DNA of 64,000 nt. Origin: Candidatus Saccharibacteria bacterium UBA6824 (lineage in GTDB: Bacteria; Patescibacteriota; Saccharimonadia; Saccharimonadales; UBA10212). Numbering within the stretch: the first letter of the stretch is position 1; every line of letters starts with the position of its first letter. The notes beneath the pieces are model-generated. The model was given only the letters and a program-made list of their open reading frames with translations, searched no databases and had not been told where the DNA came from. The stretch lies in assembly GCA_002452155.1 (NCBI GenBank), contig DKEK01000003.1, positions 9,851 to 73,850 on the forward strand. Direction: 5' to 3'. The position numbers and the translations under genes were made by a program. This document shows positions 1 to 64,000 of the stretch, piece by piece.

Positions 1-805
1 CAGCCTCTTTGGGTGCTAAGCCCTTTCGCATTTCTTCGCGTACCCGGAAGACCAGAAACAGACCGTAATCGGTGCCCGCGCCAAGTAGCAGAACAATCAG
101 CAAAATCTGGGTTATAAAGCCGACCTGCACCCCGGCTTTGGTTGATTCGGCAATAACCGGTTGGGCAATGGCCAGCGCCAGCCCAGCCGGCAACAGAGTC
201 ACAATTGGAGCCAAAAGCGAGCGGAAGACCGCCAAAAGCAGTACCAGGATTAGGACTATAGAGTAGAGTTCTGTGCGGTTGCGGCCTGAGCTGTTGGCGT
301 TCTCTTGGTCAACGCCGGCCGCCAAGTCGCCGGTGAGGTTAGCCTGGACGCCGGCCGGTAGTTCGGACTGACTTATGGCACTTCTTATATTTTTGATAAT
401 ATCAAAAGCCCCCTGGCCAAAGCCGGCACCGGATATACCCACCAAATACTCGTGGGCCTGGCCGTCGGCGCTGGCGCCTAAATCACGGATCTCGGTGACT
501 TCTTTGACGTGCCTGATGCTGTCAATCATTCGCGCTAGTGCGATGTTGTCGGCCGCGGTTAGCTGAGCTTGGTCATGGCTAACCACTATGATAGAGTTGG
601 TGGCCGTGTCTTGGCGCTGAAAGGCTGACTCTAGCTCGGAAGCAGTAGCAGTAGGACTATTTTTGGGTAAAAAGTCCGATGTATTGTTTTTTGTAACATC
701 ATTAATCTTAGGCAAAGTAGAGGATAAAATCGGTACAGCAGCTATCCAGGCAACAATTATTAGCCATCGAAACCGGACCGAAAACCGGGCAATTTTACTA
801 AACAT
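1..805 (-). CDS. MMPL/RND-superfamily membrane transporter, N-terminal part (gene continues beyond the left edge)
   Basis: Absent from the ORF track because no stop lies inside the window. My reverse-strand translation from the ATG at 805 reads MFSKIARFSVRFRWLIIVAWIAAVPILSS...ILLIVLLLGAGTDYGLFLVFRVREEMRKG. This gives a signal-anchor TM, a large external loop, then the GxxTDYxLF TM block typical of MMPL proteins. Confidence 0.65.
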   Translation of the reverse strand, partial: MFSKIARFSVRFRWLIIVAWIAAVPILSSTLPKINDVTKNNTSDFLPKNSPTATASELESAFQRQDTATNSIIVVSHDQAQLTAADNIALARMIDSIRHVKEVTEIRDLGASADGQAHEYLVGISGAGFGQGAFDIIKNIRSAISQSELPAGVQANLTGDLAAGVDQENANSSGRNRTELYSIVLILVLLLAVFRSLLAPIVTLLPAGLALAIAQPVIAESTKAGVQVGFITQILLIVLLLGAGTDYGLFLVFRVREEMRKGLAPKEA

Positions 806-968
806 CTACTTTTATCCTAGCGTATTTATCTATGTCCTACACTTATTTTTCGGTTCGCCTTTTAAGATCCTCCCAATTTTGAGCCGTCCCAACATTGAAC
901 TCATTTTATCATCGGGAAGAACTTAAAAAAAGCAAATTCCCCTCTTTGGATTTTAAGGGGAGGTTTTA

Positions 969-2381
969 TTATTCAGTGATTTTGATACCAAGGTCTTTGA
1001 GTTGTTTCTCGTCAACGTCGTTTGGCGCGTTCATGAGCAGGTCCCGGCTGTCACCAGTTTTGGGAAAGGCCATGACTTCGCGGATGCTCGGCTCATTTTG
1101 CAAGACCATAATTAACCGCTCCAAGCCCCAAGCAATGCCCCCATGCGGCGGCGCGCCGTAGCTGAGAGCTTTTAACATGTGGCCAAAATCGCGCTCGATA
1201 CGTTCGGGCTTATGGCCGATAATTTCCAGGACTTTGCGCAGGGCTTCGGGTTTATGGTTTCTAATACTGCCGCCAGCGATTTCAAAACCGTTTAAGACCA
1301 CATCGTACTGGGTGGTGATAATCTCGCCGATTTTTTCCTTTTTCATCAGGAGGTCTTGATGTTCCGGGATCGGCGCTGAAAATGGATTATGGGTGAAGGT
1401 CCATTCGCCAACCGCACCATGGTGTTCTTTTTTGTCAGTTTTCTCAAAAAAAGGAAAATCAATCACCCACAAGAATGCTAGCTCGTTTGGGTCGTCCTTA
1501 TTCTTGCGAAGATCCGGTCGGTCGGTGCCGTATTTATCAATAACCTCTTTATGGGTCATGCGCGGGAATGGCTTAGTGCTTATTTTCTTTTCGGGATATA
1601 ATTTTTCAACAATTTCAATTAGCAGCGCTTCGCTGTGGGCCATGACGTCATCACGCTCCACAAAACTCATTTCCAGGTCCAGCTGAGTAAATTCGGCCTG
1701 GCGGTCGCCGCGGGTATCTTCATCACGAAAACAACGGGCAATCTGAAAATACTTTTCAATGCCACCGACCATTAAAAGCTGTTTAAACTGCTGCGGCGAC
1801 TGGGGCAGGACAAAAAACTTGCCGGGACTCAGGCGGGCCGGCACGATATATTCGCGGGCACCTTCGGGTGTACCTTTGGTGAGGTTTGGTGTCTCGACTT
1901 CCCAAAAACCTTGCTTGTCCAGCTCGTCGCGGATCAGTTTGATAATCTTGTGGCGCATCTGCAGATTTTTTTGCATCCGCGGACTGCGCATATCTAGGTA
2001 GCGATAGGCCATGCGGGTTTCTTCTTTAGTTTCGGCCGCCTTGTCAATTTCAAAAACCGGCACCTCGGATTCGTTTAACACTTCCAGCGTCTCGGCGGCC
2101 AGCTCGACCGTGCCGGTCGGCAGGTCCGGATTAACTTGGTTGGGTTGGCGTTTTTGGATTTTGCCGGTGATGGCAACTACGAACTCCGAGCGCAAGTTTT
2201 CGGCCTGCTTGAAAAGTTTTTCGTCCCCGCCGCCCCAAAAGACAACCTGCAGCAAACCCGAGCGGTCGCGTAGATCAGCAAATATAAGTTTGCCGTGGTC
2301 GCGCCGGGCGTGCACCCAACCTTTGACCATAATTTTCTGGCCGACTTTATCGGCCGCTTCGCTAAGCAAAACTCGCTCCAT
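969..2381 (-). CDS. aspS: aspartyl-tRNA synthetase, bacterial type but lacking the GAD insertion domain (470 aa)
   Basis: Class II motif 2 FQIARCFRDEDTRGDRQAEFTQLDLEMSF and motif 3 GGSIRNH...YGAPPHGGIAWGLERLIMVL are present. DRPDLRKNKDDPNELAFLWVIDFPFFE joins directly where E. coli AspRS carries its ~130-aa GAD insertion. Confidence 0.93.
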   Translation of the reverse strand: MERVLLSEAADKVGQKIMVKGWVHARRDHGKLIFADLRDRSGLLQVVFWGGGDEKLFKQAENLRSEFVVAITGKIQKRQPNQVNPDLPTGTVELAAETLEVLNESEVPVFEIDKAAETKEETRMAYRYLDMRSPRMQKNLQMRHKIIKLIRDELDKQGFWEVETPNLTKGTPEGAREYIVPARLSPGKFFVLPQSPQQFKQLLMVGGIEKYFQIARCFRDEDTRGDRQAEFTQLDLEMSFVERDDVMAHSEALLIEIVEKLYPEKKISTKPFPRMTHKEVIDKYGTDRPDLRKNKDDPNELAFLWVIDFPFFEKTDKKEHHGAVGEWTFTHNPFSAPIPEHQDLLMKKEKIGEIITTQYDVVLNGFEIAGGSIRNHKPEALRKVLEIIGHKPERIERDFGHMLKALSYGAPPHGGIAWGLERLIMVLQNEPSIREVMAFPKTGDSRDLLMNAPNDVDEKQLKDLGIKITE

Positions 2382-2414
2382 AGGTGTTAGTTTAACTTAG
2401 AGTGACCCTATTGG

Positions 2415-3419
2415 CTACGGCCTTTTTTGTGATTCGTGGCCGGCGACAGCGTGCTTGTCGTGGTAACGGTCAAAGTCATCGCTAATTTTTTGACCGACGA
2501 TTTGCGACAGCACAGCCTCGAGTGTTAAGACACCGACGGTTTCTTCAAAATTATTGACCACAATAAGCAAATGATGACCGGATTTCAAAAAACCATCAAG
2601 GGACTGCAGTAGCGTGTGCGATTCGTTAATAAAATGGGCGTCGTGCTTCATAATATCGCCAATTTTGCCCGGTTTTTCCAGGTTTTTAAGCAGATCGGTA
2701 AGGTACAGTGTGCCAATGACCTCGGGATTTGTCGGTTTATCACTGCCCCTAATGACTGGGAAACGGCTAAAGCCGGTTTTATGGAGGTCGTCCATAAGTT
2801 TGGGCCCAATCGGCTCATCACGACTGACCCATACCACAGCCTTGCGCGGCGTCATGATACTGCCTACTAATATGTGGGCAAAGGTCAGGGCGCCACGGGC
2901 GGCTTTGAGCTCGGCCTCCGAAATCCGGTTATCGATTTGGCTTTTTTGGCGATCTAAAAACTCTAGCAAATCTTCGCGCTCATAAACTCCGCTGTGGATT
3001 TTGGGGTGGCCAAGCCTGCCAGCTATACGGCCAAAGATGGGCTGCAAAAAATCGACTACCGGTATTACTAGTGGTGCTACAACGCTTGAAACCTTCCACA
3101 ACCAACCGCCGGGCCGGACGGCAAATCGATCATCTAGTACCAGCCAGCTGACAACTAGAATAAAGGCCGCGGCCAGCCAGCCGGAAACCCCCGCCGCCAG
3201 TAAAAACAGGGCCGCGCCCGAGGCTGCGCCCAGCAACCAAATGATTATCTTTAGCGAAGTCTGAAAGGCCAGCAGTTTATAAAGGGCTTGGGTACGTTTG
3301 TCGTTGCTCGCCCGGGCGCGGCGGCGTAGTTCGTGCAATGGCAGGCTCTTTTCAGTTTTATAGAGTAGTAAGCATTTCAAAAAAACCAAAACCAGCAGCA
3401 AAATCGCTAGTGTTTTCAT
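2415..3419 (-). CDS. DUF21/CNNM-type membrane protein with CBS pair (HlyC/CorC family, no CorC_HlyC C-domain)
   Basis: Four N-terminal hydrophobic segments are followed by CBS-like repeats (ILVGSIMTPRKAVVWV..., IGDIMKHDAHFINESHTLLQSLDGFLKSGHHLLIVVNNFEETVGVLTLEAVL). Confidence 0.75.
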   Translation of the reverse strand: MKTLAILLLVLVFLKCLLLYKTEKSLPLHELRRRARASNDKRTQALYKLLAFQTSLKIIIWLLGAASGAALFLLAAGVSGWLAAAFILVVSWLVLDDRFAVRPGGWLWKVSSVVAPLVIPVVDFLQPIFGRIAGRLGHPKIHSGVYEREDLLEFLDRQKSQIDNRISEAELKAARGALTFAHILVGSIMTPRKAVVWVSRDEPIGPKLMDDLHKTGFSRFPVIRGSDKPTNPEVIGTLYLTDLLKNLEKPGKIGDIMKHDAHFINESHTLLQSLDGFLKSGHHLLIVVNNFEETVGVLTLEAVLSQIVGQKISDDFDRYHDKHAVAGHESQKRP

Positions 3420-3458
3420 CTCTTAATCTTAACAGAACCGCGTGTTATCATAGTAGCC

Positions 3459-4112
3459 ATGGATAAACGGTTTTTGGCAATTTTAGCCGCGATTGCAGTA
3501 ATCTTTGGCGGCATATTTGTTTTTTCGCAACATTCGGGAAATAAATCCGGCGGCGGTCAGCCTTCCAACCACGTTATAGGTGATGGCGCTAAGAACGTTA
3601 CGTTGGTTGAATATGGTGACTACCAATGTCCCATCTGCGAAGCCTACGAACCGGTGGTGGAACAAGTCCGGACGGCTTACGCTAAAGACATCCATTTCCA
3701 GTTTAGAAATCTGCCGTTACCGGGGCTGCACAAAAACGCCTTTTCGGCTGCCCGGGCAGCCGAAGCTGCCAGCCTGCAAGGCAAATTTTGGGAAATGCAC
3801 GACACCCTATACAACCTGACCAACTGGCAGGCCTGGACCGCTTCTTCCAGCCCGATAGACCTGTTCAAGGTCTACGCCCAGCAGCTGGGGCTCGACGTTG
3901 CCAAATTCCAGTCTGATTTTGCCAGTGAGAGCGTTAATTCGACCATCCAAGCTGATCTAGACGCCTTTAAGAAAACCAAACAACAACAAGCCACCCCGAG
4001 CTTTTTCTTAGGTAGTACTTATATCGACAATTCTAAACTGACCGACCAAAACAACCGGCCGTTGTTTGAAAAGTTTAAAACCATTTTGGACGCCGAAATC
4101 GCTAAGCACTAG
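3459..4112 (+). CDS. DsbA-family thiol:disulfide oxidoreductase, membrane anchored
   Basis: N-terminal TM (FLAILAAIAVIFGGIFVF) and thioredoxin-fold CxxC motif YGDYQCPICEAYEP. Length is typical of the DsbA/BdbD family. Confidence 0.8.
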   Translation: MDKRFLAILAAIAVIFGGIFVFSQHSGNKSGGGQPSNHVIGDGAKNVTLVEYGDYQCPICEAYEPVVEQVRTAYAKDIHFQFRNLPLPGLHKNAFSAARAAEAASLQGKFWEMHDTLYNLTNWQAWTASSSPIDLFKVYAQQLGLDVAKFQSDFASESVNSTIQADLDAFKKTKQQQATPSFFLGSTYIDNSKLTDQNNRPLFEKFKTILDAEIAKH

Positions 4113-4307
4113 CCCCAGGCAGTAATACTTAACCCACGCCCTAAATCATGACATTCCGAAATAGATTTATTCAATCTCTTCTCCATTCAGATTTAGAGCG
4201 GGGCAAGCAGGTCAAGCAATTTCCGGGTGACGCGGCAGGACCCGGTAGGCAAATCGATGCGTATTGTCTGTCGGCTCTCTTCCCTATACCATAAACACTA
4301 AGAACCC

Positions 4308-5624
4308 ATGAGCCAAAACCGACTGATAAAAGAAATTAATAGGTTAGAGTCAACTAAACCAATTAAAAAAAGTGAGGAATACTGGGCCGAGCTGGGGCCG
4401 GGCCTCACAACTGGCGCCAGCGACGACGACCCCTCGGGTATTGCGACGTATTCACAAACCGGCGCCCAATATGGCTTCCAGCTGCTGTGGCTGAGCATCG
4501 TCACCTTTCCCCTAATGGCTATTGTCCAGGAAATGTGCGCCCGCATCGGCCTGGTCACCGGCCGGGGATTGGCCGGTAGTATCCGGACCCATTTTTCTAA
4601 AAAAGTGCTCTATATTTGCACCATTTTACTTTTTGCAGCCAATGCCTTTAATATCGGCGCTGACCTTGGGGCCATGGCCAAGGCCGTGCAGTTGCTACGG
4701 CCCAGTTTGAATTATAGTCCTTTGGTAATTGGCTTTGTGGTCTTGACACTGCTGATGCAGATTATTATGCCCTATGCCCGCTATGCTAAATATCTTAAAT
4801 GGCTGGCTATGGTGCTGCTAGCCTATGTGGCATCGGCCTTAGTGGCGCATCTGAATTGGGGGGACGTTCTGCGTCAGGGCGTTTCGCCTTCGATTCATTT
4901 CACACGCGACCAACTACTGTTAATTTGCGCTATTTTGGGTACCACCATTTCGCCGTACTTGTTTTTTTGGCAGACCTCGCAAGAAGTAGAAGATAAGATT
5001 CAAAAAGGCGAAACAACCGTTGCCTCCCGCCAAGGCACCGACCAAGCGGCTGTCCATAGCATGCGAGTCGATGTCTGGAGCGGCATGTTTTTATCTAACG
5101 TGGTGATGTTCTTTATTATCGCTGCCTGCGGGGCAATTCTTTTTCCTCATGGTATAACCAACATCCAAACTTCGGCCCAAGCCGCCGAAGCCCTGCGACC
5201 AATCGCCGGTAACATCACTTATTACTTATTTGCTGTCGGTATTATTGGCACTGGCCTGCTGGCCATTCCGGTGTTGGCCGGCGCCAGCAGTTACGCTGTT
5301 AGCGAAAGCTTTAAGTGGCGCGAAGGCTTGTATCGCAAGTTTGGTCAGGCCCATGCCTTTTATGGCGTCTTGATTGTCTCGATGTTAGTGGGACTGGGCA
5401 TCAATTTCTTAGGCATTGACCCCATAAAAGCCTTGATTTACTCGGCCGTGGCTAACGGTCTGGTGGCGCCTATCGTGCTGGCGCTAATCGTCCTAATCAG
5501 CAGTAACCGCCGGATTATGGGCGACTGGACTAACAAGCGGTCCACAACCTGGCTGGGTTGGACGGTAACGGGAATGATGAGCGTCGCCGGGGCGGCCGCC
5601 ATCGTTTCGATATTTTGGCATTAG
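4308..5624 (+). CDS. mntH: NRAMP-family divalent metal cation transporter
   Basis: Signature GPGLTTGASDDDPSGIATYSQTGAQYGFQLLW plus about 11 TM segments over 438 aa. Confidence 0.85.
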   Translation: MSQNRLIKEINRLESTKPIKKSEEYWAELGPGLTTGASDDDPSGIATYSQTGAQYGFQLLWLSIVTFPLMAIVQEMCARIGLVTGRGLAGSIRTHFSKKVLYICTILLFAANAFNIGADLGAMAKAVQLLRPSLNYSPLVIGFVVLTLLMQIIMPYARYAKYLKWLAMVLLAYVASALVAHLNWGDVLRQGVSPSIHFTRDQLLLICAILGTTISPYLFFWQTSQEVEDKIQKGETTVASRQGTDQAAVHSMRVDVWSGMFLSNVVMFFIIAACGAILFPHGITNIQTSAQAAEALRPIAGNITYYLFAVGIIGTGLLAIPVLAGASSYAVSESFKWREGLYRKFGQAHAFYGVLIVSMLVGLGINFLGIDPIKALIYSAVANGLVAPIVLALIVLISSNRRIMGDWTNKRSTTWLGWTVTGMMSVAGAAAIVSIFWH

Positions 5625-5649
5625 TACTTTCAGGGTAGAATGAAGTCAA

Positions 5650-7413
5650 ATGGATGATGTTTTTGCGGGACTAAGCATAGTAATCGCCGTCGGCGCGGCT
5701 GTGGCCGTGTTCATGCGCTGGCTTGGTCAGCCCTTAATGATAGGCCACATCCTGACGGGTATTTTAGTCGGTCCTATTGCCTTTCATGTTCTTGATTCCA
5801 ACCACTCACTGGCCGTTTTTGGCAACATCGGCATTGCTCTGCTGCTATTTATTATCGGGCTCGGTATGAACCCCAAAGTTATATCCGAGGTGGGACGGCC
5901 CGCGACGATTGTAGCCCTCAGTCAAATAACAATTACAACGAGCATAGGTTGGCTGGTTTGTTCAGCCGTCGGGCTTTCGAGCCGCGAGGCTTTTTTTGTC
6001 GGTATTGGCCTTGCTATTAGCAGTACCATTGTCGCCCTCAAGCTACTCAGCGATAGAAAGGAGCAGGGCCGGCTTTACGGCAAGTTAACTATCGGTGCCT
6101 CTTTGGTTGAAGACGTTATAGCTGCCATTGCTCTGCTACTAGTAGCTTCTGCCCACGATGGGCAGTGGTTCGCGATTGGTTCGCTCTTCAGCCTGGCCTT
6201 TAAAGGCCTGCTTATCGGCTCGGCCATGTACATCGTGGTCCGATACTTATTACCCAAAGCCCGCAAGCTTATTGCCTCTGACCAAGAGGTGCTGTTCCTT
6301 TTCGCTATTGCTTGGGGGCTAGGCAGCGCCACATTGCTTGCCAAGGCCGGTTTTAGCCTGGAAGTCGGCGCCCTAGCCGCAGGTGTCTTTTTGGCTTCCC
6401 TGCCTTACGCCCAGGAAATTGCCGCCCGTCTTAGACCACTGCGCGATTTCTTCGTGGTGATATTTTTTATCGCGCTGGGCGCCGAACTATCGTTCGATAA
6501 TTTCAGCCAATACATTTTACCGATAATCGCCGGCTCATTGGTTGTCATACTAATCAAACCGCTTGGCATTATGACTAGCTTGGGCTTTTTGGGCTATACC
6601 AAACGCACCAGCTTCAAAACGGCCATCACTTTGACACAAATTAGCGAGTTCTCGATAATATTTGTGATTTTGGGCGCCCAGAAAGGGCTTATCGACCAGC
6701 ATATAGTGTCGCTGTTGACGTTTATCGCGTTAATTACCATTGCCGCTTCTACCTACCTAGTGACATTCAGCGACCAGCTCTACGGCGCGCTGGAAAAATA
6801 CCTGGGTATGTTCGAGCGCAAAAAAGCCCAGGGCGAGCCAAAGATTGAAGGTAACTATGAGCTCGTACTTTTTGGTTACCAACGCGGCGGTCATGAATTT
6901 ATCAATCTCTTCAAAAAATTAAAGAAGAAGTATGTCGTTATTGACTACGACCCCGAGGTTATCGATACTATTGAACGGCGAAAAATTAATTATTTGTATG
7001 GCGACGCCACCGATGTTGAACTTTTAGAAGAAGCCGGACTCAACCGCGCGCGTTTGGTTGTTTCGACGATTCCCGATTTCGACGTAAACGTCTCCTTGCT
7101 TGAGTTCCTGCAGCACAACAATAAGGGCGCTATTAGCATTATGCACGCCGATGATCCGTTGGAAGCCGCCAAACTCTATGAAGCCGGCGCAACTTATGTG
7201 ATTTTGCCCCATTACATTGGCAGCGAGCAGGTCAGCACCTTCATTGCCAAATCCGGTATGAGCAAGTCGGCCTTTACCAAGCAGCGCAAGCGGCACCTGG
7301 ATTACTTGGAAAGGCATTACGGCGCGTTGGAAAAATTAAGCGAAGTCCACAAAAAAAAGCTAGGTCACGCCATCGTCGCCGGCATGGCCAGCCTCGGCAA
7401 AGCCAAAACTTAG
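5650..7413 (+). CDS. Kef-type cation:proton antiporter (CPA2) with C-terminal RCK/TrkA-N domain
   Basis: The N-terminal ~380 aa are polytopic. The C-terminal Rossmann segment YELVLFGYQRGGHEFINLF...VVIDYDPEVIDTIERRKINYLYGDATDVELLEEAGLNRARLVVSTIPD is typical of RCK N-domains. Confidence 0.8.
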   Translation: MDDVFAGLSIVIAVGAAVAVFMRWLGQPLMIGHILTGILVGPIAFHVLDSNHSLAVFGNIGIALLLFIIGLGMNPKVISEVGRPATIVALSQITITTSIGWLVCSAVGLSSREAFFVGIGLAISSTIVALKLLSDRKEQGRLYGKLTIGASLVEDVIAAIALLLVASAHDGQWFAIGSLFSLAFKGLLIGSAMYIVVRYLLPKARKLIASDQEVLFLFAIAWGLGSATLLAKAGFSLEVGALAAGVFLASLPYAQEIAARLRPLRDFFVVIFFIALGAELSFDNFSQYILPIIAGSLVVILIKPLGIMTSLGFLGYTKRTSFKTAITLTQISEFSIIFVILGAQKGLIDQHIVSLLTFIALITIAASTYLVTFSDQLYGALEKYLGMFERKKAQGEPKIEGNYELVLFGYQRGGHEFINLFKKLKKKYVVIDYDPEVIDTIERRKINYLYGDATDVELLEEAGLNRARLVVSTIPDFDVNVSLLEFLQHNNKGAISIMHADDPLEAAKLYEAGATYVILPHYIGSEQVSTFIAKSGMSKSAFTKQRKRHLDYLERHYGALEKLSEVHKKKLGHAIVAGMASLGKAKT

Positions 7414-7473
7414 AAATTTCTTCGCCAATCAAAAGGGGTTAGTGCTCTAAAGCTAGCCCGAAGAATCACCACA

Positions 7474-9135
7474 CTAAGCCGCAAAGTGAAAGATATAGAG
7501 TTGAATAGCAGACTTACCAATTGCGCTGGCGTGAGCAAAAGCCTTTTTAATAATGCTCAAGCCCACAAGCAGTTTCTTGATAATTTCGTGTGTGCCGCTG
7601 TCTTGAGGTGCTTTGTCTGTTTCTTCTTCATTCTTCAGCTTTTGCATTTCGTCGGCCAAATGCCATTTAAGCGTTAGGTATGACAAAGACTCAATGAGTT
7701 CAGGCGTGTAGTCAATGGCCATCTTGTCTAAGAGCTCGGTGAATAATACCTCTAGCTCTTCTTGGGCTTCAGCTTCGGTAATAATATTTTCGCCACTGCT
7801 GGCCTCAAGCTTTGCTGGCACCTCAATAATTTTATCCAAAATTTCATTCACCTTTTCAGTCGCTTCCTGTTCGCTGGCCTTGATGCGCCCAGTCAGCTGA
7901 ATGAGCGAGTCTTCAATTTCCTCAATGGTTAAACTAATCTGAGCAAGCTGTTCCGGGCTGGTGACTTCCAGTTGCCCTGAAAGGTCTGATTCATTACTTA
8001 ACTGGGAAATTGATGTTTCTTCTCCTGCCTCTAGGTCATACTCAGCAACCTCCAGGGTTGGCATAGAAGACATATATAGCTCATCAAGTTCCAGATCAAC
8101 TTCTTCAAGATGGTCTAGCAGAACTTCTTCTTCAACAAAATTAGTGAAACTCTTAGTGCCCGTTTGATAATCAAGAGTCGCTAGAGTTGGCTCATATTCG
8201 GCCACTTCAATTTTTTCATCGCTCAGTTCTGTAGTATCGTCTGAAGTGGCAGCGCTTTCGGGGTCTAAGGGTGATAGCCCTGTGGGTTCCGGTTCGGAAG
8301 TTGCTTCAATTGCCACGGACAAAGTAAAAGGTTCGGTCTCTTGGTCTGCGACAAGTTGGGGCCTATCCGGTGCTGGCACTTCTTCAACAATAGGATTTGC
8401 TGCAGCATTGACCTCTAGTATTTCGAAAGTTGGCATTTGCTGTTTTGCCTCAACCTTTGATTTAATGGCGAATTTTGTTTCCTTTAATTGACCTTCGGCT
8501 GAGGGTCCCATAGGCTTAAATTCTTGGCCGGTATCATCAATACCGGATTCTAGCACTGAGCTTTCGGAGGTACTGGTCGCAACAACCAATTCTTCAGGCG
8601 CGCCAGGATTGCTTCCTTCAGAGCCAGAGGACTTTTCTGCCCTACTAGCGGATAGCTCTATGTGTTTGGCCCGGTCAATTTCTTTTTTCGGTTGCCTCTT
8701 TGAATCGACCGTATTTAGGTCCCCCTGTACTTTCTGGGTTTCAATTTTTGTATTACTCCGCTGATCAACCTCTTCATTTTTTTCAAGTTCATCTTCTTCC
8801 TGCTTGTCTCCCTCGTCCGGCTCTTCAGTTTCTGTCACCCGATTGGCCAGTAATTGACTCACCGCCAATGATACTAGGTGAATATTTTCATAAGTTATTG
8901 GTTCTGGATACGCATTCATGGCGTCACTTAGCGTCACTTCCATGTCATTCAGCCAGGAACATCTAACAAGCACGTCTGCATTTGCGGCTACAAGGGCAAA
9001 CAACTCCGCATCCCAGTTGTCGTCGATTATTTCACTACCAAAGCCACCAGATACATTGGTCTGATCTTGTATTTCTGGAATGCTCGCAGCCTCATAACCC
9101 AAGTTCTGTCCGAGTGAATATGCAGTTTCCGACAT
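7474..9135 (-). CDS. hyper-acidic (E/D/S/T-rich) orphan protein with hydrophobic C-terminal tail
   Basis: Long uninterrupted ORF. I prefer the ATG at 9135 (MSETAYSLG), preceded by AGGGG about 10 nt upstream, over the GTG at 9153. The sequence is dominated by runs such as EEPDEGDKQEEDELEKNEEVDQ. The C-terminus LLVGLSIIKKAFAHASAIGKSAIQLYIFHFAA is amphipathic/hydrophobic. I recognise no family. Confidence 0.55.
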   Translation of the reverse strand: MSETAYSLGQNLGYEAASIPEIQDQTNVSGGFGSEIIDDNWDAELFALVAANADVLVRCSWLNDMEVTLSDAMNAYPEPITYENIHLVSLAVSQLLANRVTETEEPDEGDKQEEDELEKNEEVDQRSNTKIETQKVQGDLNTVDSKRQPKKEIDRAKHIELSASRAEKSSGSEGSNPGAPEELVVATSTSESSVLESGIDDTGQEFKPMGPSAEGQLKETKFAIKSKVEAKQQMPTFEILEVNAAANPIVEEVPAPDRPQLVADQETEPFTLSVAIEATSEPEPTGLSPLDPESAATSDDTTELSDEKIEVAEYEPTLATLDYQTGTKSFTNFVEEEVLLDHLEEVDLELDELYMSSMPTLEVAEYDLEAGEETSISQLSNESDLSGQLEVTSPEQLAQISLTIEEIEDSLIQLTGRIKASEQEATEKVNEILDKIIEVPAKLEASSGENIITEAEAQEELEVLFTELLDKMAIDYTPELIESLSYLTLKWHLADEMQKLKNEEETDKAPQDSGTHEIIKKLLVGLSIIKKAFAHASAIGKSAIQLYIFHFAA

Positions 9136-9389
9136 TAAAATACCCCTACTCACCGGCAGGGGTCGAAAATACTTAAGTAGGTCAAGCTTTTTACTCCTGC
9201 TCGAGAGATTTTATGAAGCTGTATCGGACTTTAACCGTTGCGGCACAGTTCCGGATTTACACCGGATTCCAGCTATTTAATTTGTTAACGCTTGCCCCGT
9301 ACCTCTTCAGGGTGAGAGTAGTCTGTAATCAGATTACGATAACGCCTGCAAAAGGTGCGTGGGTAAATTTATAATAGCACAGGTAGATT

Positions 9390-9617
9390 TTAATGAAATC
9401 TAGGTTTGAGCGGTATAGCCACGGCGCCTAGGCCATGTTGGGTTTCTGGGTCTAGAGAAGGTCTAACAATAATTTCAACGTGCGGGGCTTCTAGGGGATT
9501 TTGAGCAACAGTACCATTTACTACTTCATAGCCGCCTTCAATTAAACTAAGGCGAGCTCTCTCCAACTCCGGCATAGCTCCAGGCATTTCGTAACTGTAA
9601 TCGACTGCTTCAGACAT
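9390..9617 (-). CDS. hypothetical small protein (75 aa)
   Basis: ORF only, no recognisable motif. It sits alone between the acidic protein and the yggT-like gene. Confidence 0.3.
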   Translation of the reverse strand: MSEAVDYSYEMPGAMPELERARLSLIEGGYEVVNGTVAQNPLEAPHVEIIVRPSLDPETQHGLGAVAIPLKPRFH

Positions 9618-9791
9618 CTTGAGTTCCTCTTTATTTAATAACTGCGGTTAAAATTATGCTCTTATATTTTGTGAATGCAAGTGCTTATTAGGCTCAACGC
9701 TTTATTGAATGAAGTTTCAAAATATGGTTCTTCGTTTAGCCTTCGTAGCAAGTACTACGGCGAAGTAGGCTAGTGAAGGAAGTTAAGATGC

Positions 9792-10205
9792 TTAGCTTCC
9801 GCGAAGGCCATCATCGCGGGTATTCAGATGTACTAGATTGACAATGCCCCACGCTACTACGCAATAGACTATCATCGCCACTAGGGTGGCTGGTTCAAAT
9901 ATCCCCTTTGTAACATCTCCATTATTGGTAGCGGAGCTAAATATAGCCCTGAACGGAGCGCTAAGAATGCCACTGATATTATAAACAAAGTTTACGAAGC
10001 CGCTGGCAGGGTTTGCTCCAAGCAACTTAAGTAAAAGCCGGAATAATAGGAGAACCTCAATCACGCCTAATACAAAATAAATGCCGTTGGTGAGTGTTAA
10101 GCGAGTTTCGGCTGTCGAAGAAGTGGAAGTTCGCTCACGTACTACTTGTTTATTTCCCTCGTCAGCTACTTCAGTTTCATGTACCTTTTCTTGCGACTCT
10201 ACCAT
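9792..10205 (-). CDS. YggT-family membrane protein with acidic N-terminal extension
   Basis: The core LLLFRLLLKLLGANPASGFVNFVYNISGILSAPFRAIF plus a second TM (LVAMIVYCVVAWGIVNL) matches the two-TM YggT pattern. Confidence 0.55.
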   Translation of the reverse strand: MVESQEKVHETEVADEGNKQVVRERTSTSSTAETRLTLTNGIYFVLGVIEVLLLFRLLLKLLGANPASGFVNFVYNISGILSAPFRAIFSSATNNGDVTKGIFEPATLVAMIVYCVVAWGIVNLVHLNTRDDGLRGS

Positions 10206-10320
10206 GGCGTTTCTCCTTAATGACTTATAACTTAAGTATACTCCGTCGCGAGCTCCTGCGGGCGAGGTTGATATTAGTTGCGACGTGATTGCTTATTATT
10301 GTGTCTTTAGCACTCAACTC

Positions 10321-11838
10321 TTAGGAGTAGCCCGGAAAAAGGTCAGTTTTTATACGACTATTTTTTATATCTAAAGCTTTTAATATATCTATTGTAGTTT
10401 CTACCATGGCGGACGGACCAGAAATATAAAATAGGCGCTGTTGGTAATCTGGGATTTCTGTCTTAATCATCTTAGCGGTAATCGGGCCCGCCTTAGCCCA
10501 ATTTGGTATGGTTAGCTTCCGACCAGTAAGTACATAGACAACTTTGAGGCCCATTTTTTGGCTCGCCGACTTGAAGATATCTGTATAAGTTAGTTGGCGA
10601 GGCGTCTTTTCGGAATACAGCAAGGTTATGGTCCGCAACTCATTCTTATCAAGAAGGTATTTGATGATGCTGCGGTAGGGCGTTATGCCAATGCCGCCAG
10701 CGATAAAGACTAATTTTTGGCTACGGTCTTTTGGCAGGGTGAAGTCTCCCCCCAATTGCGAGGCGGCAATTGGTGTCTTGCTGTTCATGGCCAGCATAGC
10801 TTTTTTAAAGCTACTGCCATTTTCATAAAATTTTACGCCTAAGCGAATATTATCTTCGGTGGGTGAAGAAGCTAGAGTAAAGTAGCGTCTGTCGCCCCTG
10901 GAATCGGTGTTGCTGTGAGGCAATGTCCATTCCATATATTGTCCGGGCTCAAATGCCAATGGACGCGGCGCCGAAAAAATAAAGTCGACGATACCGGGAG
11001 CTAGAGAGACCCTCTGTACTAACTGCGGCAGTAATTTTATTTTTGGACTAATGACGTATGAAAAGACATTGCTAATTACCAAAACCAGTTCCGGTGTTGA
11101 ATAGATTGTGCCCAAATGGACTTGAGGCGGGAACAGCAGACCGGCTAACATGCCATACCACCTCTGCCTGTTAGTGATAGTTGGCGAAGTTTGTGGCTCG
11201 GTAAGCATGACAAAGGCCAGGAAAAAAAGTGAGGAATGTAAAATAGTCTGTCTCAGGCTTATCACAACAGACTTACCGCCGGTAAGACTATAGATAAAAG
11301 TAGCCGCGCTAGCGGCCAGCAGAAAGCTCCACGCCATTTGGGCTCGTTGGATCTTACGTACTAAAAATATCCCTCCAATTAGTACAAACGGCAGTAATTG
11401 CGCACTACCCACCCACCAGCTAGCCGACTGCCCAGCACCTATTGCCGTTAAAGCGACGGCCATGGCCGCTGGATTGAAAATATGTTTTTTACCAATCACC
11501 AAAATATATTTGGAAGCCATGGCCAAACCGCCAGCGGCAGTAAAAAAAATTATATTTGGCTCAGAAATTGTGGGCGTGATAATCAGCGCTAGTATTAAGC
11601 CTGTAATAAGAGATGATTCGGTATTGGCTGGAACGTTATAGACGTGCGAGAAAATTCTATTGGTGATCCAGCACACCAAGCTCAAATAGCTGGCACAAAA
11701 GATTATGGTCAAGGGGCCATAAGATAAATATCCTAAAGCACTCAGGCCAACAGCCGCGCCGAGCAAGAATAATAGATAGTATAAGACCAAGCGGTACATG
11801 GTTATTTTATCTAGCAAAGAATCAATGACTTTTATCAT
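10321..11838 (-). CDS. fusion protein: RnfD/NqrB-like membrane domain + FNR-like FAD/NAD(P)H oxidoreductase domain
   Basis: The N-domain aligns by eye to E. coli RsxD. ESSLITGLILALIITP...KHIFNPAAMAVALTAI matches NSALLTGLLLAVSIPP...QNPFNPAMIGYVVLLI, and FFLAFVMLTEPQTSPTITNRQRWYGMLAGLL matches [29 protein letters not shown]. The C-domain has the FNR motifs RRYFTLASSP (RxYS/T) and LVFIAGGIGITPYRSI. Confidence 0.8.
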   Translation of the reverse strand: MIKVIDSLLDKITMYRLVLYYLLFLLGAAVGLSALGYLSYGPLTIIFCASYLSLVCWITNRIFSHVYNVPANTESSLITGLILALIITPTISEPNIIFFTAAGGLAMASKYILVIGKKHIFNPAAMAVALTAIGAGQSASWWVGSAQLLPFVLIGGIFLVRKIQRAQMAWSFLLAASAATFIYSLTGGKSVVISLRQTILHSSLFFLAFVMLTEPQTSPTITNRQRWYGMLAGLLFPPQVHLGTIYSTPELVLVISNVFSYVISPKIKLLPQLVQRVSLAPGIVDFIFSAPRPLAFEPGQYMEWTLPHSNTDSRGDRRYFTLASSPTEDNIRLGVKFYENGSSFKKAMLAMNSKTPIAASQLGGDFTLPKDRSQKLVFIAGGIGITPYRSIIKYLLDKNELRTITLLYSEKTPRQLTYTDIFKSASQKMGLKVVYVLTGRKLTIPNWAKAGPITAKMIKTEIPDYQQRLFYISGPSAMVETTIDILKALDIKNSRIKTDLFPGYS

Positions 11839-12578
11839 GCCTTGACTACGTATTTTTCAAAGCCGCTGGTAAATACGGCTTGTTTTTTATCATCAATCAT
11901 ATAGGCTTCACAGCTAGCTAATGACTCAATGAATTCAATACCAGCTTTACCCATAGCAAAGGCAGCCGTAGCAAAACGATCAGCTTCATAAATATTAGGA
12001 CCAACGACGGTTAAGCTAGCAACCTCTTTAACCAAGCCGTCCGGCTTATGGGGATTATAAATATGCTGACCGCGAATATATGTCCCGGAAGTAGCCACCC
12101 CGCTAGTCGTTACCGCCACTATTTTGACTACTTCCGTTCGCTTAAACGGGTTGCGGATACCGACTCTCCATAGCTTTTTTTCGGCGTTTAGACCGTGCAC
12201 CTGAATATCGCCGCCGGCTTCGATATAAAAGTTTTGAAATCCGCGGGCAAGTAGTAGCTTGGCCGCATTATTTATAGCCCAGCCTTTAACAAGTCCCGAA
12301 GGATCGCGTTTGTTGTTATGAATAATATTAAAATAGCCACCGGTTTCTTGCTTAGTTTGCTCGCAGAGTCTTAAGATTGTCTTCATCTCAGGGCTCCATT
12401 TTGTAGTTTGCAAACCGTTATTAATTTTAGAAATTTCGCTATCTTTTTTATATGTACTGTACTTTCGATCCACTGAAGAAAAGTGGCTCCAGATGTCGGA
12501 AAAAACGTTGGTATTAGCCCCGGCGTCTAAAATTTCTACTGTAATGGGCATCCCCATAAGATGCTTGGTTTGTTTCAC
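11835..12578 (-). CDS. apbE: FAD:protein FMN transferase (ApbE family), short form without obvious signal peptide
   Basis: ApbE-type blocks are present: MGMPITVEI, YIEAGGDIQVHG, VATSGTYIRG, EADRFATAAFAMG. The 4-nt start/stop overlap with the downstream gene and a shared boundary with the upstream FMN-binding gene indicate an operon. Confidence 0.8.
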   Translation of the reverse strand: MKQTKHLMGMPITVEILDAGANTNVFSDIWSHFSSVDRKYSTYKKDSEISKINNGLQTTKWSPEMKTILRLCEQTKQETGGYFNIIHNNKRDPSGLVKGWAINNAAKLLLARGFQNFYIEAGGDIQVHGLNAEKKLWRVGIRNPFKRTEVVKIVAVTTSGVATSGTYIRGQHIYNPHKPDGLVKEVASLTVVGPNIYEADRFATAAFAMGKAGIEFIESLASCEAYMIDDKKQAVFTSGFEKYVVKA

Positions 12579-13048
12579 TAAGACTGAGCCTGAGACAGCG
12601 CGGATGCCATTGATTGTATGAAGGCCTGGCTAGTATCGGTGGCGCCAGAAACAATATTGACCTGGGCACTTTGGGCTTGGACGGCTTCCTGCTTTAAATA
12701 AGGCATGGCTTGTTTGTTAATGGCAATAGAGGTGGAGCGATCGTTTGGATATCGCAAAAACTGAACATCGGTAATTTTTCCACCGTTAATAATAGCCTTC
12801 ACCTGGATATAGCCATAAAAGGCGTCGGCCGCATTGCCAGTATATTGGCCATCTTTGAGTCCCCCCATAGCTGTAGACTGCGCGGTTGGGCTTGAACTAC
12901 TGCCAGAATTACTGTTTGGGGCGGAGTTGGTGGTGTTCTGAGTCAGAGACGAGGGCGGTAGCACAGCGCCAGAATCTCCATGCCGCTGATGAAAGCTATA
13001 AAGTGCGAATGCAATAAATACTGACCCAGTTAGCAAGAATTTTTTCAA
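12578..13048 (-). CDS. extracytoplasmic FMN-binding domain protein (flavinylation substrate)
   Basis: N-terminal signal/anchor MKKFLLTGSVFIAFALYSF and an S/T/N-rich linker. The FMN_bind-type domain ends in the flavinylation motif VNIVSGATDTSQAF ([S/T]GA[T/S]). Confidence 0.8.
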   Translation of the reverse strand: MKKFLLTGSVFIAFALYSFHQRHGDSGAVLPPSSLTQNTTNSAPNSNSGSSSSPTAQSTAMGGLKDGQYTGNAADAFYGYIQVKAIINGGKITDVQFLRYPNDRSTSIAINKQAMPYLKQEAVQAQSAQVNIVSGATDTSQAFIQSMASALSQAQS

Positions 13049-13140
13049 AAAATGACTCCGAGCTTAATGTTACAACAATTTATATTACTAGGGTTAAGCT
13101 GAGAAAATACTGGGAGTGTGCGCAGCTACCCTATTTTGTA

Positions 13141-13158
13141 TGGCTCCGGAGGCCGGAC
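13141..13158. repeat. perfect 18-nt direct repeat of the tRNA-Asn 3' end (TGGCTCCGGAGGCCGGAC; second copy 13314-13331)
   Basis: Read directly: 13141-13158 is identical to 13314-13331. Flanks differ on both sides of each copy. Confidence 0.9.
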
Positions 13159-13269
13159 AGCGGACTTCGTCCTTCTCCCTCGCTGCTCGGTAAAATAATG
13201 TAAACACAATTTTACCTCCGCGACTGCGTGCGCCGAACCGCAAGTTTGCGGTTCTCGCCCGGCCTAATG

Positions 13270-13313
13270 AAAAACGGGTTTGTGTACCATCTTGAAGATG
13301 ATTCACAAACCCG
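13270..13313 (-). terminator. rho-independent terminator directly after tRNA-Asn
   Basis: On the minus strand, CGGGTTTGTG...(inner CATCTTcAAGATG palindrome)...CACAAACCCG is followed by TTTTT. Confidence 0.7.
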
Positions 13314-13388
13314 TGGCTCCGGAGGCCGGACTCGAACCGGCAACAATCGCCTTAACAGGGCGGTGCTCTACCATTGAGCTACTCCGGA
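13314..13388 (-). tRNA. tRNA-Asn (anticodon GTT), CCA encoded
   Basis: The minus-strand read is TCCGGAG TA GCTC AATGGTA GAGC A CCGCC CTGTTAA GGCGA TTGTT GCCGG TTCGAGT CCGGC CTCCGGA G CCA. This folds as a 75-nt cloverleaf with one C-A mismatch at 27:43. Confidence 0.9.
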
Positions 13389-13637
13389 ATAAACCTTGAA
13401 GGACAACCTGCGGTTTTCCTTCAACGACACTTTCGGAATGAATCCGAATTCGCCTAATCGGCGAACTGTGTCTACTACCTTTCCCTTAAAGAGTAAAATC
13501 TCTTCAGGAACAGATTGATTATAGGTTACAGCCAAACGGTGCGTCAACGGAACAGGCTGGATTGGTTGTGATTTGTATTACATACCGCTTTTAATTACTG
13601 TTATATAATAGACTCGGTAAGTAAGGGAGGGGACTAA

Positions 13638-13910
13638 ATGATTTTACTCGACAACCAGCCTAGGCTCTCCGACATCCAGGCTTTAATTGCCCGGGTGCCA
13701 CAGTTCCCATATTCGGTAAAACAGTTGATCAAATTGGCCCGCGAAGAACATTTTCCTGAAGAAGTAGTCAGTTTTTACAAAGCTTTTCCGCCAGACGAGG
13801 TCTTTGAGGACCCGGAAGATCTAGCCACCCGGACCGAGCAGATAGAAATCATGACGCATGAAGAGTTGGGGCAGCCTAAAGAGATCTGGAACGCCCCCGA
13901 AGAAGACTAG
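13638..13910 (+). CDS. DUF2795-like small protein
   Basis: FPYSVKQLIKLAREEHFPEEVVSFYKAFPPDEVFEDPEDL resembles the DUF2795 pattern (YPasK.eLi..A...gap.eV...l..lp...y.sp.dv). A GGAGG RBS lies at 13626-13630. Confidence 0.5.
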   Translation: MILLDNQPRLSDIQALIARVPQFPYSVKQLIKLAREEHFPEEVVSFYKAFPPDEVFEDPEDLATRTEQIEIMTHEELGQPKEIWNAPEED

Positions 13911-15340
13911 CTAGGCCAGAGGTGGACCTTGGTGGGCGGCCAGCCGGCAGCGCTAAAGTCGCCGGTTTTTTTAGCTTGGGAGTATTTGCCCCGGTAATTA
14001 CCGGCGGCAATTTGGCTAAGCGCCGCTACAAATTTATCGACTTCTCCTCTGGTGTTATACATGCCAAAACTGGCCCGTACCAGTCCCGGTATGCGGCGTT
14101 TGTCGCCCTGCCTTATTTCGTGGCCAAGTTCATGCATCTCGCGCTTGCTGACCTTGAGCAGGCGCGCTACATAAGGGTGGGCGCAAAAACATCCGCTACG
14201 CACGCCGATGCCGAACTCGGCGCCTAAGATGGCGGCCACCAGCGAGTGGCTAAGTCCCTCAACATTAAACGGGATAACACCCAGCCGGCTGGCCGTATTA
14301 GCCGGATTTGTATCGCCCAGAATTTGGACTCCGGTGATTTTTGCCATTTTAGCAAGTGCATACCTGGTTAGTTCGGCTTCGTGGTCGGCAATTTTAACCA
14401 TTCCGATGGTGCTTAGGGCTCGCAAAGCAGCCGCAAAGGCTACGGCACCCACTACGTTTGGCGAGCCGGCTTCGTCGCGGTCCGGGCAATCAGCCCAATC
14501 GATACGTTCGGTAGTCACCAGGTCAATCGTACCGCCGCCGCTATATTCCGGCTCACCCCGGCCAAAGGTATCCCGGCGGCCGATAATGGCGCCTGTACCG
14601 AAAGGCGCATACATCTTATGGGCCGAGACGACGATGTAGTCAAGGTGCTCGGGATCATCAAGCGACTTAACATTAATCCGGCGGTGCGGCGCCACCTGGG
14701 CGGCGTCGATTAGTATCTGGGCACCGGCGGCATGGACTTTGCGGGCAATCCTATGCACATCGGGCATTTGGCCGGTAACGTTGCTGGCACCGGTCAGAGT
14801 TACTAGTTTCACCCGTTTTTTATATTTTGCCAGCAACTCGTCCAAGTGGTCCTCGTCAAAGCGGCCCAAATCGTCCACTCCTATACGCTCGACCCGCGCC
14901 CGCTTGCGCCACGGCAAATCGTTACTGTGATGTTCCATTAGCGAAACCAGCACGATGTCGGTCTTTTTGAGCGGAATACGGTATGATAATTTATTCAAGG
15001 CCTCGGTGGAATTTTTGCCGAAAATCACCACGTGATCGTGGCTATTGCCGCCAAAAAAGTCGCGCACAATTTGCCGAGCCTGCTCGTAAGCCTCGGTTGA
15101 GACAACGCTCTTAAAGCCACTGCCGCGGTGGATCGACGAATACCAGGGCATAAAATCATTTACTGTCTGCAGCACTTCGGCTAGCACCGGGGTGCTGGCG
15201 GCGTTATCAAAATTTACATACTGGGTTAAATTGCCGTTTAAAAGAGGTACTTGGGTATCAATACCGACAACTTGGTCGCGGATGTTTAACTTAGCGGCGG
15301 TGGAGCTAGGATTTTTTAGTTTTTTCGTCAGAAGCGTCAT
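13907..15340 (-). CDS. class-V aminotransferase-fold PLP enzyme (cysteine desulfurase-like)
   Basis: PLP-lysine block VVSAHKMYAPFGTGAIIG and a conserved Cys region GVRSGCFCAHPY. Length is 477 aa. Confidence 0.75.
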   Translation of the reverse strand: MTLLTKKLKNPSSTAAKLNIRDQVVGIDTQVPLLNGNLTQYVNFDNAASTPVLAEVLQTVNDFMPWYSSIHRGSGFKSVVSTEAYEQARQIVRDFFGGNSHDHVVIFGKNSTEALNKLSYRIPLKKTDIVLVSLMEHHSNDLPWRKRARVERIGVDDLGRFDEDHLDELLAKYKKRVKLVTLTGASNVTGQMPDVHRIARKVHAAGAQILIDAAQVAPHRRINVKSLDDPEHLDYIVVSAHKMYAPFGTGAIIGRRDTFGRGEPEYSGGGTIDLVTTERIDWADCPDRDEAGSPNVVGAVAFAAALRALSTIGMVKIADHEAELTRYALAKMAKITGVQILGDTNPANTASRLGVIPFNVEGLSHSLVAAILGAEFGIGVRSGCFCAHPYVARLLKVSKREMHELGHEIRQGDKRRIPGLVRASFGMYNTRGEVDKFVAALSQIAAGNYRGKYSQAKKTGDFSAAGWPPTKVHLWPS

Positions 15341-15370
15341 AATAATCTGCTTTGATTATAACCCTTACTC

Positions 15371-15535
15371 TCAAGTATGCGACTCTATCTCTTTAGATTT
15401 GGGACTATGGTTATTAGCCGGCAATAATTTCTTAGCTAATCGGTAACCAGCCCAGCCTGCCAGAATTCCCAAAATTAGGCCGCCGACTTCTGGTGGCAAA
15501 GTCAATTTGACCCAATACGTATCTAATTCACTCGA
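15371..15535 (-). pseudogene. displaced 3'-terminal remnant of a PAP2 phosphatase gene
   Basis: My minus-strand translation is SSELDTYWVKLTLPPEVGGLILGILAGWAGYRLAKKLLPANNHSPKSKEIESHT*. The segment GLILGILAGWAGYRLAKKL matches 15 of 19 residues of GLILGAIAGWIGYYLAKKL at the C-terminus of the intact PAP2 gene (17847-18344). An in-frame stop lies immediately upstream, and there is no start codon or catalytic motif. Confidence 0.55.
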
Positions 15536-15779
15536 TTACGACTATTCCTGCATCTAGGACATTGGATTTCAGATACAAATCATTTACTTGCAAAACTGCC
15601 CCCAAAGTAGTATAAGAAGATTGACTGCTGTTGCATAACACGCGACTAGTTGCACATTCTACAACCTACCAAGGAGGTACTAGAGCTTAGAATTACTCCG
15701 TTTCTGTGGCTTGGCGTAAAGCCACACACGTCGTTCTGCGGCAGAAGCTTCCTATAGTTATTCGAAGGAGAAGAAGCTG

Positions 15780-17003
15780 ATGCCAAGCAAGACATCCAAG
15801 AAGCAAGGCTGGATGGTCGTAATCCTGACTGCGCTCATCGCGAGCACGGTCATGGGGCTGGCGACCGCCAGCCCGGCCGGAGCAAGGATTTCTGGCGGGG
15901 TGAATCCTCAGCCCTCCTGTCCCATCGACCCGGACAGCAGCCAGTGCTACGTGGCACGGGTCTCGATCTGGCTCGAGCCGAGCTCGATACTGACCGGCCA
16001 GCAGACCACGCTGAAGTGGAGCAGCAGCTACACCCAAAGCTGCGCCATCAACGGCGGGGACTTTGGACTCAACGGCTCCATGCTGTTGGGGCCATTCAAC
16101 AGCGCCGGCTCCTACAGCTGGAATATCGCCTGCGTGGGAGCGGGGACCGGCAACAACCCAACGGGGACGGCAACGCTGACTGTGACCGATCAGGCGCCGC
16201 CGCCTCCACCTCCGCCACCGCCAAGTGGCGACACCGCGTCGCCGACCACACCCACCAGCTTGCGGGCTACGGGGGTGACTAGCTCGTCGGTATCGCTAGC
16301 CTGGAACGCTTCGACTGACAACGTCGGCGTGACTGGCTACCAGGTGTTTCGGAACGGCGCACATATCGCCACCGTGACGGGCACCAGCTACGTAAACAGC
16401 GGTCTGACGGCTTCCACTAGCTACGGCTACACCGTCAGGGCACGAGATGCGGCTGGCAATGTCTCGGGCATGTCGACAACGCTCAGCGTGACGACAACTG
16501 ATACCTACGACTCGGCCTACTACTACGGCACACAAGAGGAGGAGAGCTTCCTCAGCCAGTTCTGCGGGCTGAGTAACAATGGTCCGCTGGCTGTCTGCTC
16601 AACCGGGGGCACGAACGCCCGGTGTTACAGGGTCGGAGTCAGCGTTTGGAAGCGGAACGCCATCACGATGATCTGGCGCTACACGCATGCGTTGAAGTTC
16701 TGCGCCAACGGCAGCATCGTGACGAGCGTTTGGGATCGGACGACCTACGGCGAGATTCTGATCCCCGCGGCGGTTCGCCCCATATACCCCTGGACGTGGT
16801 CCACGATCGCCGACTCGCCTCCTACGCCAGGGAAAACCACGACGATTAGCTACGTCAAGGGGAGATTCAGCGTCTCGATGTTGAAGTTCTTCCCGCTGAC
16901 GATCACCAACGAGCCCTGGATCGGTTTTCAGATCCAAGGGAACGGCCAGGCGTACTGCCAAACGTCCGTCGGTCGTGTCAGGAACTGCGAGGTACCGCGA
17001 TGA
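15780..17003 (+). CDS. secreted multidomain protein: signal peptide, Ig-like domain, poly-Pro linker, fibronectin type III domain, Cys-containing C-domain; encoded in a high-GC islet
   Basis: RBS GAAGGAG lies 8 nt upstream. Signal peptide is WMVVILTALIASTVMGLATASPAGA, followed by a PPPPPPPPP linker. FN3 block: PTSLRATGVTSSSVSLAWNASTDNVGVTGYQVFRNGAHIATVTGTSYVNSGLTASTSYGYTVRARDAAGNVS. Codon third positions are strongly G/C biased. Confidence 0.8.
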   Translation: MPSKTSKKQGWMVVILTALIASTVMGLATASPAGARISGGVNPQPSCPIDPDSSQCYVARVSIWLEPSSILTGQQTTLKWSSSYTQSCAINGGDFGLNGSMLLGPFNSAGSYSWNIACVGAGTGNNPTGTATLTVTDQAPPPPPPPPPSGDTASPTTPTSLRATGVTSSSVSLAWNASTDNVGVTGYQVFRNGAHIATVTGTSYVNSGLTASTSYGYTVRARDAAGNVSGMSTTLSVTTTDTYDSAYYYGTQEEESFLSQFCGLSNNGPLAVCSTGGTNARCYRVGVSVWKRNAITMIWRYTHALKFCANGSIVTSVWDRTTYGEILIPAAVRPIYPWTWSTIADSPPTPGKTTTISYVKGRFSVSMLKFFPLTITNEPWIGFQIQGNGQAYCQTSVGRVRNCEVPR

Positions 17004-17128
17004 GCAAGAAGAAGATCTTGCTTGGGGTGCTGGTGGTACTGGCGCTCCTATACATCGGCCTTGTCGCCTTCGGAGCTGGCTCTGAAGACGCTGGGCCATC
17101 CGTCCTCCCGGCTCTTCTAATCGGCTAA
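17000..17128 (+). CDS. small single-TM peptide (42 aa), translationally coupled (ATGA overlap) to the FN3 gene
   Basis: My translation is MSKKKILLGVLVVLALLYIGLVAFGAGSEDAGPSVLPALLIG*. It shares the high-GC codon style of the upstream gene and is below the ORF-track length cutoff. Confidence 0.45.
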   Translation: MSKKKILLGVLVVLALLYIGLVAFGAGSEDAGPSVLPALLIG

Positions 17129-17220
17129 AGGGTCTTAGCCGGTAAGAGGGACTACCTTCTACCCTTGGTGGCTTCGGCTACCGAGATTTGCTGCGACCAG
17201 TCACGCGCGATAGCAGTCAC

Positions 17221-17247
17221 GGGGGCCTCGAACAGAGGCCCCCTTTA
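17221..17247 (+). terminator. rho-independent terminator closing the high-GC islet
   Basis: GGGGGCCTC GAACA GAGGCCCCC followed by TTTAAATT. Confidence 0.65.
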
Positions 17248-17489
17248 AATTGACCGGCCGGATTTATTCATGAAATTGAAACTAATAGCCAAAAACTCAG
17301 AGGTCCCCAACGTTACCTCTTTTATTTGGCCGCGGACGCCCGGGTCACTGGTGGTTGGGTCAGTTTTTTTAAATTTTTCAGTTAAAAACGGCATAACAAT
17401 CTGTTTAAATTATACCCCTCCCGAGCAAGCGCTTGTAATTTTAAGTGACTAGGCGTTAGATAAAAGTATTAATTAGGCGGAGACATTAT

Positions 17490-17894
17490 ATGCCAAATGT
17501 GGATGTTCACTGGCTGGCCGTTATCGTAGCGGCAGTCGTTAATATGGTCGTTGGGTCGGTTTGGTACTCGAAAAATTTGTTCGGCAAAGAATGGTCTAAA
17601 TTAACAGGGCGCAAGATGGAAGATATGGGCGGTGGTGGTATGGGTTATGGCGTCGCAGCCGTTGGGGCGCTGGTGCAAGCATGGGTTTTAGCCCATTTCG
17701 TAGCTTATGCCGGTTCGGACACCTTCTGGAAAGGTTTAGTCACGGCTTTTTGGCTATGGCTGGGCTTTGTGGCCGTCGTAACAGCAGTGCACCTAGTGTT
17801 TGAGGGCCGTTCTTGGATGCTCTGGAAGATCAACGCCGGTTATTTCTTAGTTGTTATGCTGATCAACGGCGGTCTTCTGGCCGCCTGGCACTAA
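17490..17894 (+). CDS. DUF1761-family membrane protein
   Basis: The N-terminus VHWLAVIVAAVVNMVVGSVWYSKNLFGKEWSKLTG matches the DUF1761 pattern. Four TM segments; RBS GGCGGAG upstream. Confidence 0.6.
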   Translation: MPNVDVHWLAVIVAAVVNMVVGSVWYSKNLFGKEWSKLTGRKMEDMGGGGMGYGVAAVGALVQAWVLAHFVAYAGSDTFWKGLVTAFWLWLGFVAVVTAVHLVFEGRSWMLWKINAGYFLVVMLINGGLLAAWH

Positions 17895-18344
17895 AACCAG
17901 CTTCTTGGCTAAGTAATAGCCTATCCAGCCGGCAATAGCGCCTAAAATTAGGCCGCTGACTATATCGATTGGCCAGTGCACATGGGCAGCCACCCGGGCA
18001 ATGCCAGCAACTGCTGCCAGGGCAAAGACGTATTCGCCAAGACGCCGACGGTAGAAATAAATCACTGCTGCTAACGTAGTAGCCATTATGGTGTGGTCGG
18101 ATGGGAAGCTATTGTCGCCGCTATGCGTTACCAGCGGCATAATATTTTGGGCGACAAATGGCCGCTGGTGGAAATAAAGCGAGCCGGCTAATTTGCTCAA
18201 GATTATGGCTGTCATCCCCGCGATAATGACTGCCGCCGCGAATTGCCATCTGGCCCTGCCTTTCACCTGGAACCAGACGCCGAGTGTTAGCAGCCCAATG
18301 ATAAAGATTAGGTATTTAGCGCCAAAGATTATCAAGTTATCCAC
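17847..18344 (-). CDS. PAP2-family lipid phosphatase (undecaprenyl-diphosphatase/BcrC-like)
   Basis: PAP2 motifs SFPSDHT and ARVAAHVHWPIDIVSG within a 165-aa polytopic protein. Confidence 0.8.
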   Translation of the reverse strand: MDNLIIFGAKYLIFIIGLLTLGVWFQVKGRARWQFAAAVIIAGMTAIILSKLAGSLYFHQRPFVAQNIMPLVTHSGDNSFPSDHTIMATTLAAVIYFYRRRLGEYVFALAAVAGIARVAAHVHWPIDIVSGLILGAIAGWIGYYLAKKLVLVPGGQKTAVDQHNN

Positions 18345-18432
18345 TGAAGTAATTGTACAGGACTACCGCTATGGCCGTTACGCTTACCATGGGTTACAAT
18401 TAGGCTATAAATAAGGGAGATTTTTTAAGCTT

Positions 18433-18642
18433 ATGGAGCCACAAACAACTCAAGACCCGCCAACACAAACACCCCCGGCACCTGGACCAGCTGCACCGGC
18501 ACCTATGAATGGACCGGCCGGCCCAGGCGCAACACCTTCAGCTCCGGCCAGTCTAGCCAAAAAATCCAATAACAAAATGTTCCTTTGGGTCGGCCTAGCC
18601 ATCGCAGTTATTGTCATAGCTTGGTTCCTGATGAAGGGCTAG
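18433..18642 (+). CDS. small Pro/Ala-rich protein with C-terminal TM anchor
   Basis: TQDPPTQTPPAPGPAAPAPMNGPAGPGATPSAPAS followed by the TM MFLWVGLAIAVIVIAWFLM. RBS GGGAGA upstream. Confidence 0.4.
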   Translation: MEPQTTQDPPTQTPPAPGPAAPAPMNGPAGPGATPSAPASLAKKSNNKMFLWVGLAIAVIVIAWFLMKG

Positions 18643-18648
18643 ACAAAA

Positions 18649-18810
18649 ATGGAACCTGAAAGAGACAAACCGGCCAAGGGATACGGCAAACGCCCGATGT
18701 GGCAATGGATAGTAATTTATGTAGTTGTAGCGGCTATTGTCTACGCCCTAATCTACTTCATTTTCATTCACAAATCCGGCAGCGGCACCTCTGGCGGCGG
18801 ACTTTACTAA
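18649..18810 (+). CDS. small single-TM protein (53 aa)
   Basis: My translation is MEPERDKPAKGYGKRPMWQWIVIYVVVAAIVYALIYFIFIHKSGSGTSGGGLY*. It starts 6 nt after the previous stop and is below the ORF-track cutoff. Confidence 0.35.
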   Translation: MEPERDKPAKGYGKRPMWQWIVIYVVVAAIVYALIYFIFIHKSGSGTSGGGLY

Positions 18811-19295
18811 GCAGCGTATTCATTAACGCCTGAGCGTTTTTTTAGTTCGCTTAATCTGGCGATGAAGGAGCTGGCGGCGCCATGAGCGCCTAAAACTTTG
18901 AGAGCACCAATTAAAACATAGAGCTGATCCAGCTCTTTTTCAATGATTGCCGGCGCGTTTTCGACTTCTTTAAAAAACAGCTCGATTTTATCGACCAGCC
19001 ATTTTTCTTCACTGGTTTTTAGCTGTTTGGGCATGATTTTAGTTTCTGCGGCGATGGTTGGTTTGACGACCTCCAGCGAGCGGGCCGAGCGGTCGCGTTT
19101 TTGCAAATGGCCGCGCTTAATCAAGTTATTGACGTGCAGAGCTACCGTCGCCACCGAGCTGTAGCGCAATCCCTGCATAATTTCGCGGTAGCTGGGGCTG
19201 TAGCCGTGAGCGGCGATAAATTGCTCGATAAAACTCAGCAGTTCTTTTTGTTTCTTAGTCGGCCGGACAGCAACGTCTGTTTTTTGTTCTTCCAT
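18807..19295 (-). CDS. LexA-type winged-helix DNA-binding protein lacking the S24 peptidase domain
   Basis: The N-terminus QKELLSFIEQFIAAHGYSPSYREIMQGLRYSSVATVALHVNNLIKRGHLQKRDRSARSLEV matches the LexA DNA-binding domain. The C-terminal ~85 aa are helical and contain no Ser/Lys dyad or Ala-Gly cleavage context. Confidence 0.7.
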   Translation of the reverse strand: MEEQKTDVAVRPTKKQKELLSFIEQFIAAHGYSPSYREIMQGLRYSSVATVALHVNNLIKRGHLQKRDRSARSLEVVKPTIAAETKIMPKQLKTSEEKWLVDKIELFFKEVENAPAIIEKELDQLYVLIGALKVLGAHGAASSFIARLSELKKRSGVNEYAA

Positions 19296-19330
19296 ACTTA
19301 TATTTTACTCCCTAAAGAGTAGCCAGACAC

Positions 19331-19346
19331 CTGCATTTGGATGCAG
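19331..19346. promoter_or_regulatory. candidate operator: CTG-N10-CAG palindrome (CTGCATTTGGATGCAG) 36-51 nt upstream of the lexA-like start
   Basis: Perfect 6-4-6 inverted repeat read directly. It has the same CTG-N10-CAG outline as the E. coli-type SOS box CTGT-N8-ACAG. Confidence 0.4.
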
Positions 19347-19434
19347 TGCAAGACGGCGGCGAGGAGTACCCGGAGACGTATTTCAATACGGTGAGGATAC
19401 ACCGCAGCCAAGCCAACGCAGCAATGCACCAAAA

Positions 19435-19477
19435 GCGTCATCCCCGGGCCCGGCTTCGCCGGGATCCGGGATGACGC
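19435..19477. repeat. GC-rich nested palindrome (REP-like) forming the 3' end of the gtrA-like ORF
   Basis: The sequence is GCGTCATCCCCGGGCCCGGCTTCGCCGGGATCCGGGATGACGC. The outer 10-bp arms are perfect, with an inner CCCGGC-TTCG-CCGGG hairpin. Confidence 0.6.
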
Positions 19478-19896
19478 GGTGCAGGTAGTCTGACGGGAAA
19501 GACCCACCAGCGATACCACACATAGTTCCAAATAGTGAAGAAGCCGGCCGATATAAATTGGCCTACGTACGGAGAGATACCGATTTGCCGCAAACCGTAA
19601 ACAATAAAGTAATCCATCACAAAATCAACAATTGTAATTACTGCGTAACGACCACTAACCTGGCCCAAATGGCCTTTAAGCTTGGGGTTGCGGAACACCC
19701 AGTATCGCTGCAGGGTGAAGTTTACCGTCCAGCCGACTAAATTTGCGCCGAGCTTGGCCCACCACAAACTCCAGCCCAATACCGACCACAGCAGGGCGAA
19801 AACGCCGTAGCCAGTCCAAAAATAAGCCCCGCCGCTAACCAAATATTCAACTGCCTGGATTGTTAATTTAGGCTGCCGCCTGTTTAGTTTTTTCAT
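19438..19896 (-). CDS. GtrA-family membrane protein (lipid-linked sugar translocation)
   Basis: Four TM segments with the typical FLVSGGAYFWTGYGVFALLW...LQRYWVF...NYVWYRWWVF blocks. The last ~20 codons (PVRLPAPRHPGSRRSRARG) come from the palindromic element. Confidence 0.7.
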   Translation of the reverse strand: MKKLNRRQPKLTIQAVEYLVSGGAYFWTGYGVFALLWSVLGWSLWWAKLGANLVGWTVNFTLQRYWVFRNPKLKGHLGQVSGRYAVITIVDFVMDYFIVYGLRQIGISPYVGQFISAGFFTIWNYVWYRWWVFPVRLPAPRHPGSRRSRARG

Positions 19897-21203
19897 CTTG
19901 CCCCGCGTTTACCTGTAAGTATAGGGGTTAGGGCGATACCGGCCAAGCCCCACCATAGATAGGAAAGAGTATCGTCGGTCCAGGCGTGTGACAACAGGTT
20001 TACAAAAGTGATGCCGACGAGGCTAGCCAGCAGGATTTTGGCCAGCTGGTCATTGCGGCGTATCCAAAGTTCCCTTGCGACCAGTAAATTGATGACAATA
20101 AATAATGTCATACCGACCACACCCACTTCTTGGCCGATTTGCAGGAAATAATTCTCGGCAATGCGCGGCGGCTGATTGTTCCGCAGCGAAGCCGGTCCGG
20201 CTGTCCCTGGCCCCCGCCCCAATGGCTGATGGATAATATCGCGGGCGCCATTTTTCATGGACTGCAGACGGTCAGCGTTAGAACTTCTGGGTGCCGTGGA
20301 GACATTACTCGTATGAAAAAGGGTATCTTGCACCGGCTGACTGTTGCGGAAAGCGTAGATCGTGCCGAGAGCCAAAACCACCGCCGCTACAACCACAACA
20401 ATAGTTATGCGGCCCGAAATTTTCTTGGCGATTCCCCACCAGACCAGCAGGCCCAGAGCTACCGCTACGCCGATTTCGGCGCTGCGCGAATAGCTGTAAA
20501 ACAAAACAATTAATGCCCCCAACAGAAAAAAACCAAAGAATTTGAGGTTCTTCCGAAAGTATGTGCCTAGCGCAACAATTATTAAAACTAAATAGGCCCC
20601 CAGCGGATTAGCTCCGCGCAAACTTGATTGGATACGCCGGTAATCTAAATTAGAATCGACTGTTTGATAGGCCGGGATAGTGCTTTTGCCGTAACCAAAG
20701 TGCCGCAAAAAGTCGTAGGGCAGCAAAAATTTCTGCACCAAACCAAATGCGACCACGATCGCTGCTGGTGCCATGAGTATTTTTTGCCAGTTACGTCCCA
20801 GGAAATCGCTTTTTGCGGCGATCACGGCACAAAGGATGAAGAATCCAATGAACCGCAGGTTAACAATGAATGCGTAGGCAAGGGCTGTTTTATTTACCTC
20901 ATGATGGGCATATGCCCAAGCGCCCAGAGTAATGTGCAGCAAGATATATAACCCAAAAAGCTGGGTTATCCATGAGGTAGCCAGCCGCTTTTTCAATTTT
21001 TTGTCTATCAAAACCAGCCAAAATACAAACGGCAGGGCGGCGGCCAGTAAAATCTCTTTCCAGATACGCCAAGCGTCGAGATGTCCAAAATTACTGCCGA
21101 CCCAATTAGTTAAAATGGCATGAAACGGTAGCAAAACCAATACGGCAGCGACTACGAAGGAGAGTCTTTCGGCTAGTTTACTAACAGTGGTAGAAGGCCT
21201 CAT
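19893..21203 (-). CDS. O-antigen ligase/polymerase-like (Wzy_C family) polytopic membrane protein
   Basis: 436 aa with about 11 TM segments and a periplasmic-loop block YSYSRSAEIGVAVALGLLVWW typical of the O-antigen ligase family. It overlaps gtrA by 4 nt. Confidence 0.65.
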   Translation of the reverse strand: MRPSTTVSKLAERLSFVVAAVLVLLPFHAILTNWVGSNFGHLDAWRIWKEILLAAALPFVFWLVLIDKKLKKRLATSWITQLFGLYILLHITLGAWAYAHHEVNKTALAYAFIVNLRFIGFFILCAVIAAKSDFLGRNWQKILMAPAAIVVAFGLVQKFLLPYDFLRHFGYGKSTIPAYQTVDSNLDYRRIQSSLRGANPLGAYLVLIIVALGTYFRKNLKFFGFFLLGALIVLFYSYSRSAEIGVAVALGLLVWWGIAKKISGRITIVVVVAAVVLALGTIYAFRNSQPVQDTLFHTSNVSTAPRSSNADRLQSMKNGARDIIHQPLGRGPGTAGPASLRNNQPPRIAENYFLQIGQEVGVVGMTLFIVINLLVARELWIRRNDQLAKILLASLVGITFVNLLSHAWTDDTLSYLWWGLAGIALTPILTGKRGAR

Positions 21204-21224
21204 AAGTGTTACAATCTAGTATAG

Positions 21225-22667
21225 ATGAAAAATAATGCCTCGCTAGTTTATAGTCTTATTCTGGTGGTGGGCGATTTTTTAGCGCTGGTGGTAGCTTTTA
21301 CCGGCGCTTATATTTTGCGCGGCCCCTTAAGTACAGTTCCAGTAGCCCATCCCATCCCGGCAGGGGCTTATTTAAGTATTTTTCTAATCCTGTTGCCTTT
21401 TTGGATTCTATTCTTTGGCCTGCTGGGGCTGTATAGCAGCTCCATCCAAGAGAAGCGCTTTAATGAACTGGGCCGCCTGCTAATCGGCTCGTTCGTCGGG
21501 CTACTGTTTGTCATAAGCTATGGCTACGCCGTCAACCGTACAATCTTCCCTGCCCGGTTGGTGCCACTATACGGCTTCATTTTAGCATTTGTATTTTTGG
21601 TAGGCTTTCGCAATCTGGCCCGCTCAGCCAGGGCCTATCTATATAAATACGATATTGGTATTACCAATATTTTAATTGTCGGTAACACTAAAGTGGCTAC
21701 CGAGCTTGTAAGCTCCCTCTCTAATAGCCGTGTTTCTGGATACCGCATTGTTGGCATCGTTGGCAGTAAAAGCCACACGCCCGGGCGTTTCCCGCACATC
21801 CCGGTTTTTGATTCATTCGCCGAAGCCGTAAAAAAAATTCATACAGGAGATATCCATAGCATTGTCCAAACAGAACTCTATGTGGCTCAAGTCGCCAACA
21901 ACGAAATTCTAGAATTCGCCCAAACGCATCATATTGCCTACCGCTTTTTGCCTGGTAACAGCGAACTGTTTGTGGGTAATATTGCCGTCGAGCTATTCCG
22001 CTCGCAAATCCCGGTCATAGCTGTACATCAAACGGCCCTAATCGGGTGGGGACGTATAATCAAACGTTTATTCGATTTGTTAGTGTCAATCGTCGCCTTC
22101 ACTATATTGTCGCCGCTACTGCTACTAATAAGCTTGCTGATCTTAATTTTTAATCCTGGCGCGGTTATCTTTAAGCAAAAGCGAATCACTCGCTTCGACA
22201 ATCGCTTTAATGCCTACAAGTTCCGTACCATGAAAAGAAAATACAGCAACCGGGACCCGGCAGTTGTTTTTAAGGAATTAGGACGCCAGGATTTGGTCAA
22301 AGCCTACCAAAATGCCCAAAAGTTGACTAACGATCCGCGTATTAGCTTATTCGGCAAGTTTTTACGGCGTTTTAGCCTGGACGAACTGCCCCAACTCATA
22401 AATGTAATTAAAGGCGATATAAGCTTGGTTGGGCCGCGGGCAGTTGTGCCGGCTGAACTTAAATATTATGAAAACAAAGGCCCGATGCTGCTTAGTGTTA
22501 AAACTGGCATTACCGGACTGGCCCAGGTCAGCGGCCGCAGTAACCTTGATTATTATGAACGGGCTAAGCTTGATCTTTATTACATCCAGAACTGGAGCTT
22601 CTGGTTGGATTTAATGATTCTGGTTAAAACCCTGCGGGTGATATTTAAACGCAGCGGGGTCCGTTAG
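21225..22667 (+). CDS. polyprenyl-phosphate hexose-1-phosphate transferase (WbaP/CpsE-type initiating enzyme)
   Basis: N-terminal TM bundle, central Rossmann-like linker, and a C-terminal bacterial sugar transferase domain with KRLFDLLVS...FKQKRITRF...YKFRTM...DELPQLINVIKGDISLVGPRA. Confidence 0.85.
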   Translation: MKNNASLVYSLILVVGDFLALVVAFTGAYILRGPLSTVPVAHPIPAGAYLSIFLILLPFWILFFGLLGLYSSSIQEKRFNELGRLLIGSFVGLLFVISYGYAVNRTIFPARLVPLYGFILAFVFLVGFRNLARSARAYLYKYDIGITNILIVGNTKVATELVSSLSNSRVSGYRIVGIVGSKSHTPGRFPHIPVFDSFAEAVKKIHTGDIHSIVQTELYVAQVANNEILEFAQTHHIAYRFLPGNSELFVGNIAVELFRSQIPVIAVHQTALIGWGRIIKRLFDLLVSIVAFTILSPLLLLISLLILIFNPGAVIFKQKRITRFDNRFNAYKFRTMKRKYSNRDPAVVFKELGRQDLVKAYQNAQKLTNDPRISLFGKFLRRFSLDELPQLINVIKGDISLVGPRAVVPAELKYYENKGPMLLSVKTGITGLAQVSGRSNLDYYERAKLDLYYIQNWSFWLDLMILVKTLRVIFKRSGVR

Positions 22668-23782
22668 TGAAGGTTGCGATTGTCTGTGACTGGTTGCTAG
22701 GCACAGGCGGCGCGGAACGGGTGGTGCTGGAACTTCACAAAATGTTCCCGGAGGCGCCGATTTATACATCGCAGTACAACCCAAGTCCTAGGATTTGGTT
22801 TGGCGACAAGTGGTTCGAAGATGCGGATGTCCGCACCACTTGGCTGCAAAAACTGCCCAAAAGCCTAAAGAAATTTTTGCCGGTGCTGCGCGCCTGGATC
22901 TTTAGACGCTTAAATTTAGATGATTATGATTTAGTAATTTCATCCAGCGGCGCCGAAGCCAAATTTGTCAGGACTAAAGGCATCCACATAACCTATTGCC
23001 ACGCACCGACGCACTATTATTGGAGCCGCTACGAGGAATATTTGAAGGAGCCCGGTTTTGGCGAACTTTTAGATCCACTTGCCCGGCTCGGACTAAAGCT
23101 ACTGGTTGGGCCGATGCGCCGGTGGGATAAAAAAGCAGCCCAAGCGGTTGATTACTTTATTGCCAATTCCAATTTCACGAAGGAACAGATCCAAAAATAT
23201 TACGGTCGGGAGGCTGAAGTTATACATCCACCAGTCGATACTGGCAGGTTCAAAAAGTCCGCCTCAGGCGAATCAAGTACTTTGCGTAGGGGATTTGTGA
23301 CGGCCGGAAGGCAAGTGCCTTATAAAAAGATTGATCTGGCTGTCGAAGCCGCCACACAATTAAACGTGCCCTTAATTGTCGTTGGCCGCGGCCCCGACCA
23401 CGCCAAGCTAAAGCGCCTGGCCGGTCGCAGTGTAACTTTCTTGACTAACCTTTCTGATAAAGAATACCCTGAGCGATTTGCTCAGGCAGAAGCTTTTCTT
23501 TTCCCGGGCCTTGATGACTTTGGAATTGTTGCCGTAGAAGCCATGGCTTCCGGCACGCCAGTTATTGCCTACGGTGCGGGTGGCGCGCTGGACTATATTA
23601 ATAAAACTACCGGCCTACTTTTCAAAGACCAAACAGCCGACAGTTTAGTAAAAGCCATGCAAGATTTTAGCAAACTTTCTTTCAATCACTCAAAGATTGC
23701 CGAACACGCCCAAAAATTTTCGGCGGCGAATTTTCGCTCTAACTTTCAACAATTCTTGAAGTCTGTCTTAGGGAAAGACTAG
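22667..23782 (+). CDS. GT4-family glycosyltransferase
   Basis: GT-B C-terminal block EAFLFPGLDDFGIVAVEAMASGTPVIAYGAGGALDYI (EX7E region). Confidence 0.75.
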   Translation: MKVAIVCDWLLGTGGAERVVLELHKMFPEAPIYTSQYNPSPRIWFGDKWFEDADVRTTWLQKLPKSLKKFLPVLRAWIFRRLNLDDYDLVISSSGAEAKFVRTKGIHITYCHAPTHYYWSRYEEYLKEPGFGELLDPLARLGLKLLVGPMRRWDKKAAQAVDYFIANSNFTKEQIQKYYGREAEVIHPPVDTGRFKKSASGESSTLRRGFVTAGRQVPYKKIDLAVEAATQLNVPLIVVGRGPDHAKLKRLAGRSVTFLTNLSDKEYPERFAQAEAFLFPGLDDFGIVAVEAMASGTPVIAYGAGGALDYINKTTGLLFKDQTADSLVKAMQDFSKLSFNHSKIAEHAQKFSAANFRSNFQQFLKSVLGKD

Positions 23783-24263
23783 CCAGGGCTGACCCCTCAC
23801 CTCTTCTTAAGGCTTCCCGTTTTAAAAATGCTCTTGGAAAAAACAGTCTCTTCATAGCTTCCAGCGGCAGACCGTGGGCTACGGCTTCGTATTCCAAGAA
23901 TGCTGCTTCCAGCTTGTCCAAGCTTTCAATACCAAAGCCAGATTTGAGGTGGCTTCGCCTGAGGTATATTTTGGAGTTGGGAGCTAAAAAGCCGCTTCCT
24001 CTAGATTTTCGTTTGGGAAATTGCTGCCAGAGTATGCTTGGACTATAGAGGGCCTTCTGCCCAGGAATTCTGCGAGGCTTAAAAAACAAAAAATGTGCCG
24101 GGCCAGATTCCGTGGGTAAAAGTGGTGTGGTGCCCACGCCCGTCCCCATTTCTCGACCATCAATAACATAGTGTTTTAGGCTACTAGCAAGATGGTCAAA
24201 CTTTTGCAGCGGGGTTTTCCGGGCGGCTTCGAATGAGTCTATAGTTTCGGCTTTTGCTATCAT
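23739..24263 (-). CDS. basic orphan protein (174 aa), no family recognised
   Basis: It is the only long ORF filling the 23.78-24.32 kb gap. It is K/R rich and its 3' end overlaps the convergent GT gene by 44 nt. Confidence 0.35.
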   Translation of the reverse strand: MIAKAETIDSFEAARKTPLQKFDHLASSLKHYVIDGREMGTGVGTTPLLPTESGPAHFLFFKPRRIPGQKALYSPSILWQQFPKRKSRGSGFLAPNSKIYLRRSHLKSGFGIESLDKLEAAFLEYEAVAHGLPLEAMKRLFFPRAFLKREALRRGEGSALASLSLRQTSRIVES

Positions 24264-24322
24264 AATGTGGATAATCCATAACTTAGCAGAGCAACCGCTA
24301 TATTGAAACCATAAGCAAAAAG

Positions 24323-25108
24323 TTAACTAACGTTTAGGATAGCTTCAATAGCCAAGGCTGTCTCTTGCCAGTGCGAAATTTCCATGCAGTCAATGCCCAT
24401 GGCTTTGACCGGATAGTCGTTACCGCCTTTGACTAGTCTGTCGCCAATAAAAAATATCTCTTCTTTTGAAATACCTAAGAGTTTCATCAGTTTTTTCATA
24501 CCGTAGGCCTTGTCCACGCCGGGCTTGGTAATATCAATCGAGGTACCGCCGCCGATCCGAACTTCAAACTCCGGGATCTGCTGGGCGACATGATCACGCA
24601 GTTTGCGCTTTTTTTCGATAGTCGGGTCCCACTCCTCTTTTAGCCGCACGCCTTTGTCGCCTAGCTCAGCTACGATATTTTGGCCCAATGCCGAGAAAGT
24701 AATTTGGCTACCACGGTCTTCAATTATGTCACCCCAGGTCTTTTTTTCACGATAGTCTAAGTGATCGATACCTTGATTTAGGGCTTTGATAATTTTAGTC
24801 TTTTGAACTTCCGTAAAATCCTCGGCATAAACTTGGCTCCACTTTCCTTCTTTGAAACGATAATACCGGGTGCCGCAGGTTGGCATAATATGGAGTTTCT
24901 GCAATTTGGCCGTGTCTGCTTTAAGATAAGCCAGAAATTGCTGCTCGAACTGTTCGAACTTACCGCCCGACATCACACAAACCAGGTATTTATCAAGCAG
25001 TCGCATCATTAGTTCCGCCATCTCGTCGGTCAGCGGAGATTTACTGGCTGTTAAGGTACCGTCAAGATCAAAAGCAATGACTTTTCGTTTCACTTGCCAC
25101 TGGTCCAT
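24323..25108 (-). CDS. HAD-IIB hydrolase, phosphomannomutase-like
   Basis: HAD motif I FDLDGTLT, a cap-type insertion, and motif IV FFIGDRLVKGGNDY. The 261-aa size resembles eukaryote-type PMM/Cof phosphatases. Confidence 0.6.
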   Translation of the reverse strand: MDQWQVKRKVIAFDLDGTLTASKSPLTDEMAELMMRLLDKYLVCVMSGGKFEQFEQQFLAYLKADTAKLQKLHIMPTCGTRYYRFKEGKWSQVYAEDFTEVQKTKIIKALNQGIDHLDYREKKTWGDIIEDRGSQITFSALGQNIVAELGDKGVRLKEEWDPTIEKKRKLRDHVAQQIPEFEVRIGGGTSIDITKPGVDKAYGMKKLMKLLGISKEEIFFIGDRLVKGGNDYPVKAMGIDCMEISHWQETALAIEAILNVS

Positions 25109-25620
25109 TCATGCAAGAACTGGCTGCTAGACCACAGCTTATCTTCGCCAACACCGGATATAATTTCGATACCATATTTCTCACAGGTTTGCCATTCGGG
25201 GATCGTTTTTTCATCTACGCGGTCGCCGCCCTTGGTAAAGACATCTGGTTTTAAAGCTTCTAGGGCTTTACTGACTGTTTGGTCACCTTTTATCTCGAAA
25301 GGTATAACATAATCGACGTCCCTAATACCGCTGACTATTTGGCAGCGGGTTTTCAAATTTTGAAACGGTCGGCCTTTTTTAGCGGTTAAAAAAGCATCGC
25401 CGTTGACGATCACTGCTAACGTGTCGCCATATTTTTTACTTTCGATGATACAACTAATATGCCCGGGGTGGATCGGGTCAAAGCCGCCGCTGGTGGCCAC
25501 GATTTTGCCAAGCTTGGGCCGCAGTTTTGAAAACTCGGAAAATGAGACGATACTAGCACCCCAACTTTTAGTCATTGCAAAAATTATACCAAAGTCTTTA
25601 GCAGAAAATGGTTTTTGCAT
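25090..25620 (-). CDS. cytidylyl/adenylyl-transferase-family protein (RfaE-II/TagD-like)
   Basis: Nucleotidyltransferase HxGH motif in VATSGGFDPIHPGHISCI. Small (176 aa). Confidence 0.65.
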   Translation of the reverse strand: MQKPFSAKDFGIIFAMTKSWGASIVSFSEFSKLRPKLGKIVATSGGFDPIHPGHISCIIESKKYGDTLAVIVNGDAFLTAKKGRPFQNLKTRCQIVSGIRDVDYVIPFEIKGDQTVSKALEALKPDVFTKGGDRVDEKTIPEWQTCEKYGIEIISGVGEDKLWSSSQFLHEWTSGK

Positions 25621-25669
25621 AAAAGAAGTAAATGTGTTAGACTATTCACTAAAGTAAAGGAGTACCTGA

Positions 25670-26374
25670 GTGAAAGGTGTAATTTTAGCTGGTGGCAGTG
25701 GCTCTAGGATGCGCCCCGCAACCGAAGCTTATGCTAAGTCTGCCGCTTTGGTGTATGACAGGCCGATGATTCACTATCCCCTGACTACCCTGCGGGAGTG
25801 GGGCTGTGACACCGCTGTAATTGTTGGTAGTCCTAGTGGGACAGGCGATTTCGCAAAGATGCTTAAAAGTGGTGTTGACTACGGTCTTGATATTGAATAT
25901 AAAGTCCAAGATGAACCAGGGGGTGTTGCTCAAGCCTTAGCCAGAGTCGAAAATTCAGTGGACGGAGTATTCCCGCTGGTTTTAGGTGACGTCTATCATG
26001 ATCCTGCACCGCCTAAGCAAGACGAGGCCACCCTTTTTTGGGTAAGCCCGGAAAGATACCCGAACGTCGACCAGCACAGTACGTGGTATCCAGAAATTGG
26101 CATTTTTGAGAAGCCAAGACTAGTTAAGATTGGTAGAGGGGCTATTATTTCTTATTTTTATGACGAACGAGTTTTTGACTTCATTAAGAAAATGAAGCCA
26201 GCCCATGCTACTAACGAGTTAGAAATAGTAGATATTCATAACTTCTACCGTGGAGAAGGCGCCCAAATGGTGGAATATACTGGTTGGTTTGGCGACATGG
26301 GGACTCCCGAAGGTCTACTGAGAGTCGCTAACCACATAGGTGAAAGAGCAATCTTACAAGCCGCCAGCGAATAA
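25670..26374 (+). CDS. sugar-1-phosphate nucleotidylyltransferase (candidate mannose-1-P guanylyltransferase)
   Basis: GTG start. The N-terminal signature MKGVILAGGSGSRMRP and GGVAQAL are present. Substrate assignment comes from context only. Confidence 0.65.
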   Translation: MKGVILAGGSGSRMRPATEAYAKSAALVYDRPMIHYPLTTLREWGCDTAVIVGSPSGTGDFAKMLKSGVDYGLDIEYKVQDEPGGVAQALARVENSVDGVFPLVLGDVYHDPAPPKQDEATLFWVSPERYPNVDQHSTWYPEIGIFEKPRLVKIGRGAIISYFYDERVFDFIKKMKPAHATNELEIVDIHNFYRGEGAQMVEYTGWFGDMGTPEGLLRVANHIGERAILQAASE

Positions 26375-26375
26375 G

Positions 26376-26406
26376 TTAAATACTTAACCTGTTAAGTATT
26401 TTTGTC
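26376..26406 (+). terminator. rho-independent terminator
   Basis: TTAAATACTTAAC CT GTTAAGTATTT followed by TTG, starting 2 nt after the stop codon. Confidence 0.6.
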
Positions 26407-26472
26407 TCGCAAGCAGGCAGTTGAGCTTTTATAGCATATTTATTATGCTAATGCTATACTTTAAGGCCGTCC

Positions 26473-28665
26473 ATGCGACTTCTGAAAAACAAAAAAACAA
26501 TATTCATCGCCTTAATTATAGCCGCCTTTGCTGCGGTTGGCGGCGGTATTTGGCTGCAAAGCAATCAGCCCAGCCGTGAGGCCGAACCAGGACGGCCGCA
26601 AACTTCGCTTCCAGGTGCCATCTCACCGTCAGGTCCGACGGCCTACGAAGGGGCTAAGCACGCGACTCAACAAAGCGTTGTCCGGTTCAGCGATGAAGCC
26701 AACAAACAAGACTTCCTAAAAGCTAATAATTTATCTTCGGATGACTTAAAGAAGGTAGACGAATTGCCCAATACCTACATTGTTAACCGACCGGAGGGTC
26801 AGTTAACCCCGTCCGGCGCATTGGTATCAGAACAAAAACAGTACATGGCGCTGCTGGCACCCAATGATCCAATTTATCCTCAGTGGTATACCGATAAGAT
26901 TTCGGCGCCAGCGGCTTGGGATACTTCTACCGGTTCAAGTAGCACAGTTGTAGCCGATATCGACACCGGTTTTGCCCTAAACCATGAAGACTTAGCCGAC
27001 CGCTGGGCCATTAATCCAAGCGAGTCAGGGCCGACAGTCCAGCAAGGGCCGGCACCTAATTGCACAAGCCGAGGCCTGGCCTTGGATAAGAATTGTAATA
27101 ATTTAGATGAAGATGGTGATGGAAATGTCGATAACTGGCGTGGTTGGGATTTTGCCCACAACGATAACGACCCGTTAGCCGGCACCACCAGCCCCAGTAG
27201 TAGCGGTGCTACCCACGGCACCGAAACCGCCGGTCTGATTGGTGCTAGCGGCAATAACGCTAAGGGTGTAGCTAGTATTAACTGGGGGGCCAAGATTTTG
27301 CCAATCGAAGCCCTTGACGATAACGGCATTGGTTCCACAACCGCTGTCGCCTCGGCTATCCACTACGCAGTAGACCAAGGCGCTAAGGTTATCAATATGA
27401 GCCTAGGCACCGCCTCCCAAGACCCCATCTTGAAAGCCGAGCTCGATTATGCTCAGGCCCACGATGTGGTGGTACTGGCCGCCGCCGGTAACTGTGGCAG
27501 TCCTACTAGCTACAACTTAAATGGCTGCAGCGTGGTTGGGCAGATGATTTATCCGGCTAATTACCCCCAGGTTTTGGCGGTTGGAGCCACAGATATAAAT
27601 GATAACCGGGCCAGTTTTAGTAGTTGGGGGTCAAACTTAGATGTTGTAGCTCCCGGTTCTGGTAGCCTAAGAACTACCGTGTGGTCGGCAGACAACCAGA
27701 CTAGCCTATACTCTACCGACATTAATGGCACTTCCTTTTCCTCACCCATAGTAGCCGGCCTAGCGGCACTTTATAGGGGCCTTAAGCCAGCCGCCAGCGC
27801 TAACGAAACGGTTAACGCTATCACTAGTAACACTGATAAGGTCAGCGGCATGGCCGGCCAAAACTTTACTAATGATTACGGCTTTGGCCGAGTTAATACG
27901 GCCCATGCCCTAAATGGAACACCACCGGTAGCGCCAGCACCGGCGCCACTGCCCAATTCCACTGCTACGACCCTAAGTGCGGGTGGCATATTGCACAAGG
28001 ATGATTACCTGCTGTCTCCCGACGGCCGCTCGGCGCTGGCGCTGCAGCGCAACGGCAATTTTGTTCTTTACGACAACTTCAAATTGGTCTGGGAAACCGG
28101 TGCTCTAGGCAGAGCTGCTGACCGAGCGATTATGCAGCCCGACGGCAATTTTGTGGTCTACGACAGTAGCAACCAAGCGCTTTGGAACAGCACCACCGAC
28201 GGCAACGCCGGCGCCCGTCTGATTATGCAAACCGATGGCAATGTGGTGATTTACAGTTCTAGCAACGTAGTGCTCTGGGCAACCCACACCCTGCACAACC
28301 CCGACAATTTGAACTATATTATGTCACCGGGCTTCGGCGGTATCGCCACGATGTATCCCGGCCAGAGTATTTATACGCCAGACCGGCGCTTCCGCCTGAT
28401 ATTACAGACCGATGGAAATTTAGTACTTTATTCACCGACCAAAGCCCTGTGGGCTTCCGGTACCGACGGCCAACCGACAGCCTTTTTAACCCTGCAGTCC
28501 GATGGAAATTTAGTTTTGTATGACCGCAGCGTCCATCCGCTATGGGCTAGCTACACCGTCAGGTTTGGCCTCACCAGGTTGATAGTGCAGGGCGATGGAA
28601 ACTTGGTGCTCTACGACCAGTTTAATGTTGCCCGTTGGAATACTGAAACCGCAGGCGCCTCATAG
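26473..28665 (+). CDS. secreted subtilisin-like S8 serine protease fused to two C-terminal bulb-type (MMBL) lectin domains
   Basis: Signal anchor IFIALIIAAFAAVGGGIWL. S8 triad blocks VVADIDTGF (D), THGTETAG (H), INGTSFSSPIVAG (S). Six lectin sub-motifs: LQRNGNFVLY, MQPDGNFVVY, MQTDGNVVIY, LQTDGNLVLY, LQSDGNLVLY, VQGDGNLVLY (QxDxNxVxY). Confidence 0.85.
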   Translation: MRLLKNKKTIFIALIIAAFAAVGGGIWLQSNQPSREAEPGRPQTSLPGAISPSGPTAYEGAKHATQQSVVRFSDEANKQDFLKANNLSSDDLKKVDELPNTYIVNRPEGQLTPSGALVSEQKQYMALLAPNDPIYPQWYTDKISAPAAWDTSTGSSSTVVADIDTGFALNHEDLADRWAINPSESGPTVQQGPAPNCTSRGLALDKNCNNLDEDGDGNVDNWRGWDFAHNDNDPLAGTTSPSSSGATHGTETAGLIGASGNNAKGVASINWGAKILPIEALDDNGIGSTTAVASAIHYAVDQGAKVINMSLGTASQDPILKAELDYAQAHDVVVLAAAGNCGSPTSYNLNGCSVVGQMIYPANYPQVLAVGATDINDNRASFSSWGSNLDVVAPGSGSLRTTVWSADNQTSLYSTDINGTSFSSPIVAGLAALYRGLKPAASANETVNAITSNTDKVSGMAGQNFTNDYGFGRVNTAHALNGTPPVAPAPAPLPNSTATTLSAGGILHKDDYLLSPDGRSALALQRNGNFVLYDNFKLVWETGALGRAADRAIMQPDGNFVVYDSSNQALWNSTTDGNAGARLIMQTDGNVVIYSSSNVVLWATHTLHNPDNLNYIMSPGFGGIATMYPGQSIYTPDRRFRLILQTDGNLVLYSPTKALWASGTDGQPTAFLTLQSDGNLVLYDRSVHPLWASYTVRFGLTRLIVQGDGNLVLYDQFNVARWNTETAGAS
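27994..28662 (+). repeat. tandem-lectin coding module, copy 1 (paralogous to 36920-37600)
   Basis: The protein segments align end to end: HKDDYLLSPDGRSALALQRNGNFVLYDNFKLVWETG... against HRDDYLLSPDAQSALTLQRNGDLALYSNFQLVWESG..., both ending WNTxTAGA. Nucleotide similarity is visible by eye. Confidence 0.8.
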
Positions 28666-30699
28666 GGCCTGCATGTTAGTAACATCAACCGGTGCGGTCG
28701 TACTTAGATAAATTGGCTGGTCTGGGGACGCAGTAAACTCAACCTGTGTGTTAGCTACCCGCCCCTCCCACAGGACTTTTTTATTTTGAGTAACTACTAG
28801 TTTGGCAGGGCTGGCGGCAATAGCCTCGGCGCCAAACGAAACATTATATTGGCCAGCCAAGCGGCTACCGTTTATGTTTTGAATGCCCATACTGCCGCTG
28901 GCAAGAAGAACGCGGTGGCTAATCAGTTTTGGGTCGACCGATAAAGCGCTCAAGCCGCCGGTGGTTTCTAAAGCAACTGGTCGCGGCTGGACGTCATTAC
29001 TAATTCGATAAGCAAAAACAAGCGGTCCTTTGTGCATAGCTGCGTCATTGGGCCTGAAGTAGCTGACCAGATCTGGGTCGTAGGTTTCGTCAAAACCCAA
29101 AGTAGTTATGAGATCAACGCCCCGGGCTTTCAAAACACCTAGAGTTTGCTTGTCGTTCAGACCGGCAATGGCGGTGTGGAAGCTATCGCGGCCAAGATTG
29201 GGATCGTTGGCGTTAACTAAGCTTTTGCCGTGCACCTGGGCGTAAGTAAAAGTTAAGGGCTCGGTGAGAAGATCGACCATTGGATACTCGGCAATCACTT
29301 TGACTGAGCTGTCCCGGGCGATTGTTTTGTAAATCTGGGGGGTGTCTTTATATAGGTCGCCGTGGGGCCGCAATGGCGAAGTTAAATATTCGCAGAATAG
29401 CAAGGTGCTGAGTAGTCCGATAAAGACAAGATACCAAGGCCGCCGCCATTTTCTGACCAGGATGTATGTGCCGGCGGCGGCCAGGATTATTAACAGCGGA
29501 TCGATAACCAAAAAAAAGCGCGACAACACGCGCCAGTTGTCGGTCAGTTTAATAAGTACCCGCGCCAAGCTGTATTTATAAGGCAAAGAGAATAAAAGCA
29601 GAGTTAGGGTTGTGCCGACACAAATCATCACTAAGCCGCGGTAACTGAGGTTTTCTTTGAGCTTCGGATTTTTGTTCTTTTTACTCAGCGCGGCGGCGAT
29701 GGCAACTGCGCCCATAGCCAGGATAGTAAAGCCAACGTAAAGAGTGTCTTCGCTGGCATTAGAGCCGTGCTGACGGTGAGCATGCCAGCCCAAATAGCTC
29801 GCCGGCATCAGTGGGTTGTTAATAGCAGGCATTACAAATTCAATCGGCCGGACGCCGTAGATTTTTTGCTCGATACGTATCGGGCTGCGGACAGCGGCCA
29901 ACGTACCGCTGATCTGGTCGCCGTGCCTGGCCTGGGTGTAAAGAACTGGCAGTGTCAAAATAATTAGTAGGCCGGCGAACCAAGCAAAATACCGGGCGTG
30001 GCTCTTTATAAACTTTTTAAAATCACTCCGGAGTTGTGATGCCAGCGAGAAAAATATTAAGCAGGCCAGTAAAAGTGCCGTGAATAACACGAAGTAACCA
30101 TCAAAGTAAAAACCGGCCGCCGACACCACTGCAAGCAGGCTGGCACGTTTATATGACGGTTTTTGTAAAAACCATAAATAAGCCCAGATAATTGCTATAA
30201 AAACGCTGGCGCCGGCATAGACAATATGGCTTTGGGCTTTAAATTGGTGGAATGGCACAAAGGCCGCGGCGTAGCCGGCAAAATAAGCGATAGCTGTACG
30301 TTTAAACAGCCATCTAATGAGGCCAAACATTAAAAGGGCTGTGCTCATATAGCCCAGTAGTAACATTAAGTTCAAGCCGCAAATTGGCGTGGTAAGGGTT
30401 GATAAGGCGCGGTAAGGGACATTAAAAGCCTCGGAGGCGATAAACTGCGGCCGGTTGATTGATTCACCCAAGGGATAGTTACTTTTGTCAGTGTGCCCCC
30501 AGGTTAAATGGTTGCCGCTGGCCCACTGGAACCAAGCCAGACCACCGGTGCTGTCGCTATTAAAAGCCGTGGTTGTGGTAGAGCAGCTGGTGATGGCCGG
30601 CCCCATGTAGAACAGCGAGACAGCGAAAAAAACTACGGTGGCAAGTACCCATTGGACCCATGTTTTGGAGATATACGCCCCCAGCTTAACCATATCCAT
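28660..30699 (-). CDS. large polytopic membrane protein, candidate GT-C-fold glycosyltransferase (YfhO/ArnT-like)
   Basis: About 13 TM segments in the first ~440 aa, then a ~230-aa soluble C-domain. It lies next to the flippase and GtrB-like GT2 genes. I could verify no catalytic motif. Confidence 0.5.
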   Translation of the reverse strand: MDMVKLGAYISKTWVQWVLATVVFFAVSLFYMGPAITSCSTTTTAFNSDSTGGLAWFQWASGNHLTWGHTDKSNYPLGESINRPQFIASEAFNVPYRALSTLTTPICGLNLMLLLGYMSTALLMFGLIRWLFKRTAIAYFAGYAAAFVPFHQFKAQSHIVYAGASVFIAIIWAYLWFLQKPSYKRASLLAVVSAAGFYFDGYFVLFTALLLACLIFFSLASQLRSDFKKFIKSHARYFAWFAGLLIILTLPVLYTQARHGDQISGTLAAVRSPIRIEQKIYGVRPIEFVMPAINNPLMPASYLGWHAHRQHGSNASEDTLYVGFTILAMGAVAIAAALSKKNKNPKLKENLSYRGLVMICVGTTLTLLLFSLPYKYSLARVLIKLTDNWRVLSRFFLVIDPLLIILAAAGTYILVRKWRRPWYLVFIGLLSTLLFCEYLTSPLRPHGDLYKDTPQIYKTIARDSSVKVIAEYPMVDLLTEPLTFTYAQVHGKSLVNANDPNLGRDSFHTAIAGLNDKQTLGVLKARGVDLITTLGFDETYDPDLVSYFRPNDAAMHKGPLVFAYRISNDVQPRPVALETTGGLSALSVDPKLISHRVLLASGSMGIQNINGSRLAGQYNVSFGAEAIAASPAKLVVTQNKKVLWEGRVANTQVEFTASPDQPIYLSTTAPVDVTNMQAL

Positions 30700-30727
30700 C
30701 TATTGTATACTGACAAGTAAGATATCC

Positions 30728-32002
30728 ATGAGTATTTCTGCCTCTAATACCAAGGCACCAAACTATTATAAAAGCAGTGCAGTTTTCTTATTTCTTTCCC
30801 TGCTGTCGGCGGTCATCAACTACGCCTACTACCCAGTTATTGCCCGCTTTTTAACGCCGGCGGACTTTGGCGCCGTCCAAGCCCTGGTCGCGATTTTGCT
30901 GCAAGTCGGGGCGATATTTGCCGGGCTCAATTTAGCCACTATATACCTGGTCAATAAGCTAAACTTTGAGCGATCCAAAAGAGCCGTAGAAATCTTACAG
31001 AAGTTAACGACCGGTGTATTTATAGCCGCAACGATGGCCGTGATTATCTTTCAGGCCGCCGTCATGAACTTTTTAAACATCGACAACCCCCTGTATATAT
31101 TTATCCTGGCATTGGACTTAATCACTACTATCCCCTTTATCATTGCTTTTGGTTATTTGCAGGCCCGGCGCCAGTTTGTGACCGCCGGTACGCTGCAACT
31201 GAGTGTTGTCCTGGTCAAGTTGTTTGCCGGTGCCGCTTTGGCGAGGCGATACGGAGCCAGCGGCGCCTTGGCCGGCATTGCCCTGGGCCAAGTTCTGGGA
31301 ATGTTTTTATTCTGGATTGTCGGCAGCTTTTATCATTTTCGTCTATGGGATCACAGGGTCTTGGGCGGCCTGAGCTTGCCCTCAGCAGCGGAGCTAAAGT
31401 TTATTAAGCCGTTGGCCAAAGCTACCGGCGCTATATTTTTAGTCAACGTGATTCTAGTCATTTATATTTCGTTTAGCATCATCGCCGCGCGGCATTATTT
31501 TGAACCCCATACCAGCGGCCTCTTCACCGGTGCCTCGACGATTGCCAGCGCTGCAGTATTTGTCTGCCTGCCGCTCATCGGCGTCCTGCTACCGCACCTA
31601 AACATAAAAAGTCTGGTCGCTAATAAATCAGAGCTAGCTAAAACCAGCGCCATGGTGCTAATAGTAGCTGGGGCGTCCATAGCGGTCCTGGCGGCCGTCT
31701 CGTCGCAGCTGCTGCAAATTTTTGGCAAAGATTACCGGGCAATGAGTTATTTAATGGTTCGGCTGGGCATTATGATGTCGCTGGTAGCAACTATTAGTTT
31801 GGCGTCTCAAGTTGGCGCCTTTTACGCGCCCGTCCGGACGGCTGTTATCTGTCTGGCCGGGTTTTTGGTACTGGCAATCGCCGTCATGAAAAACCACGCC
31901 ACATTGGCGTCTTTTGTTTCGACTATGACAGCCGTTTTTGCTACCATAGCCCTAGTTGGCATTTTGCAAATAATATGGATATATAATCATGGCAGCCAGT
32001 GA
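30728..32002 (+). CDS. Wzx-type oligosaccharide flippase (MOP superfamily)
   Basis: 12-TM profile. The N-terminal block LLSAVINYAYYPVIARFLTPADFGAVQAL is typical of polysaccharide biosynthesis (Wzx) proteins. I moved the start from the track's 30638 to the ATG at 30728, because the extension overlaps the divergent gene. Confidence 0.7.
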   Translation: MSISASNTKAPNYYKSSAVFLFLSLLSAVINYAYYPVIARFLTPADFGAVQALVAILLQVGAIFAGLNLATIYLVNKLNFERSKRAVEILQKLTTGVFIAATMAVIIFQAAVMNFLNIDNPLYIFILALDLITTIPFIIAFGYLQARRQFVTAGTLQLSVVLVKLFAGAALARRYGASGALAGIALGQVLGMFLFWIVGSFYHFRLWDHRVLGGLSLPSAAELKFIKPLAKATGAIFLVNVILVIYISFSIIAARHYFEPHTSGLFTGASTIASAAVFVCLPLIGVLLPHLNIKSLVANKSELAKTSAMVLIVAGASIAVLAAVSSQLLQIFGKDYRAMSYLMVRLGIMMSLVATISLASQVGAFYAPVRTAVICLAGFLVLAIAVMKNHATLASFVSTMTAVFATIALVGILQIIWIYNHGSQ

Positions 32003-32933
32003 TAAACCATTTCTACTTTCGATCGTCATTCCGGTTTTTAACGAATCGGAGGGTTTGGCGCATTTCCACGCCGCCCTCGACCGCGAGCTTAAAGGCCACG
32101 GTTGGCGGCAGCAAATTATTTATGTCGATGACGGCAGCAACGACGAAACACCAGCCATTTTGAAAAAGATTGCCGCCGGCGATGAGCGGGTCAAGCTGCT
32201 TAGTTTGTCACGCAACTTCGGTAAAGAACAAGCCACCACTGCCGGCCTGCACGCGGCCGTCGGTGACGCCGTAATTATTATTGATGGCGATGGCCAGCAC
32301 CCGGTAGAGCTAATCCCCAAATTTGTGCAGCGCTGGCAGAAAGGCGCCCACGTAGTTATTGGCGTGCGTACCGCCAATCAAAAAGAAGGCTTTATAAAAC
32401 GCGCCGGGTCAAGGTTGTTTTATAGTTCCCTGCGGGTTTTTGGCGTGCCTAATATAGTGCCCGGTTCAACCGACTTTCGACTGATCGATAAGCAAGTCCT
32501 GTCGGAATTTAAAAAATTGACCGAGCGTAACCGTGTCACCCGTGCTTTAATCGACTGGCTGGGCTATGAGCGCGACTATATCGACTTCGTGGCCAACCCA
32601 CGCCGTCACGGCACTGCTACCTACTCATTTAAAAAGCTGGTTCGTCTAGCGCTTAACGGCTTTGTGTCACTCAGCTTCATGCCGCTTTACCTGTCTGGCT
32701 ATATGGGCGTCTTTATTACTTTTTTGAGTTTCATCGCCAGTATTTTTGCAATTGTCGAAAAATACCTGCTGGGCGATCCCCTGGGTTGGAACATCACCGG
32801 CACGGCAATCTTGGGCATCATGATACTATTCTTGGTCGGAATTTTATTGATCGGCCAGGGGCTGCTGGCCATTTATGTAGCCCGAATTTACACCGAAGTC
32901 CAAAACCGGCCACTATACATCATCAAAGATTAG
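31989..32933 (+). CDS. GT2 polyprenyl-phosphate glycosyltransferase (GtrB/CsbB/DPM1-like) with two C-terminal TM helices
   Basis: LLSIVIPVFNESEGL, YVDDGSNDET, the IIIDGDGQHP DxD block, and two C-terminal TM segments. Confidence 0.8.
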   Translation: MAASDKPFLLSIVIPVFNESEGLAHFHAALDRELKGHGWRQQIIYVDDGSNDETPAILKKIAAGDERVKLLSLSRNFGKEQATTAGLHAAVGDAVIIIDGDGQHPVELIPKFVQRWQKGAHVVIGVRTANQKEGFIKRAGSRLFYSSLRVFGVPNIVPGSTDFRLIDKQVLSEFKKLTERNRVTRALIDWLGYERDYIDFVANPRRHGTATYSFKKLVRLALNGFVSLSFMPLYLSGYMGVFITFLSFIASIFAIVEKYLLGDPLGWNITGTAILGIMILFLVGILLIGQGLLAIYVARIYTEVQNRPLYIIKD

Positions 32934-32980
32934 TTCTCGGGAAAATAGCCCGAGTGTCGGATTTATTCCGCACCCGACGC

Positions 32981-33011
32981 GATAAGAAACCCCGAAGGGG
33001 TGTCTTATAAG
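32981..33011. terminator. hairpin between convergent genes (possible bidirectional terminator)
   Basis: GATAAGAAACCCC GAA GGGGTGTCTTATAAG is an imperfect stem. No clean U-tract. Confidence 0.35.
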
Positions 33012-33035
33012 GCAAAGCGAAAGCGTAGCCGCATT

Positions 33036-34160
33036 TCATAACAGGTCAAGCATTTGCAGAACGCGGTGTTCATAAGTATGTGCGGCCAGGACTTTTTGGC
33101 GCCCAGCCTGGGCAATTTTTTTAGCTTCGGCTTCGTGATTAAAGTAATAATCGATTTTATCAAACCAATCCTCTTTTGATCTAGCTATAACCAGCTCTTT
33201 ACCTTCAACGAAATAATCGCGCACGCAAGCGACATCGTCCGAGATTTCGAAGCCGCCGCAAAAAGGGATTTTAAATGTCCGTTCGTTACAGTCGCCGCCA
33301 TACCGGCGTTGGTAGTCCTCGTGGATATTGACTAGGACTTTGGAGCTGGCGTAGATTTTGGCCTCCTCGCCAAGCTTGAGTGGTGGTTTCTGCAAACTCT
33401 TAATTACCGGTAGGTTAAAATACTGGCCGCCTTTGGTGACGTAGCCCAGCAGGCGGCTACGGCGTGTCCAATCCTGGCCATAGAGTTTTAGGTCGTATTT
33501 ATCATCCAGAGGGAACAGCCATTCCTTAAAATATTGACGCTTTTGCGGCAGGTTGGTACCAATGAAAGAAATATCGGCCTTAAATTTTGGTGTAAAGATC
33601 GGCTTTAGGCTGTAAGGATCAGCCGCTAAGGGAATTGTTATGTAGCCTTGGCCGGCAAACTTAGCGAAACCGTCCATGCGCTTATCGCTTTGGCCGGCCA
33701 CGTGGAAATAATAATCGCCCAGCAGTCCGGCTTTAATTAGTCGCTTAGCCTCTTTATCGTCTTTCATGCTGGGTGCTTCGTTGATACGGTTTTTGTTGAG
33801 CGGCGAATCCCAAAAATCAATTTTACTTAGCAGCACCAGGCCGCGAGATTGACGCCAGCGCTTCAGCAGTTCATGGTCTAAAAATTTGCGGTAGAAGAAA
33901 TGGCTGGCGGTGATGAATAGCTGCGGCTTATGCTCATTTAAAAACTCTTCCAGATCCTGGCCGGGCGAAAAGACCACAAATTTGTGGCCCATCTGCTTGA
34001 AAGCGTTTTGGAAACCAATGAACACATAGCGCGTGGCATAGATGGTGTCGGGATACGGGTTGTGGTAGGCAACCGTGATTGACTCACTCATCCCGTTAGA
34101 AGTCCGACTCGCAAGCGAATCGGCAGAAATTTTCGATTTCTTACTTCTAACGGGACTCAT
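33036..34160 (-). CDS. CgeB-family (Glyco_trans_1_2) glycosyltransferase
   Basis: The C-terminal block NERTFKIPFCGGFEISDDVACVRDYFVEGKELVIARSKEDWFDKIDYYFNHEAEAKKIAQAGRQKVLAAHTYEHRV matches the CgeB-type pattern. ATGA overlap with the upstream GT2. Confidence 0.65.
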   Translation of the reverse strand: MSPVRSKKSKISADSLASRTSNGMSESITVAYHNPYPDTIYATRYVFIGFQNAFKQMGHKFVVFSPGQDLEEFLNEHKPQLFITASHFFYRKFLDHELLKRWRQSRGLVLLSKIDFWDSPLNKNRINEAPSMKDDKEAKRLIKAGLLGDYYFHVAGQSDKRMDGFAKFAGQGYITIPLAADPYSLKPIFTPKFKADISFIGTNLPQKRQYFKEWLFPLDDKYDLKLYGQDWTRRSRLLGYVTKGGQYFNLPVIKSLQKPPLKLGEEAKIYASSKVLVNIHEDYQRRYGGDCNERTFKIPFCGGFEISDDVACVRDYFVEGKELVIARSKEDWFDKIDYYFNHEAEAKKIAQAGRQKVLAAHTYEHRVLQMLDLL

Positions 34161-34975
34161 TTACTGGAGCGGATTTTATTGAATAACCAAAAACGCAGCC
34201 GCGGCGGCATCAGGTACATGGTGGCAAATTGGACTCCGTTATAAATTTTGTCAGCTAGCGTCACCTCGTAGCCGTAATTTCTGACTGCTTGGCGGCGAAC
34301 GTAGAATGTCTTTTTTTCCATAAGACGGGCGCCGCGCTGGGTAACTGACTGCTTGTGCGTCCGGACGCGGTAAAGCGGTTCGGCCAGGTTGGCCAGTTCG
34401 CCTTTGGCGCCGAGCCGCATCGCCAGATCGATATCTTCTGCCGGCTCTAATTGCGGATTGTAGGCCGGCGACTCCAGTTTATCGGCTCTGATCATTAAAC
34501 TGGCCAGGCAAAAAGGCGAGTAGCGGAAAAAAGTCCGACGGATTTCTTGATTGCCTAGCGGGTAGCGGCGGTCATTGAGGCGGTTCATTTGCCCGTCGCA
34601 CCACTGTGCGGCGGTTCCAACGGCCACCACATCTGAATTAGTTTCTAAGAATTTAAGCTGTTTTTCCAGGCTGGTGGGCAGGCGCTCATCATCGCTATCG
34701 AGAAGTGCTATGTATTTGCCCTTGGCCTTGGAAATTGCAAAGTTGCGGCTACGGGTTTGTTTGATATTTTGCTTATTGTGGTAGGCTCGGATGCGTTTGT
34801 CCTTCCCTGCCAAGCGGTCGATAACTTCGCCGGTTTTATCACTGCTAGCGTCATTAACCACGATTAGTTCCCAGTTCTTGTAAGTTTGGTTCAACAGACT
34901 ATCAACCGCCGTCTCGATATAGTCTTCATTGTTCCAGGCCGGCATAATGACAGACACCAGTGGTTCGGATTTCAT
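34157..34975 (-). CDS. GT2-family glycosyltransferase
   Basis: VSVIMPAWNNEDYIETAVDSLLNQTY, VVNDASSD, and ALLDSDDE (DxD). Confidence 0.8.
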   Translation of the reverse strand: MKSEPLVSVIMPAWNNEDYIETAVDSLLNQTYKNWELIVVNDASSDKTGEVIDRLAGKDKRIRAYHNKQNIKQTRSRNFAISKAKGKYIALLDSDDERLPTSLEKQLKFLETNSDVVAVGTAAQWCDGQMNRLNDRRYPLGNQEIRRTFFRYSPFCLASLMIRADKLESPAYNPQLEPAEDIDLAMRLGAKGELANLAEPLYRVRTHKQSVTQRGARLMEKKTFYVRRQAVRNYGYEVTLADKIYNGVQFATMYLMPPRLRFWLFNKIRSSK

Positions 34976-35074
34976 TGTCCCATTAAATGTAACATAGACG
35001 AGTGTCTAGCAATAACCCTTCAAAACTCTAGTGCTTGGTGGTATAGTAAGCTGTAGGTAAGTCAAGATAAATAT

Positions 35075-35590
35075 ATGGCTAAAAGACTCAAAAAGCTAAA
35101 AAAACTGGCTCGAAGACCGTTACCGTTAGCAGTAACCTTAGTTTTGATTTTGATCGCTCTTGGGCTGGGTTGGGTCCATTGGCATAATAAATCTCCGCAG
35201 ACGACTACTGGCGGCAGTTTGAGCCCGGCGACCACCGCCGAAAAACAAGCGGCTGCCGACCACAAAGACCAAATCGTCCAGCAACAACAGAACCAGTCTA
35301 GCCCGGCCGCCTCAGGCACTAAGAGTGTAACCCTTGTGATAACGGAAGCCAGTTCAACTGGTATTAAGGGTTATGTCCAGGGCGTCTTCGAAGATGGTGG
35401 CACCTGCACCGCTACTGCTACTCAGGGTTCACAAACCGTCACTAAAACTTCAGCTGGTTTTGCCAATGTATCCTACACCCAGTGCGCGCCGATTAACTGG
35501 ACGTTAGGTTCTGGTACGTGGACAGTTAGTTTAAGTTATAAATCAGTGTCTGCTTCCGGCAGTGCCAGCAGAACCATTGAGGTCAAATAA
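35075..35590 (+). CDS. membrane-anchored secreted protein, unknown function
   Basis: K/R-rich N-terminus plus the TM PLAVTLVLILIALGLGWV, a Q/S/T linker, and a ~90-aa beta-rich C-domain with two Cys. It ends 3 nt before the next gene. Confidence 0.5.
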   Translation: MAKRLKKLKKLARRPLPLAVTLVLILIALGLGWVHWHNKSPQTTTGGSLSPATTAEKQAAADHKDQIVQQQQNQSSPAASGTKSVTLVITEASSTGIKGYVQGVFEDGGTCTATATQGSQTVTKTSAGFANVSYTQCAPINWTLGSGTWTVSLSYKSVSASGSASRTIEVK

Positions 35591-35593
35591 ATT

Positions 35594-37603
35594 ATGAGGT
35601 GGTTAAAAAAACCATACGTTTATACTTTGGCCCTTGCGTTTATCGCGTTATTTAGTTGGCTGAGCATAAGTCCGCACGTGTCAGCCCTGTCAGGTGGTGA
35701 TTTTATTGCTGGTCGCATCATGGATGACGGCATTTTCTTTAACCCAAGCACCATGAACCCTGGTGATATCCAGGCGGTCCTAAACGCTAAGGTGCCGGTT
35801 TGCGATACCAACGGCACAGAGCCTTCGGGCCATGCTGGCTATGCCACGCGGGCAGATTGGGGGACGGCCAATGGTTACCCGCCCCCCTATACTTGCCTCA
35901 AAGACTACTCTCAGAACATCCAAGGCAGCTCAGCTGATACTTACTGTGGTGGCAATGTCGGCGCTGGCACAAAATCAGCCGCCCAAATTATTTATGACGT
36001 AGCCCAGGCCTGCGGCGTAAACCCCAAGGTTTTGATCGTTCTGCTAGAAAAAGAACAAAGCTTAGTTACCGATGATTGGCCGTGGAGCGTCCAATACCGC
36101 AGCGCTACCGGCTATGGCTGTCCCGATACAGCACCCTGCGACGCCCAGTATTACGGCTTTTTCAACCAAGTCTATAATGCTGCGCATCAGTTCCAGCGCT
36201 ATGTCAAACAATCAAATTTATTCAACTATGTCTCCGGCCAAACGAGCTTTGTCCAATATAACCCTAATTCCGGCTGCGGCGGCACCAATGTCTTTATGCA
36301 AAACCAAGCTACAGCTGGACTTTATAACTACACACCATACCAGCCCAACCAAGCCGCCCTCAATAATCTATATGGCACCGGCGATAGTTGCAGCGCCTAT
36401 GGCAACCGTAATTTCTGGCGCTTGTACATAGATTGGTTCGGATCACCCATTTCTACAGTTCCCTATGCCTGGTTATACGAAGGTCAAGGGGCCTATTCGG
36501 ATGCTAGCAGAACACAGGCCTTTACATCTGTACCGACAGTAGCTCCGGGTGGTAAGTTCTACGTCAGATTAAAGGCCCGCAATATGGGCACTGTGACCTG
36601 GGACCGTTCATTTCTCCACCTTGGGACCTCACGACCTATGGACAGAGTCAGTGTTTTTGCGGACTCGGGATGGTTAGGCAATAGTCGCCCGGCGCAACTC
36701 CTTGAAAGCTCTATTCCTCCCGGCCAAATAGGTACCTTCGAGTTTGCCATGCAGGCCCCCAGTGCACCAGGGGTATATAATGAATACTTTAATGTTGTAG
36801 CCGAGGGACGTTCTTGGCTTAATGATCTGGGCTTTTTCTTGACTATAAATGTTAATAACCCCCTAACCACTCCTCCGAACTCGACCAATACTTCACTGCA
36901 TTCTGGCGATGCTGACCTTCATAGAGACGACTATCTGCTTTCACCCGACGCGCAGTCGGCGCTAACGCTCCAACGCAATGGAGACTTGGCGCTTTACTCT
37001 AATTTTCAGTTGGTTTGGGAGAGCGGTACACAAGGACAAACTCCCGGTCGGTTGACTATGCAGCCGGATGGCAACTTGGTTTTGTATAATACTGATGTCC
37101 AAAATCCTTGGAGCTCCCAAACCAATGGCAATAATAACTCGTGGCTGCAGCTGAATACCGACGGCAACATGGTTATTTATAGACCCGGCAATACACCAAT
37201 TTGGTCGCAAGATTATGTAATCCAAACCCCCGACCACTTGAGCTACATCAACACCACTTTTGCGCCTGGGATTGGCGGTATTGCTCGGATGTATCCTGGC
37301 CAGAGTATCGATACGGCGGATAGGCGGTTTCATTTGATACTTCAGCGCGACGGAAACTTAGTGTTTTACTCACCCAGCAGGGCACTATGGAGCACCGGCA
37401 CAAACGGTAGGCAAACGGCCTTCTTGGCTATCCAGCCCGACGGCAACCTAGTGCTTTATGATCGTAGCGGGGTAGCTCTTTGGGCCAGCAGTACTACCCG
37501 TTCTGGCCCGACTCGCCTAATAGTTCAGCAAGACGGTAACTTGGTAATTTACAACCAGCAAAATATTCCTCAGTGGAATACCGGCACCGCCGGTGCACAA
37601 TAA
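35594..37603 (+). CDS. secreted protein: lysozyme/transglycosylase-like N-domain (tentative) + NBR1/Ig-like domain + two bulb-type lectin domains
   Basis: Signal peptide YTLALAFIALFSWLSISPHVSA. SAAQIIYDVAQACGVNPKVLIVLLEKEQSL resembles the catalytic-Glu helix of glucosaminidase/SLT folds. VRLKARNMGTVTWDR...PGQIGTFEFAMQAPSAPGVYNEYFNVVAEG is an NBR1-like Ig pattern. Six lectin sub-motifs are present, including MQPDGNLVLY, LNTDGNMVIY, LQRDGNLVFY, IQPDGNLVLY, VQQDGNLVIY. Confidence 0.75.
   Translation: MRWLKKPYVYTLALAFIALFSWLSISPHVSALSGGDFIAGRIMDDGIFFNPSTMNPGDIQAVLNAKVPVCDTNGTEPSGHAGYATRADWGTANGYPPPYTCLKDYSQNIQGSSADTYCGGNVGAGTKSAAQIIYDVAQACGVNPKVLIVLLEKEQSLVTDDWPWSVQYRSATGYGCPDTAPCDAQYYGFFNQVYNAAHQFQRYVKQSNLFNYVSGQTSFVQYNPNSGCGGTNVFMQNQATAGLYNYTPYQPNQAALNNLYGTGDSCSAYGNRNFWRLYIDWFGSPISTVPYAWLYEGQGAYSDASRTQAFTSVPTVAPGGKFYVRLKARNMGTVTWDRSFLHLGTSRPMDRVSVFADSGWLGNSRPAQLLESSIPPGQIGTFEFAMQAPSAPGVYNEYFNVVAEGRSWLNDLGFFLTINVNNPLTTPPNSTNTSLHSGDADLHRDDYLLSPDAQSALTLQRNGDLALYSNFQLVWESGTQGQTPGRLTMQPDGNLVLYNTDVQNPWSSQTNGNNNSWLQLNTDGNMVIYRPGNTPIWSQDYVIQTPDHLSYINTTFAPGIGGIARMYPGQSIDTADRRFHLILQRDGNLVFYSPSRALWSTGTNGRQTAFLAIQPDGNLVLYDRSGVALWASSTTRSGPTRLIVQQDGNLVIYNQQNIPQWNTGTAGAQ
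36920..37600 (+). repeat. tandem-lectin coding module, copy 2 (paralogous to 27994-28662)
   Basis: See copy 1. Same orientation, about 8.3 kb apart. Confidence 0.8.
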
Positions 37604-37633
37604 CACCTTAATTTTGCTATAATATGCCAATCG

Positions 37634-38797
37634 ATGGCAAAAAAAATCTATATTGACGGCCTAGGCCTGGTCGAAGGACATTTTAGTGGCGTTGGCCATT
37701 ATATCTTGGGCATCTTGCGTGGTATCGACGACATTTTAGAAGCCAAAAAATATGCCGGCGAATCGGTGCCTGACGTGCGGGTGATCATCCCGCGCGATAG
37801 CTTTGGTAAATTTCACGAATACGCTTTCAAGCATATCGGCTACAAAAAATTCCCTGCTAGCTTTAGGCTACTGAGCGCCCTTTGGCGCCGCCGCTGGCTG
37901 CCACCGCTCGACCTTTTGTACGGTAAAGCCGTTTATATCTTCCCGCGCTTTGTCAGCATGCCCCTGCTCTTTAGCAAATCGGCGCTGGTCATCTTCGACA
38001 TCAGTTATGAGACCCACAGGCAGTACTCTGACGAAGGCAACGCCATTTTTCTTTCCAAGCAAGTCAAAAAGTCCCTGCAAAAAACTAAAAAAGTTATCAC
38101 TATTTCACAAAACTCCCGCCGCGAAATTATCGATTTCTATAAACTACCGGCAGAAGATGTCAAAGTAGCCACTCCGGCGGCCGACCCGAGGCTGTTTTAT
38201 CGGCGCAGTCGAAAAGAGATTGACGGGGTTAAAAAGAAATACGGTATCAAGAGCGATTACATCCTGGCGCTATCAAACCTTGAGCCGCGCAAGAACCTTG
38301 ACAGTTTAGTCGAAGCCTACTGCCAATTGCCAAAAGAACTTAAGCAAGACACTGCCCTGCTGCTGGTCGGCGTCAGCGGTTGGAAAACGGATGAGCTATT
38401 CCAAAAAATCATGGCCCGCATTGACGAAGGCTACAACATCATCCGACCCAGTGAATATGTCTTAGACGAGGACAAACCGGCCGTAATTTCCGGTGCCAAA
38501 ATGCTGGTCTTTCCTAGCCACTACGAGGGCTTTGGCATGCCGCCACTGGAGGCACTGGCTTGCGGTGTGCCGACGATAGTGGGCGACAATTCGTCCCTAC
38601 CAGAAGTTATTGATGACAAAAATGCTCGTGTACCTAGCGACGATCTACCGGCACTAATTAAAAAAATGACTGAGTACCTCGAAGGTATAGACAAAAAAAC
38701 TGCCGAAACTCTAACCGAAGGGCCAAAACGGGCTCGTGACTTTTCCTGGCAAAAGAGCGCCCAGGTCTTTTTGGATGTCGTGGAGGAATTGTCATGA
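37634..38797 (+). CDS. GT4-family glycosyltransferase
   Basis: The GT-B C-terminal block MLVFPSHYEGFGMPPLEALACGVPTIVGDNSSLPEV is present. Confidence 0.8.
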   Translation: MAKKIYIDGLGLVEGHFSGVGHYILGILRGIDDILEAKKYAGESVPDVRVIIPRDSFGKFHEYAFKHIGYKKFPASFRLLSALWRRRWLPPLDLLYGKAVYIFPRFVSMPLLFSKSALVIFDISYETHRQYSDEGNAIFLSKQVKKSLQKTKKVITISQNSRREIIDFYKLPAEDVKVATPAADPRLFYRRSRKEIDGVKKKYGIKSDYILALSNLEPRKNLDSLVEAYCQLPKELKQDTALLLVGVSGWKTDELFQKIMARIDEGYNIIRPSEYVLDEDKPAVISGAKMLVFPSHYEGFGMPPLEALACGVPTIVGDNSSLPEVIDDKNARVPSDDLPALIKKMTEYLEGIDKKTAETLTEGPKRARDFSWQKSAQVFLDVVEELS

Positions 38798-40095
38798 CGC
38801 TCGGCATAGATATTTCGGCGCTACAGGGTCCGCACCGCATGCGCGGCATTGGTTTTGCCATTTTAAACTTTATAAACAATATCTCTAGTGCAGACCGCAG
38901 TAGCCACAAATTTGTTTTCTTTATGTTCAAACAAAATGAAGTCGAGGCGCTCGCCTTACTCAACCTGGACGGCATGAATTATGAGGTTCGTTATTTGGAG
39001 TCCAAAGGTAAAAAAGCCGAACCGAAGACGTCACTGCTCTCCGCCCGCTGGCGTCATCTACTGCACAGCGCCGGCCGCCAGCTAGGCGAGTTAAAGGACC
39101 GATACGTTGGCAATTCGATGGTTAAAGATTGTAGGGACATTGACGCCTTTATTCAGCCGGACCAATCGGCCAGTCTACCGCGCAGCCGCCGCAAGATGAA
39201 GAAAGTTTTGATAATTTACGACATCATCCCCTACGTGCTGGAGTGGGAATATTTATGGTCATATGACACAGCCCGCCTGCGCGGATTTTCGCGCAAAGCG
39301 GCACTGCGCTGCGTGGCTCGCCGTTGGTTTTACATTAAAAAGTTAAAGGTTAATACCAGGCGAGCTGATATTTTGTTAGCCATATCCGAAGTTACTAAAA
39401 ACGACTTTGTGCGCCACACCGGCGCCAAGTCCAAAAAGATCAAAGTTATTCATCTGGGAGTTCCGGATCAAACAAACGTTGCCAAAGAAATGAGGCTGCA
39501 GCGCTACCATAAATCTTCATGGGGTTATGTAGCCAAAGATTTCAGGCTGGATCCCAAGACGCCGTTTATTTTATATGTTGGTGGTGGCGACCGGCGGAGG
39601 CGGATTGATGAGCTTATTGCCGCTTTCAATAATTTACGCGGCGAAGGCATAGACCTTAAATTGGTTTTGTCTGGTGATTCCATGCAGGGCCCGGACAATA
39701 TTGCTACGCAGGAAATCCAGGGTGCGCTCAAAACTTCGTCCTATCTTGAAGATATTATTTTCGCTGGTTTTACCAGTGATGAAGCCCGGAATTATTTATA
39801 CAAAAACTGCCTGGCCTTTGTTTATCCTAGTACCTATGAAGGTTTTGGTCTACCGGTACTGGAAGCCATGGACCATGGCTGCCCGGTAATTTGTTATCCT
39901 AACCAGGCGGTCAAAGAAGTAGCCGGTAATTTACCGATTTATGCCAAGAACCATGGTGACCTTTATGAAAGCATCAAGCAGCTTCTAAGTATGCCCACCG
40001 GGGAGCGTGAGGTCGTGGGGCGCAAAAACATGGCCCACGCCGAGAAATTTTCGTGGTCTAAAACCGCCAAAGAAATTATGTCAGCTATTTCTTAG
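38794..40095 (+). CDS. GT4-family glycosyltransferase
   Basis: The block AFVYPSTYEGFGLPVLEAMDHGCPVICYPNQAVKEV is present. It overlaps the previous GT by 4 nt. Confidence 0.8.
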   Translation: MTLGIDISALQGPHRMRGIGFAILNFINNISSADRSSHKFVFFMFKQNEVEALALLNLDGMNYEVRYLESKGKKAEPKTSLLSARWRHLLHSAGRQLGELKDRYVGNSMVKDCRDIDAFIQPDQSASLPRSRRKMKKVLIIYDIIPYVLEWEYLWSYDTARLRGFSRKAALRCVARRWFYIKKLKVNTRRADILLAISEVTKNDFVRHTGAKSKKIKVIHLGVPDQTNVAKEMRLQRYHKSSWGYVAKDFRLDPKTPFILYVGGGDRRRRIDELIAAFNNLRGEGIDLKLVLSGDSMQGPDNIATQEIQGALKTSSYLEDIIFAGFTSDEARNYLYKNCLAFVYPSTYEGFGLPVLEAMDHGCPVICYPNQAVKEVAGNLPIYAKNHGDLYESIKQLLSMPTGEREVVGRKNMAHAEKFSWSKTAKEIMSAIS

Positions 40096-41113
40096 CGAGA
40101 TTTTTGTTTTTAGAAAAGACAAGCATAACCCAGTCATCCGCTTTGCCTAAGATTGAATGGTAATCTTTATGCTCGGGTGTATAAAGACTGCCCCGTTCGT
40201 TCACTAAATAAATATTTCCAAAATCCTCGAGCATTCGTTCATAGAAATCCTTTGGATTTTTATAGCTGTCCTTAGTAAACTCTACGAAAAGTGTTAAGTC
40301 AGGACTTTTCCGAACTATTTTTCTCATACCCTGGTAGGCTTCATCTTCATAGCCTTCAATATCCATTTTGATAAGATCAATTTTGAGTATTTGATTCTTC
40401 ATACAATATGAGTCGATGGACGTTGAGTTTACTTTTATACTTTTGTTGACTTTTAGCAGCATTTTATCGTGCATATATTTATCGAGGTGCTTAAGTGGGT
40501 GTAATGTAGAAGAGCCTATGTAATCCTTCAGTATGTTGAGCGTAACAGTGCCTTCTCGTTCTGCTATTGCCAGGTTTTCGACTTTGGACTGCTCGACATA
40601 AAAGTTAGTTGAAAGTGTTTTATTTATATAAGGGATAAGGTCCGGGTTGGCCTCAAAAAAAACTATTTTTGATTTCTTTTTATTTGTTTTATGGGCAGCC
40701 ACTAAGCCAAAGTAGCCAAAGTTAGCCCCAATATCAAAAACTGTGTCTTCGGCCTTTATTACAGAGAGCCAAGCCTGAGTTATTTGGGGCTCCCAAATGC
40801 CGTCTAAGGCTAGATGAGGAGCTACCGATATATCCCTGGTATCTAGATATATTTTTAATCCATTAAATAACTTGGCAATAACTTCATGTTCAGAGATCTG
40901 TACTATGCCTGAATTTGTAATTTGTTGACTTAGATGCTTATTTTGTTGACTTAGATGCTTATAAAGTTCTAGCTGCCGACTGTTAAATGCAGATTGCTCT
41001 TGATATATCACTTCGAGTCGAGTTCTTAAGATCGCTATCGACTCTATCACTTCTGAAAGAAATCTGTCCCGAGTTTTTTTAAGAAGTTCTTTAGGTGTAT
41101 TAAGTTTGCTCAT
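40085..41113 (-). CDS. FkbM-family SAM methyltransferase with N-terminal coiled-coil extension
   Basis: FkbM motif VFDIGANFGYFGL and IDLIKMDIEGYE. The N-terminal ~70 aa are heptad-like (LEVIYQEQSAFNSRQLELYKHLSQQNKHLSQQ). Confidence 0.75.
   Translation of the reverse strand: MSKLNTPKELLKKTRDRFLSEVIESIAILRTRLEVIYQEQSAFNSRQLELYKHLSQQNKHLSQQITNSGIVQISEHEVIAKLFNGLKIYLDTRDISVAPHLALDGIWEPQITQAWLSVIKAEDTVFDIGANFGYFGLVAAHKTNKKKSKIVFFEANPDLIPYINKTLSTNFYVEQSKVENLAIAEREGTVTLNILKDYIGSSTLHPLKHLDKYMHDKMLLKVNKSIKVNSTSIDSYCMKNQILKIDLIKMDIEGYEDEAYQGMRKIVRKSPDLTLFVEFTKDSYKNPKDFYERMLEDFGNIYLVNERGSLYTPEHKDYHSILGKADDWVMLVFSKNKNLAKK
40920..40961. repeat. in-frame tandem duplication of 21 nt (2 copies, 20/21 identical) = duplicated heptad KHLSQQN/KHLSQQI
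   Basis: Read directly: aTTTGTTGACTTAGATGCTTA followed by tTTTGTTGACTTAGATGCTTA. Confidence 0.9.
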
Positions 41114-41115
41114 TA

Positions 41116-42324
41116 TTAATTAACAATTGTATATTTTACGCTGACTGGCGGCAACACAGCTGTAGTCGACCGCGTTGGCTTCTTGACGATGAAGCTCGCT
41201 GCGTCAGTGAACCAATCAAAAGCAATACCTGCGTCATTTACCAGAGTAAGCGTTATGAAGTATTTGCCGTCATTAAAAATATCCAACATCTTCCAGCTAA
41301 AGACAACTCTTGAGCCAGCCTCAAGGGGAGCAAGATCTTGTTGATGTAACATTCGGTTATTCATTGCCGTAACTTCAACTCCATCTTGGGCCACAATATG
41401 CAAGCCATATATTACTCCATTAACCGGCTTATGTGCTAACGCTTCCGCAGTAATGATAACCTCGTCTTCGACAAGTAAAACTTTGGTGCTCTGAATTTTA
41501 ATATCACCATTACCCCATCGTTTGCCTTCTTTTTCTTTCTCAGTTTCTTTAGATGGATCTTCGTCAATGAAGAGTTGGCCATATTTGTCAGCTATATCCG
41601 AGGTTTTGCCGATGGCCTTGACTTCACCGTTGTCTATCAACATAGCTCTGTCGCAAAATTCTCTTATGGCACCCATGTCGTGACTGACAAATATGACTGT
41701 TTTGTTATTTTTTTTCAATGTTTTAAAGTACTCAAAACATTTGCGTTGGAAGGCGGCATCGCCAACAGCCAGCACTTCGTCAATTAGCAAAATGTCAGCT
41801 TCGGCGCGTACAGCCATCGAAAAGGCCAGGCGGACCTGCATGCCGGAGGAATAGTTTTTGAGTTTTTGGTCCATGAACTTTTCTAGCTCGGCAAACTCAA
41901 CAATGTCGCTGTACTTGGCGTCGATCTGCTTTTGCGAAAAACCCAGTAGCGCGCCGTTGAGGTAAACGTTTTCGCGACCGGTCAGTTCCGGGTTAAAACC
42001 GACACCCAGTTCAATAAATGGTACCAGTTTACCGCTGACTTCCAATTTGCCGCTGGTGGGCTGGTAAATGCTGGCGATGATTTTAAGCAGTGTACTTTTG
42101 CCGCTGCCATTACGGCCGACAATGCCAAAGAATTCGCCCTTTTTAACTTCAAAGCTGACATCTTGCAGGGCTTTTTGCAGCGAATATCGGCGGCCAGTCG
42201 TAAAAATATTTATAAAGGCCGACTTTAGCGAGGTGTGTTTTTCCCGCGGCAGTTTAAAGACTTTACCAACACCATTGACCCTAACCGCAACCTGTCTACT
42301 ATCAACTGACGACTGACGACTCAT
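41116..42324 (-). CDS. wzt: polysaccharide ABC exporter ATP-binding protein (Wzt/TagH type) with extra C-terminal beta-rich domain
   Basis: Walker A GIVGRNGSGKSTLLK, signature YSSGMQVRLAFS, Walker B ILLIDEVLAVGD, then a ~150-aa C-domain. I moved the start to the ATG at 42324 (MSRQSSV), 1 nt after the permease stop. The track's longer ORF overlaps the permease. Confidence 0.85.
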   Translation of the reverse strand: MSRQSSVDSRQVAVRVNGVGKVFKLPREKHTSLKSAFINIFTTGRRYSLQKALQDVSFEVKKGEFFGIVGRNGSGKSTLLKIIASIYQPTSGKLEVSGKLVPFIELGVGFNPELTGRENVYLNGALLGFSQKQIDAKYSDIVEFAELEKFMDQKLKNYSSGMQVRLAFSMAVRAEADILLIDEVLAVGDAAFQRKCFEYFKTLKKNNKTVIFVSHDMGAIREFCDRAMLIDNGEVKAIGKTSDIADKYGQLFIDEDPSKETEKEKEGKRWGNGDIKIQSTKVLLVEDEVIITAEALAHKPVNGVIYGLHIVAQDGVEVTAMNNRMLHQQDLAPLEAGSRVVFSWKMLDIFNDGKYFITLTLVNDAGIAFDWFTDAASFIVKKPTRSTTAVLPPVSVKYTIVN

Positions 42325-42325
42325 C

Positions 42326-43123
42326 TTAGATTTCCTCCGCGAAGGATTTAGATTGGCGCCTGAAATAAGCCAGCCCCCCAATGAGCACCAGCACACTTAG
42401 CGCATAGGGGATAAATTTGGCCGGCCCGCCGTCATAGATCTGGGCGATAGTAACCGTCTGATGGGTAATTGAGCTATAGCGGGCGTCCTGGATTGCCTGT
42501 GTCATAGGGTTGAGAAAAATCACTTTTTGTAGAGTGTGGTTAGTAATTAGCGTGATCGGGTAAATAATTGGCGTCAGGTAGAAGCCGGCCTGCAAGATTA
42601 CCTCCCATATATAGTTCATGTCGCGGAACCGCACATAAGCGGCAGCCAAAAACAGCGACAGACCGAGGGCGAAAATATAAACCTCCAGTAAAATAAGCGG
42701 CAGCCACAAAGTAGTCCGGAGTAAGTCGACGTGGTTGATTAGCAGAAAGACAATAAAAACCAGTAGATTTAAAAACAAGTTTATAAGTGCCGAGATACTG
42801 CTGGAAAAGACAATTACCCAGCGTGGAATATTAATTTTACGCAGCAAATCCCCGCGACCGACAATCGAGCCCAGACTTTGGGCTGTCATCTCGGCAAAGA
42901 AGTTCCAAATAATGATTCCCAGCAGCAGATAAACCGGGTAATGCGGTATGCCGGCGCCAAGACGGATAAAGCGCACGAACACGACGTAAAGGATAAGAAA
43001 TAACAGCAGCGGCCGTAGCAGCGACCAGGCATAGCCCAAAACCGAACCTTGGTAACGCAGCTTGAAATCGGTTTTAACAAGTTGCCGTAGTAAAATGGCC
43101 GAATATCTGTAGCGGTTTTTCAC
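42326..43123 (-). CDS. wzm: ABC-2-type polysaccharide exporter permease (Wzm/TagG type)
   Basis: Six TM segments over 265 aa. The N-terminal block LRQLVKTDFKLRYQGSVLGYAWSLLRPLL is typical of ABC-2 permeases. Confidence 0.85.
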   Translation of the reverse strand: MKNRYRYSAILLRQLVKTDFKLRYQGSVLGYAWSLLRPLLLFLILYVVFVRFIRLGAGIPHYPVYLLLGIIIWNFFAEMTAQSLGSIVGRGDLLRKINIPRWVIVFSSSISALINLFLNLLVFIVFLLINHVDLLRTTLWLPLILLEVYIFALGLSLFLAAAYVRFRDMNYIWEVILQAGFYLTPIIYPITLITNHTLQKVIFLNPMTQAIQDARYSSITHQTVTIAQIYDGGPAKFIPYALSVLVLIGGLAYFRRQSKSFAEEI

Positions 43124-43190
43124 TTCACCTTATTTTATAACTTTTACATCTGTGCCACAATTAGAGGTGATGAGTCCCGTTAGAGCCGGT

Positions 43191-43451
43191 ATGTACTATG
43201 TTTACGTATTGAAGGCCCCTGTAAGCGGGAGGCTTTATACTGGTTATACTTCCGACCTACGAAAACGCTTGGCTGAACATAATGCCAAGAAGTCTAGCTA
43301 TACTAAATCTCGAGGACCATACGAATTGATATATTATGAGGCGTGTTTACACTCAAGCGACGCAAAGATGAGAGAAAAATACTTAAAATCGGGAATGGGA
43401 AAGCGCTATTTGAAGAATAGAAACAAGCGTTTTCTGGCTCTAACGGGATGA
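43191..43451 (+). CDS. stand-alone GIY-YIG nuclease-domain protein
   Basis: MYYVYVLKAPVSGRLYTGYTSDLRKRLAEHN contains the GIY...YIG blocks and Arg, and the Glu lies in YYEAC. Start is chosen at the conserved YVY motif; alternative upstream starts are at 43152 and 43170. ATGA overlap with rmd. Confidence 0.75.
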   Translation: MYYVYVLKAPVSGRLYTGYTSDLRKRLAEHNAKKSSYTKSRGPYELIYYEACLHSSDAKMREKYLKSGMGKRYLKNRNKRFLALTG

Positions 43452-44368
43452 GGGCATTAGTAACTGGCGTCAATGGCTTTGTCGGCAAGCACTTGGTCCG
43501 CGAGCTCGGTAGTAGGGGCGACGAAGTTGTGGGTATCGGCCGCGAAGCTAGTCCGGCGCCAGAGATCGAAGAGCTGTTAGCCGATTATTGGGTCTGCGAT
43601 CTAATGGATAAAGAGGCGGTCGGCAAGTTACCACTGGAAGATATTGGTGAGGTAATCAGCCTGGCCGGCTTAGCCGGCGTCGGCGATTCTTTTTCTGACT
43701 CCGATAAATATAAGGCCATTAATGTGGCAGTTTTGACCAATTTACTCCAGACCTTAATCGATAAAAATTTAAAACCAAGGGTTATTGCCGTCAGCACTGG
43801 CGCAGTTTACAAGCCCGCTCAGCCCTTACCCTTAACCGAGGATTCGAAGCTAGCCGAGGTCTCGCCATACGCTACCAGCAAGTTGATGATGGAGCGGGCG
43901 GTTGAAGGTTTCCGAACTAAAGGACTGGAGATTATTATTGTTAGGCCGTTTAACCATATTGGTCCGGGACAAGAACCGGGCTTCTTGGTACCTGATCTTT
44001 ATACCAGAATCGTGACAGCCCAAAAAACAGGTCAACCAATCAAAGTCGGTAATTTGTCGACCAGACGCGATTATACGGACGTACGCGATGTCGCCCGAGC
44101 CTACGATGATTTGGTCCATGCCAAGGAGCTTAAACACAATCTTTATAACATTTGCAGCGGCAAGAGCGTGTCCGGCCAAGAAATACTTGATAAACTTCTA
44201 GTCTTGATGGGCGTGAGTGTTGGTGTTGAACCCGATCCGGCTTTGATGAGGCCTAATGACAACCCCGATTTATATGGTAGTTACCAGCGTTTGCACAGCC
44301 AGACTGGCTGGCAGCCGCAAATACGACTGGAAAAAACGCTAGCCGATTTTGTGGCCTCTGCGAGTTAG
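43448..44368 (+). CDS. rmd: NAD(P)-dependent SDR epimerase/reductase, candidate GDP-4-keto-6-deoxy-D-mannose reductase
   Basis: Rossmann motif [17 protein letters not shown] and catalytic YATSK. It converges on gmd with a 4-nt overlap. Product specificity is inferred from context. Confidence 0.65.
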
Positions 44369-45345
44369 TCTTTCTTTTTAGCTTCTATCTCGAGGTCGTT
44401 TTTGACCATCATTTTTATAAGTTCCGGGAAGCTCACTTTCGGTTCCCAGCCTAGAACTTTTTTGGCTTTAGAATAGTCGCCGGTGAGCACATCTACTTCG
44501 GCCGGACGCATAAAGCGTTCGTCCTGCTTAATGTAGGGTTTCCAGTCTTTAATGCCTACCTCTGCGAAAGCTAGGTCAAAAAGGTCTTTGATGGAATGAG
44601 TCTCGCCAGTAGCTATAACGTAATCATCGGGCTTGTCTTGCTGAAGCATCAACCACATTGCCCGTACATAATCGCCCGAATATCCCCAGTCCCGCTTAGA
44701 ATCAAAATTGCCAAAGGCCAGTTCTTTTTGCAGACCCAGCTTAACGCGGGCGGCAAAACGAGTAGCTTTCCGGGTCACGAACTCATAACCTCGACGGGGT
44801 GATTCATGATTGAACAAAATGCCGCTACAGGCAAACATGTCGTAGCTTTCGCGGTAATTAAGAGTTATATAGTGGGCGTATACTTTGGCCACGCCGTAGG
44901 GACTGCGGGGATGAAAAGGTGTTAGTTCGGTCTGTGGTGTTTCACGAACTTTACCGAACATCTCGCTGGAAGAGGCTTGATAGTATTTAATCTTTTTGGC
45001 TTTATCAGCTATCCTTATGGCTTCCAGCATACGCATGGCACCCAAGCCCGTAATATTACCGGTTAGTTCGGGTTGCTTGAAAGATAGCGCCACAAAACTC
45101 ATGGCCCCAAGGTTATAAACTTCATCCGGCTCGGAGTAAACCAATGCTTCAACTAGTGAGCTAATGTCGGCTAAGTCGCCTTCAATTAGCTCAACTTTGG
45201 GTATTTCTTGCTCGACAATAAGCCGTTTAGGATTATTTTGGCCCCGGATCAGACCAAAGACCAGGTAGCCTTTGTCCAGTAAAAATTCTGCAAGGTACAT
45301 ACCGTCTTGGCCGGTTATACCAGTAATAAGCGCTCGTTTAGCCAT
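44365..45345 (-). CDS. gmd: GDP-mannose 4,6-dehydratase
   Basis: [66 protein letters not shown]. Confidence 0.9.
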
Positions 45346-45425
45346 TTGGTGTTCCTATTTACTAGTAATCTATTATACCAGCGTATGCCTGCCAAGAAGT
45401 AGATAATTGGGGTAAACTTTAAGTT

Positions 45426-46520
45426 ATGTCTACGAAGATAGTAATTGATGCTCGTGAGTCTGGGACAGGTACTGGACGCTACATAGACAAACTAATCGAG
45501 TACTTGCATAAGCTTAAGCCTGATTTCGAAATAGTTGTATTGACCAAGTCTGGGCGGATTGAGTTCATGAAAGCTGCCGCGCCTAGCTTTGAAGTGGTGG
45601 AATCTAACTATAAAGAATTTACTTTTGCCGAGCAGATTGGCTTTTTGCGACAACTCAATGGCCTAAAAGCCGACTTGGTGCATTTTGGTATGACCCAGCA
45701 ACCTATTTTATACCGCGGCAAGGCTGTAACCACCATTCACGACCTAACAACCGCACGTTTTACTAACCCCATCAAAAACTGGCTGGTTTTTAAGTTTAAG
45801 CAGCAGATGTATAAATTGGTCATAAGGCGCGTCGCCAAAAAATCTGTAATGTTATTAACTTCAAGCGAATATGTAAAACGTGATGTCGCACAATTCGCTA
45901 GACTGCCGGCCAATAAAATTGTCGTAGTTTATGAAGCGGCTGATAAAATTACGGCTCCAGTTGAACCAATCGTTTCTTTAAGTGGTAAACAATTTATCAT
46001 GTATGTCGGCCGAGCTCAGCCGCACAAAAATCTAAGGCTGGCTGTTGACGCCTTTGCGGAGCTCAAAAAAGATTATCCCCGGTTACATCTAGTTTTAGTC
46101 GGCAAGCTCGACGATAGCTATCGTCTACTGCAGAAGTACGTTCGAGACAGAGGCGTAGAACAAGTTGTATTTACAGATTTTGTCAGCGAGGGGGAGCTTC
46201 GGTGGCTATATGAAAATGCCCGGGCCTATGTGTTCCCTTCGCTATCCGAAGGCTTTGGCCTGCCCGGTTTGGAAGCCTTGGCCCATGGCCTACCTCTCGT
46301 GTCCAGCCAGGCTAGCTGTTTGCCAGAGATTTATGGTGATGCGGCTCTATATTTTGATCCCAAGGACACAGACGATATAGCTCAAAAGGTTAAGGCTGTG
46401 CTTCAGAACCCCCAGATCGCTGAGAAACTGCGTACAGTCGGCCCTAAGCAGGCCGCTAAGTACTCCTGGCAACGAACAGCCAAGCAGACACTCGAGGTCT
46501 ATAGCAAAGTATTAGGCTAG
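45426..46520 (+). CDS. GT4-family glycosyltransferase
   Basis: The block AYVFPSLSEGFGLPGLEALAHGLPLVSSQASCLPEI is present. Confidence 0.8.
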   Translation: MSTKIVIDARESGTGTGRYIDKLIEYLHKLKPDFEIVVLTKSGRIEFMKAAAPSFEVVESNYKEFTFAEQIGFLRQLNGLKADLVHFGMTQQPILYRGKAVTTIHDLTTARFTNPIKNWLVFKFKQQMYKLVIRRVAKKSVMLLTSSEYVKRDVAQFARLPANKIVVVYEAADKITAPVEPIVSLSGKQFIMYVGRAQPHKNLRLAVDAFAELKKDYPRLHLVLVGKLDDSYRLLQKYVRDRGVEQVVFTDFVSEGELRWLYENARAYVFPSLSEGFGLPGLEALAHGLPLVSSQASCLPEIYGDAALYFDPKDTDDIAQKVKAVLQNPQIAEKLRTVGPKQAAKYSWQRTAKQTLEVYSKVLG

Positions 46521-46545
46521 TCCGACGCTTTGACTCTGTGGCGGG

Positions 46546-47010
46546 TTACGGAGAAGGCTTGGGAATGATAATCCCGAGAGTCAGCTGGCTGGCTTGGCTG
46601 CCTTCGAAGGTCACTGTATATGTTTTATCGCCACCGAACTTAATATCAACTGTATTGTCACCGGTGCGAATAGATCCAGTAGCGACCGTGGTCGTACTGG
46701 TGACAAAGGCTAACTGCCCATCACCGTCACTTTTGATTTTCAAACGTAGGATTGTACCTGGTTTGACCAAGTATGTACTAGGGGGTTGAGTAACTTTACC
46801 ACCGGCTACGGTAATCACGGGAACTTCAGCTAATTGGCCCGGGGGGCCAGTGTAATCACCCAAACTGACAGACTGAACTGCGGCGGCAGGGATTGGAGTA
46901 GTGGTCTCTACTGCTTTGTGGTGCTTAGCTAAAAAGACTATGCCGAACGTGGTAAGCAAACTTGCAAGCACAATTATGATAGCGGCGGAAGTGAAGCGGG
47001 GTTTTGACAT
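46546..47010 (-). CDS. membrane-anchored secreted beta-rich protein, unknown function
   Basis: N-terminal anchor AAIIIVLASLLTTFGIVFLA, then a ~110-aa beta-sandwich-like sequence. Confidence 0.45.
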   Translation of the reverse strand: MSKPRFTSAAIIIVLASLLTTFGIVFLAKHHKAVETTTPIPAAAVQSVSLGDYTGPPGQLAEVPVITVAGGKVTQPPSTYLVKPGTILRLKIKSDGDGQLAFVTSTTTVATGSIRTGDNTVDIKFGGDKTYTVTFEGSQASQLTLGIIIPKPSP

Positions 47011-47040
47011 TGTGCTCCTACGCTAACACGAAAGAGGCGC

Positions 47041-47068
47041 TCTTGCGAGCGCCTCTTTAATTTCTCCG
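47041..47068 (-). terminator. rho-independent terminator after the 241-aa surface protein gene
   Basis: AAAGAGGCGCTC TTGC GAGCGCCTCTTT is a perfect 12-bp stem with T/A runs on both sides. Confidence 0.7.
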
Positions 47069-47103
47069 TAGTACCTTTGGAGAACCATCCGAACTTTTTA
47101 TTT

Positions 47104-47829
47104 TTACTGGATGACCATGTAGTTCCAAGCCGGAGTTACCGTGCTAGTAGCGGCAGCGGCTGTAATCGTAAAGGTCGTTGTGCTAGAGCTGACGAAAGGT
47201 AGAGCAGCCGCAGTTGCAGCGCTAAGGTTAGCAGCCGTAATGACGACTACGGGGGCGTTAGTAGCATAGGCCCGACTGAAGGTCACAACAAAGCTACCAG
47301 CTTGTGCTGTCGTACCGGCACCAGTGACTGTACCTTTGGTGTCAGTACCCACAACCGTACAGGTTGGAGTAGTGGCGGTCATTGTCGACACACATGTTGG
47401 GACTGCTGACTGTATAGAGGTCAAGTGGGCACCTACTGTGCTGGTGTTACCAAAAGTAACGGTAGCACCATTAACCGTTAAGTTACCACCAATGACTGCC
47501 TGACCGGCAGTTTGTAATTGACCTGATAGGATTGTTGACTGAGGCGCATCTATGAATAGGTAGTCATCCGTAGCAATGTGCAGCTGACTATCATCCAAGA
47601 CTCGGCTGGCGCCCTTATTAAGGTCGATTACATTGAGCACCTGGCCTGCGGCAAAATTCCATAGGTTGTCGGTGAACGTTGATGCGGCCATTGCCGGCGC
47701 AAGGCTCAATCCGATTAATGCCAATGCCGAACCTAAGCCGGCTGTGATGGTCTTTTTACTAAATGTTTTTACTCTCACGTTAATATTCTCCCGCTTTAAG
47801 CGCCGGGGCTTTTTATACCCCTTCAACAC
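47104..47829 (-). CDS. secreted Thr/Ala/Val-rich surface protein, unknown function
   Basis: Signal peptide ITAGLGSALALIGLSLAPAMA, low-complexity T/A/V beta-rich body, two Cys (PTCVSTMTATTPTCTV), and a dedicated terminator. Confidence 0.55.
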   Translation of the reverse strand: MLKGYKKPRRLKRENINVRVKTFSKKTITAGLGSALALIGLSLAPAMAASTFTDNLWNFAAGQVLNVIDLNKGASRVLDDSQLHIATDDYLFIDAPQSTILSGQLQTAGQAVIGGNLTVNGATVTFGNTSTVGAHLTSIQSAVPTCVSTMTATTPTCTVVGTDTKGTVTGAGTTAQAGSFVVTFSRAYATNAPVVVITAANLSAATAAALPFVSSSTTTFTITAAAATSTVTPAWNYMVIQ

Positions 47830-47999
47830 TTGTTATTTGATGAGCTCACCTATCATTCTTATGCTTAAGGACTTTTATGTCAACTTGAATGGCGGGCATT
47901 TATCCACAACCAGAGCCCTGTTACAGATGGTTATAGCTGATAGACAGCTGGGGGGTTAAGCTAAATCTCAGCTTGCCACCCCTAGAATGATAACCGTAC

Positions 48000-48617
48000 A
48001 TGGTTTTTCGTAAAAAAAGATCAAGGGTGGTTGCGCTGGTAGTAGCCGCGTTTTTGTTGTTTGTCGGCGGCTGGCTAGTATTTAAGCCGTCGCGCAACAA
48101 CGCCATCTCTACCGCCACCACACCGGTTACCGGCCAGACCAGCCTGGCGACGCCGGCCGCTACGGCAACGGACCCGGTTAAGCTGGACAGTGTCGAAACA
48201 GCTGATTTTAAATACGTAAAGCCTAGCGGTTGGGCCGAGATTTCGACAAAAACTCTAGAGTCTACGGGGGCCGCCAGTGGTATCGGCCGGCCGACCGATC
48301 CGGTTGCCACCTTTAGTATTAAAGTCAGTAATGCCATTCCTAAAGATAGTAACGATTTAAAGAACTCAACCTTAAACGAGCTAAAGAAATTTACCAACTT
48401 CCAGCTGCTATCGGACGCCGATACCAAGGTGGACGGCCAGGCCGACCAAAAGTTTACTTATACCTTTACTAGCGGCAGTAATAAGATCACTCAGCAAATG
48501 AATGTTATCCCTTACAAGCAAAAAACTTTCTTCTTACTATTTCACAGCACGACGGCCGATTTCGACAAGCAAACGAGCGATTTCGCCGGAATTTTATCGA
48601 ACTTCCATTTTAAATAA
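48000..48617 (+). CDS. membrane-anchored extracytoplasmic protein (PsbP/DcrB-like fold suspected)
   Basis: Anchor VVALVVAAFLLFVGGWLVF, an S/T/A linker, and a ~140-aa alpha/beta domain. The antisense ORF 47921-48427 is judged to be a shadow. Confidence 0.5.
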   Translation: MVFRKKRSRVVALVVAAFLLFVGGWLVFKPSRNNAISTATTPVTGQTSLATPAATATDPVKLDSVETADFKYVKPSGWAEISTKTLESTGAASGIGRPTDPVATFSIKVSNAIPKDSNDLKNSTLNELKKFTNFQLLSDADTKVDGQADQKFTYTFTSGSNKITQQMNVIPYKQKTFFLLFHSTTADFDKQTSDFAGILSNFHFK

Positions 48618-48645
48618 GATTGGCATAGTGGGTTCCTGCGGAGCG

Positions 48646-49170
48646 CTAGTCTTCTTCTGAGGGTGGACCGCTGGTCGGCCTAAGCACAATGTGGCGCTCC
48701 CTTCCCTCGCCGATTGACTCGGTCTGCAGGCCATAGTCTGTGGCTGCCTGGTGGACTACCCGGCGGTCGGCAGCGTTCATCGGCTGCAAGTTTTTGGCTT
48801 TACCGCTGCCTTTTACCTCGCGGAACCACTGCTCGGCGGCTTTAACCAGTCGCTCAGCCCGGTGCTTTTTATAATCGGCGACGTCGACGTTGACTCGGCT
48901 GCAGCTGAAGTTTTGGTTTTTGAGGGCCGTCGAAACCAGGTACTGCAGGGCCCGTACCGTATCGCCGCGCTGGCCAATCAAAAAGCCGTTGAGGTGGGTG
49001 CTGGGGACGTTAAGCTCGATGACCTCGTGGTCCTCGGTGGTGGCATACACATCCGTGTTAAGACCAAAAAAAGACAGCAGATCTTCGAGATATTTTTTGG
49101 CGTATAGAATCGCTTCTTCTATATCTTCCTCGGGCACTGTAGCCGCACCGGTCTGTTTGTCGTCTGCCAT
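48646..49170 (-). CDS. jag: Jag/KhpB RNA-binding protein (KH + R3H domains)
   Basis: R3H block NAADRRVVHQAATDYGLQTESIGEGRERHIVLRP. Conserved position downstream of yidC with a 1-nt overlap. Confidence 0.85.
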   Translation of the reverse strand: MADDKQTGAATVPEEDIEEAILYAKKYLEDLLSFFGLNTDVYATTEDHEVIELNVPSTHLNGFLIGQRGDTVRALQYLVSTALKNQNFSCSRVNVDVADYKKHRAERLVKAAEQWFREVKGSGKAKNLQPMNAADRRVVHQAATDYGLQTESIGEGRERHIVLRPTSGPPSEED

Positions 49171-50093
49171 TACCTTTTCCTCCGCCGGTTTTTCTTAGCG
49201 GCGCGTTTTTTGTTTTTTGCCTGTCTGGCCGGCGGGGGTTTATCGGATGACCGACTGACCACTACAGCGGCACTTTCGGCTACGTGCTCAGCCTCGACGA
49301 CGTCCTCCTTAAGAATCTTGCGCTGCTGGATAAGGGCCACGGCGCTGCTAACCAGCCAATAAAGCGGCAGGGCAGCCGCAAACTGGAGACCAAAAATAAA
49401 GACAAAGAATGGTATCAAAAACAAAGTGCCGCGACCGACGGCGGCATTGACTTCGGACTGGTCGGCCTTCTTGCCCTGGCCGGCGTCGGACAGGATTTTT
49501 TTGAGGCTTCTGGCATCTTTGCCGCTCGGCATTAACTGCTTGCTTTGAATAAATTGGACGACAGCCGACAAAACTACAAGTACCAGTGCCGGCGGATAAA
49601 GGCCCTTTGACCCCAGCGCCGAACGGCTAAGGTCAACTAGTCCAAACAGCGAGTTATCGAACTGGTGGATATTATTCGCTAGCTGATTGAGCCAGCCAAA
49701 GTGTAAAAAGGAGTAGGAAAAGTTAATCAGCACGTGCGGGTCTTTGATAATTTTTTGCAGTCCAATATAAAGACCAATCAAAATTGGTGCCTGCACCAGC
49801 ACAATGCCAAGACTGGCGAACGGATTGATTTGTTTTTCTTTGTAAAGTTCCATGGTCAGTTTTGATTCTTGCTGACGGTCGCCGGCGGCCGCGGCTTTGA
49901 TTTTTTTAAGTTCCGGTGCCAGGTCACGGATGGCCTTGGCGTGGTGCAGCTGCTTTTTGACCAGCGGCCACATCAAAAGCCGGACAACGATAGTAAAGAC
50001 AATTATAGCCAGGCCAAAATTGTGGCCCGGTATCAGGTTATAGATTAAAACCAGTAAATTGAAGATTGGCTGGACGATGATGGTCGTAAACAT
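49170..50093 (-). CDS. yidC: membrane protein insertase YidC (short, Gram-positive type)
   Basis: LAIIVFTIVVRLLMWPLVKKQ, ELYKEKQINPFASLGIVLVQAPILIGLY, and a basic C-terminal tail KNKKRAAKKNRRRKR. Confidence 0.9.
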   Translation of the reverse strand: MFTTIIVQPIFNLLVLIYNLIPGHNFGLAIIVFTIVVRLLMWPLVKKQLHHAKAIRDLAPELKKIKAAAAGDRQQESKLTMELYKEKQINPFASLGIVLVQAPILIGLYIGLQKIIKDPHVLINFSYSFLHFGWLNQLANNIHQFDNSLFGLVDLSRSALGSKGLYPPALVLVVLSAVVQFIQSKQLMPSGKDARSLKKILSDAGQGKKADQSEVNAAVGRGTLFLIPFFVFIFGLQFAAALPLYWLVSSAVALIQQRKILKEDVVEAEHVAESAAVVVSRSSDKPPPARQAKNKKRAAKKNRRRKR

Positions 50094-50265
50094 AAAAACG
50101 AGGCTCCTACTTCTGCTCTAATATACCACAGAGGTGGGAGCGGCTGTTCACCATTTACTATTTACCGTTTACCGTGCGTTGACCGTGATCCCTTTACCAT
50201 GATTTAAGTGTTCATGGAAATATATTGTGAATGGTGAACAGTTAACGGTTAATGGCAGCTGCCGG

Positions 50266-50625
50266 TTACTTAATCCGCTTAGCCAATATACCGGCAGCTG
50301 CGAGCTGTTTTTTGACCTGTCGGTCCAGTAACTCCGCCGGTTCGTCGGTTACCGAACTGTGATAAACGCTCAGAACAATGTCGTATGGCTGGATAATGTC
50401 CGCTTCAAGACGGCGGACAGATTCGTACAGCCGACGCCGGATGCGGTTACGGGCGACGGCCGATTTGCTGACTTTTTTGCTAACCACGACTGCCAAGCGG
50501 TAGCTGTCGCGTTTGGGGTTCCTCATGGTCTTTAGCGCAAACAGCGGCCCGCGTACTGTCGTACCATTCTTATAAACATACTTTAAGCTGCCATAACCAT
50601 GGAAACGGTGACGTCTTGAAATCAT
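50266..50625 (-). CDS. rnpA: ribonuclease P protein component
   Basis: The RNR motif AVARNRIRRRL, the 119-aa size, and the position downstream of rpmH. Confidence 0.85.
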   Translation of the reverse strand: MISRRHRFHGYGSLKYVYKNGTTVRGPLFALKTMRNPKRDSYRLAVVVSKKVSKSAVARNRIRRRLYESVRRLEADIIQPYDIVLSVYHSSVTDEPAELLDRQVKKQLAAAGILAKRIK

Positions 50626-50631
50626 AATAAT

Positions 50632-50691
50632 AGCTTAAAGCCAAAAGCTTGAAGCTGAAAGCTTTCGGCTAAGGACTTTTAGCTTTTAGCT
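50632..50691. repeat. AAAGC-rich hairpin element, copy A (related copy at 63920-63994)
   Basis: AGCTTAAAGCCAAAAGCTTGAAGCTGAAAGC TTTCGGCTAAGGACTTTTAGCTTTTAGCT. The arms pair when G-U pairs are allowed, e.g. AGCUGAAAGC with GCUUUUAGCU. Confidence 0.6.
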
Positions 50692-50827
50692 AATGTGTTA
50701 GTCGTGTTCTTCCTTTGGCGCGACGGTTTTTTAACACCCGGCGTCCAGCGCGTGAAGCCATCCGTTTCATGAAACCGTGTTCGCGACTGCGCTGGCGCTT
50801 TTTGGGTTGGTAAGTTCGTTTCGGCAT
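50690..50827 (-). CDS. rpmH: 50S ribosomal protein L34
   Basis: Below the ORF-track cutoff. My translation is [45 protein letters not shown]. Confidence 0.92.
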
Positions 50828-51157
50828 GCCCTTACTTTACCACAGAGCCGGGGCTCTGGCCGGGCTGAAAAATGCTAAAAATACTTAACAAGTCAAGTAT
50901 TTTTGAGTTCAGTCCCTCAGACTGTCGGGCTACGTAGAATTCACAATGAAAACCCACAAAACATTCATAGTTATCCACTTAAGTTCACCTTTTTTCCACA
51001 CTTTAACAGATGGACCTGCATCCTGTGTATAACTTATCACCTACGGCTGCTGCGGCTGCGCAGACTGTAGTAATTTGTTACAAGGCTGTGGAAAACCAGG
51101 CTGGACTGGGGTATATTGATTAGACAAAAGGCGTTAAAGCGGGGGTCCAAAAAATAC
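50828..51157. other. oriC, left part (rpmH-dnaA intergenic) with DnaA-box-like 9-mers
   Basis: TTATCCACt at 50971-50979, TTtTCCACA at 50992-51000, TGTGtATAA at 51024-51032, and TTATCAC at 51034-51040. The first three are each 8/9 to TTATCCACA or its complement. Confidence 0.6.
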
Positions 51158-52543
51158 ATGCAGGAGAGCACTCTCTGGCAGGCAGTACTAGGCGAAATTG
51201 AGCTTAGTGTAAGTCGAGGTAATTTTGTGACCTGGTTCAAAAACACCCAGCTGATCCGCTACAAAGACGAGGTAGCGGTAGTCGGCGTAGCTAATATCTT
51301 TGTCAAGAACCAATTGGAGAATAAGTTTAATAGCCTGGTCATTGAGACACTGACCAAAAACGGCATCACGCCCAGCCGCGTCGAATATAAAATCCACACC
51401 GGTATTTCGCCACAAATTAAGCGCTTAGAGTCAGATGTTTTGAGGAACCAGGCTGTGGGCCCAAGCCAAACCAGGCAAAGCCCCCGGCAAAGAGCCACTA
51501 TTGGCGGCGTGACGCACAGTTACCGCCAGGGCCTAAACGACCGCTACAGCTTCGAAAACTTTGTGGTCGGTGCCGGCAACGAACTAGCCTATGCGGCCTG
51601 CCAGGCTATATGCCAAAAACCCGGCAGTAAATATAACCCGCTCTTTATATATGGCGGTGTGGGTATTGGTAAGACCCATTTGATCCAGGCGGTCGGCAAC
51701 GCTATTTTAGCGGCCAAACCAAACGCCCGGATTGTCTATGCTTCTACCGAGCAGTTTGTCCAGGAATTCGTCGACAGCCTACGGATTAAGAAAAATACCA
51801 GCGATTTTGCCAGCTTCTACCGCGGCTCGGACGTATTAATCGTTGACGACGTCCAGTTTTTAGCCGGCAAAGAAAGGGTCCAGGACGAATTCTTCCATAC
51901 CTTTAACACCCTTTACCAGGCCAACAAACAAATCATTATGAGCAGCGACAAGCCGCCGAAAGATATCCCGACGCTCGAAGAGCGCCTGCGCAGCCGTTTT
52001 GCCTGGGGTATGACCATCGACATGCAGACGCCGGATTTTGAAACCCGCTGTGCTATCTTGCAGAGTAAAGCCGGCGGCCAAGGCATAAACCTAAACCAGG
52101 CTGTGACCGAAGCTCTAGCCACCCGGGCCAGTAGCAATATCCGCGAACTAGAGGGCGCCCTTAACCAGCTACTGGCGTGGTGCGAAATGCGCGGCGTTGA
52201 GCCTGATATCGCTGTAGTTTCGGCTATGTTCGAGAGTGACAAAGCCCGGCCCAAACATATAAGCGCCCGCCAAATTATCGAACGTACAGCCCGGCATTTC
52301 CATATATCCATGGAGGATATCCTCGGTCCTAAACGCGATAAGGATATCGTGGTGCCGCGTCAAATTGCCATGTATATGCTTAGGTCGGAGTTACATTTAT
52401 CATATCCAAAGATCGCCCACGAGCTCGGCCGCAAAGACCACACTACCGCCATCCACTCGATTGACAAGATCGAGAAAGAGTTGGGTTACGATGGTTCCAT
52501 TAAACAATATGTAAGCGAACTAAAAGAGAGGCTGTACGCTTAA
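51158..52543 (+). CDS. dnaA: chromosomal replication initiator DnaA
   Basis: AAA+ Walker A YGGVGIGKTHL, Walker B VLIVDDVQFL, and C-terminal DNA-binding block GRKDHTTAIHSIDKIE. Start is set at the ATG at 51158 (MQESTLWQAVLGEIE) rather than the track's 51116. Confidence 0.93.
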   Translation: MQESTLWQAVLGEIELSVSRGNFVTWFKNTQLIRYKDEVAVVGVANIFVKNQLENKFNSLVIETLTKNGITPSRVEYKIHTGISPQIKRLESDVLRNQAVGPSQTRQSPRQRATIGGVTHSYRQGLNDRYSFENFVVGAGNELAYAACQAICQKPGSKYNPLFIYGGVGIGKTHLIQAVGNAILAAKPNARIVYASTEQFVQEFVDSLRIKKNTSDFASFYRGSDVLIVDDVQFLAGKERVQDEFFHTFNTLYQANKQIIMSSDKPPKDIPTLEERLRSRFAWGMTIDMQTPDFETRCAILQSKAGGQGINLNQAVTEALATRASSNIRELEGALNQLLAWCEMRGVEPDIAVVSAMFESDKARPKHISARQIIERTARHFHISMEDILGPKRDKDIVVPRQIAMYMLRSELHLSYPKIAHELGRKDHTTAIHSIDKIEKELGYDGSIKQYVSELKERLYA

Positions 52544-52788
52544 ATGAATAGTTGTGGAAAGTTAGTGCACAAGCTGGGTGCTCGACTTGTACAAGTCGAG
52601 TGTTTGTACTCGCTTTGCACAGACGCTGGGTTGAGTGGCCGGTTTTTTGTACGCAGGCTATCCACAGACACGCCAGGCTTTAGCACAGTTTATGCAAGTC
52701 GGTTTTGGAAGAATCGGTCTGTTGGGCTTAGTTGTGCTCATTATACACAAGCCCTATGTCTACAAATTAATATAGAAAGTTATTAGTA
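52544..52788. other. oriC, right part (dnaA-dnaN intergenic): DnaA-box-like 9-mers plus AT-rich stretch
   Basis: TGTGGAAA at 52553-52560, cTATCCACA at 52658-52666, TTATaCACA at 52741-52749, then AAATTAATATAGAAAGTTATTAGTAA immediately before dnaN. Confidence 0.6.
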
Positions 52789-53874
52789 ATGAAGCTACAA
52801 GTCACTCAGGAAAATTTAAGCCGGGCGCTTGGCAGTGTTGCCCGGGTTGCCTCTACTCGTAACACCCTGCCCATCTTATCTAACGTCTTACTTAAAACCA
52901 CTGATAATCGGTTGAGTATTGCTGCCACCAATCTAGATATCGCCATAACCCACCAAATCGGCGGCAAAATTACTAAAACTGGCGCCATAACCGTACCAGC
53001 TAGGTTGATGCAAGATTTTGTGACCAGCCTGCCCGACAACGTGCTAGACCTGGAACTCAAAGACAACAAACTTAGCATCAGCACCGATAAATACCACTCA
53101 ACCATCAACGGTATAAGCTCCGATGACTTCCCAATTATGCCAGCCATAAAAGGTGGTTCAACCTGGAAAATTCCGGCTGGTGAGCTTAAACGCGGCTTGC
53201 AAAAAGTGGTACTGGCCGCCAGCAGCGACGATGTCCGACCAGTTCTAACCGGCGTTTATTTTCACGACCTGGCCGGCGAAGCCGCTATCGCGGCAACCGA
53301 CAGTTACCGCCTGGCCGAGCACAAACTGGGCAAACATAAAAGCAAACTCAATTTTTTGGTACCCGCCAGTGCGGCCTCTGACCTGCTGCGGATTATTGGT
53401 GATAACAGTGACGAAATAACCATCACCCACGACGACCAGCAAGTGATGTTTAAGGTCGGAGACATAACACTAGTCGCCCGTTTAATCGAGGGTAACTACC
53501 CCGATTACCGAAAGTTAATCCCCACCAAATTTGCAACAGTAGCCCGACTGGCGCGGGCGGATTTTATCAATATCGCTAAAGTCTCCAGTCTGTTCGCCCG
53601 CGAAAGCGCCGGCAGTATTACCATTAACGCCGTGTCCCAAAAAGTCAGCATCAATGCCATTGCTTCGCAGCTTGGCGAAAATATGGCCGAGGCCGATGCG
53701 GAAGTTAAAGGCTCGGGCGAAGTGACCTTAAACTCCCGTTATCTCATCGAAGCCCTCAATGCATTTTCGGGCGAACAAATTGACTTTTGCTTCAACGGCA
53801 AACTGGAACCATGCATCCTGCGCAGTAGCGATGATAACAATTACACCCACCTTGTAATGCCCCTTAGAAGCTAA
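52789..53874 (+). CDS. dnaN: DNA polymerase III beta sliding clamp
   Basis: 361 aa with the three-domain clamp pattern (LPILSNVLLKT..., VRPVLTGVYF..., EGNYPDYRKLIP). Position after dnaA. Confidence 0.92.
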   Translation: MKLQVTQENLSRALGSVARVASTRNTLPILSNVLLKTTDNRLSIAATNLDIAITHQIGGKITKTGAITVPARLMQDFVTSLPDNVLDLELKDNKLSISTDKYHSTINGISSDDFPIMPAIKGGSTWKIPAGELKRGLQKVVLAASSDDVRPVLTGVYFHDLAGEAAIAATDSYRLAEHKLGKHKSKLNFLVPASAASDLLRIIGDNSDEITITHDDQQVMFKVGDITLVARLIEGNYPDYRKLIPTKFATVARLARADFINIAKVSSLFARESAGSITINAVSQKVSINAIASQLGENMAEADAEVKGSGEVTLNSRYLIEALNAFSGEQIDFCFNGKLEPCILRSSDDNNYTHLVMPLRS

Positions 53875-53894
53875 GAATCTTGTAACCTAGTAGT

Positions 53895-54956
53895 GTGATT
53901 AGCAGCATTCGCTTACAGCACTTTAGATCATATGCTGATGAAAGCTTTGAGTTTGACCCGGAGGTTAATATCATTGTCGGGCCAAACGGCAGCGGCAAAA
54001 CCAACCTCCTGGAAGCCGTATTGGTCCTAGGCAGCGGTAGCTCTTACCGGGCCCACGACGCAGATTTGGTGGCGTTTGGTAAGCCCTGGGCACGGCTAGA
54101 CGGCGCTTTTGCCAAACACGCCCGAACGCTCAGGCTAATTGCCCAAAGCGGCAAAAGCCAAAAAAGCTATGAACTTGATGGTAAGGAGTACAAACGCTTG
54201 AATCTGGAGCGTACTGTGCCGGCGGTTTTGTTTGAGCCAAACCATTTGCAGTTGGTGACCCGAGGCCCAGAGCAGCGCCGGGAATATTTCGATGACATAC
54301 TGCAGCGTACCACCCCGGGCTTCAAAAGCCTTCGGGCCAGCTATCACCGGACGCTGGCTCAACGCAATTCCCTGCTCAAGCAAGGGCCGGCGGCGGCGGC
54401 CAAACAACTTTTTGCCTGGGATGTCCGCCTCAGTCAGCTTGGTGCCCAAATAGTTGCCGCCCGCCTGGCTCTGCTTGAGCAGATCAACTCAGCAATTAGC
54501 CAAACCTACAGTCAAATATCTGGTAAAAAAAGTGAAGTGGGCCTGGAGTATGACAGTCCCATAAAGCTTAATGACTACTCCTCGCGTCTACTGGCTAAAC
54601 TGGAGGCAAACGTTAGTTCAGATTTTGCCCGAGGATTTAGCGCCTACGGGCCTCACCGCGAGGACTTTATAATTTACATAAATGGGCAACCGGCCAATGC
54701 TAGTGCTTCGCGCGGCGAACTGCGCAGCCTGTTGCTAGCCCTCAAAATATTTGAACTCAAACTTTTGCAAACTGTCCGCGGCCAGAAGCCGATATTTCTG
54801 CTCGACGATGTTTTTTCCGAACTCGACGGCGCCCGTCGCAAACATCTGGTCGAGCACCTAAAAGGCTACCAGACTATCATCACCACCACCGATGCCGAGG
54901 CCGTCATGGAATATTTTTCGGACAAACACAAACTGATTGCTCTTGGTGCAGGCTAA
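53895..54956 (+). CDS. recF: DNA replication and repair protein RecF
   Basis: GTG start. Walker A IVGPNGSGKTNLLEA, signature SRGELRSLLLALK, Walker B IFLLDDVFSELD. Confidence 0.9.
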   Translation: MISSIRLQHFRSYADESFEFDPEVNIIVGPNGSGKTNLLEAVLVLGSGSSYRAHDADLVAFGKPWARLDGAFAKHARTLRLIAQSGKSQKSYELDGKEYKRLNLERTVPAVLFEPNHLQLVTRGPEQRREYFDDILQRTTPGFKSLRASYHRTLAQRNSLLKQGPAAAAKQLFAWDVRLSQLGAQIVAARLALLEQINSAISQTYSQISGKKSEVGLEYDSPIKLNDYSSRLLAKLEANVSSDFARGFSAYGPHREDFIIYINGQPANASASRGELRSLLLALKIFELKLLQTVRGQKPIFLLDDVFSELDGARRKHLVEHLKGYQTIITTTDAEAVMEYFSDKHKLIALGAG

Positions 54957-54960
54957 AGAA

Positions 54961-55716
54961 TTAAAGGTGGGGCTTTATCTTCGTAGGTTTGAGCCCAATG
55001 TAGTTGAGGTTAGGCTGAACGTAGGATGGTTTTTTAAACTGGGCCATTATCTCTAAGACCGGCGTCAGAATGCCTTTAGGGGTGTTAAAGGGCACCATCA
55101 GTTTTAAATTGGAATCGCTGTCGACCTTGGTTGCTAATAGACTTGGGGCAATAGCTTTGCCGCGGTGAATATCGGATGGGTAAGCGTAGGTTTTATAATG
55201 GGCGGTCTTTAGATCTATCCACTTAGTATTTTGAGTGTTTACAGCACTGTCCACACCCGAGCCGTCGTTTAAGTACCCAAGCGCCCAGGTACGCTTATCG
55301 GTATCGGACCGATAAAGACGTGGCAACTGGATTAGATAAGACTGGCCTTTGGGCACTCGCCAGCGTCCGGGCACTTTAGCTTTAGAGCGCTCAGCAGCCG
55401 CAATCGGTGCGTTATTGATCAATGTCCCGGGTCCGACCAAGATCGCGCCGCCCCAAACGAAGTTGGGGTGAGCATGAGGCATTTCATCACCCATGTCGAC
55501 GCTATTCATACTTTCCAGAGCCTCGGCGGCTACTTGGTATGGATCCTGGGCCTCCGCTGAATCGGCCAAGCGTTCGATCTTTACTCCGGAACTGGCTGAC
55601 TCAACCGGCTGGGCGGCGGCTTCGCCGGTAAAGCCAGCTAAAGCAGCAGCCGCCAATGTGGTAGCTGCGCCCCTTCGGCTTATTTCGAATTTTAGGGCTC
55701 TTTCAGTCATTGTCAT
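54961..55716 (-). CDS. secreted protein with twin-arginine-like signal, unknown function
   Basis: The N-terminus is LKFEISRRGAATTLAAAALAGFTGEAAAQP (RR plus hydrophobic region plus AxA-like site). I recognise no family for the remainder. Confidence 0.5.
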   Translation of the reverse strand: MTMTERALKFEISRRGAATTLAAAALAGFTGEAAAQPVESASSGVKIERLADSAEAQDPYQVAAEALESMNSVDMGDEMPHAHPNFVWGGAILVGPGTLINNAPIAAAERSKAKVPGRWRVPKGQSYLIQLPRLYRSDTDKRTWALGYLNDGSGVDSAVNTQNTKWIDLKTAHYKTYAYPSDIHRGKAIAPSLLATKVDSDSNLKLMVPFNTPKGILTPVLEIMAQFKKPSYVQPNLNYIGLKPTKIKPHL

Positions 55717-55786
55717 TAAGCTTAAAATCGTACATCTTAGATATTACCATACTTACGGGGAAAAGTCAATGATGGAACCCCATCAT

Positions 55787-56395
55787 TCATGGTCCGACAT
55801 ACTCATAAATAATCTCTAGTTTAGAAAGGTCGTAGCCCTTAAATTTAAGCCAATCTTGGGCGTCTTTTTTGGCGGCCTCGGTGTAGTAGCTAACGTAAAC
55901 AGCTACGGCGCCAGGATCATTTGGGTGCTGAACTGAACGGCCGTAGTCCACCCGCCATAGCAGATCAATAAACGGCAACTCCTTAATAAGCGGTAGCCGT
56001 CTTTGCTGATCTAAGGAAATTTGGTCAAAGTTTTTGCTGGAAATTCCCTCGGCTTTTTTGGCGTCTTCCGGGTGGCTTTTATACCAATCGGCAGTGGCGG
56101 CGGAATTAGGGCTTAAAGATACCCCCACGAAGCTACTTTCTCCTTTGGTAAGCTGAACATCTTTACTGTAGTCCGAGAAACCATTTTGGCTAAAAGTTAG
56201 GTGGTAAGAACCCGGTTTTACCTTTAGCTGGCCTCCACGGACTGCGTTGCCGTTTATATTTATGTGGGAGCCTGTAGGGGCGACTTCCAGGGTCAACTTA
56301 GCCGATAAGCTGTGGTTATGGTAAATAAACCAGCCACCCAGGACAACAACCGGCAGAAGCACTAAAATAGTCAGCCTTTTGATATTAGGCGTCAT
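55787..56395 (-). CDS. PEGA-domain membrane-anchored protein
   Basis: Anchor LTILVLLPVVVLGGWFIY. PEGA-like beta domain LTLEVAPTGSHININGNAVRGGQLKVKPGSYHLTFSQNGFSDYSKDVQL. Confidence 0.6.
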   Translation of the reverse strand: MTPNIKRLTILVLLPVVVLGGWFIYHNHSLSAKLTLEVAPTGSHININGNAVRGGQLKVKPGSYHLTFSQNGFSDYSKDVQLTKGESSFVGVSLSPNSAATADWYKSHPEDAKKAEGISSKNFDQISLDQQRRLPLIKELPFIDLLWRVDYGRSVQHPNDPGAVAVYVSYYTEAAKKDAQDWLKFKGYDLSKLEIIYEYVGP

Positions 56396-56399
56396 AGCT

Positions 56400-58373
56400 T
56401 TACTTAAGCCTCGCTATCATATAATAACCTCTTTCATCTTGGGTGATAGCTGTGCCTAGGCTAGGCATCCGGCTATCTAAAGAAGCGCTGGCCTCATTGT
56501 ACTGGCCCCCTTGCTTGCCGACAAAAATGTAGGTATGTCCGTTGGCGCCGGCGCCATTACCAACGTGGTAAACTCCGCTGGCATCAACGTAGCTGCCCTC
56601 GTTAACTATTAATATGTCTCCTTCCTTTAATTCTTTAGGGTCAGAGACCTTGTAAATAACGTCGTATTTTGCCGGGTTGTCTAAAACGTACTGCGCTTGA
56701 ACAGTAGTACCAGACGCAGGATAGTTTTTATCGGCGCCGCTGGCGTGCATAACGGTGCCGACAAAGACGCCACAATCGGCCTCACTGCCGATTACACTAC
56801 TGTTATATTTCTTTACCCCTTCTAAATATTCTGGCTTGGCCTCCAGCGGCGGGCTGTGTGGCCCCGGCCAGGAATAGCTAAGAGCCGTTTGGACGATGTT
56901 ACCGGCCATAACACTACCGGAACAAGCAGTGGAGCCTCCACCTCCAGTACTTGGGACGGCTTTCATAATGCCGTCGGCAATACCGGTTGCATATTTTTGT
57001 TTGTCAAAGCCGCCGGACCCGGTTTCGTTATAAACCCAGGCGGTTTTAGAGAGCAACTGTACGATTGGGATGTCACCCCAGGCTAAAACGTCACCTCTAT
57101 CTTTGGGGAAGCTTAAATCAAGCGGTGCGACGTTGGTTTTGTCACCGGTTTGGCTGCGGGCGGCGGCTATAATTTGGGAGTAGCGTAGGCTTTTATCGGC
57201 CAGGGCGGCATCGGTGAAGGTTTTGCGTTTGCCATTATCTTTATTCTCCCTAAATCTGCCTACTTCTTGGGGGGTCACGCCGTAGTGCTCGTTTGGCGTA
57301 CCAAAGTCTGCGCCACCGGTGTAGTGCAGACTGACGGCTATCGCGGCATTAGCTTGGTCGGCCCGTCCGATCTTGGTTACAAAGCCAGCCGGATCATCCT
57401 CGCTGTTTTTGGTCAAAACAACCTTGTAGCCCTTGGCCTCGAGCTTGGTCTTCATTAGCTGGGCCGTATCCCACATATTTTGCATTTCCCCCGGCGCTCC
57501 GCCATTCTCTTTGGTTTCGATCCCGGAAGCCGGGTCGACCTGGGCAGTGGCAGCGCCGGCGTGGCCAGGATCAATCACGATGGTAGAGGCGCCGGCGGTA
57601 GTATTGCCACCCGTGCTGGGCGCGCAGACACAGCCGGCCTGCCCTGAGCCGGTGGTTCCGCCACCGCCCCCAGCCGGACCAGGCACAGGGTCTGGGTACC
57701 CCGGCTTACCGGATTTTGTGAAACCGGATGTGATCAAGCTGTAAACGTTACTTACATACTCTCGGGTTTCTTTAAATAGTGTGGATAACGGTGCATCCGG
57801 ACCCCATCGCTGGACTTGGCCCGGGCCGGCGTTATAAGAAGCGGCAATTTGCAGCAATGTATTAGTCTTAAGCGGTCGATCGAGGGAACCGAGCGGCGAA
57901 TTAGGTGTGGCGTTGTAGCTGGAAAGCAGCTTGGCGGCCGAGTAGGCAGCGTCGTAAATATTGTTAATGTCTTTAACGCCGTCATTGTTGCCGTCAGTTG
58001 CATAAGCCTGCCAGGTCAGCGGCATAAACTGAAAAGGGCCAGAAGCCCCGGATGGAGAAGTATCCCATTTTGTATCAAATGGTTTCCAGGTATTGCTGTT
58101 TTCACTTAAAAATATGGCGGCTAAGAGCGGCGCACTTGTATTGAACGCCGCCGCCGCTTGGTTAAACAATGCGGCGTACTGATCTGGTATAGTCGCCGGA
58201 AGTGTGGAATCCACAGGGGCATCACCATTACTGCAATTACCGCCGGCATCATAATACGGGTGTTGTTCAATAAGACTTTGGACGTCCGAGCTGGTTAGAG
58301 CCAGAACGGAAGGCTGCCAGAGTGTAAGTGCCGCCAGCAGCAAAAAGGCTATATTCCTAAACCTAAACTTCAC
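56400..58373 (-). CDS. three-domain secreted peptidoglycan hydrolase: SLT lytic transglycosylase + Amidase_3 + NlpC/P60- or CHAP-like cysteine peptidase
   Basis: Signal peptide IAFLLLAALTLWQPSVLA. SLT blocks FLSENS, GASGPFQFMPLTW, IAASYNAGPG. Gly/Pro linker GPAGGGGGTTGSG. Amidase_3 blocks IVIDPGHAG and AVSLHYTGG. C-domain has Cys in EADCGVFVGTV and His in NGHTYIFVG. Confidence 0.8.
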   Translation of the reverse strand: MKFRFRNIAFLLLAALTLWQPSVLALTSSDVQSLIEQHPYYDAGGNCSNGDAPVDSTLPATIPDQYAALFNQAAAAFNTSAPLLAAIFLSENSNTWKPFDTKWDTSPSGASGPFQFMPLTWQAYATDGNNDGVKDINNIYDAAYSAAKLLSSYNATPNSPLGSLDRPLKTNTLLQIAASYNAGPGQVQRWGPDAPLSTLFKETREYVSNVYSLITSGFTKSGKPGYPDPVPGPAGGGGGTTGSGQAGCVCAPSTGGNTTAGASTIVIDPGHAGAATAQVDPASGIETKENGGAPGEMQNMWDTAQLMKTKLEAKGYKVVLTKNSEDDPAGFVTKIGRADQANAAIAVSLHYTGGADFGTPNEHYGVTPQEVGRFRENKDNGKRKTFTDAALADKSLRYSQIIAAARSQTGDKTNVAPLDLSFPKDRGDVLAWGDIPIVQLLSKTAWVYNETGSGGFDKQKYATGIADGIMKAVPSTGGGGSTACSGSVMAGNIVQTALSYSWPGPHSPPLEAKPEYLEGVKKYNSSVIGSEADCGVFVGTVMHASGADKNYPASGTTVQAQYVLDNPAKYDVIYKVSDPKELKEGDILIVNEGSYVDASGVYHVGNGAGANGHTYIFVGKQGGQYNEASASLDSRMPSLGTAITQDERGYYMIARLK

Positions 58374-60958
58374 GGCGTGGCTCCGGCCGATGTGCCGACG
58401 TTTTGGATATCTATCAGTTCGTTTAGGGCGTTGTGGTAGCTTTGGTTGAGGCGCCAGCGGAAAATCATGTCGCCGGTATGTTTGGTGCGGCTGTCGGTAT
58501 CAAGTGCCAGCGGGTCGGAAGTATTGTTGATGCCAAGATTTGTTGGCGAACAAAGGCCACCATCTGTAACATTGCCACTAGCTTCCTCGCGACTGATCAT
58601 TTTAGGGTCACTTAGTAGTGTGCCCATGGTTTCTGTAAAGCAAACGTTATATTTAGCGGCTATGGCGTCTGCCTGACCAGGAGTTGTATTTTCCAAAATG
58701 TCGGCATTGACTAGCGGGTCGCCATAAGTGGGATCAGTATCAATTAGATTGTTTTCCTCATTACTCCAGCCCCACTGCATAAGGTTGTAGTTGGTGCTAT
58801 CGGTATTGCTAGCTGCGCTCACCCCGTGAGTGAAAGGCGACAACAAGTTTCTGGCCGCTCCCGAGAACATGCTCGAGAACCCGGCCAAGCCCTGGGGGAT
58901 TTTGCTGGGAGAGCTAAACAAGCGAGACAGGTTTATCAACTGGATGGAAAAAAATGAATTAGGATTGCTGAGTGCAAAATAGCGCTGGAAGAAGCTTTTG
59001 TTTGCCTGTTGCTTATTTAGATACTCTGCATCGACAAGCTTCGTGGAGTTTGACTCTTGGATTGTCAGCGGCCGGCCGTAATTTTGCTGGCGGTCCAGCT
59101 CGTTATTGTATACGACACCTCCCATATCGGCCTGGTTGACTAGATCCTTTGTGTCAGCACCATTGACTAGGGCACCCATTTCAGATATTACAATCATCCG
59201 GGCGGCATAAGTTATAGCGTCGGTTCCGGCGACGGCTGCGCCATTAGTAACACCAAATTTTAAGGCTCCGTTTCTGACTATTCGGCGCTGGATGGGGTCC
59301 GTGAAACGAAGCAGAGCCCGCTCCATTATAGTGGCTGTAGCTTTTTTAGCGGGGACCTCCAAAGCTCTAGTCCCAAGTTTTTCAATTGCGGTATCTATCA
59401 GCTTGCCCACGCCGGGCAAAAGCAGCTGGGCAGCAGTTATGCCCAGGACGCCGTATAGCAGTTCGTCACTTAGCAAGTTCGGACAAACGCTGCTAGCAAA
59501 GCTATTGGCTAAGCCAGCAGCCGGACCAAAAGTCGCGTCAAATATAGTGTAACTCTGCACCCTGGTGGCTTGGGCGTAGGGCTCGGTGGTAGTATTAATA
59601 GCTTCCTTGCGGACCAGCTTCTCGGGGTTGGTTTCACCTATATTACCGATCAGTTTATCGATGGCGGCGACAGCTTCTGCCGAAACATGGCCTGGTTTTT
59701 GCTGGTCGGCGGCTGAATTCAGCGCAAAGAAGGTTTTTAGGGCGGCAGAATTCTGGGCCTCGATTACGGCTTTGGAAGTTTCAACAGACCCGTCATAGAT
59801 CATACATACCGGTGCGCCAATAGAATAAAGTATGGTTAAGTAACCGGCCGGACCGTCGGCTAAGCTTTTAATTTTGTCGGCGAACTCAACGGCCCTTTTG
59901 GACGCGCCCGATGCTTCGAATAAGGACAATTGGCCGCTGTGGACCTTTTCGGCACAGGCGGCATTGGCCAAACAAGCCTTCTCGTCCTCAATGGCTTTTT
60001 GGGCTTCATCGGCAACGCCACCGGAACTGTTTTTTCCTGTTGCCGCTGTTCCCGTTGTTGGGGTGTTGACATCCTCAAATAGCTGTAGCTGGGTATCGCG
60101 CGAAACCTGGCTGGGTTTTTTGCCTCTTTCATCAGCCCCTTTCCTCTGCCAAAAATAGAGTTTGCCCCCAAAACTACTAACCATGGCTTTTGATACCCGG
60201 CTACGGACAAGATAGCTTTGGCCGTCCCGCAGCAGTGCCTGATTGGTCTGGGTATAAATGTGCTCATAGAAATTTCTCCACTGAGCACGGTTTTCCCAGA
60301 ACTTCCCGAACTGTAATTCGGGGGCGGGAACCTTCCGTCCGTCAATAATCACATTGGTGATTTTGCCACTGCTCGGGTCAGTAAAAAAATCCAGCGAACC
60401 AGTGGCCTTCATAGTCCGTACAGCCGTCTGAGGGCTATAAATATTCAGAGTCCGGCCCAACGCGCTTTTGCTGAGCAGGCTTTTAGCCTCGGTCTCAGTT
60501 GTTAAATCGACGGCCACTTTTTCGGCGGTCACGGCGGTGACGTTGCGGGCAAATGTTCGGCCGGAGCGGGCCAAGCGTCTTTCTAGGTGGCTTTGCAGAT
60601 GCGGTAGTTTAAGTGAGGGCAAGATAACACCAAAAAGTGCAATTACAACTGCTGATATAAGGGCGGCTAAAGAGGCGCTTATAGCGACTTTTTTTCGGTT
60701 GGCTGATATCCTTTGCCTAAGCGATCCAGACCTTTTACCACTGCCAGTGTGACCCCTCCCGACTTGATCGGGGTGTCTATAGGTTTGGCTATCGTCCTGT
60801 TCCTGACCATCTTCGGCGGCATTTTCTTTTTCGGATATATCCGCTGCGCTGTCCGGTACATATAGGTCTTTATCAGCGGATGAAGCTTCGCTATCAGAAT
60901 CCGCAGCTGGCTGGCTACCCGGTTCATCATAGGGCTCCTTCAGTTCGGGGTCGGCCAC
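58370..60958 (-). CDS. 862-aa membrane protein of the T4SS-like operon (possible VirB6/TcpH/PrgH-type channel component)
   Basis: Acidic, disordered N-terminal ~90 aa. TM VAISASLAALISAVVIALFGVILPSL and further hydrophobic segments (YLTILYSIGAPVCMIY, LLYGVLGITAAQLLLPGVG, ITYAARMIVISEMGALV). 4-nt overlap with the hydrolase gene. I recognise no family; the role is inferred from context only. Confidence 0.45.
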   Translation of the reverse strand: MADPELKEPYDEPGSQPAADSDSEASSADKDLYVPDSAADISEKENAAEDGQEQDDSQTYRHPDQVGRGHTGSGKRSGSLRQRISANRKKVAISASLAALISAVVIALFGVILPSLKLPHLQSHLERRLARSGRTFARNVTAVTAEKVAVDLTTETEAKSLLSKSALGRTLNIYSPQTAVRTMKATGSLDFFTDPSSGKITNVIIDGRKVPAPELQFGKFWENRAQWRNFYEHIYTQTNQALLRDGQSYLVRSRVSKAMVSSFGGKLYFWQRKGADERGKKPSQVSRDTQLQLFEDVNTPTTGTAATGKNSSGGVADEAQKAIEDEKACLANAACAEKVHSGQLSLFEASGASKRAVEFADKIKSLADGPAGYLTILYSIGAPVCMIYDGSVETSKAVIEAQNSAALKTFFALNSAADQQKPGHVSAEAVAAIDKLIGNIGETNPEKLVRKEAINTTTEPYAQATRVQSYTIFDATFGPAAGLANSFASSVCPNLLSDELLYGVLGITAAQLLLPGVGKLIDTAIEKLGTRALEVPAKKATATIMERALLRFTDPIQRRIVRNGALKFGVTNGAAVAGTDAITYAARMIVISEMGALVNGADTKDLVNQADMGGVVYNNELDRQQNYGRPLTIQESNSTKLVDAEYLNKQQANKSFFQRYFALSNPNSFFSIQLINLSRLFSSPSKIPQGLAGFSSMFSGAARNLLSPFTHGVSAASNTDSTNYNLMQWGWSNEENNLIDTDPTYGDPLVNADILENTTPGQADAIAAKYNVCFTETMGTLLSDPKMISREEASGNVTDGGLCSPTNLGINNTSDPLALDTDSRTKHTGDMIFRWRLNQSYHNALNELIDIQNVGTSAGATP

Positions 60959-60965
60959 TTCGTAC

Positions 60966-63038
60966 CTAGCTCTCGTGGCTTAGGCGGACTTCGTTAGAAG
61001 ATGCTGCCGGAGGTGCGGGTGCCGCTGGTGGTGGCTTAACTTCTGTTTTAATTGCTCGCACCGGCGCCGAAGAGGCAACACCTGACTGGACTGGTGGCAT
61101 GGGCGGTGGGAGTACCGGCTCGGCTATCTGTGAAGCAGGTGTTAGTCCCGGCGCCAGTTCTTCCGGCGTCGGCATAGCGAGGGGCCCCGTATCTATGGCC
61201 TGCGGCGCGTTGTCGCCGGGGTTAGAAGTAATAAGGCCGGTTTCGGTTGGGCTAGCAATGACCTGAATGTGCACATGATTTTGGCCGGCAAAGAACAACC
61301 CTTGGCCAATCGGGAACTGACTGAGCCGCTTGGTTTCCTCGCTAGTTAGCTTGAAAACATCAGCTAGCACATCCACCGCGCTGGGGCTTTGTTTTAGCAG
61401 GATTTGCATACTGGCGTTAGCTACGATCGCCCGGCCCATACGTGAAGCCATAAAGTCCTCAACATCCTGGGTTATGGTAGTTAGCCCCAAGTTGTATTTG
61501 CGTGCCCGCTTGGCGAGGCTGAACATAAAGTTGGCGCTGTCTTCATAGCGCATTAGCTGCCAAGCCTCGTCGACAATTAGCAGTCGTTTTTTGCGCTCGG
61601 CCTTGGTCTTATTCCAAATGTAGTTCAGCACAATATACATAGCTACAGGTCGCAATTCATCCTCTAAATCGCGGATGTTGAAAACCACCATCGGATTATT
61701 AACGTTAACATTACTGGGCTGCGAAAATATACCGGCAAAAGTCCCGCTGGTATACTTGCGCAGGCGTTGGGCTAAACTAGGCCCGGTACCGCCCATATGA
61801 AGCAGTGTATCGTATAGATCGCTGACGGTTGGCGGCGGTGAGCCATGGGTCAATGGGTCATTAGTGATGCCGGCTTTGGCGTAAGTTTCAATTAAGGCTG
61901 CGTCCAGGTCAGCTTCTTCGGCCGGGCTAAGTGCCGGTGCTAACGCCGAACCGCCGCCTTGCACCATTTGAGTTTGGGCGCCGCCCATCATTAGGCGCAA
62001 CAGCCCATGCAGTGTAATTAAATTAGAGCGCAGAGCATTGTCGGCTTCCTCACTGTCAACCACCTGAGGCAGGTCAAACGGGTTGATGCGCGTCGGGCTG
62101 GCCAGGCTGAGGCGTACATAGGCGCCGCCGACGGCATCGCACATCCGCTGGTATTCATTTTCCGGGTCAATGATAAAAACTTCGGTGCCGAACATCATAC
62201 TGCGCAAGGCCTCTAACTTAACCGTAAAGCTCTTACCGGCACCGGATTTGGCAAACACCACGCTGTTACTGTTTTCTAAAGAAAATCGGTCAAAAATTAC
62301 CAGGCCGGAGTTATGCATATTAATGCCGTATAAAATCCCGTTTTCCTGCGTCAGGTCGGCGCTGGTGAAGGGGAAACTGGTGCTCAGTGCGCCGGTATTC
62401 ATGTTGCGATAGATTTGTAGCTGGTCGACATACTGCGGGATGGTGCTGTTTAGGCCTTGTTCCTGCTGGGCGGTCGCCGGCTTGGAATAAATTAGTTGCT
62501 GACCAAGCATTGACTCAACCTTATGACTGACAAACTCCAGCTCTTCCATTGAACTGCCGTAGATAGTGAAATAAAAACCAAAACGGAAGAAACGTTCTTC
62601 ACCAACCTGCAGTTTGTCGCGCATCTCTTCGGCATCTTGGACAGTCACTTGCTTGCCCGGATCGCGCACCCGGCCTTTCTCGGCATCGATTTGGATGCCG
62701 GCTTCCAGTTGGGAAACCTTTTTCCGCAAGTTATTTAAGACAATCTGGCTGTCAACCGGCTGAATAACCATCGACAGGTCAATAACTTCGTCTAGGTTAA
62801 TCATGCCAGACAGCCAACCGGTATAGACCTGCCGGGGGTAGCCGTAAACATAATAGGTTCGGGCAAAGCGTGTGCCAATTCTAAAATGGTTCCCATTAAA
62901 TTCGAGCGAACTGGGGGCGATGAAATCGCGCAGGGCGGTAACACCTTTAGCAAAAGCCCGGCTGACCTCTTGCTTTTCCAGCGCCTGCTGCTGGGCTACA
63001 GGATCAAGCTGGCTATTTTTATTACCAAACCCCAGCAT
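60966..63038 (-). CDS. virB4: VirB4/TraE/TrsE-family type IV secretion ATPase
   Basis: N-terminal VirB4-type domain (FIAPSSLEFNGNHFRIGTRFARTYYVYGYPRQVYTGWL), Walker A VVFAKSGAGKSFTVK, Walker B RLLIVDEAWQL, and the TTITQDVEDF block. The C-terminal ~80 aa are Pro/Ala-rich. Confidence 0.85.
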   Translation of the reverse strand: MLGFGNKNSQLDPVAQQQALEKQEVSRAFAKGVTALRDFIAPSSLEFNGNHFRIGTRFARTYYVYGYPRQVYTGWLSGMINLDEVIDLSMVIQPVDSQIVLNNLRKKVSQLEAGIQIDAEKGRVRDPGKQVTVQDAEEMRDKLQVGEERFFRFGFYFTIYGSSMEELEFVSHKVESMLGQQLIYSKPATAQQEQGLNSTIPQYVDQLQIYRNMNTGALSTSFPFTSADLTQENGILYGINMHNSGLVIFDRFSLENSNSVVFAKSGAGKSFTVKLEALRSMMFGTEVFIIDPENEYQRMCDAVGGAYVRLSLASPTRINPFDLPQVVDSEEADNALRSNLITLHGLLRLMMGGAQTQMVQGGGSALAPALSPAEEADLDAALIETYAKAGITNDPLTHGSPPPTVSDLYDTLLHMGGTGPSLAQRLRKYTSGTFAGIFSQPSNVNVNNPMVVFNIRDLEDELRPVAMYIVLNYIWNKTKAERKKRLLIVDEAWQLMRYEDSANFMFSLAKRARKYNLGLTTITQDVEDFMASRMGRAIVANASMQILLKQSPSAVDVLADVFKLTSEETKRLSQFPIGQGLFFAGQNHVHIQVIASPTETGLITSNPGDNAPQAIDTGPLAMPTPEELAPGLTPASQIAEPVLPPPMPPVQSGVASSAPVRAIKTEVKPPPAAPAPPAASSNEVRLSHES

Positions 63039-63904
63039 TAGTTAGCCTCGTTGTCCAGGTTTGGTTGCGGTGCTCTACCTTGACCCTTGTCTATTACTTC
63101 GGCTGTCAAATCATCCGGATTGCCTAGCTGCTGACGGACGGCGGTGTCAGGGTTATAGGCTTCGTAATAAAGTTCAATTAACTCCTGAGTATCTAGCGGT
63201 ACACTCTGGACACCGCACTGTAATAGTCCCTGCATGGCCGCCTGGACCCGATTTTTTAGTTCGGTCTTAGCGTTCTGCAGGGTATTTTCGTCGATTACTA
63301 CGTGCGGCGTTTTACTGCCGCCCACCAAATCGGCCAAGCCCGTAAAAAAACCGGTGCTGGTTCTGAGAGTCCGGCGGATGTCAGCATTGGCGTCAGGGTA
63401 GCCGATGACCATATAAAACTTTTTGTCCATAATGTTTGTTTGGCCGGCGATGTCGGCCAAAAAGGCCACGTAATCTTCCATTAGGAGCGCAAGCAACATG
63501 CTTTCTTGTTGGGAGCGGATCCTGTCCAACTTATCTAGATAGGGCCCTAGGTCAACTTTTTGGCTGCGTACAAATATCTGGATTGGAAAATATAGCGAAT
63601 TCAAAAAGCCCTGGTAGGCGAACTCCACTGCCTCGCGCTCCTGGGGGCTCATGAGATCAAAGTTGATAGCCTTACACATAATCACAGCCCGAAAGGTGCC
63701 ATCATTCATGATTACTAAGCCGTCGCGGATTTCACTTATGTGCAGCGTATTTTGGGTACTGTTGGGGTTGGGCGCCGGTCCTCCGCCTGTCCCGGTCGGC
63801 AGTTGGGGCATCGTTGGAGATAATTGCAAACCAGGCCCAGCTGCTGCCGGGCTGGCCGATACTCCCGGGGTTATAATATTCGGCGACTGGTTTGGATTCA
63901 TCAA
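63038..63904 (-). CDS. stand-alone protein resembling the N-terminal domain of VirB4-type ATPases, with P/G/Q-rich N-terminus
   Basis: LHISEIRDGLVIMNDGTFRAVIMCKAINFDLMSPQEREAVEFAYQGFLNSLYFPIQIFV follows the same pattern as the start of conjugative VirB4/TraC proteins (an initial beta-hairpin, then the 'nf.l.s..e' segment). No Walker motifs. 1-nt overlap with virB4. Confidence 0.5.
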   Translation of the reverse strand: MMNPNQSPNIITPGVSASPAAAGPGLQLSPTMPQLPTGTGGGPAPNPNSTQNTLHISEIRDGLVIMNDGTFRAVIMCKAINFDLMSPQEREAVEFAYQGFLNSLYFPIQIFVRSQKVDLGPYLDKLDRIRSQQESMLLALLMEDYVAFLADIAGQTNIMDKKFYMVIGYPDANADIRRTLRTSTGFFTGLADLVGGSKTPHVVIDENTLQNAKTELKNRVQAAMQGLLQCGVQSVPLDTQELIELYYEAYNPDTAVRQQLGNPDDLTAEVIDKGQGRAPQPNLDNEAN

Positions 63905-63919
63905 GCAATCTCCGACTGC

Positions 63920-63994
63920 AGCTTAAAGCTCAAAGCCGTTAGCTGAAAGCACAGCTGCGTAGATATGTATTTTTTCGGCTTTAGGCTTTTAGCT
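63920..63994. repeat. AAAGC-rich hairpin element, copy B
   Basis: AGCTTAAAGCTCAAAGCCGTTAGCTGAAAGC ...22-nt loop... TTTCGGCTTTAGGCTTTTAGCT. The arms are co-linear with copy A at 50632-50691. Confidence 0.6.
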
Positions 63995-64000
63995 GAGGAC

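Follow-up and report, generated by a model that had tools for sequence, protein, structure and literature searches.

A G+C-rich two-gene cassette of probable actinobacterial type, encoding a putative surface protein, in a Saccharimonadia-like genome

Actinobacteria are the hosts of cultured Saccharibacteria, and for soil lineages gene transfer or co-occurrence has allowed no more than guesses at the host (PMC11659515). Foreign genes described in Saccharibacteria include the arginine deiminase system (PMC8764695) and niche genes (PMC7427843), and TM7x gave no strong or convincing sign of host-derived genes (PMC7427843). Exchange between Saccharibacteria and the Actinobacteria that host them has left few clear molecular traces. 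The locus analyzed here resembles the known acquisitions (PMC8764695; PMC7427843) in being a foreign addition to a reduced epibiont genome, with a patchy distribution and foreign affinities. It differs from them in its sharp, little-ameliorated GC3 step, in a donor type that matches the known host phylum, and in its cargo, a putative pair of envelope proteins rather than a metabolic pathway. Horizontal transfer of a surface protein is an ordinary type of event in itself; the present cassette is a clean and little-ameliorated transfer from high-GC donors, and the locus also gives evidence of cassette movement and recombination among Saccharibacteria. The overall reading, which we consider likely, is that an Actinomycetota-type cassette was acquired by a Saccharibacterium, underwent a later step from one Saccharibacterium to another, and encodes a membrane-tethered surface protein.

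Two further described systems are close in architecture. The FN3 modules of actinobacterial glycoside hydrolases (GH18 chitinases, CbhB) are 62–74% identical to the FN3 domain of the cassette, which, unlike the hydrolase linkers, is one exchangeable module ahead of an unrelated C-domain. LPXTG surface proteins share the signal peptide, the tandem Ig and FN3 modules and the Pro-rich stalk. In contrast to these, the cassette protein has no LPXTG motif, C-terminal hydrophobic helix or basic tail (it ends ...GRVRNCEVPR), and a separate peptide is proposed as its tether.

The window, by which we mean the whole 64,000-nucleotide stretch analyzed, belongs to a Saccharimonadia-like genome from soil: its aminotransferase was 86% identical to that of a MAG labelled 'Patescibacteria group bacterium' (L008) and 67% identical to that of a 'Ca. 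Saccharimonadales' MAG (L009), with nine genes syntenic with L009. The cassette and its surroundings comprise the following features:

13907..15340, minus strand: class-V aminotransferase, the left flanking host gene (Pfam Aminotran_5, E = 5e-84)
15371..15492, minus strand: remnant of a PAP2-type phosphatase gene, ~40 codons from its 3′ end, which aligns with the L008 PAP2 3′ end and spacer
15647..15779, plus strand: AT-rich 5′ leader, conserved with L007, a second Saccharibacteria-type copy
15765–15770, plus strand: RBS AAGGAG, 9 nt 5′ of the ATG
15780..17003, plus strand: gene for a predicted secreted modular protein of 407 aa (GC3, fn3 match, domain models), with signal peptide (aa 1–35), CPxDPx4C loop, Ig-like domain (~aa 41–139), Pro9 run (aa 140–148), FN3 domain (aa 157–234) and all-beta C-domain (aa 236–407)
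16197–16223: the Pro9 run in nucleotide coordinates
17000..17128, plus strand: translationally coupled 42-aa single-pass membrane peptide (MSKKK, hydrophobic helix, then FGxG motif)
17221..17243, plus strand: intrinsic terminator (9-bp stem with 8 G-C pairs, then a T run), at the right edge of the G+C-rich DNA
17320..17420, minus strand: second, decayed aminotransferase promoter with start codon and ~25 codons, as aligned to the start of the aminotransferase gene in the window, L008 and L009
17490..17894, plus strand: host-type DUF1761 membrane protein (Pfam DUF1761, E = 7e-29; GC 0.516)
17847..18344, minus strand: intact PAP2-type (undecaprenyl-diphosphatase-like) gene (Pfam PAP2)

The cassette stood out in base and codon composition, as is typical of genomic islands. 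GC of the islet 15780–17250 was 0.613 vs. 0.489 ± 0.029 in 41 non-overlapping windows (z = 4.3), and it coincides with the G+C peak of the whole 64 kb at a length of 1.47 kb (highest-GC 1471-nt window starting at 15773, GC 0.616). The larger ORF had a GC of 0.619, a GC2 of 0.59 and a GC3 of 0.792, ~3.7 SD from the mean of 54 ORFs (0.530, SD 0.071). In the codon log-likelihood contrast, host genes scored 0.64 ± 0.105, the cassette gene −0.076 (6.8 SD off the window's genes) and the peptide gene 0.093; codon usage of the cassette gene was fitted about as well by the high-GC donor contigs as by its own genome, and the peptide gene (GC3 0.67) likewise had non-host codon usage. The spot G+C counts of the initial annotation were exact (44 of 60 at 15841–15900 and at 16201–16260; 26 of 60 at 21241–21300), and the G/C-ending codons and antisense shadow ORFs that it had noted were both present, the latter with lengths of 114, 166, and 79 aa within the larger ORF. 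It had drawn the islet at 15536–17250. The right edge held, with GC dropping to 0.41 in 17251–17489; the left edge moved to the start codon at ~15780, where the G+C-rich DNA begins, 15506–15779 being AT-rich (GC 0.427). The segment 15780–17250 was shown to be a genuine two-gene cassette of a composition foreign to the Saccharimonadia-like genome.

The proposal that the islet carries its own RBS, a coupled 42-aa membrane peptide and a terminator was borne out at the positions given above; the peptide ORF overlaps the stop codon of the larger gene (ATGA). The domain layout proposed for the larger protein also stood, from signal peptide to Cys-containing C-domain. Its FN3 domain matched PF00041 (E = 1e-8, 35.7 bits, cut-off 25), and the N-domain was modelled as a 7-strand sandwich (pLDDT 87.7) whose PDB matches were Ig, PKD, and FN3 folds. 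The C-domain model (~170 aa) was all-beta (pLDDT 83.6). PDB sequence searches with the N-domain and C-domain gave no match. In a Pfam scan of the whole protein fn3 was the only match, without a catalytic GH domain or carbohydrate-binding module, and neither kind of domain occurred in the operon, whose neighbors are DUF1761, PAP2, and the aminotransferase. A likeness to accessory modules of actinobacterial secreted glycosidases or adhesins had been suggested; the actinobacterial likeness of the FN3 domain was upheld (up to 74% identity), while a role as glycosidase accessory protein was rejected, as the protein lacks a catalytic domain and is part of a distinct two-gene family without a name. 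The leader was not retained as a riboswitch or attenuator because its fold was no better than that of shuffled sequence (z = −1.2) and an Rfam scan of 15300–17600 gave no match. A sigma-70-like promoter seen by eye near 15589–15617 failed the promoter-scan criteria.

Searches with the C-domain returned 20 matches among 1.84 billion representatives, all metagenomic. The window C-domain nests among high-GC members at 40–46% identity (nearest family members at phmmer E = 4e-40); the nearest homologue was only 46% identical, and the actual donor is therefore unsampled. It retains the family traits of a ~165-aa all-beta domain with YPWxW and EPW motifs and conserved C47, C73, C158, and C168, and has lost one conserved family Cys pair, as has P0129. 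No match to it was found in Pfam, PHROGs, PADLOC, NCBIfam, PDB, or BFVD, and none to the 42-aa peptide in PADLOC, PHROGs, or NCBIfam. The cassette had no match in phage, plasmid, and IMG/VR collections. A degenerate pattern retrieved no viral match and one metagenome match (L092), from a collection that is incomplete, since it missed the window's own contig. Family members are alike in their C-domain and differ in the modules upstream of it (Ig, FN3, crystallin, TSP3). In 9 of 9 contexts the C-domain gene is followed by a homologous small membrane ORF, often with an overlap; these downstream peptides are 30–60 aa long, with an invariant FG at the helix end. The C-domain and FGxG peptide constitute a tiny, unnamed and uncharacterized two-gene family that is confined to metagenomes and is mobile and allelically variable in its donors.

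As to function, our best guess is a membrane-tethered surface protein. The 407-aa protein would be exported by Sec, and its conserved C-domain would remain at the membrane together with the FGxG peptide translated alongside it, while the Pro-rich linker would span the wall and the exchangeable Ig and FN3 domains would face outward as binding modules. Such modules could bind actinomycete surfaces. The locus as a whole gives experiments on host interaction a concrete candidate, and it might serve as a marker for predicting hosts.

An alternative that shares the same transfer origin is that the C-domain is a secreted bacteriocin-like toxin, the coupled membrane peptide its immunity protein, and the Ig, FN3, crystallin, or TSP3 domains exchangeable receptor-binding parts. 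Polymorphic toxin-immunity or colicin-like cassettes likewise consist of a secreted modular protein followed by a small coupled gene and undergo allele replacement at a fixed locus. The tightly coupled small membrane ORF present downstream in every context agrees with this, as do the different alleles at one locus in related genomes, the one copy on an integrative element, and the disulfide-rich C-domain of the family, with long beta hairpins in the model. However, the C-terminal domain is conserved here and the upstream modules are variable, no toxin fold or family was matched by sequence or structure, and what follows is a 30–60-aa FGxG membrane peptide. The Pro-rich linker straight before the conserved domain is also a better fit to a wall-spanning stalk. 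We therefore regard a toxin-immunity function as unlikely.

As to the origin of the putative surface protein, the initial annotation had suggested acquisition from a high-GC Gram-positive, and several observations supported this. The C-domain relatives that were read all lie on high-GC contigs, eight in number (0.66–0.72 GC). In 4 of 4 contigs tested (L088–L091), the GC of the gene matched its flanks. A ninth high-GC contig (L099, 0.715) encodes the same architecture in a more distantly related form, with Ig, poly-Pro, FN3, divergent C-domain and membrane peptide, 39% identical to the window protein from Ig through FN3. The sigma factor beside the cassette in the L090/L091 pair falls into a 90%-identity cluster with an Actinomycetota-labelled NCBI protein; the phylum label consists of this one sigma-factor cluster, itself labelled from a MAG, together with indirect signs. 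The window FN3 shares 62–74% identity with its counterparts in GH18 chitinases from Nonomuraea and Sphaerisporangium, and its match to the CbhB exoglucanase model NF041611 (E = 9e-29) falls in the FN3 region of that model.

That the donors were instead high-GC bacteria outside Actinomycetota (e.g., Chloroflexota or another soil phylum), with an accidental host link, appears distinctly improbable. For it speak the restriction of the MAG-derived label to the L090/L091 pair, the LigA of L099, which among PDB sequences was closer to the E. coli enzyme than to the mycobacterial one, and Pfam scans of small neighboring ORFs (L099/L090), which yielded no actinobacteria-specific marker; the last two comparisons were uninformative on the taxonomy of L099 and L090. 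Against these stand the best named FN3 matches, all of them Streptosporangiales chitinases, the Ku and NlpC/P60-type wall hydrolases of L099, and the content of contig L088. The latter encodes a domain of Rpf-like transglycosylases (PF06737) and a replication ATPase with ~32% identity to its counterparts on small Streptomyces/Kineococcus plasmids and in actinophages; the closest plasmid matches of this ATPase were actinobacterial and most phage matches were actinophages, the single best phage match being a Microcystis phage.

For an origin in high-GC Actinomycetota, the contigs would point to several modes of cassette mobility. On L088 the cassette lies between a tyrosine integrase and an Xre-type repressor and adjoins a tmRNA gene, which suggests that a small element of plasmid or phage type carries it between integrase and tmRNA gene. 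L089 and L099 have flanks of 84–87% nucleotide identity and unrelated cassette alleles at one locus, which suggests an allele-for-allele swap in the chromosome. Entry into Saccharibacteria would be a third mode. Integrative elements and prophages at tRNA or tmRNA genes carry cargo in the position seen in L088, between integrase and attachment site. In contrast, the window copy has no integrase or tRNA/tmRNA junction and is flanked by fragments of neighboring genes; a mobility gene of its own and a position at a tmRNA gene were found only for the L088 homologue.

The position in L088 also raises the possibility of an element-derived surface exclusion or anti-phage module, a 'moron' of actinomycete elements expressed in the lysogen and now shielding the epibiont from host-derived phages. 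A place between integrase and repressor beside an attachment site is usual for lysogenic-conversion genes, and a host prophage was reported to bind TM7x with limited infection (PMC13578794). Nevertheless, the PADLOC and PHROG searches with the C-domain and those of the phage, plasmid, and IMG/VR collections were all negative, and L089–L092 and L099 have ordinary chromosomal neighbors and no mobility genes, and we judge this function highly improbable.

Returning to the Actinomycetota-type surface protein, the analogy with cultured Saccharibacteria makes it plausible that this Saccharibacterium physically lives on the donor lineage, a host-to-parasite transfer as first suggested. A bolder version, in which a polymorphic, element-borne envelope module of soil Actinomycetota with a new fold (C-domain plus FGxG peptide) was captured from the bacterium's own host lineage and now acts as a determinant of host recognition or host attack, or as a shield against host phages, is in our estimation rather doubtful. 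If such capture were true, the host range of uncultured soil Saccharibacteria could be predicted from carriage of the cassette.

The insertion site was compared with the two nearest available relatives, L008 and L009. Both are without the cassette, as tblastn with both of its genes gave no match in either, which answers the question of presence or absence in related genomes that the initial annotation had raised. On the left, the PAP2 remnant and a 30-nt spacer form an L008-type PAP2–aminotransferase junction (blastn 75–78%). The 3′ end of the intact PAP2 gene (17847–17965) is the second copy of this repeat, and the direct repeat D1 (15429–15488 vs. 17902–17961) was 72% identical; the intact gene was only 52% identical to the L008 PAP2, and its match to NCBIfam undecaprenyl-diphosphate phosphatase was below cut-off. 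By alignment, the aminotransferase promoter and 5′ end (~15245–15385) are copy 1 of a duplicated segment, D2, whose second, decayed copy lies right of the cassette at a spacing of 2054 nt. The two copies are ~78% alike; 17377–17414 matched the L008 junction at 79% (blastn), and tblastn aligned MPFLTEKFKK...VRGQI with MTLLTKPPKK...IRDQI. A weak aminotransferase-like match at 17185–17253 was not collinear and was treated as chance. The DUF1761 gene has the L009-type position relative to the aminotransferase start and was 80% identical to that of L009; tblastn against the 10.7-kb L008 contig gave no DUF1761 match.

The flanking direct repeats are thus imperfect duplicates of gene fragments and not short att sites. 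No integrase or transposase gene occurs within ~9 kb of the window cassette. A tRNA-Asn gene lies 2 kb from it; this gene is also near the aminotransferase in L008 and much further off in L009. A simple model of integration at the PAP2 3′ end was replaced when the aminotransferase 5′ duplicate was found. Since the window copy is flanked by fragments of both neighbors, homologous or illegitimate recombination is indicated, and for the same reason the immediate donor was probably another Saccharibacterium. In the last step, a ~2.05-kb block comprising the PAP2 3′ fragment, leader, cassette, and aminotransferase 5′ fragment would have come from a relative with the L008-type gene order and recombined into a chromosome of L009-type order, probably through one Campbell-type crossover within the 5′ end of the aminotransferase gene. 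The two relatives compared fit equally well with L008 having arisen by deletion from a window-like ancestor and with gain in the window.

Mis-assembly had been named as a possible source of the foreign composition. Identical junctions were present in at least 9 contigs from several samples and assembly pipelines (JGI, MEGAHIT-style ENA, Logan, NCBI), which excludes a chimera. The window was 100% identical to the JGI 3300013766 and 3300001536 contigs and had 2 mismatches to NCBI GCA_036771655.1, and the gene with both flanking genes was also present on ENA and Logan contigs. It is barely credible that the islet came about by chimeric assembly, or that it is native and owes its composition to an Ala/Gly/Pro/Thr-rich protein: many residues of the protein do have G+C-rich codons (consistent with its GC2), yet GC3 and synonymous codon choice are independent of amino-acid content and both extreme, the junctions recur across samples and pipelines, and the relatives are without the gene. 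A 396-aa 'variant' (P0122) proved to be an alternative start call on identical DNA, so that no within-species variation was available.

Divergence was present in the second Saccharibacteria-type copy, L007, which was 82% identical to the window over 15647–16201, the similarity ending at the linker. The leader 15647–15779 matched L007 positions 1–131 at 85% (blastn), mean column identity over the leader and first ~120 coding bases was 89%, and dN/dS between the two copies was 0.55. This alignment shows L007 to be an apparent mosaic copy with the same leader, and suggests that the cassette has been maintained and reshuffled in this lineage.

Base composition set the islet apart in a scan of the whole 64 kb (mean G+C 49.1 %), in which the most G+C-rich 1471-nt window started at 15773. 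The G+C content of 15780–17250 was 0.613 vs. 0.489 ± 0.029 in 41 non-overlapping windows (z = 4.3), and a recount of the spot values in the initial annotation (44/60, 44/60 and 26/60) gave exactly the same numbers. The codons described there as heavily G/C-ending corresponded to a GC3 of 0.792 in the ORF 15780–17003 vs. 0.530 ± 0.071 in 54 ORFs, and the antisense shadow ORFs were likewise found. The islet had been placed at 15536–17250; its high-GC DNA was recovered but its left edge was not, the sequence being G+C-rich from the start codon and AT-rich (GC 0.43) over 15506–15779. Synonymous codon choice was scored by a likelihood contrast that set the genes of the window against those of the high-GC homologue contigs, a measure independent of amino-acid content; host genes scored 0.64 ± 0.105 (minimum 0.44), the cassette gene −0.076 and the peptide gene 0.093.

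The islet is not an assembly artefact. The cassette gene with both flanks was also present in contigs of JGI 3300013766, 3300013763 and 3300001536, in four ENA assemblies, in the Logan assembly of SRR1586256 and in NCBI GCA_036771655.1. Two JGI contigs were 100 % identical to the window over 13–15 kb, and the NCBI MAG GCA_036771655.1 showed 2 mismatches in 7.2 kb. A "396-aa variant" of the protein was discarded, its DNA being identical and only the start call differing.

The expression signals, the coupled small ORF, the Pro9 run and the FN3 domain proposed earlier were all found:

15765–15770, ribosome-binding site AAGGAG
15780–17003 (+), gene for the 407-aa secreted protein
17000–17128 (+), gene for the 42-aa membrane peptide, overlapping the upstream stop codon (ATGA)
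17221–17243, terminator with a 9-bp stem

The encoded products were organized as follows:

407-aa protein, first part: Sec signal peptide
after the signal peptide: short disulfide loop CPIDPDSSQC
after the Cys loop: Ig-like sandwich (AF2 model, pLDDT 87.7)
between the Ig-like and FN3 domains: Pro9 run
between Pro9 and the C-domain: FN3 domain (fn3 match)
C-terminus: C-domain, 170 aa, all-beta (AF2 model, pLDDT 83.6, pTM 0.77)
42-aa product: basic N-terminus, single hydrophobic helix, FGxG motif

The best PDB matches of the Ig-like model were Ig, PKD and FN3 domains (probability 1.0, TM about 0.55). For the C-domain, no family was found in Pfam, NCBIfam, PHROG or PADLOC, no sequence relative in the PDB, and no Foldseek match in the PDB or BFVD (best E = 0.04–0.12, TM below 0.36). 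Because the defining features of either class were absent when tested for, the protein was rejected both as a glycosidase accessory protein, as had been suggested, and as an LPXTG protein.

An exhaustive HMMER scan retrieved only 20 C-domain proteins among 1.84 billion representatives, all from metagenomes and none with a functional name. A word-indexed protein search with either domain alone misses even the query's own full-length protein, so its short-domain negatives do not mean absence. The C-domain proteins had a signal peptide and an N-terminal Cys loop in common, and in all of them a Pro- or Gly-rich linker preceded the C-domain; the modules in the middle varied (TSP3-type repeats, beta/gamma-crystallin or Inhibitor_I36-like, other Ig-like, or none). 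The eight contigs with C-domain homologues that were read (L088–L092, L096–L098) had a GC of 0.66–0.72, and the composition of the homologue gene equalled that of its flanks in 4/4 contigs compared (L088–L091). In every context read, the homologue was followed by a membrane ORF of 29–64 aa with an invariant FG, often overlapping the stop codon.

Sequence evidence of four kinds points to an origin of the cassette in Actinomycetota. The primary sigma factor beside the L090 and L091 copies clusters at at least 90 % identity with MBA3476107.1, labelled Actinomycetota. L088 encodes a transglycosylase of the Rpf type, and its replication ATPase shares about 32 % identity with counterparts on small Streptomyces and Kineococcus plasmids and in actinophages. 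The FN3 module is 62–74 % identical to FN3 of Streptosporangiales GH18 chitinases, with the CbhB FN3 region also matched. Finally, L099, part of a 289-kb contig of 71.5 % GC, has the architecture of the window protein, with Ig, poly-Pro, FN3 and a divergent C-domain, plus a membrane peptide; its protein is 39 % identical to that of the window from Ig through FN3 (C-domain hhalign probability 79 %). In a distance tree the window C-domain fell among the high-GC sequences with only 40–46 % identity to the nearest, and the donor itself is therefore unsampled. We consider it likely that the islet reached the Saccharibacterium by horizontal transfer from high-GC, Actinomycetota-type donors.

In L088 the cassette was flanked by genes for a tyrosine integrase on one side and an Xre-type repressor on the other, immediately next to a tmRNA gene; integrative elements carry their cargo in this position. 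In L089 and L099, from two related high-GC genomes, the flanks (SSB side, NIF3, hydrolase, Ku) were 84–87 % identical in nucleotide sequence and the cassette alleles between them (1.3 and 1.6 kb) were unrelated, which makes the cassette a polymorphic unit that can be replaced. These loci comprised:

L088 1–6460, small integrative element beside a tmRNA gene in a 66 % GC contig: AAA_25 replication ATPase, Rpf-like transglycosylase, tyrosine integrase, cassette homologue with a 33-aa peptide, Xre-type repressor
L089 88–1407, between SSB and NIF3: TSP3-type repeats, subfamily-1 C-domain, own membrane peptide
L099 11586–13184, between SSB and NIF3: Ig, Pro11, FN3, divergent C-domain, own membrane peptide

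The recipient was compared with its nearest available relatives, the MAG contigs L008 ("Patescibacteria group bacterium") and L009 ("Candidatus Saccharimonadales"). The class-V aminotransferase adjoining the islet was 86 % identical to L008 and 67 % to L009, nine genes around the islet were syntenic with L009, and the remainder of the window held a T4SS-like cluster and glycan loci; the recipient genome was therefore treated as Saccharimonadia-like. In line with the proposed acquisition, neither L008 nor L009 encoded the cassette. In L008 a PAP2 phosphatase gene lies immediately next to that of the aminotransferase, and the order in L009 is UppP, DUF1761, aminotransferase. The window combines both junction types:

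15371–15492, PAP2 3′-end remnant of 122 nt with L008-type spacer, beside the intact aminotransferase gene
after the PAP2 remnant: leader, cassette and terminator
about 17320–17420, after the terminator: another copy, now decayed, of the aminotransferase promoter and start codon with about 25 codons
after the decayed copy: DUF1761, then the intact PAP2 gene, in L009-type order

The spacing was 2054 nt for the aminotransferase repeats and 2473 nt for those of PAP2. Of the features of a genomic island, the islet showed atypical composition, flanking repeats and absence from relatives, but had neither an integrase of its own nor a tRNA junction; no integrase or transposase was found within about 9 kb of the cassette. 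Most simply, a ~2.05-kb block would have been cut out of an L008-type Saccharibacterium that already had the cassette, and would have recombined via the 5′ end of the aminotransferase gene into a chromosome of the L009 type. Alternatively, with two relatives compared, L008 could derive by deletion from an ancestor resembling the window.

A second Saccharibacteria-type copy was found on L007, a 1.66-kb contig with a gene GC of 0.62 and short flanks of 0.49. It shares with the window the leader (85 %, blastn), signal peptide and Ig domain, with 82 % nucleotide identity over 15647–16201 and 72 % identity in amino acids. The similarity ends at the linker, beyond which the modules of L007 are different ones and its C-domain is highly divergent; dN/dS over the 136 shared codons was 0.55. 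The AT-rich leader thus appears to be a lineage-specific expression signal, and the cassette was probably kept and recombined in the lineage rather than being a dead insertion.

The protein carries signals for export, is built of extracellular modules and is obligately paired with a small membrane peptide. Close to the membrane, this peptide may form one unit with the conserved C-domain; the Pro-rich linker would cross the wall as a stalk, and the variable modules would face outward and serve in binding. This membrane-tethered surface protein is proposed with far less confidence than the transfer. The allele replacement and the location in L088 would also suit a bacteriocin-like toxin paired with an immunity peptide in the membrane, or an exclusion module derived from an element, but conservation of the C-domain alongside variable N-modules agrees better with tethering.

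Horizontal transfer of this kind is ordinary; less so are its direction and its cargo, an envelope protein pair that would come from Actinomycetota, the phylum parasitised by cultured Saccharibacteria (PMC11659515). In TM7x, no strong signal of host-derived genes is reported (PMC7427843). The donor lineage may be this organism's own host. A host prophage that binds TM7x and infects it to a limited extent (PMC13578794) makes a vector plausible.

Several other genes of the window were noted. The G+C content of the class-V aminotransferase gene (13907–15340, −) locally reaches 0.62 in 200-nt windows. Outside Saccharibacteria its best relatives are MAGs labelled beta proteobacterium and Chloroflexota (58–65 % identity), and the gene may have its own transfer history. 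A PAP2-type undecaprenyl-diphosphatase-like gene (17847–18344, −) is shared with L008 (only 52 % identical; neighbouring genes 79–86 %), and the same syntenic position in L009 holds a UppP/BacA gene (8577–9428, −; NCBIfam 409 bits vs. cut-off 394), which suggests that the C55-PP phosphatase has undergone non-orthologous displacement. Conserved beside the locus in 3/3 Saccharibacteria genomes were a 162-aa protein with a LexA DNA-binding domain only and no peptidase domain (18807–19295, −) and a small Pro-rich membrane protein (18433–18642, +). The Wzy-type O-antigen ligase/polymerase-like gene (19893–21203, −), only 46–49 % identical to its L008 and L009 counterparts (adjacent genes 70–86 %), is apparently a hypervariable surface-glycan gene. 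Composition also set apart an FkbM-family methyltransferase gene in a glycan locus (40085–41113, −), here by strikingly low values (GC 0.365, GC3 0.356); it adjoins a Wzt-type ABC transporter ATPase gene. The T4SS-like cluster (56400–63904, −) encodes a protein with SLT transglycosylase plus amidase_3, a VirB4/TraG-type ATPase and an 862-aa protein without a Pfam match. A further candidate for a secreted host-interaction protein is a 730-aa subtilase (Peptidase_S8; 26473–28665, +) with a B_lectin (D-mannose-binding) domain at its C-terminus.

Follow-up and report, generated by a model that had tools for sequence, protein, structure and literature searches.

A conserved gene block of Saccharibacteria as a candidate surface-glycan cassette with a possible self-glycan lectin anchor

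Introduction

The locus considered here raises the question of which glycan an ultra-small epibiont might make and export, and whether the lectin-tagged proteins encoded alongside are there to bind it. The window, a stretch of 64,000 nucleotides, comes from a soil metagenome-assembled genome of Candidatus Saccharibacteria. Saccharibacteria are a CPR lineage described as having a Gram-positive-type envelope, so the locus is not one for lipopolysaccharide. The reading favored here, at a probability of about 0.6, is that of a conserved Saccharibacteria surface-glycan cassette, dependent on an ABC transporter and equipped with a self-glycan lectin anchor.

Gene content of the locus

All of the open reading frames named in a preliminary description are present at their coordinates with family matches well above chance, including Gmd, a convergent SDR, Wzm/Wzt, and several GT4 enzymes. 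Positions 40085-45345 contain six genes, and three GT4 genes flank them:

37634-38797, + strand: GT4 glycosyltransferase a (Glycos_transf_1, 88.7 bits)
38794-40095, + strand: GT4 glycosyltransferase b (Glycos_transf_1, 84 bits)
40085-41113, - strand: FkbM-family SAM methyltransferase, candidate chain-terminating O-methyl cap enzyme (TIGR01444, 87.8 bits; PF05050, 60.6 bits)
41116-42324, - strand: wzt, ABC ATPase with C-terminal Wzt_C domain (ABC_tran, 83.9 bits; Wzt_C, 55 bits, cut-off 30.4)
42326-43123, - strand: wzm, ABC-2 permease of a polysaccharide exporter (PF01061, ABC2_membrane, 68.6 bits)
43152-43451, + strand: 99-amino acid GIY-YIG frame between wzm and rmd (PF01541, 57 bits)
43448-44368, + strand: rmd-like extended SDR, probable GDP-4-keto-6-deoxy-D-mannose 4-reductase (by PDB matches, clade, and motifs)
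44365-45345, - strand: gmd, GDP-mannose 4,6-dehydratase (TIGR01472 equivalog, 433.4 bits, cut-off 415; PF16363, 421 bits)
45426-46520, + strand: GT4 glycosyltransferase c, beside gmd (Glycos_transf_1, 111 bits)

The methyltransferase and the GIY-YIG frame had gone unmentioned in the preliminary description, as had the Wzt_C domain. Scans for promoters and terminators at the locus gave results at chance level, which leaves gene spacing as the only ground for proposing co-transcription.

Nearly all of the Saccharibacteria loci have gmd and an Rmd homologue as neighbors. In the window the SDR is convergent with gmd, overlapping it by 4 bp, and its best PDB matches are the Rmds of A. thermoaerophilus (2PK3, 2.5e-50; 35.9% identity) and P. 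aeruginosa (6X3B, 2.1e-38; 33.8% identity), the identity between these two Rmds being 33.6%. The GxxGxxG motif and S/T-Y-K triad are invariant across 99 homologues. The phylogenetic placement that had been proposed as a check puts the SDR with the two characterized Rmds, within a clade that both bracket, and away from GDP-fucose synthase (neighbor-joining tree without support values). Identity as a GDP-fucose synthase was rejected, since the score with the Fcl model is 37.8 bits (cut-off 500) and Rmds are the best relatives of solved structure. By sequence the SDR is a probable Rmd, with the C4 stereochemistry of its product presumed.

The wzm product has about six hydrophobic segments, and the adjacency of wzm and wzt is kept in about 40 loci. 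The longest wzt reading frame covers 41116-42396, with the real start at the ATG at 42324 behind a GGAGG, giving a product of 402 amino acids whose best PDB match is full-length A. aeolicus Wzt including the binding domain (8DKU/7K2T, 2e-64). A methyltransferase, either FkbM or Methyltransf_11/23, occupies the matching place beside wzt in L005, L007, and L088-L090; a structure search found no solved relative of the FkbM enzyme at 40085-41113. Taken together, the methyltransferase and the Wzt_C domain imply cap-dependent export. The GIY-YIG frame is absent from the equivalent intergenic spot in the same five orthologous blocks, L109 has a copy of 60% identity placed between Wzm and Wzt, and the frame is probably an insertion outside the pathway.

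The donor sugar of the three glycosyltransferases is not readable from their sequences, and their role in a D-rhamnose polymer is presumed. Weak PDB similarities of GT4a include the GDP-mannose-dependent PimB' (3OKA, 4e-8), GT4b is its syntenic partner in the conserved block, and the position of GT4c downstream of gmd is shared by most Saccharibacteria loci.

GDP-mannose supply and candidate priming and transfer enzymes

Four further genes lie upstream:

19893-21203, - strand: Wzy_C (O-antigen ligase/O-oligosaccharyltransferase family) membrane protein, candidate for final transfer (PF04932, 61.9 bits)
21225-22667, + strand: WbaP/WsaP-like polyprenyl-phosphate hexose-1-phosphate transferase, candidate initiator (Bac_transf, 203 bits; TIGR03025, 357 bits, cut-off 295)
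24323-25108, - strand: HAD-IIB phosphohexomutase, probable phosphomannomutase (Pfam PMM, 42 bits, cut-off 22.4; Hydrolase_3, 53.6 bits)
25670-26374, + strand: 234-amino acid RmlA-like sugar-1-phosphate nucleotidyltransferase (TIGR01207 rmlA, 125.8 bits, below the cut-off of 360; NTP_transferase)

The Wzy_C protein has about 10-12 transmembrane segments, and homologues are located between gmd and GT4c in L007, L010, L023, L037, L047, and L090, and beside rmd in L103.

The preliminary description had assembled the HAD and the nucleotidyltransferase into a complete paper route from Man-6-P to GDP-D-rhamnose. The HAD part is plausible, with a reservation: orthologues of 50-70% identity adjoin a ManC-type GMP in eight related loci, so it is probably a phosphomannomutase, but its best PDB match is the alpha-phosphoglucomutase of L. 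lactis (4BND, 5.9e-51), followed by eukaryotic phosphomannomutases at 1e-14. The pyrophosphorylase part does not hold. All 21 PDB matches of the nucleotidyltransferase at E <= 1e-8 are RmlA (RmlA match 1e-33), the man1P guanylyltransferase model gives 37 bits, and identity as ManC was rejected, the similarity to Saccharibacteria ManC being limited to the first 18 residues. No ManC-type GDP-mannose pyrophosphorylase was found in the window, and its contig is not represented among the best 120 ManC homologues. Since the enzyme is RmlA-like and not ManC-like, the route has a gap.

Lectin proteins and their association with rmd

Both of the lectin-tagged proteins noted earlier are real, and a small protein is encoded directly ahead of one of them:

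26473-28665, + strand: S8 subtilase with C-terminal tandem MMBL (Peptidase_S8, 149 bits; B_lectin; NF033557, 174 bits, below 275)
35075-35590, + strand: 171-amino acid Ser/Thr-rich protein with a single transmembrane segment (no family match)
35594-37603, + strand: 669-amino acid secreted or membrane-anchored protein (B_lectin, 57 bits; N_BRCA1_IG; NF033557, 145 bits, below 275)

The 669-amino acid protein has an N-terminal Cys-rich enzyme-like domain, an Ig-like domain, and a C-terminal tandem MMBL, with one hydrophobic segment at the N-terminus; the N-domain has only weak matches, to lysozyme-like peptidoglycan hydrolases. Its gene is the first long one of a + strand run reaching into GT4a and GT4b, 30 bp upstream of GT4a. 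The AF2 model (pLDDT 85.8) has as its top Foldseek match pyocin L1 with bound D-rhamnose (4LED, 9e-14), and matches also include UmbA4, the Streptomyces toxin-particle lectin on its target teichuronic acid (9OEE). The protein has four intact QxDxNxVxY sites and one NxDxNxVxY, the S8 protease has five intact QxDxNxVxY motifs, and all six sugar-site motifs are conserved family-wide (depending on the site, in 22 to 37 of about 37 members). QxDxNxVxY sites prefer D-rhamnose to D-mannose by about 10-fold in binding, and L-rhamnose is not bound (PMC3916391). Peptidoglycan hydrolases and proteases are the main fusion partners of the closest MMBL modules elsewhere, which would suit a wall-targeting tag.

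A recurring block, together with an MMBL module that tracks gmd/rmd next door, is the new observation here. The order [small transmembrane protein]-[enzyme-like domain + Ig + tandem MMBL]-GT4-GT4-methyltransferase-Wzt-Wzm-Rmd-Gmd-GT4 is repeated across diverged Saccharibacteria, in 14 loci or more. The full block with the lectin protein is found in L005, L007, L022, L027, L088-L090, L094, L096, L097, L111, L123, and L135, the Rmd identity falling as low as 43%, and the core Wzt-Wzm-Rmd-Gmd-GT4 is shared by about 40 species-level Saccharibacteria/Patescibacteria loci. Just ahead of the gene for the N-domain protein, L005, L007, and L088-L092 have a frame of 171-194 amino acids, and in L005 the block is immediately preceded by an orthologue of the S8 protease.

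The association was examined in loci retrieved by their N-domain, a criterion that does not depend on rmd, and limited to those with complete reading frames and at least 7 kb downstream. In these, MMBL proteins are beside rmd in 9/9 cases (none without it) and non-MMBL variants in 4/23 (19 having neither MMBL nor rmd; Fisher p = 2.5e-5, which ignores shared ancestry). In two MMBL loci with only 6-6.5 kb downstream rmd was not seen; one of these, L101, has gmd. On the N-domain tree MMBL and non-MMBL variants are interleaved, with several MMBL-plus-rmd groups set apart by groups having neither. The non-MMBL variants have Ig-like C-termini and lie beside other glycan loci, such as L091, with no gmd/rmd, and L092, with sulfation genes. 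As a counterpoint to self-anchoring, four rmd-linked N-domain proteins are without MMBL. Covariation of this kind would also be expected from host-specific adhesion plus glycan mimicry. MMBL frames are within 10 kb in only five of the species-level Saccharibacteria rmd loci, so the lectin is not required for the pathway.

Proposed function and alternatives

The cassette probably serves to make and export a 6-deoxyhexose polymer derived from GDP-mannose, and most likely the gene block makes, methyl-caps, and exports a polymer of D-rhamnose. From GDP-mannose, Gmd would form GDP-4-keto-6-deoxy-D-mannose, which the Rmd-like SDR would reduce to GDP-D-rhamnose; the enzyme families are established and the C4 configuration is presumed. 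The WbaP-like transferase (21225) probably primes the polymer, and the three syntenic GT4 enzymes would then build a D-rhamnose-rich chain on a polyprenyl carrier at the cytoplasmic face. By its position and by analogy with known systems, the FkbM enzyme would O-methylate the non-reducing end and stop growth, Wzt_C would recognize the capped end, and Wzm/Wzt would export the finished chain. Outside, the Wzy_C-family enzyme may transfer it to a protein or wall acceptor, and a Gram-positive-type envelope would rule out a lipid A-core. The tandem MMBL would most likely bind the D-rhamnan of its own cell and hold the 669-amino acid protein and the S8 protease on the surface, the protease belonging to the unit with less regularity. 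This suggests a matched glycan-and-binder pair, and the earlier idea of lectin-tagged protein and pathway as one unit gains strength from the synteny in diverged Saccharibacteria and from the tracking of gmd/rmd, which together favor a self-glycan anchor; that the ligand is the cell's own glycan is put at even odds.

Rmd and Tld share a substrate intermediate with opposite C4 outcomes, and we know of no sequence rule for C4 stereochemistry. Were the SDR a 4-reductase of another outcome, such as a GDP-6-deoxy-D-talose synthetase, the polymer would not be a D-rhamnan and the CPA analogy would fail at the sugar. The common intermediate, an identity of only 34-36% to the characterized Rmds, and the fact that just two have ever been characterized (bioRxiv 10.1101/854612) are compatible with this, but those two are no closer to each other than to the SDR and both bracket its clade. 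Manno-configured lectin sites read O2, O3, and O4 (PMC3916391), so the covarying sites would fit D-rhamnose over its C4 epimer, and the talose outcome is improbable. It is highly improbable that no ligand relation exists, the N-domain protein being general to surface-glycan loci, for instance as a wall hydrolase for polymer insertion, with MMBL binding some other mannose-type glycan and the rmd association reflecting shared descent of one sub-lineage. The small transmembrane and N-domain pair does occur in glycan loci of any chemistry (L091, L092), few rmd loci have MMBL, and Fisher statistics ignore phylogeny; however, the interleaving on the N-domain tree, the separated MMBL-plus-rmd groups, and the presence of Rmd in every informative MMBL locus oppose a single descent.

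Host targeting with mimicry is a possible though unlikely explanation, in which the MMBL-tagged hydrolase and protease are secreted and bind a D-rhamnose wall polysaccharide of an actinobacterial host, whether for adhesion, for remodelling of the wall, or for feeding. The rhamnan of the epibiont itself would then serve as camouflage or be a side effect of gene exchange with the host, and lectin and rhamnan genes would travel together as adaptations to D-rhamnan-bearing hosts. Beyond Patescibacteria, Rmd has its nearest relatives in Actinomycetota (Microbacterium, Agrococcus, Demequina, Nocardioides, Acidimicrobiia), and a Microbacteriaceae/Nocardioides group is nested among the Saccharibacteria sequences, albeit in a neighbor-joining tree without support values. 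MMBL modules are mostly on peptidoglycan hydrolases, as in lytic weapons, and UmbA4 is among the structural matches. Host binding by cultivated TM7x is inhibited by rhamnose, and a rhamnose-rich host wall polysaccharide was considered a likely lectin target (PMC11623550), but those tests used L-rhamnose, which the QxDxNxVxY sites of pyocin L1 and putidacin L1 do not accept. Two coupled assumptions are also needed for a lectin module found only beside gmd/rmd, the lectin gene is close upstream of cytoplasmic rhamnan GT4 genes on the same strand, and a D-rhamnan-binding lectin would bind the producer's own coat too. LlpA-like bacteriocins against rival cells, with the rhamnan as decoy or immunity layer, are scarcely credible: both proteins match the putidacin L1 family model in part (145 and 174 bits) but fall below its cut-off of 275, and LlpA consists of a free tandem lectin of 28 kDa, while these proteins, at 669-730 amino acids, carry enzyme domains at the N-terminus as well as membrane or signal segments. 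BamA, an outer-membrane protein reported to take part in killing by LlpA, would be missing from a Gram-positive-type envelope.

Comparison with known systems

The self-anchored cassette favored here shares with the P. aeruginosa CPA locus the logic of a Gmd/Rmd branch, Wzm/Wzt, and GT4 enzymes. CPA is an O-antigen of lipopolysaccharide and the envelope of the phylum is described as being of Gram-positive type, so the likeness proposed earlier stands as an analogy and not as membership. Closer analogues are the S-layer glycan and cell-wall polysaccharide pathways of Gram-positives. The Geobacillus stearothermophilus S-layer glycan model comprises a WbaP-type primer, a methyl cap, Wzm/Wzt, and a Wzy_C transferase (PMC2943079), and the component set of the window matches it. 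Anchoring through MMBL would follow the same principle as SLH, CWB2, and choline-binding modules with their wall polymers.

Gene content and position of the glycan cassette

A predicted cassette for synthesis and export of a D-rhamnan occupies 40085-45345. The coordinates, as proposed in the preliminary description of a CPA-like D-rhamnan pathway beside lectin-tagged enzymes, are correct, with six ORFs inside the range, and the three GT4 genes on either side (37634-38797, 38794-40095, and 45426-46520) were confirmed. The methyltransferase, the Wzt_C domain, and the GIY-YIG ORF are in the same range and had gone unmentioned.

Genes of the cassette
40085-41113 (-), FkbM methyltransferase (TIGR01444, 87.8 bits)
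41116-42324 (-), Wzt (ABC_tran, 83.9 bits; Wzt_C, 55 bits, cut-off 30.4)
42326-43123 (-), Wzm (ABC2_membrane)
43152-43451 (+), GIY-YIG ORF, 99 aa
43448-44368 (+), rmd-like extended SDR
44365-45345 (-), Gmd (TIGR01472, 433.4 bits, above the equivalog cut-off of 415)

Wzt starts at the ATG at 42324, behind GGAGG and one base past the wzm stop; the ORF reaching to 42396 is too long. Promoter and terminator scans over 34900-47100 gave nothing better than shuffled sequence.

Saccharibacteria are described as obligate epibionts of Actinomycetota with a Gram-positive-type envelope. SDR homologs with named sources are from Saccharibacteria, and metagenome contigs from soil and permafrost, as well as GCA_036771655.1, carry SDR, Gmd, DnaA, and 669-aa lectin protein sequences identical to those of the window. 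Proteins named Candidatus Saccharibacteria and Patescibacteria are members of the 90% cluster to which the DnaA belongs. A cyanobacterial origin, for which there were a weak PsbP_2 match and HpsP-like glycosyltransferase matches, was rejected because the names and contigs of the homologs belong to Saccharibacteria or Patescibacteria. The core Wzt-Wzm-Rmd-Gmd-GT4 has the same order and orientation in approximately 40 species-level Saccharibacteria/Patescibacteria loci of the genome collection. The full block consists of a divergent membrane protein of approximately 700 aa, a TM protein of approximately 175 aa, a protein with an N-domain, an Ig-like domain, and an MMBL lectin, then GT4, GT4, methyltransferase, Wzt, Wzm, Rmd, Gmd, and GT4. 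It recurs in the comparison loci (L numbers) L005, L007, L022, L027, L088-L090, L094, L096, L097, L111, L123, and L135, where the Rmds are down to 43% identical to that of the window. The cassette is 5 kb from jag-yidC-rnpA-dnaA-dnaN, i.e., beside the replication origin. A glycan cassette adjoins jag-yidC-rnpA-rpmH-dnaA at 46.5-52.5 kb of the window and in the diverged genomes of L006, L088, and L091, therefore the origin-side chromosomal position is conserved.

The GIY-YIG ORF is between wzm and rmd, has a 4-bp overlap with the rmd start, and is missing at the same spot in orthologous blocks. In L109 (4538-4843), an unrelated glycan locus, a copy with 60% identity separates Wzm from Wzt, and the ORF has the appearance of a small nuclease gene, mobile or selfish, favoring glycan loci. 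In L005 (14126-14594) and L007 (13636-14790), toxin-antitoxin pairs (HicAB, ParE/YafQ-like, MazE/PemK) are inserted within the rhamnan block or at its border.

Identity of the SDR

The best PDB matches of the SDR are the Rmds of Aneurinibacillus thermoaerophilus (2PK3, 2.5e-50) and Pseudomonas aeruginosa (6X3B, 2.1e-38), and the next functional class is at 5e-23. Its score against the GDP-L-fucose synthase (Fcl) model is 37.8 bits where the cut-off is 500; therefore the clustering with Fcl that the preliminary description named as evidence against its proposal does not occur, and the low score and the PDB ranking together reject a GDP-fucose synthase. Identity between the SDR and the two characterized Rmds is 35.9% and 33.8%, compared with 33.6% between those Rmds, and the SDR shares 21.7% with its own Gmd. 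The GxxGxxG motif (G7/G10/G13), T117, Y141, and K145 are all present, and these positions are invariant in 99 homologs, with S or T at 117. The homologs, taken from the comparison loci, were aligned with both Rmd sequences for a neighbor-joining tree rooted on Gmd. The Saccharibacteria clade has both characterized Rmds outside it or at its base and thus falls within the range of known Rmd function.

GDP-6-deoxy-D-talose synthetase (Tld/GTS) reduces the same substrate as Rmd to the C4 epimer. From its sequence relationships the SDR is a probable Rmd, with GDP-D-rhamnose as the predicted product. No residues discriminating Rmd from Tld/GTS were found in the literature.

Supply of GDP-mannose

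In the preliminary description, two upstream genes were read as a phosphomannomutase (PMM) and a pyrophosphorylase, which gave a complete route on paper to GDP-D-rhamnose.

Genes considered for GDP-mannose supply
24323-25108 (-), HAD phosphohexomutase
25090-25620, cytidylyltransferase-like protein, neighbor of the HAD gene (RfaE-domain-II-like, 84.7 bits vs 181.5)
25670-26374, RmlA-like nucleotidyltransferase, 234 aa, also a neighbor of the HAD gene (TIGR01207, 126 bits)

The HAD protein matches Pfam PMM (PF03332) at 42 bits with a cut-off of 22.4, and Hydrolase_3 scores higher. Its best solved relative is the α-phosphoglucomutase of L. lactis (4BND, 5.9e-51), ahead of eukaryotic PMMs (1e-14); no account of activity of the L. 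lactis enzyme on mannose phosphates was found in the literature. Orthologs with 50-70% identity directly abut a 346-354-aa NTP_transferase with the ManC β-helix in eight other Saccharibacteria loci, and a PMM is plausible from this gene neighborhood. The ManC family of Saccharibacteria shows high conservation throughout the phylum, and its sources call it mannose-1-phosphate guanylyltransferase. All 21 PDB matches of the 234-aa enzyme at E <= 1e-8 are RmlA, its score with the mannose-1-phosphate guanylyltransferase model is 37 bits, and it aligns to the ManC of L090 and L092 over only 15-18 residues; a ManC identity was rejected on this RmlA likeness and short alignment. The window has no ManC-like gene, and none was on its contig among the top 120 ManC homologs. 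With the HAD beside ManC in other loci, an RmlA-like 234-aa enzyme, and a window lacking ManC, the route keeps a plausible PMM step and has an unsupported pyrophosphorylase step.

Export and accessory genes

Wzm (PF01061) and Wzt (PF00005 and PF14524) are all above the family cut-offs, and the best solved match of Wzt is the full-length Aquifex aeolicus protein, with the alignment extending through the C-terminal domain. A methyltransferase is beside wzt in every full block; it is an FkbM enzyme in the window, L007, and L088-L090 and a Methyltransf_11/23 enzyme in L005. By analogy, a methyltransferase beside wzt with a Wzt_C domain is the arrangement of cap-dependent export, as in Escherichia coli O9a/O8 (WbdD-Wzt), Klebsiella pneumoniae O12, and A. 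aeolicus Wzm-Wzt. A terminal O-methyl group would halt chain growth and the Wzt C-terminal domain would read it. The terminator of the WbdD-Wzt system is the WbdD kinase-methyltransferase, while the candidate in the window is the FkbM-type enzyme, for which no solved relative was found. For GT4 donor specificity, solved relatives gave generic GT4 matches only.

Accessory genes of the wider locus (19.4-35 kb)
19438, GtrA protein
19893-21203, Wzy_C homolog, beside the GtrA protein and the WbaP-like transferase
21225-22667, WbaP-like phosphoglycosyl transferase, candidate primer (TIGR03025, 357 bits, cut-off 295)
28660-30699 (-), GT-C-like membrane protein, approximately 9 TM and a 250-aa soluble tail, no family match
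30638-32002 (+), flippase-like membrane protein, 12-14 TM, no family match
31989, one of the GT2 genes

The GT-C-like and flippase-like proteins, GT2, and GtrA may decorate the chain outside the cell or could make a second glycan. A Wzy_C-family membrane protein is recurrent, being between gmd and GT4 in L007, L010, L023, L037, L047, and L090 and beside rmd in L103. Counterparts of the membrane proteins at 28660-30699 and 30638-32002 adjoin the lectin gene in L088, L089, and L091. Upstream of the glycan locus, in a stretch of higher GC (0.56), a 407-aa fn3-domain protein (15780-17003, +) could be another surface protein.

Comparison with known polysaccharide pathways

The CPA (common polysaccharide antigen) locus of P. 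aeruginosa has rmd, gmd, wbpW, wzm, wzt, wbpX/Y/Z, and the methyltransferases PA5457 and PA5459. Common to this locus and the window are Gmd with Rmd or an Rmd-like enzyme, Wzm/Wzt, three GT4 enzymes, and methyltransferase genes. The tandem-MMBL family recognizes CPA and is proposed to recognize the product of the window, where binding is predicted from the genes; however, the MMBL protein is a rival's bacteriocin for CPA, but is producer-encoded and inside the locus in the window. CPA is joined to lipid A-core in the outer membrane, an acceptor that is impossible in a Gram-positive-type CPR bacterium. Initiation is by WbpL (WecA family) for CPA and by a candidate WbaP-type transferase in the window, and the WbpW PMI/GMP and AlgC-type mutase of CPA contrast with a HAD-type mutase and no WbpW-type PMI/GMP. 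Membership in the CPA locus type does not hold for a Saccharibacterium whose window has no PF00953, WbpW-like, or ManC-like gene.

By analogy, the locus would work like CPA and would belong, if anywhere, with the monoderm slg and wall-polysaccharide pathways. This placing follows the match of the candidate WbaP-type primer, cytoplasmic transferases, predicted methyl cap, Wzm/Wzt, and Wzy_C to the slg proposal for G. stearothermophilus NRS 2004/3a (WsaP, WsaC-F, Wzm/Wzt, WsaB). The slg model has a WbaP-like primer, cytoplasmic rhamnosyl polymerization, an O-methyl cap terminator, Wzm/Wzt, and a Wzy_C-family final transferase, and the S-layer glycan of A. thermoaerophilus is built from D-rhamnose (PMC2943079). 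The slg and window settings are both monoderm, and among solved structures the SDR is closest to the Rmd of A. thermoaerophilus, where strain L420-91T makes its glycan with Gmd/Rmd. In contrast to slg, an S-layer protein or glycosylation target was not identified in the window, the methyltransferase is a separate FkbM protein rather than a domain of a multidomain transferase, and the lectin-tagged neighbor has no counterpart in slg clusters.

The streptococcal and lactococcal rhamnose polysaccharides (Rgp/Gac, with exporter RgpCD and GtrB-like plus GT-C decoration) are ABC-exported rhamnans in monoderms, as proposed for the window, and the GT2, GtrA, and GT-C-like proteins could decorate the chain like the Rgp/Gac side-chain enzymes. 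However, the Rgp/Gac polymers are L-rhamnans made from dTDP-L-rhamnose and are LCP-attached, whereas a D-rhamnan is proposed here, and no rmlBCD or LCP gene was seen in the window.

Lectin-tagged proteins

Two proteins encoded near the cassette, the 669-aa protein (35594-37603, +) and an S8 protease (subtilase) of 730 aa (26473-28665, +), each combine a single hydrophobic segment near the N-terminus with a tandem MMBL at the C-terminus. The gene for the 669-aa protein follows that for a 171-aa single-TM protein by 3 bp and precedes the GT4 gene at 37634, which has the same orientation, by 30 bp. PF01453 is above cut-off in the 669-aa protein. Of the six sites of this protein, four are intact QxDxNxVxY motifs, one reads NxDxNxVxY, and one is degenerate; in the S8 protease, five are intact. 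Counts of intact sequences over approximately 37 family members are 22, 33, 31, 36, 35, and 37 for the six sites. This is far more than in LlpA bacteriocins, which have two to three intact sites compared with 4-5 of six in these two proteins. The AF2 model of the 669-aa protein (pLDDT 85.8) has pyocin L1 with D-rhamnose (4LED, 9e-14) as its best match, followed by LlpA, and the MMBL model also matches monocot lectins; TM values against single domains reach 0.9. The QxDxNxVxY sites of pyocin L1 and putidacin L1 prefer D-rhamnose approximately tenfold over D-mannose and do not bind L-rhamnose (PMC3916391).

The tandem MMBL β-prism fold and QxDxNxVxY sites are common to LlpA, pyocin L1, putidacin L1, and the window lectins, but LlpA is a free tandem-MMBL protein of approximately 28 kDa while the MMBL of the window is a C-terminal tag on N-terminal domains of 420-500 aa. 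The NF033557 (LlpA/putidacin L1) scores are 145 bits for the 669-aa protein and 174 bits for the S8 protease, with a cut-off of 275. A bacteriocin reading was rejected on the architecture (669/730 aa with other N-terminal domains) and these sub-cut-off scores.

The N-domain of the 669-aa protein is Cys-rich, with invariant Glu and Asp. Its model (pLDDT 87.3) gave no significant structural match, and a weak list of mostly GH73 glucosaminidases, goose-type lysozymes, and lytic transglycosylases gives a hint, no more, of a wall glycan hydrolase. A library of 1.8 billion proteins supplied 68 representatives of the clusters whose MMBL modules are closest, and in these the fusion partners are mostly peptidoglycan hydrolases (CHAP in 10, M23 in 2, and GH25, NlpC/P60, and Amidase_2 in one each) and proteases; thus the MMBL module behaves as a wall-targeting tag.

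Covariation of lectin and rmd, and the likely ligand

Covariation was examined in 80 metagenome loci and five contigs fetched through the non-lectin N-domain, so that sampling was independent of rmd, and only loci in which the ORF was complete and followed by at least 7 kb of sequence were kept. MMBL and Rmd occurred together in 9 loci, MMBL without Rmd in 0, Rmd without MMBL in 4, and neither in 19 (Fisher p = 2.5e-5, uncorrected for phylogeny). MMBL and non-MMBL variants are interleaved on the N-domain neighbor-joining tree, which has no support values, so the association is not one clade. The non-MMBL variants have extra Ig-like domains at the C-terminus and adjoin other glycan loci. In L091, the variant is beside Wzm/Wzt and GT4 genes with no gmd/rmd. 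In L092 (GCA_964507855.1, 10001-22523), an fn3/Ig variant is with UDP-glucose dehydrogenase, ATP-sulfurylase/APS kinase (PAPS synthesis), a sulfotransferase, and an inositol-phosphatase-like gene, which points to a sulfated glycan on the surface of this other Saccharibacterium.

The preferred reading, with a probability of approximately 0.5, is that the lectin is a self-anchor on the organism's own D-rhamnan, since self-binding directly predicts the covariation. An MMBL gene is within 10 kb in only five species-level Patescibacteria rmd loci, and this asymmetry fits self-binding because a binder depends on its ligand and not the reverse. A rival scenario could produce the same covariation: where hosts bear D-rhamnan, their epibionts would have gained both the rhamnan, as mimicry, and a rhamnan lectin, for adhesion. 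Such host targeting is unlikely, although the MMBL fusion partners are typical of lytic proteins and the nearest Rmd relatives outside Patescibacteria are in Actinomycetota, some nested among Saccharibacteria sequences. Rmd homologs with 40-44% identity, usually beside gmd, are widespread in Actinomycetota, including Microbacterium, Agrococcus, Demequina, Nocardioides, and many Acidimicrobiia (L025, L041, L043, L046, L050-L054, and L056-L087), and a Microbacteriaceae/Nocardioides group nests among the Saccharibacteria Rmds on the neighbor-joining tree, suggesting transfer between host and epibiont lineages. Host binding by TM7x is inhibited by rhamnose, one experimental lead on host recognition in Saccharibacteria that also favors host targeting, though L-rhamnose was used (PMC11623550). 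A more speculative and quite improbable combination is a glycan "zipper," in which the MMBL module, with up to six intact sites, would bind both the methyl-capped D-rhamnan of its own cell and the D-rhamnose wall polymers of the actinobacterial host, holding the wall hydrolase and protease at the interface, with rmd/gmd exchanged between lineages so that both partners show the same rare sugar. If true, a matched glycan-lectin pair would be a host-range determinant in environmental Saccharibacteria.

The self-anchor reading shares a proposed principle with the Firmicutes pairs of SLH and pyruvylated SCWP, CWB2 and Clostridioides difficile PSII, and choline-binding proteins and teichoic acid: a wall glycopolymer is the non-covalent anchor for surface enzymes sharing one module, and the polymer genes are clustered with the protein genes. 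The module (MMBL), predicted polymer (D-rhamnan), and phylum all differ, and the pair in the window is a putative one. If true, the principle of a wall polymer with a cognate binding module would extend to a new module, sugar, and lineage, and a surface-anchoring or host-recognition system would be identified in the phylum. For the ultra-small Saccharibacteria, the covariation of the lectin tag with gmd/rmd provides a concrete, cheaply testable hypothesis.

The enzymes and export logic are of known kinds. From the literature found, what is new is the GDP-D-rhamnose cassette as a conserved feature of Saccharibacteria and its coupling to a producer-encoded family of MMBL-tagged proteins. According to a survey (bioRxiv 10.1101/854612), the GDP-D-rhamnose pathway hardly occurs outside Pseudomonas and Aneurinibacillus, in contrast to the conserved origin-proximal cassette in dozens of Saccharibacteria species and the many Actinomycetota found here. 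The literature on gmd/rmd in Patescibacteria phages consisted of passing AMG annotations, and no paper was found joining Saccharibacteria with MMBL lectins or lectin-like bacteriocins.

Other features of the window

An AdoCbl-II cobalamin riboswitch (9211-9288, -; 47 bits, gathering score 36.5) is upstream of a 559-aa ORF (7474-9153) with no Pfam family match, which may be an unrecognized B12-related transporter or enzyme in a CPR genome. A redox module at 10321-13048 (-), with a fusion of an RnfD/NqrB-like protein and a NAD-binding oxidoreductase domain, then an ApbE flavin transferase and an FMN_bind protein, is unusual for a reduced genome. The gene run at 56400-63904 (-) includes a 657-aa protein with SLT lytic transglycosylase and amidase_3 domains, an 862-aa protein without a family, and a 690-aa TraG/VirB4-like P-loop ATPase, which suggests a conjugation or type IV secretion-like apparatus.

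Follow-up and report, generated by a model that had tools for sequence, protein, structure and literature searches.

A predicted secreted three-module peptidoglycan hydrolase in a saccharibacterial chromosomal type IV secretion operon

Saccharibacteria (Patescibacteria/CPR) are ultra-small bacteria that live on other bacteria. The window analysed here, the whole 64,000-nucleotide stretch of DNA, carries part of a type IV secretion system (T4SS) operon that adjoins recF/dnaN/dnaA. Genes for PrgI, a TrbL/VirB6-like protein (TrbL_3) and T4SS pilins lie beyond the window edge on the same contig and strand. The genes and features considered below are the following, where SEML1 locus tags refer to Ca. 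Southlakia epibionticum ML1.

53895..54956, plus strand: recF, abutting the gene for the 251-aa exported protein
54961..55716, minus strand: 251-aa exported protein (249 aa in the contig gene table), closing the cluster; positional counterpart of SEML1_0004
55787..56395, minus strand: membrane-anchored PEGA-domain protein, 202 aa, starting 4 nt after the hydrolase stop
56400..58373, minus strand: hydrolase ORF, 657 aa with a GTG start, predicted secreted three-module peptidoglycan hydrolase (ORF and translation, Pfam)
58299..58373, minus strand: Sec-type signal peptide of the hydrolase, aa 1-25, with a putative MKFRFRNIAFLLLAALTLWQPSVLA/LT cleavage site read from the sequence
57702..58208, minus strand: SLT/GH23 lytic-transglycosylase-type module, aa 56-224, with Glu91 of FLSENS as candidate catalytic residue
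57588..57701, minus strand: Gly-rich linker 1, aa 225-262, with a Cys motif, AGCVCAPS
56949..57587, minus strand: Amidase_3 (MurNAc-L-Ala amidase) module, aa 263-475, from Pfam and structure matches
56913..56948, minus strand: Gly-rich linker 2, aa 476-487, STGGGGSTACSG
56403..56912, minus strand: NlpC/P60-superfamily Cys/His module (the C-module), aa 488-657, candidate C534/H613, from Pfam matches of orthologs and from profiles
58370..60958, minus strand: 862-aa protein upstream of the hydrolase, positional counterpart of SEML1_0007
60966..63038, minus strand: VirB4-like T4SS ATPase (CD1110 family), NCBIfam NF045971 and Pfam P-loop_TraG
63038..63904, minus strand: TraC-like T4SS component, 288 aa, from the contig gene table with precomputed Pfam matches

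The hydrolase ORF lies exactly at the coordinates given by an earlier sequence-only reading of this DNA, and its translation contains every motif quoted there (FLSENS, GPFQFMPLTW, AASYNAGPG, IVIDPGHAG, SLHYTGG, DCGVFVGTV and GHTYIFVG). An identical 657-aa protein occurs on public contigs, including NCBI GCA_036771655.1. The signal peptide site is of the A-x-A type, and Ala25 is nearly invariant in alignments of 11 and 44 sequences. The protein, as read from its sequence, has neither a lipobox nor a second transmembrane segment, and because it has no membrane anchor it is probably released from the cell after export. The Gly-rich linker reported after the first module is present, and we found a second between the amidase and the C-module. 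Both linker regions fall below pLDDT 50 in the AlphaFold model (aa 233-260 and aa 477-491), which consists of three folded modules and disordered linkers with no fixed inter-domain packing (pTM 0.36).

The first module matches two Pfam families above their curated cut-offs, SLT_2 (PF13406; E 4.7e-11, 42.9 bits vs 24.3) and SLT (PF01464; E 3.5e-10, 39.9 bits vs 21.3, aa 69-191). A profile search recovered MltB/Slt35/SltB structures (E 1e-6 to 7e-5), and Foldseek matched the module to Slt, MltF, Slt35 and T7 gp16. In the profile search E91 aligns with the Glu of the V-E-T or V-E-S motif in MltB (9vlr) and SltB2 (7qvd); this Glu is established as the catalytic residue of MltB/Slt35, which is the ground for our reading of E91. 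The module also carries the GPFQF and YNAG motifs and an EF-hand-like loop, DGNNDGVKD. Residues E91, G112, P113, Q115, F116, Y180 and N181 are invariant, E91 in 11/11 full-length homologs, and the proposal of a lytic-transglycosylase-type module with its Glu in FLSENS is borne out by these alignments. The chemistry, transglycosylase or muramidase, cannot be read from the fold, because the SLT-fold domain of PrgK proved to be a muramidase.

The second module matches Amidase_3 (PF01520) at E 1.4e-8, with 35.4 bits vs a cut-off of 27, over aa 265-472 and model positions 1-171 of 174. H271, E296 and H350, its candidate zinc ligands, fall on the DPGH..E..SIHY residues of Cwp6 (5j72) in the alignment. 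A candidate catalytic residue, E450 (WVYNETG), lies within the Pfam envelope at the 'vE.gF' motif of the family and is assigned by that motif. All four residues are invariant in the full-length homolog alignment (A1). About 25 Amidase_3 structures were matched by Foldseek at E <1e-3 and probability 1.00, with TM scores of 0.52-0.65 for targets that have a single amidase domain. The Amidase_3 domain that had been read from IVIDPGHAG and SLHYTGG is thus upheld by family match, aligned His-Glu-His residues and fold. The best structural matches, occupying the top nine positions (E 2e-6 to 1e-5, TM 0.60-0.65 relative to target), are mycobacterial Rv3717/Ami1 (PDB 4lq6, 4m6g, 7agl, 7agm, 7ago and 9cun), which is also the best amidase match by sequence profile. 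Identity to these enzymes is just 16-19%, and the match to the NCBIfam family amidase_Rv3717 is sub-threshold (24 bits vs a family cut-off of 335). Unlike the stand-alone Rv3717, the amidase here is embedded between two hydrolase modules and has two extra long loops of low confidence in the AlphaFold model (aa 353-387 and 418-437).

The C-terminal module had been described as Cys/His peptidase-like. The C-domain of this hydrolase is itself below Pfam thresholds (NLPC_P60 E 0.12, 12.9 bits vs 23; Amidase_5 E 0.2), and orthologous C-domains pass them, one for NLPC_P60 (P0030, 29.4 bits) and one for Amidase_5 (P0003, 23.4 vs 21). Among the 44 hydrolases from the same operon slot, NLPC_P60 is found at E <= 0.001 in seven and Amidase_5 in two. 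Since single-sequence PDB searches gave noise only, including dihydropyrimidinase-like proteins and CWC25, which we rejected as relatives, a profile was needed. C-domain profiles match Spr/MepS, the E. coli NlpC/P60 prototype (PDB 2k1g), with marginal E-values (0.0014 and 0.0046) and an alignment of both Cys and His, and it is the best solved-structure sequence match of the module. DCGGF is placed on DCSGF with the catalytic Cys, and GHtyiyvG on RHVGIYIG with the catalytic His. The D533-C534-G535-x-F537 and H613-T614 positions are invariant in all 44 aligned sequences. The AlphaFold model of the module has pLDDT 79 and pTM 0.81; in the model of the whole protein a helix begins at C534 (534-544) and a strand at H613 (613-621). 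Foldseek places NlpC/P60 enzymes in its top five and at 4xcm; these weak matches (E 0.066 to 2.7, best probability 0.91, TM 0.36-0.45) may be counted as supporting evidence, not proof. The module therefore appears to be a member of the NlpC/P60 superfamily at the level of family profiles, and not by the sequence of this hydrolase alone.

Compared with Spr/MepS, the C-module is extended by a helical segment at its N-terminus, the 657-aa hydrolase also has an insertion of about 20 aa before the His, and the third catalytic His of Spr has no invariant counterpart. For this third polar position of the triad the HMM alignment puts the Spr His on E627, and the register of an A-S motif points to S629. 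Over 44 sequences, the residues at 627 are distributed as A13/E8/V5/Q3/R3/S3 and those at 629 as S17/D14/A6/Q3/E2/G2; 29 sequences carry an acidic or amide side chain at one or the other (count from the alignment). The C-domain profile also weakly matches 7bk8 (E 0.12), the structure of MagC, a peptidoglycan-binding NlpC/P60-like protein. A C-domain profile search of a 5.8-billion-protein database returned 34 proteins, mostly fragments, which carry no architecture information.

Taken together, three different hydrolase-type modules do occur in one protein as proposed, with the candidate catalytic residues of each kept across 11-44 homologs. SLT_2, SLT and Amidase_3 exceed their Pfam cut-offs, and for the C-domain it is the orthologs that do so. 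The loss of catalytic residues that the sequence-only reading had named as a refutation is not seen in the alignments: E91, H271/E296/H350/E450 and C534/H613 are invariant among the aligned homologs. The stronger statement, that the protein has three catalytic activities, goes beyond this. Retained residues do not prove three activities; of the three PrgK domains, peptidoglycan degradation is confined to the middle one. The same three-module layout recurs in 13 of the 81 homologs, and the predicted architecture is far beyond chance and not a one-off.

The genomic context ties the hydrolase to the secretion system, in agreement with the T4SS association first suggested for it. The stop of the 862-aa protein gene overlaps the hydrolase start (GTGA), VirB4 lies two genes upstream, and a hydrolase with the C-module holds the same slot in 41/41 Saccharibacteria loci with enough upstream sequence. 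As judged from gene junctions and strand, the hydrolase is translationally coupled to the T4SS operon and predicted to be co-transcribed with it. The VirB4-like ATPase scores above its family cut-off (NF045971, E 3.6e-106, 356 bits vs 325), and the 862-aa protein has no recognised family in Pfam or NCBIfam. On the downstream side the junction with the PEGA gene reads TAAagctATG, the Pfam PEGA match of the 202-aa protein scores 25.3 bits vs 20.8, and Pfam found no family for the 251-aa exported protein.

Across about 49 Saccharibacteria species the C-module and the PEGA partner are constant, and the N-terminal modules are shuffled, with two to four modules per protein. The non-C modules are drawn from at least nine enzyme types. 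About 29 family members are two-module SLT-NlpC proteins, many carry Phage_lysozyme2, and one (L009) carries four modules. The PEGA gene lies directly downstream of the hydrolase in 44/49 of these loci. The C-module and the downstream PEGA membrane protein form a conserved core, to which exchangeable N-terminal and middle modules are added. The hydrolase and the PEGA protein may interact physically. One apparent natural fusion of a C-domain with PEGA (P0111) was rejected as an artefact, with a frame shift in mid-protein on an error-prone Kribbella-like contig; its rejection removes a fusion that would have argued for a functional interaction. The portion of the supplement to a 2025 survey of Patescibacteria T4SSs that we searched does not mention Amidase_3, PF18013 or PEGA.

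The hydrolase-PEGA cassette also occurs in the actinobacterial genus Kribbella, where the PEGA gene is directly downstream of the hydrolase in 29/29 Kribbella-type loci and no T4SS was detected at the cassettes. In Yaniella, a protein with SLT and the C-module is found in a non-T4SS context as well. The homologs of both genera sit among metabolic or housekeeping genes, so the C-module does not strictly need a T4SS. The Kribbella and Yaniella proteins share derived indels and motifs with subclades of Saccharibacteria. Our neighbor-joining tree is midpoint-rooted and cannot alone give the direction of transfer, so the inference of transfer rests on taxonomic distribution and the shared indels. 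A recent transfer into Kribbella was rejected, since the GC content of the cassette (68-69%) agrees with that of its flanks.

We consider it likely that the hydrolase is the VirB1-equivalent peptidoglycan-hydrolase component of a chromosomal, monoderm-type Saccharibacterium T4SS, whose three modules open the wall for the secretion system. A Sec signal peptide would export the protein, leaving three independently folded modules on flexible Gly-rich linkers. The SLT/GH23 module would cut the MurNAc-GlcNAc glycan strand with Glu91 as general acid. The zinc amidase of Rv3717/Ami1 type would strip stem peptides from MurNAc, with zinc bound by H271/E296/H350 and E450 as the catalytic residue, and the NlpC/P60-superfamily cysteine peptidase (Cys534/His613) would cut within the stem peptide. 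Jointly the modules could dismantle peptidoglycan locally, so that the T4SS channel and pilus cross the wall. The wall crossed would be the cell's own and plausibly also that of the host; a breach of an actinobacterial host wall, as the sequence-only reading envisaged, is plausible on indirect evidence, namely the shuffled modules, the cleavable signal peptide and the links with Actinomycetota.

This last point shades into a reading that overlaps with T4SS wall opening and differs in its main target only, namely that the hydrolase is mainly a host-directed weapon. Released at the interface between epibiont and host, it would cut the thick actinobacterial host wall, its exchangeable modules tuned to the peptidoglycan type of the host, either for the T4SS pilus or channel to reach the host membrane or for the harvest of wall material. 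The cleavable signal peptide and missing anchor fit this idea, as do the mycobacterial Ami1/Rv3717 structures nearest to the amidase, the essential role of the T4SS for growth on the host, and an exchange of the cassette with Actinomycetota, as the indels and motifs shared with Kribbella and Yaniella suggest. The N-terminal modules also turn over extremely fast across loci in which VirB4 stays 69-85% identical; as a rule, however, proteins outside the cell evolve more rapidly than ATPases in the cytoplasm, so the contrast in rate is by itself weak evidence for host targeting. Every T4SS hydrolase characterised so far has moreover been shown to act on the cell's own wall, and we regard a mainly host-directed enzyme as possible and somewhat unlikely. 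We are more doubtful that a single module is catalytically relevant and the others regulatory or wall-binding. PrgK, in which LytM and CHAP modulate the muramidase, offers the precedent; the weak C-profile match to 7bk8, the peptidoglycan-binding MagC (E 0.12), points the same way, and the amidase loops at aa 353-387 and 418-437 appear to lie near the position of the autoinhibitory element of cell-division amidases such as AmiB/AmiC. Degenerate regulatory domains usually lose their catalytic residues, however, and all canonical ones of the three modules are invariant here.

A housekeeping autolysin that serves growth or the separation of cells and merely sits beside T4SS genes at the replication origin would make the essentiality reported in a relative a matter of division. 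The Kribbella and Yaniella homologs, among metabolic or housekeeping genes and apart from any T4SS, are what such an enzyme would lead one to expect, and the small genomes of Saccharibacteria presumably encode few hydrolases. It is nevertheless improbable, given that the position between the VirB4/large-protein genes and the PEGA gene is strictly conserved in all loci with sufficient flank, that the gene is coupled in translation to the T4SS operon, and that monoderm T4SSs normally include a hydrolase. Little credence can be given to an endolysin or tail lysin from a prophage remnant. Matches in PHROGs to families of endolysins and lytic tail proteins (E 3.5e-12 to 6.7e-7) and the frequency of Phage_lysozyme2 in the family would suit it, but those matches extend over no more than the generic SLT fold (aa 58-239), the neighbouring genes have no match among phage families, and the gene stands in a conserved chromosomal T4SS operon beside dnaA/dnaN/recF. 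A T4SS wall-opening hydrolase thus remains our preferred reading.

Among T4SSs, that of Saccharibacteria is the first for which it was reported that the carrier bacterium cannot survive without it. The hydrolase is among the few components of this system with predictable, assayable biochemistry. Its conserved candidate catalytic residues are defined targets for mutation. The constant Cys/His module with its PEGA partner, the shuffled modules and the sharing with Actinomycetota, to which every known host of a cultivated Saccharibacterium belongs, suggest the hypothesis that module content reflects the target wall. It is tempting to go further, on a tentative view that we think rather unlikely to hold in full, and to see in the C-module and PEGA an ancient two-gene wall-breaching cassette. 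This cassette, wired into the essential T4SS of Saccharibacteria, would have been re-armed for the wall chemistry of each actinobacterial host by exchange of glycosidase, amidase, peptidase and beta-lactamase-like modules. It would have crossed the phylum boundary between epibiont and host at least twice, once into or from an ancestor of Kribbella and once for Yaniella. If so, the three-module hydrolase would open the host wall and act as the gate to T4SS-dependent parasitism, and host range could be predicted from module content.

The closest known parallel is the T4SS gene region SEML1_0003-0011 of Ca. Southlakia epibionticum ML1 (Wang et al. 2023, Cell; PMC10633639, Tables S1/S2), an organism that needs its T4SS to grow on the host (PMC10633639). 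The gene order is matched throughout: recF, a protein of about 250 aa, PEGA, hydrolase, large protein, VirB4, TraC-like, PrgI and VirB6-like. Tn-seq lists SEML1_0004-0010 as GD/ES/ES and SEML1_0011 as ES/ES/ES; the PEGA counterpart SEML1_0005 is essential in these data, and SEML1_0006 appears among the genes required for epibiotic growth (PMC10633639). SEML1_0006 occupies the same operon slot as our hydrolase, is of similar length (643 vs 657 aa) and likewise has three modules, annotated as lysozyme-like, lysozyme-like and cysteine proteinase (PMC10633639). Its first two modules are both glycan cutters, glucosaminidase-type PF01832 and phage-tail lysozyme PF18013, whereas those here are SLT-type and Amidase_3. 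The C-terminal 'cysteine proteinase' is ECOD e7bk8A1, and 7bk8 is the structure weakly matched by our C-domain profile; homology of the two C-modules rests on synteny, position and the published annotation.

Multidomain peptidoglycan hydrolases are likewise encoded in other monoderm T4SS operons, and two of them, TraG and PrgK, are essential for transfer in Gram-positive conjugative T4SSs. PrgK of pCF10 has three hydrolase-type domains, LytM, an SLT-fold muramidase and CHAP; its middle domain alone degrades peptidoglycan, and LytM and CHAP modulate this central muramidase. TraG of pIP501 combines SLT with CHAP and so resembles the two-module SLT-NlpC members of our family. Both are membrane-anchored with a cytoplasmic N-terminus, as in the ALPHA and DELTA classes, whereas the hydrolase here has a signal peptide only and lacks such anchoring; it appears nearer to the BETA class, whose members have no domain inside the cell. 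Neither contains Amidase_3, and their Cys/His module is CHAP, not the NlpC/P60 subfamily found here. CwlT of ICEBs1 and TcpG of pCW3 are secreted two-module conjugation hydrolases that join a glycan cutter to an NlpC/P60 endopeptidase. Their logic is that of our SLT and C-modules, but they have two modules, no amidase and no PEGA partner, and they belong to mobile elements, whereas the T4SS here is chromosomal and matches an essential one. The sequence-only reading had held that known monoderm T4SS hydrolases usually combine two activities. Three modules are not unprecedented, because PrgK and SEML1_0006 have three and a member of the present family four. Amidase_3 extends the known domain set of VirB1-like hydrolases (CHAP, SLT, muramidase and LytM), and the amidase module is the new element in an already-known type of multi-module T4SS hydrolase.

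The hydrolase is coupled to its neighbours on both sides within its operon. Its GTG start and the TGA stop of an upstream 862-aa gene overlap (ccGTGAag), and a 202-aa PEGA-domain protein begins, with ATG, 4 nt beyond the hydrolase's own stop. Also upstream are a VirB4-like ATPase, placed by NCBIfam in the CD1110 family (E 3.6e-106, above cut-off), and a TraC-like gene, with PrgI, a TrbL/VirB6-like protein and T4SS pilins beyond the window edge on the same public contig; recF, dnaN and dnaA lie downstream of the hydrolase cluster. The T4SS association claimed by the sequence-only reading is borne out by these neighbours, and every motif that it quoted is present in the translation of the ORF.

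Features of the hydrolase and of the window
58370..60958, minus strand: upstream 862-aa protein
56400..58373, minus strand: hydrolase ORF, 657 aa, GTG start
57612..57635 (aa 247-254): Cys motif before the amidase, GQAGCVCA within AGCVCAPS
57213..57317 (aa 353-387): low-confidence amidase loop, shortly after zinc-binding H350
57063..57122 (aa 418-437): second low-confidence amidase loop
56913..56930 (aa 482-487): Cys motif before the C-terminal module, TACSGS
9211..9288, minus strand: AdoCbl-II (cobalamin) riboswitch, 47.1 bits against a cut-off of 36.5, just upstream of a 559-aa ORF (7474..9153, minus strand)
13317..13388, minus strand: the sole tRNA in the window

The whole T4SS cluster (51116..63904 and beyond) abuts dnaA-dnaN-recF, next to rnpA and yidC, and so presumably lies at the replication-origin region; the cluster of Ca. 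Southlakia epibionticum is placed likewise beside its dnaA-dnaN-recF region (locus tags 0003-0019). The 862-aa protein has no match in Pfam, NCBIfam or PHROGs, and it appears to evolve fast, because homologs are detected in some loci only. For the S. epibionticum counterpart of this protein, SEML1_0007 (1113 aa), the published annotation gives a Hedgehog/DD-peptidase domain at the C-terminus (PMC10633639).

The identities proposed earlier for the first two modules agree with above-cut-off Pfam matches: SLT_2 at the N-terminus (E 4.7e-11), SLT at aa 69-191 (E 3.5e-10) and Amidase_3 at aa 265-472 (E 1.4e-8, model positions 1-171 of 174). NCBIfam gave sub-threshold matches alone, to MltB-type transglycosylases and the Rv3717 amidase family. 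The full-length profile matches structures of MltB/Slt35/SltB-type transglycosylases (E 1e-6 to 7e-5); in that alignment the candidate catalytic E91 pairs with the V-E-T/S Glu of these enzymes, and the aligned region takes in an EF-hand-like loop of the SLT module, DGNNDGVKD. Aligned to C. difficile Cwp6, the amidase segment places H271, E296 and H350 on the DPGH / E / SIHY zinc triad. E450 (WVYNETG), invariant among the aligned homologs, sits at the position of the family's catalytic Glu motif, a placement made at motif level. The amidase module's extra length over the Pfam model consists of the two low-confidence loops. This module might be regulated, since the loop after H350 sits at roughly the position where cell-division amidases hold an autoinhibitory element.

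The C-terminal module required more distant comparison. Searched as a single sequence, the C-terminal stretch of ~170 residues gives no significant match in Pfam, NCBIfam or PDB, and the query's own C-domain stays under the Pfam threshold at 12.9 bits. We gathered 81 homologs, part of them named Saccharimonadales or Saccharimonadia by their source, and aligned the query with ten other full-length members. D533-C534-G535 and H613-T614 are invariant in this alignment, and C534 and H613 remain so over 44 species. When scanned one by one, C-domains of orthologs exceed Pfam cut-offs (P0030, NLPC_P60, 29.4 bits against 23; P0003, Amidase_5, 23.4 bits against 21). The C-domain profile matches the NlpC/P60 prototype of E. 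coli, Spr/MepS; the E-value is 0.0014, or 0.0046 when the profile is broader, and DCGGF stands opposite DCSGF and GHtyiyvG opposite RHVGIYIG. Spr's third His falls on E627 by HMM alignment and on S629 by the invariant A630-S631 register; neither position is invariant. The five PDB structures that best match an AlphaFold model of the C-domain alone (pLDDT 79, pTM 0.81) are NlpC/P60 endopeptidases, but the matches are weak (E 0.066, prob 0.91, TM 0.45). The suggestion of a Cys/His peptidase-like domain therefore holds through orthologs, profile and a weak fold match, but not through a Pfam match of the query itself. On this evidence the module is a putative NlpC/P60-superfamily Cys/His domain, which may act as an endopeptidase or an amidase. 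In proper alignments, none of the three domains was found to lack its candidate catalytic residues.

The full-length AlphaFold model (pLDDT 65, pTM 0.36) contains three folded modules, and the linkers between them (aa 233-260 and 477-491) are of low confidence; the domains are therefore predicted to have no fixed packing against each other. With this model, the best nine Foldseek matches are mycobacterial Rv3717/Ami1 amidases (E 2e-6 to 1e-5, TM 0.60-0.65 relative to the target), followed by other Amidase_3 enzymes and then the transglycosylases Slt, MltF, Slt35 and T7 gp16. At every module boundary a conserved Cys stands just ahead of the next domain, beginning with a near-invariant C49 before the SLT module, and a Kribbella protein (L033:8882-10486) has boundary Cys residues too (SGCGCST, GASCGAG). 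They might form disulfide staples, or they may be what is left of ancestral mature N-termini.

The hydrolase belongs to a modular family. Sorting the 81 homologs with domain HMMs made from the alignment gave SLT–Amidase_3–C (13), SLT–C of ~420 aa (29), X–Amidase_3–C (23), Amidase_3 with the C-module not detected (13) and SLT only (3). Scanning species-representative genomes with the C-domain profile recovered 80 loci, 49 of them Saccharibacteria-type, where the C-module protein always lies with VirB4 and a large upstream protein to one side of it and the PEGA gene to the other. VirB4 was detected in all 41 of these with sufficient upstream sequence, and PEGA in 44 of the 49. Pfam assigned 44 of the slot proteins (those at the hydrolase's operon position) Phage_lysozyme2 (15), NLPC_P60 (7), Amidase_3 (6), SLT_2 (5), SLT (3), Beta-lactamase2 (3), RPF-like transglycosylase (2), Amidase_5 (2), and GH3, GDSL, M23 and a transpeptidase domain (1 each). 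A 917-aa protein (L009:1779-4532) carries four modules, Phage_lysozyme2, SLT, Amidase_3 and the C-module. The three modules emphasized earlier are present, but the family ranges from two to four, and "three activities" is therefore one point in that range; the constant features of the slot are the Cys/His module and the PEGA neighbour.

Identity to the query varies by domain (SLT, amidase and C-module: 30%, 59% and 64% in P0007; 64%, 79% and 51% in P0003; amidase 70% and C-module 37% in P0027), an incongruence that would be expected from module exchange. Across the Saccharibacteria species scanned (loci L004-L083), VirB4 is 69-85% identical to the window's copy, in contrast to 38-63% for the C-module and 23-45% for PEGA. 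Within one operon, VirB4 (60966..63038) and PEGA (55787..56395) thus differ greatly in rate. The four-module L009 comes from a 4.5-kb contig assigned to a Verrucomicrobiia bin, and L035, assigned to Nanoarchaeia, shows the complete VirB4-hydrolase-PEGA-recF synteny of Saccharibacteria; each is probably a Saccharibacteria contig placed in the wrong bin. The precomputed Pfam list of one homolog, P0051 (761 aa), combines CHAP, polysaccharide deacetylase, T4SS_pilin (PF18895) and Amidase_3; such a fusion of pilin domain and wall hydrolases would be a pilus-borne hydrolase.

The remaining 31 loci lie outside Saccharibacteria, 29 in Kribbella or Kribbellaceae-type genomes (L027, L030-L033, L036-L045, L047, L049-L055, L058, L060, L063-L065, L076; e.g. 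L033:8882-11081) and two in Yaniella, a member of the Micrococcaceae (L068, L070; e.g. L070:8243-10498). The Kribbella hydrolase (534 aa in L033) has three modules, Peptidase_M23, Phage_lysozyme2 and the C-module, and is directly followed, with overlapping stop and start, by a PEGA homolog (30% identity over 178 aa, E 2e-27). Among named non-Saccharibacteria organisms, the PEGA-partner profile found Kribbella species only. The cassette sits among metabolic genes, with no VirB4 detected. We rejected a recent transfer because cassette and flanks do not differ in GC content. Most Kribbella copies and a Saccharibacteria subclade (L034, L059, L067, L069, L074) have in common a 4-residue insertion in near-identical surroundings, GHT.IYTG.YKGGDGKTYNAA.ASL.GHVPEA. 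The Yaniella protein (SLT plus C-module, 751 aa in L070) has housekeeping neighbours (an intein-containing dnaE, a WYL/PafC-type regulator, tatC, a helicase) and lacks an adjacent PEGA gene; its C-module has TRPPSGH.TYL in common with Saccharibacteria L048 and, less closely, L077.

From these sequence likenesses we read that genes passed between Saccharibacteria and Actinomycetota at least twice, with Yaniella suggesting a second transfer, independent of Kribbella. The two-gene Kribbella cassette appears to have crossed the phylum boundary between epibiont and host lineages long ago. For it, a direction out of Saccharibacteria is most parsimonious, because in that group the cassette is universal and syntenic, and in Actinomycetota it is confined to one genus; a midpoint-rooted NJ tree agrees, as far as a tree that cannot prove direction may. 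For the question of the hydrolase's role, the Actinomycetota copies count in both directions: they link the cassette ecologically to the host phylum, but they also show that it can work without a T4SS.

We consider it likely that this is a Sec-exported, probably released peptidoglycan hydrolase of the T4SS slot, whose three flexibly linked modules open a local breach for the channel or pilus. The SLT module would cut the glycan strand, the Amidase_3 module the MurNAc–L-Ala bond and the C-module the stem peptide. The comparisons establish the identity of the domains, the conservation of their catalytic residues, the coupling within the operon, the synteny with an essential T4SS and the modularity of the family; the activity of each module, its bond, release from the cell, the wall attacked and any interaction with the PEGA protein are inferred. 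The host wall may plausibly, if tentatively, be the main target, a view favoured by a signal peptide without an anchor, module turnover, an actinobacterial-type amidase and the inter-phylum transfers. PrgK, where activity is confined to the middle one of three domains, is a precedent that keeps alive the idea of one active module with the others as regulators, an idea we hold to be rather unlikely; all catalytic residues are conserved here. A housekeeping autolysin is unlikely, and a prophage lysin would be very surprising.

Multidomain hydrolases in monoderm T4SS operons are an established class, exemplified by TraG of pIP501, which the ~420-aa SLT–C members resemble, and PrgK, with CwlT and TcpG as further cases. 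In the portions of the T4SS-hydrolase literature consulted, we found no description of the SLT–Amidase_3–C set. The S. epibionticum ML1 cluster has a gene order identical, gene for gene, to the window's (recF 0003, hypothetical 0004, PEGA 0005, 0006, 0007, VirB4 0008, 0009, PrgI 0010, VirB6-like 0011), and its T4SS genes are listed as essential for epibiotic growth by Tn-seq (PMC10633639); the Saccharibacterial hydrolase slot was thus previously flagged essential. For the protein in the hydrolase's position, SEML1_0006 (643 aa), the annotation lists a glucosaminidase (PF01832), a phage-tail lysozyme (PF18013) and an ECOD cysteine proteinase (e7bk8A1) (PMC10633639), and structure 7bk8 is weakly matched by the window's C-domain profile too. 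The Amidase_3 module is new to T4SS hydrolases, beyond the CHAP, SLT, muramidase and LytM vocabulary of a review of these enzymes. Also new are the slot as a combinatorial family with a constant NlpC/P60-like and PEGA core, and the links to Kribbella and Yaniella.
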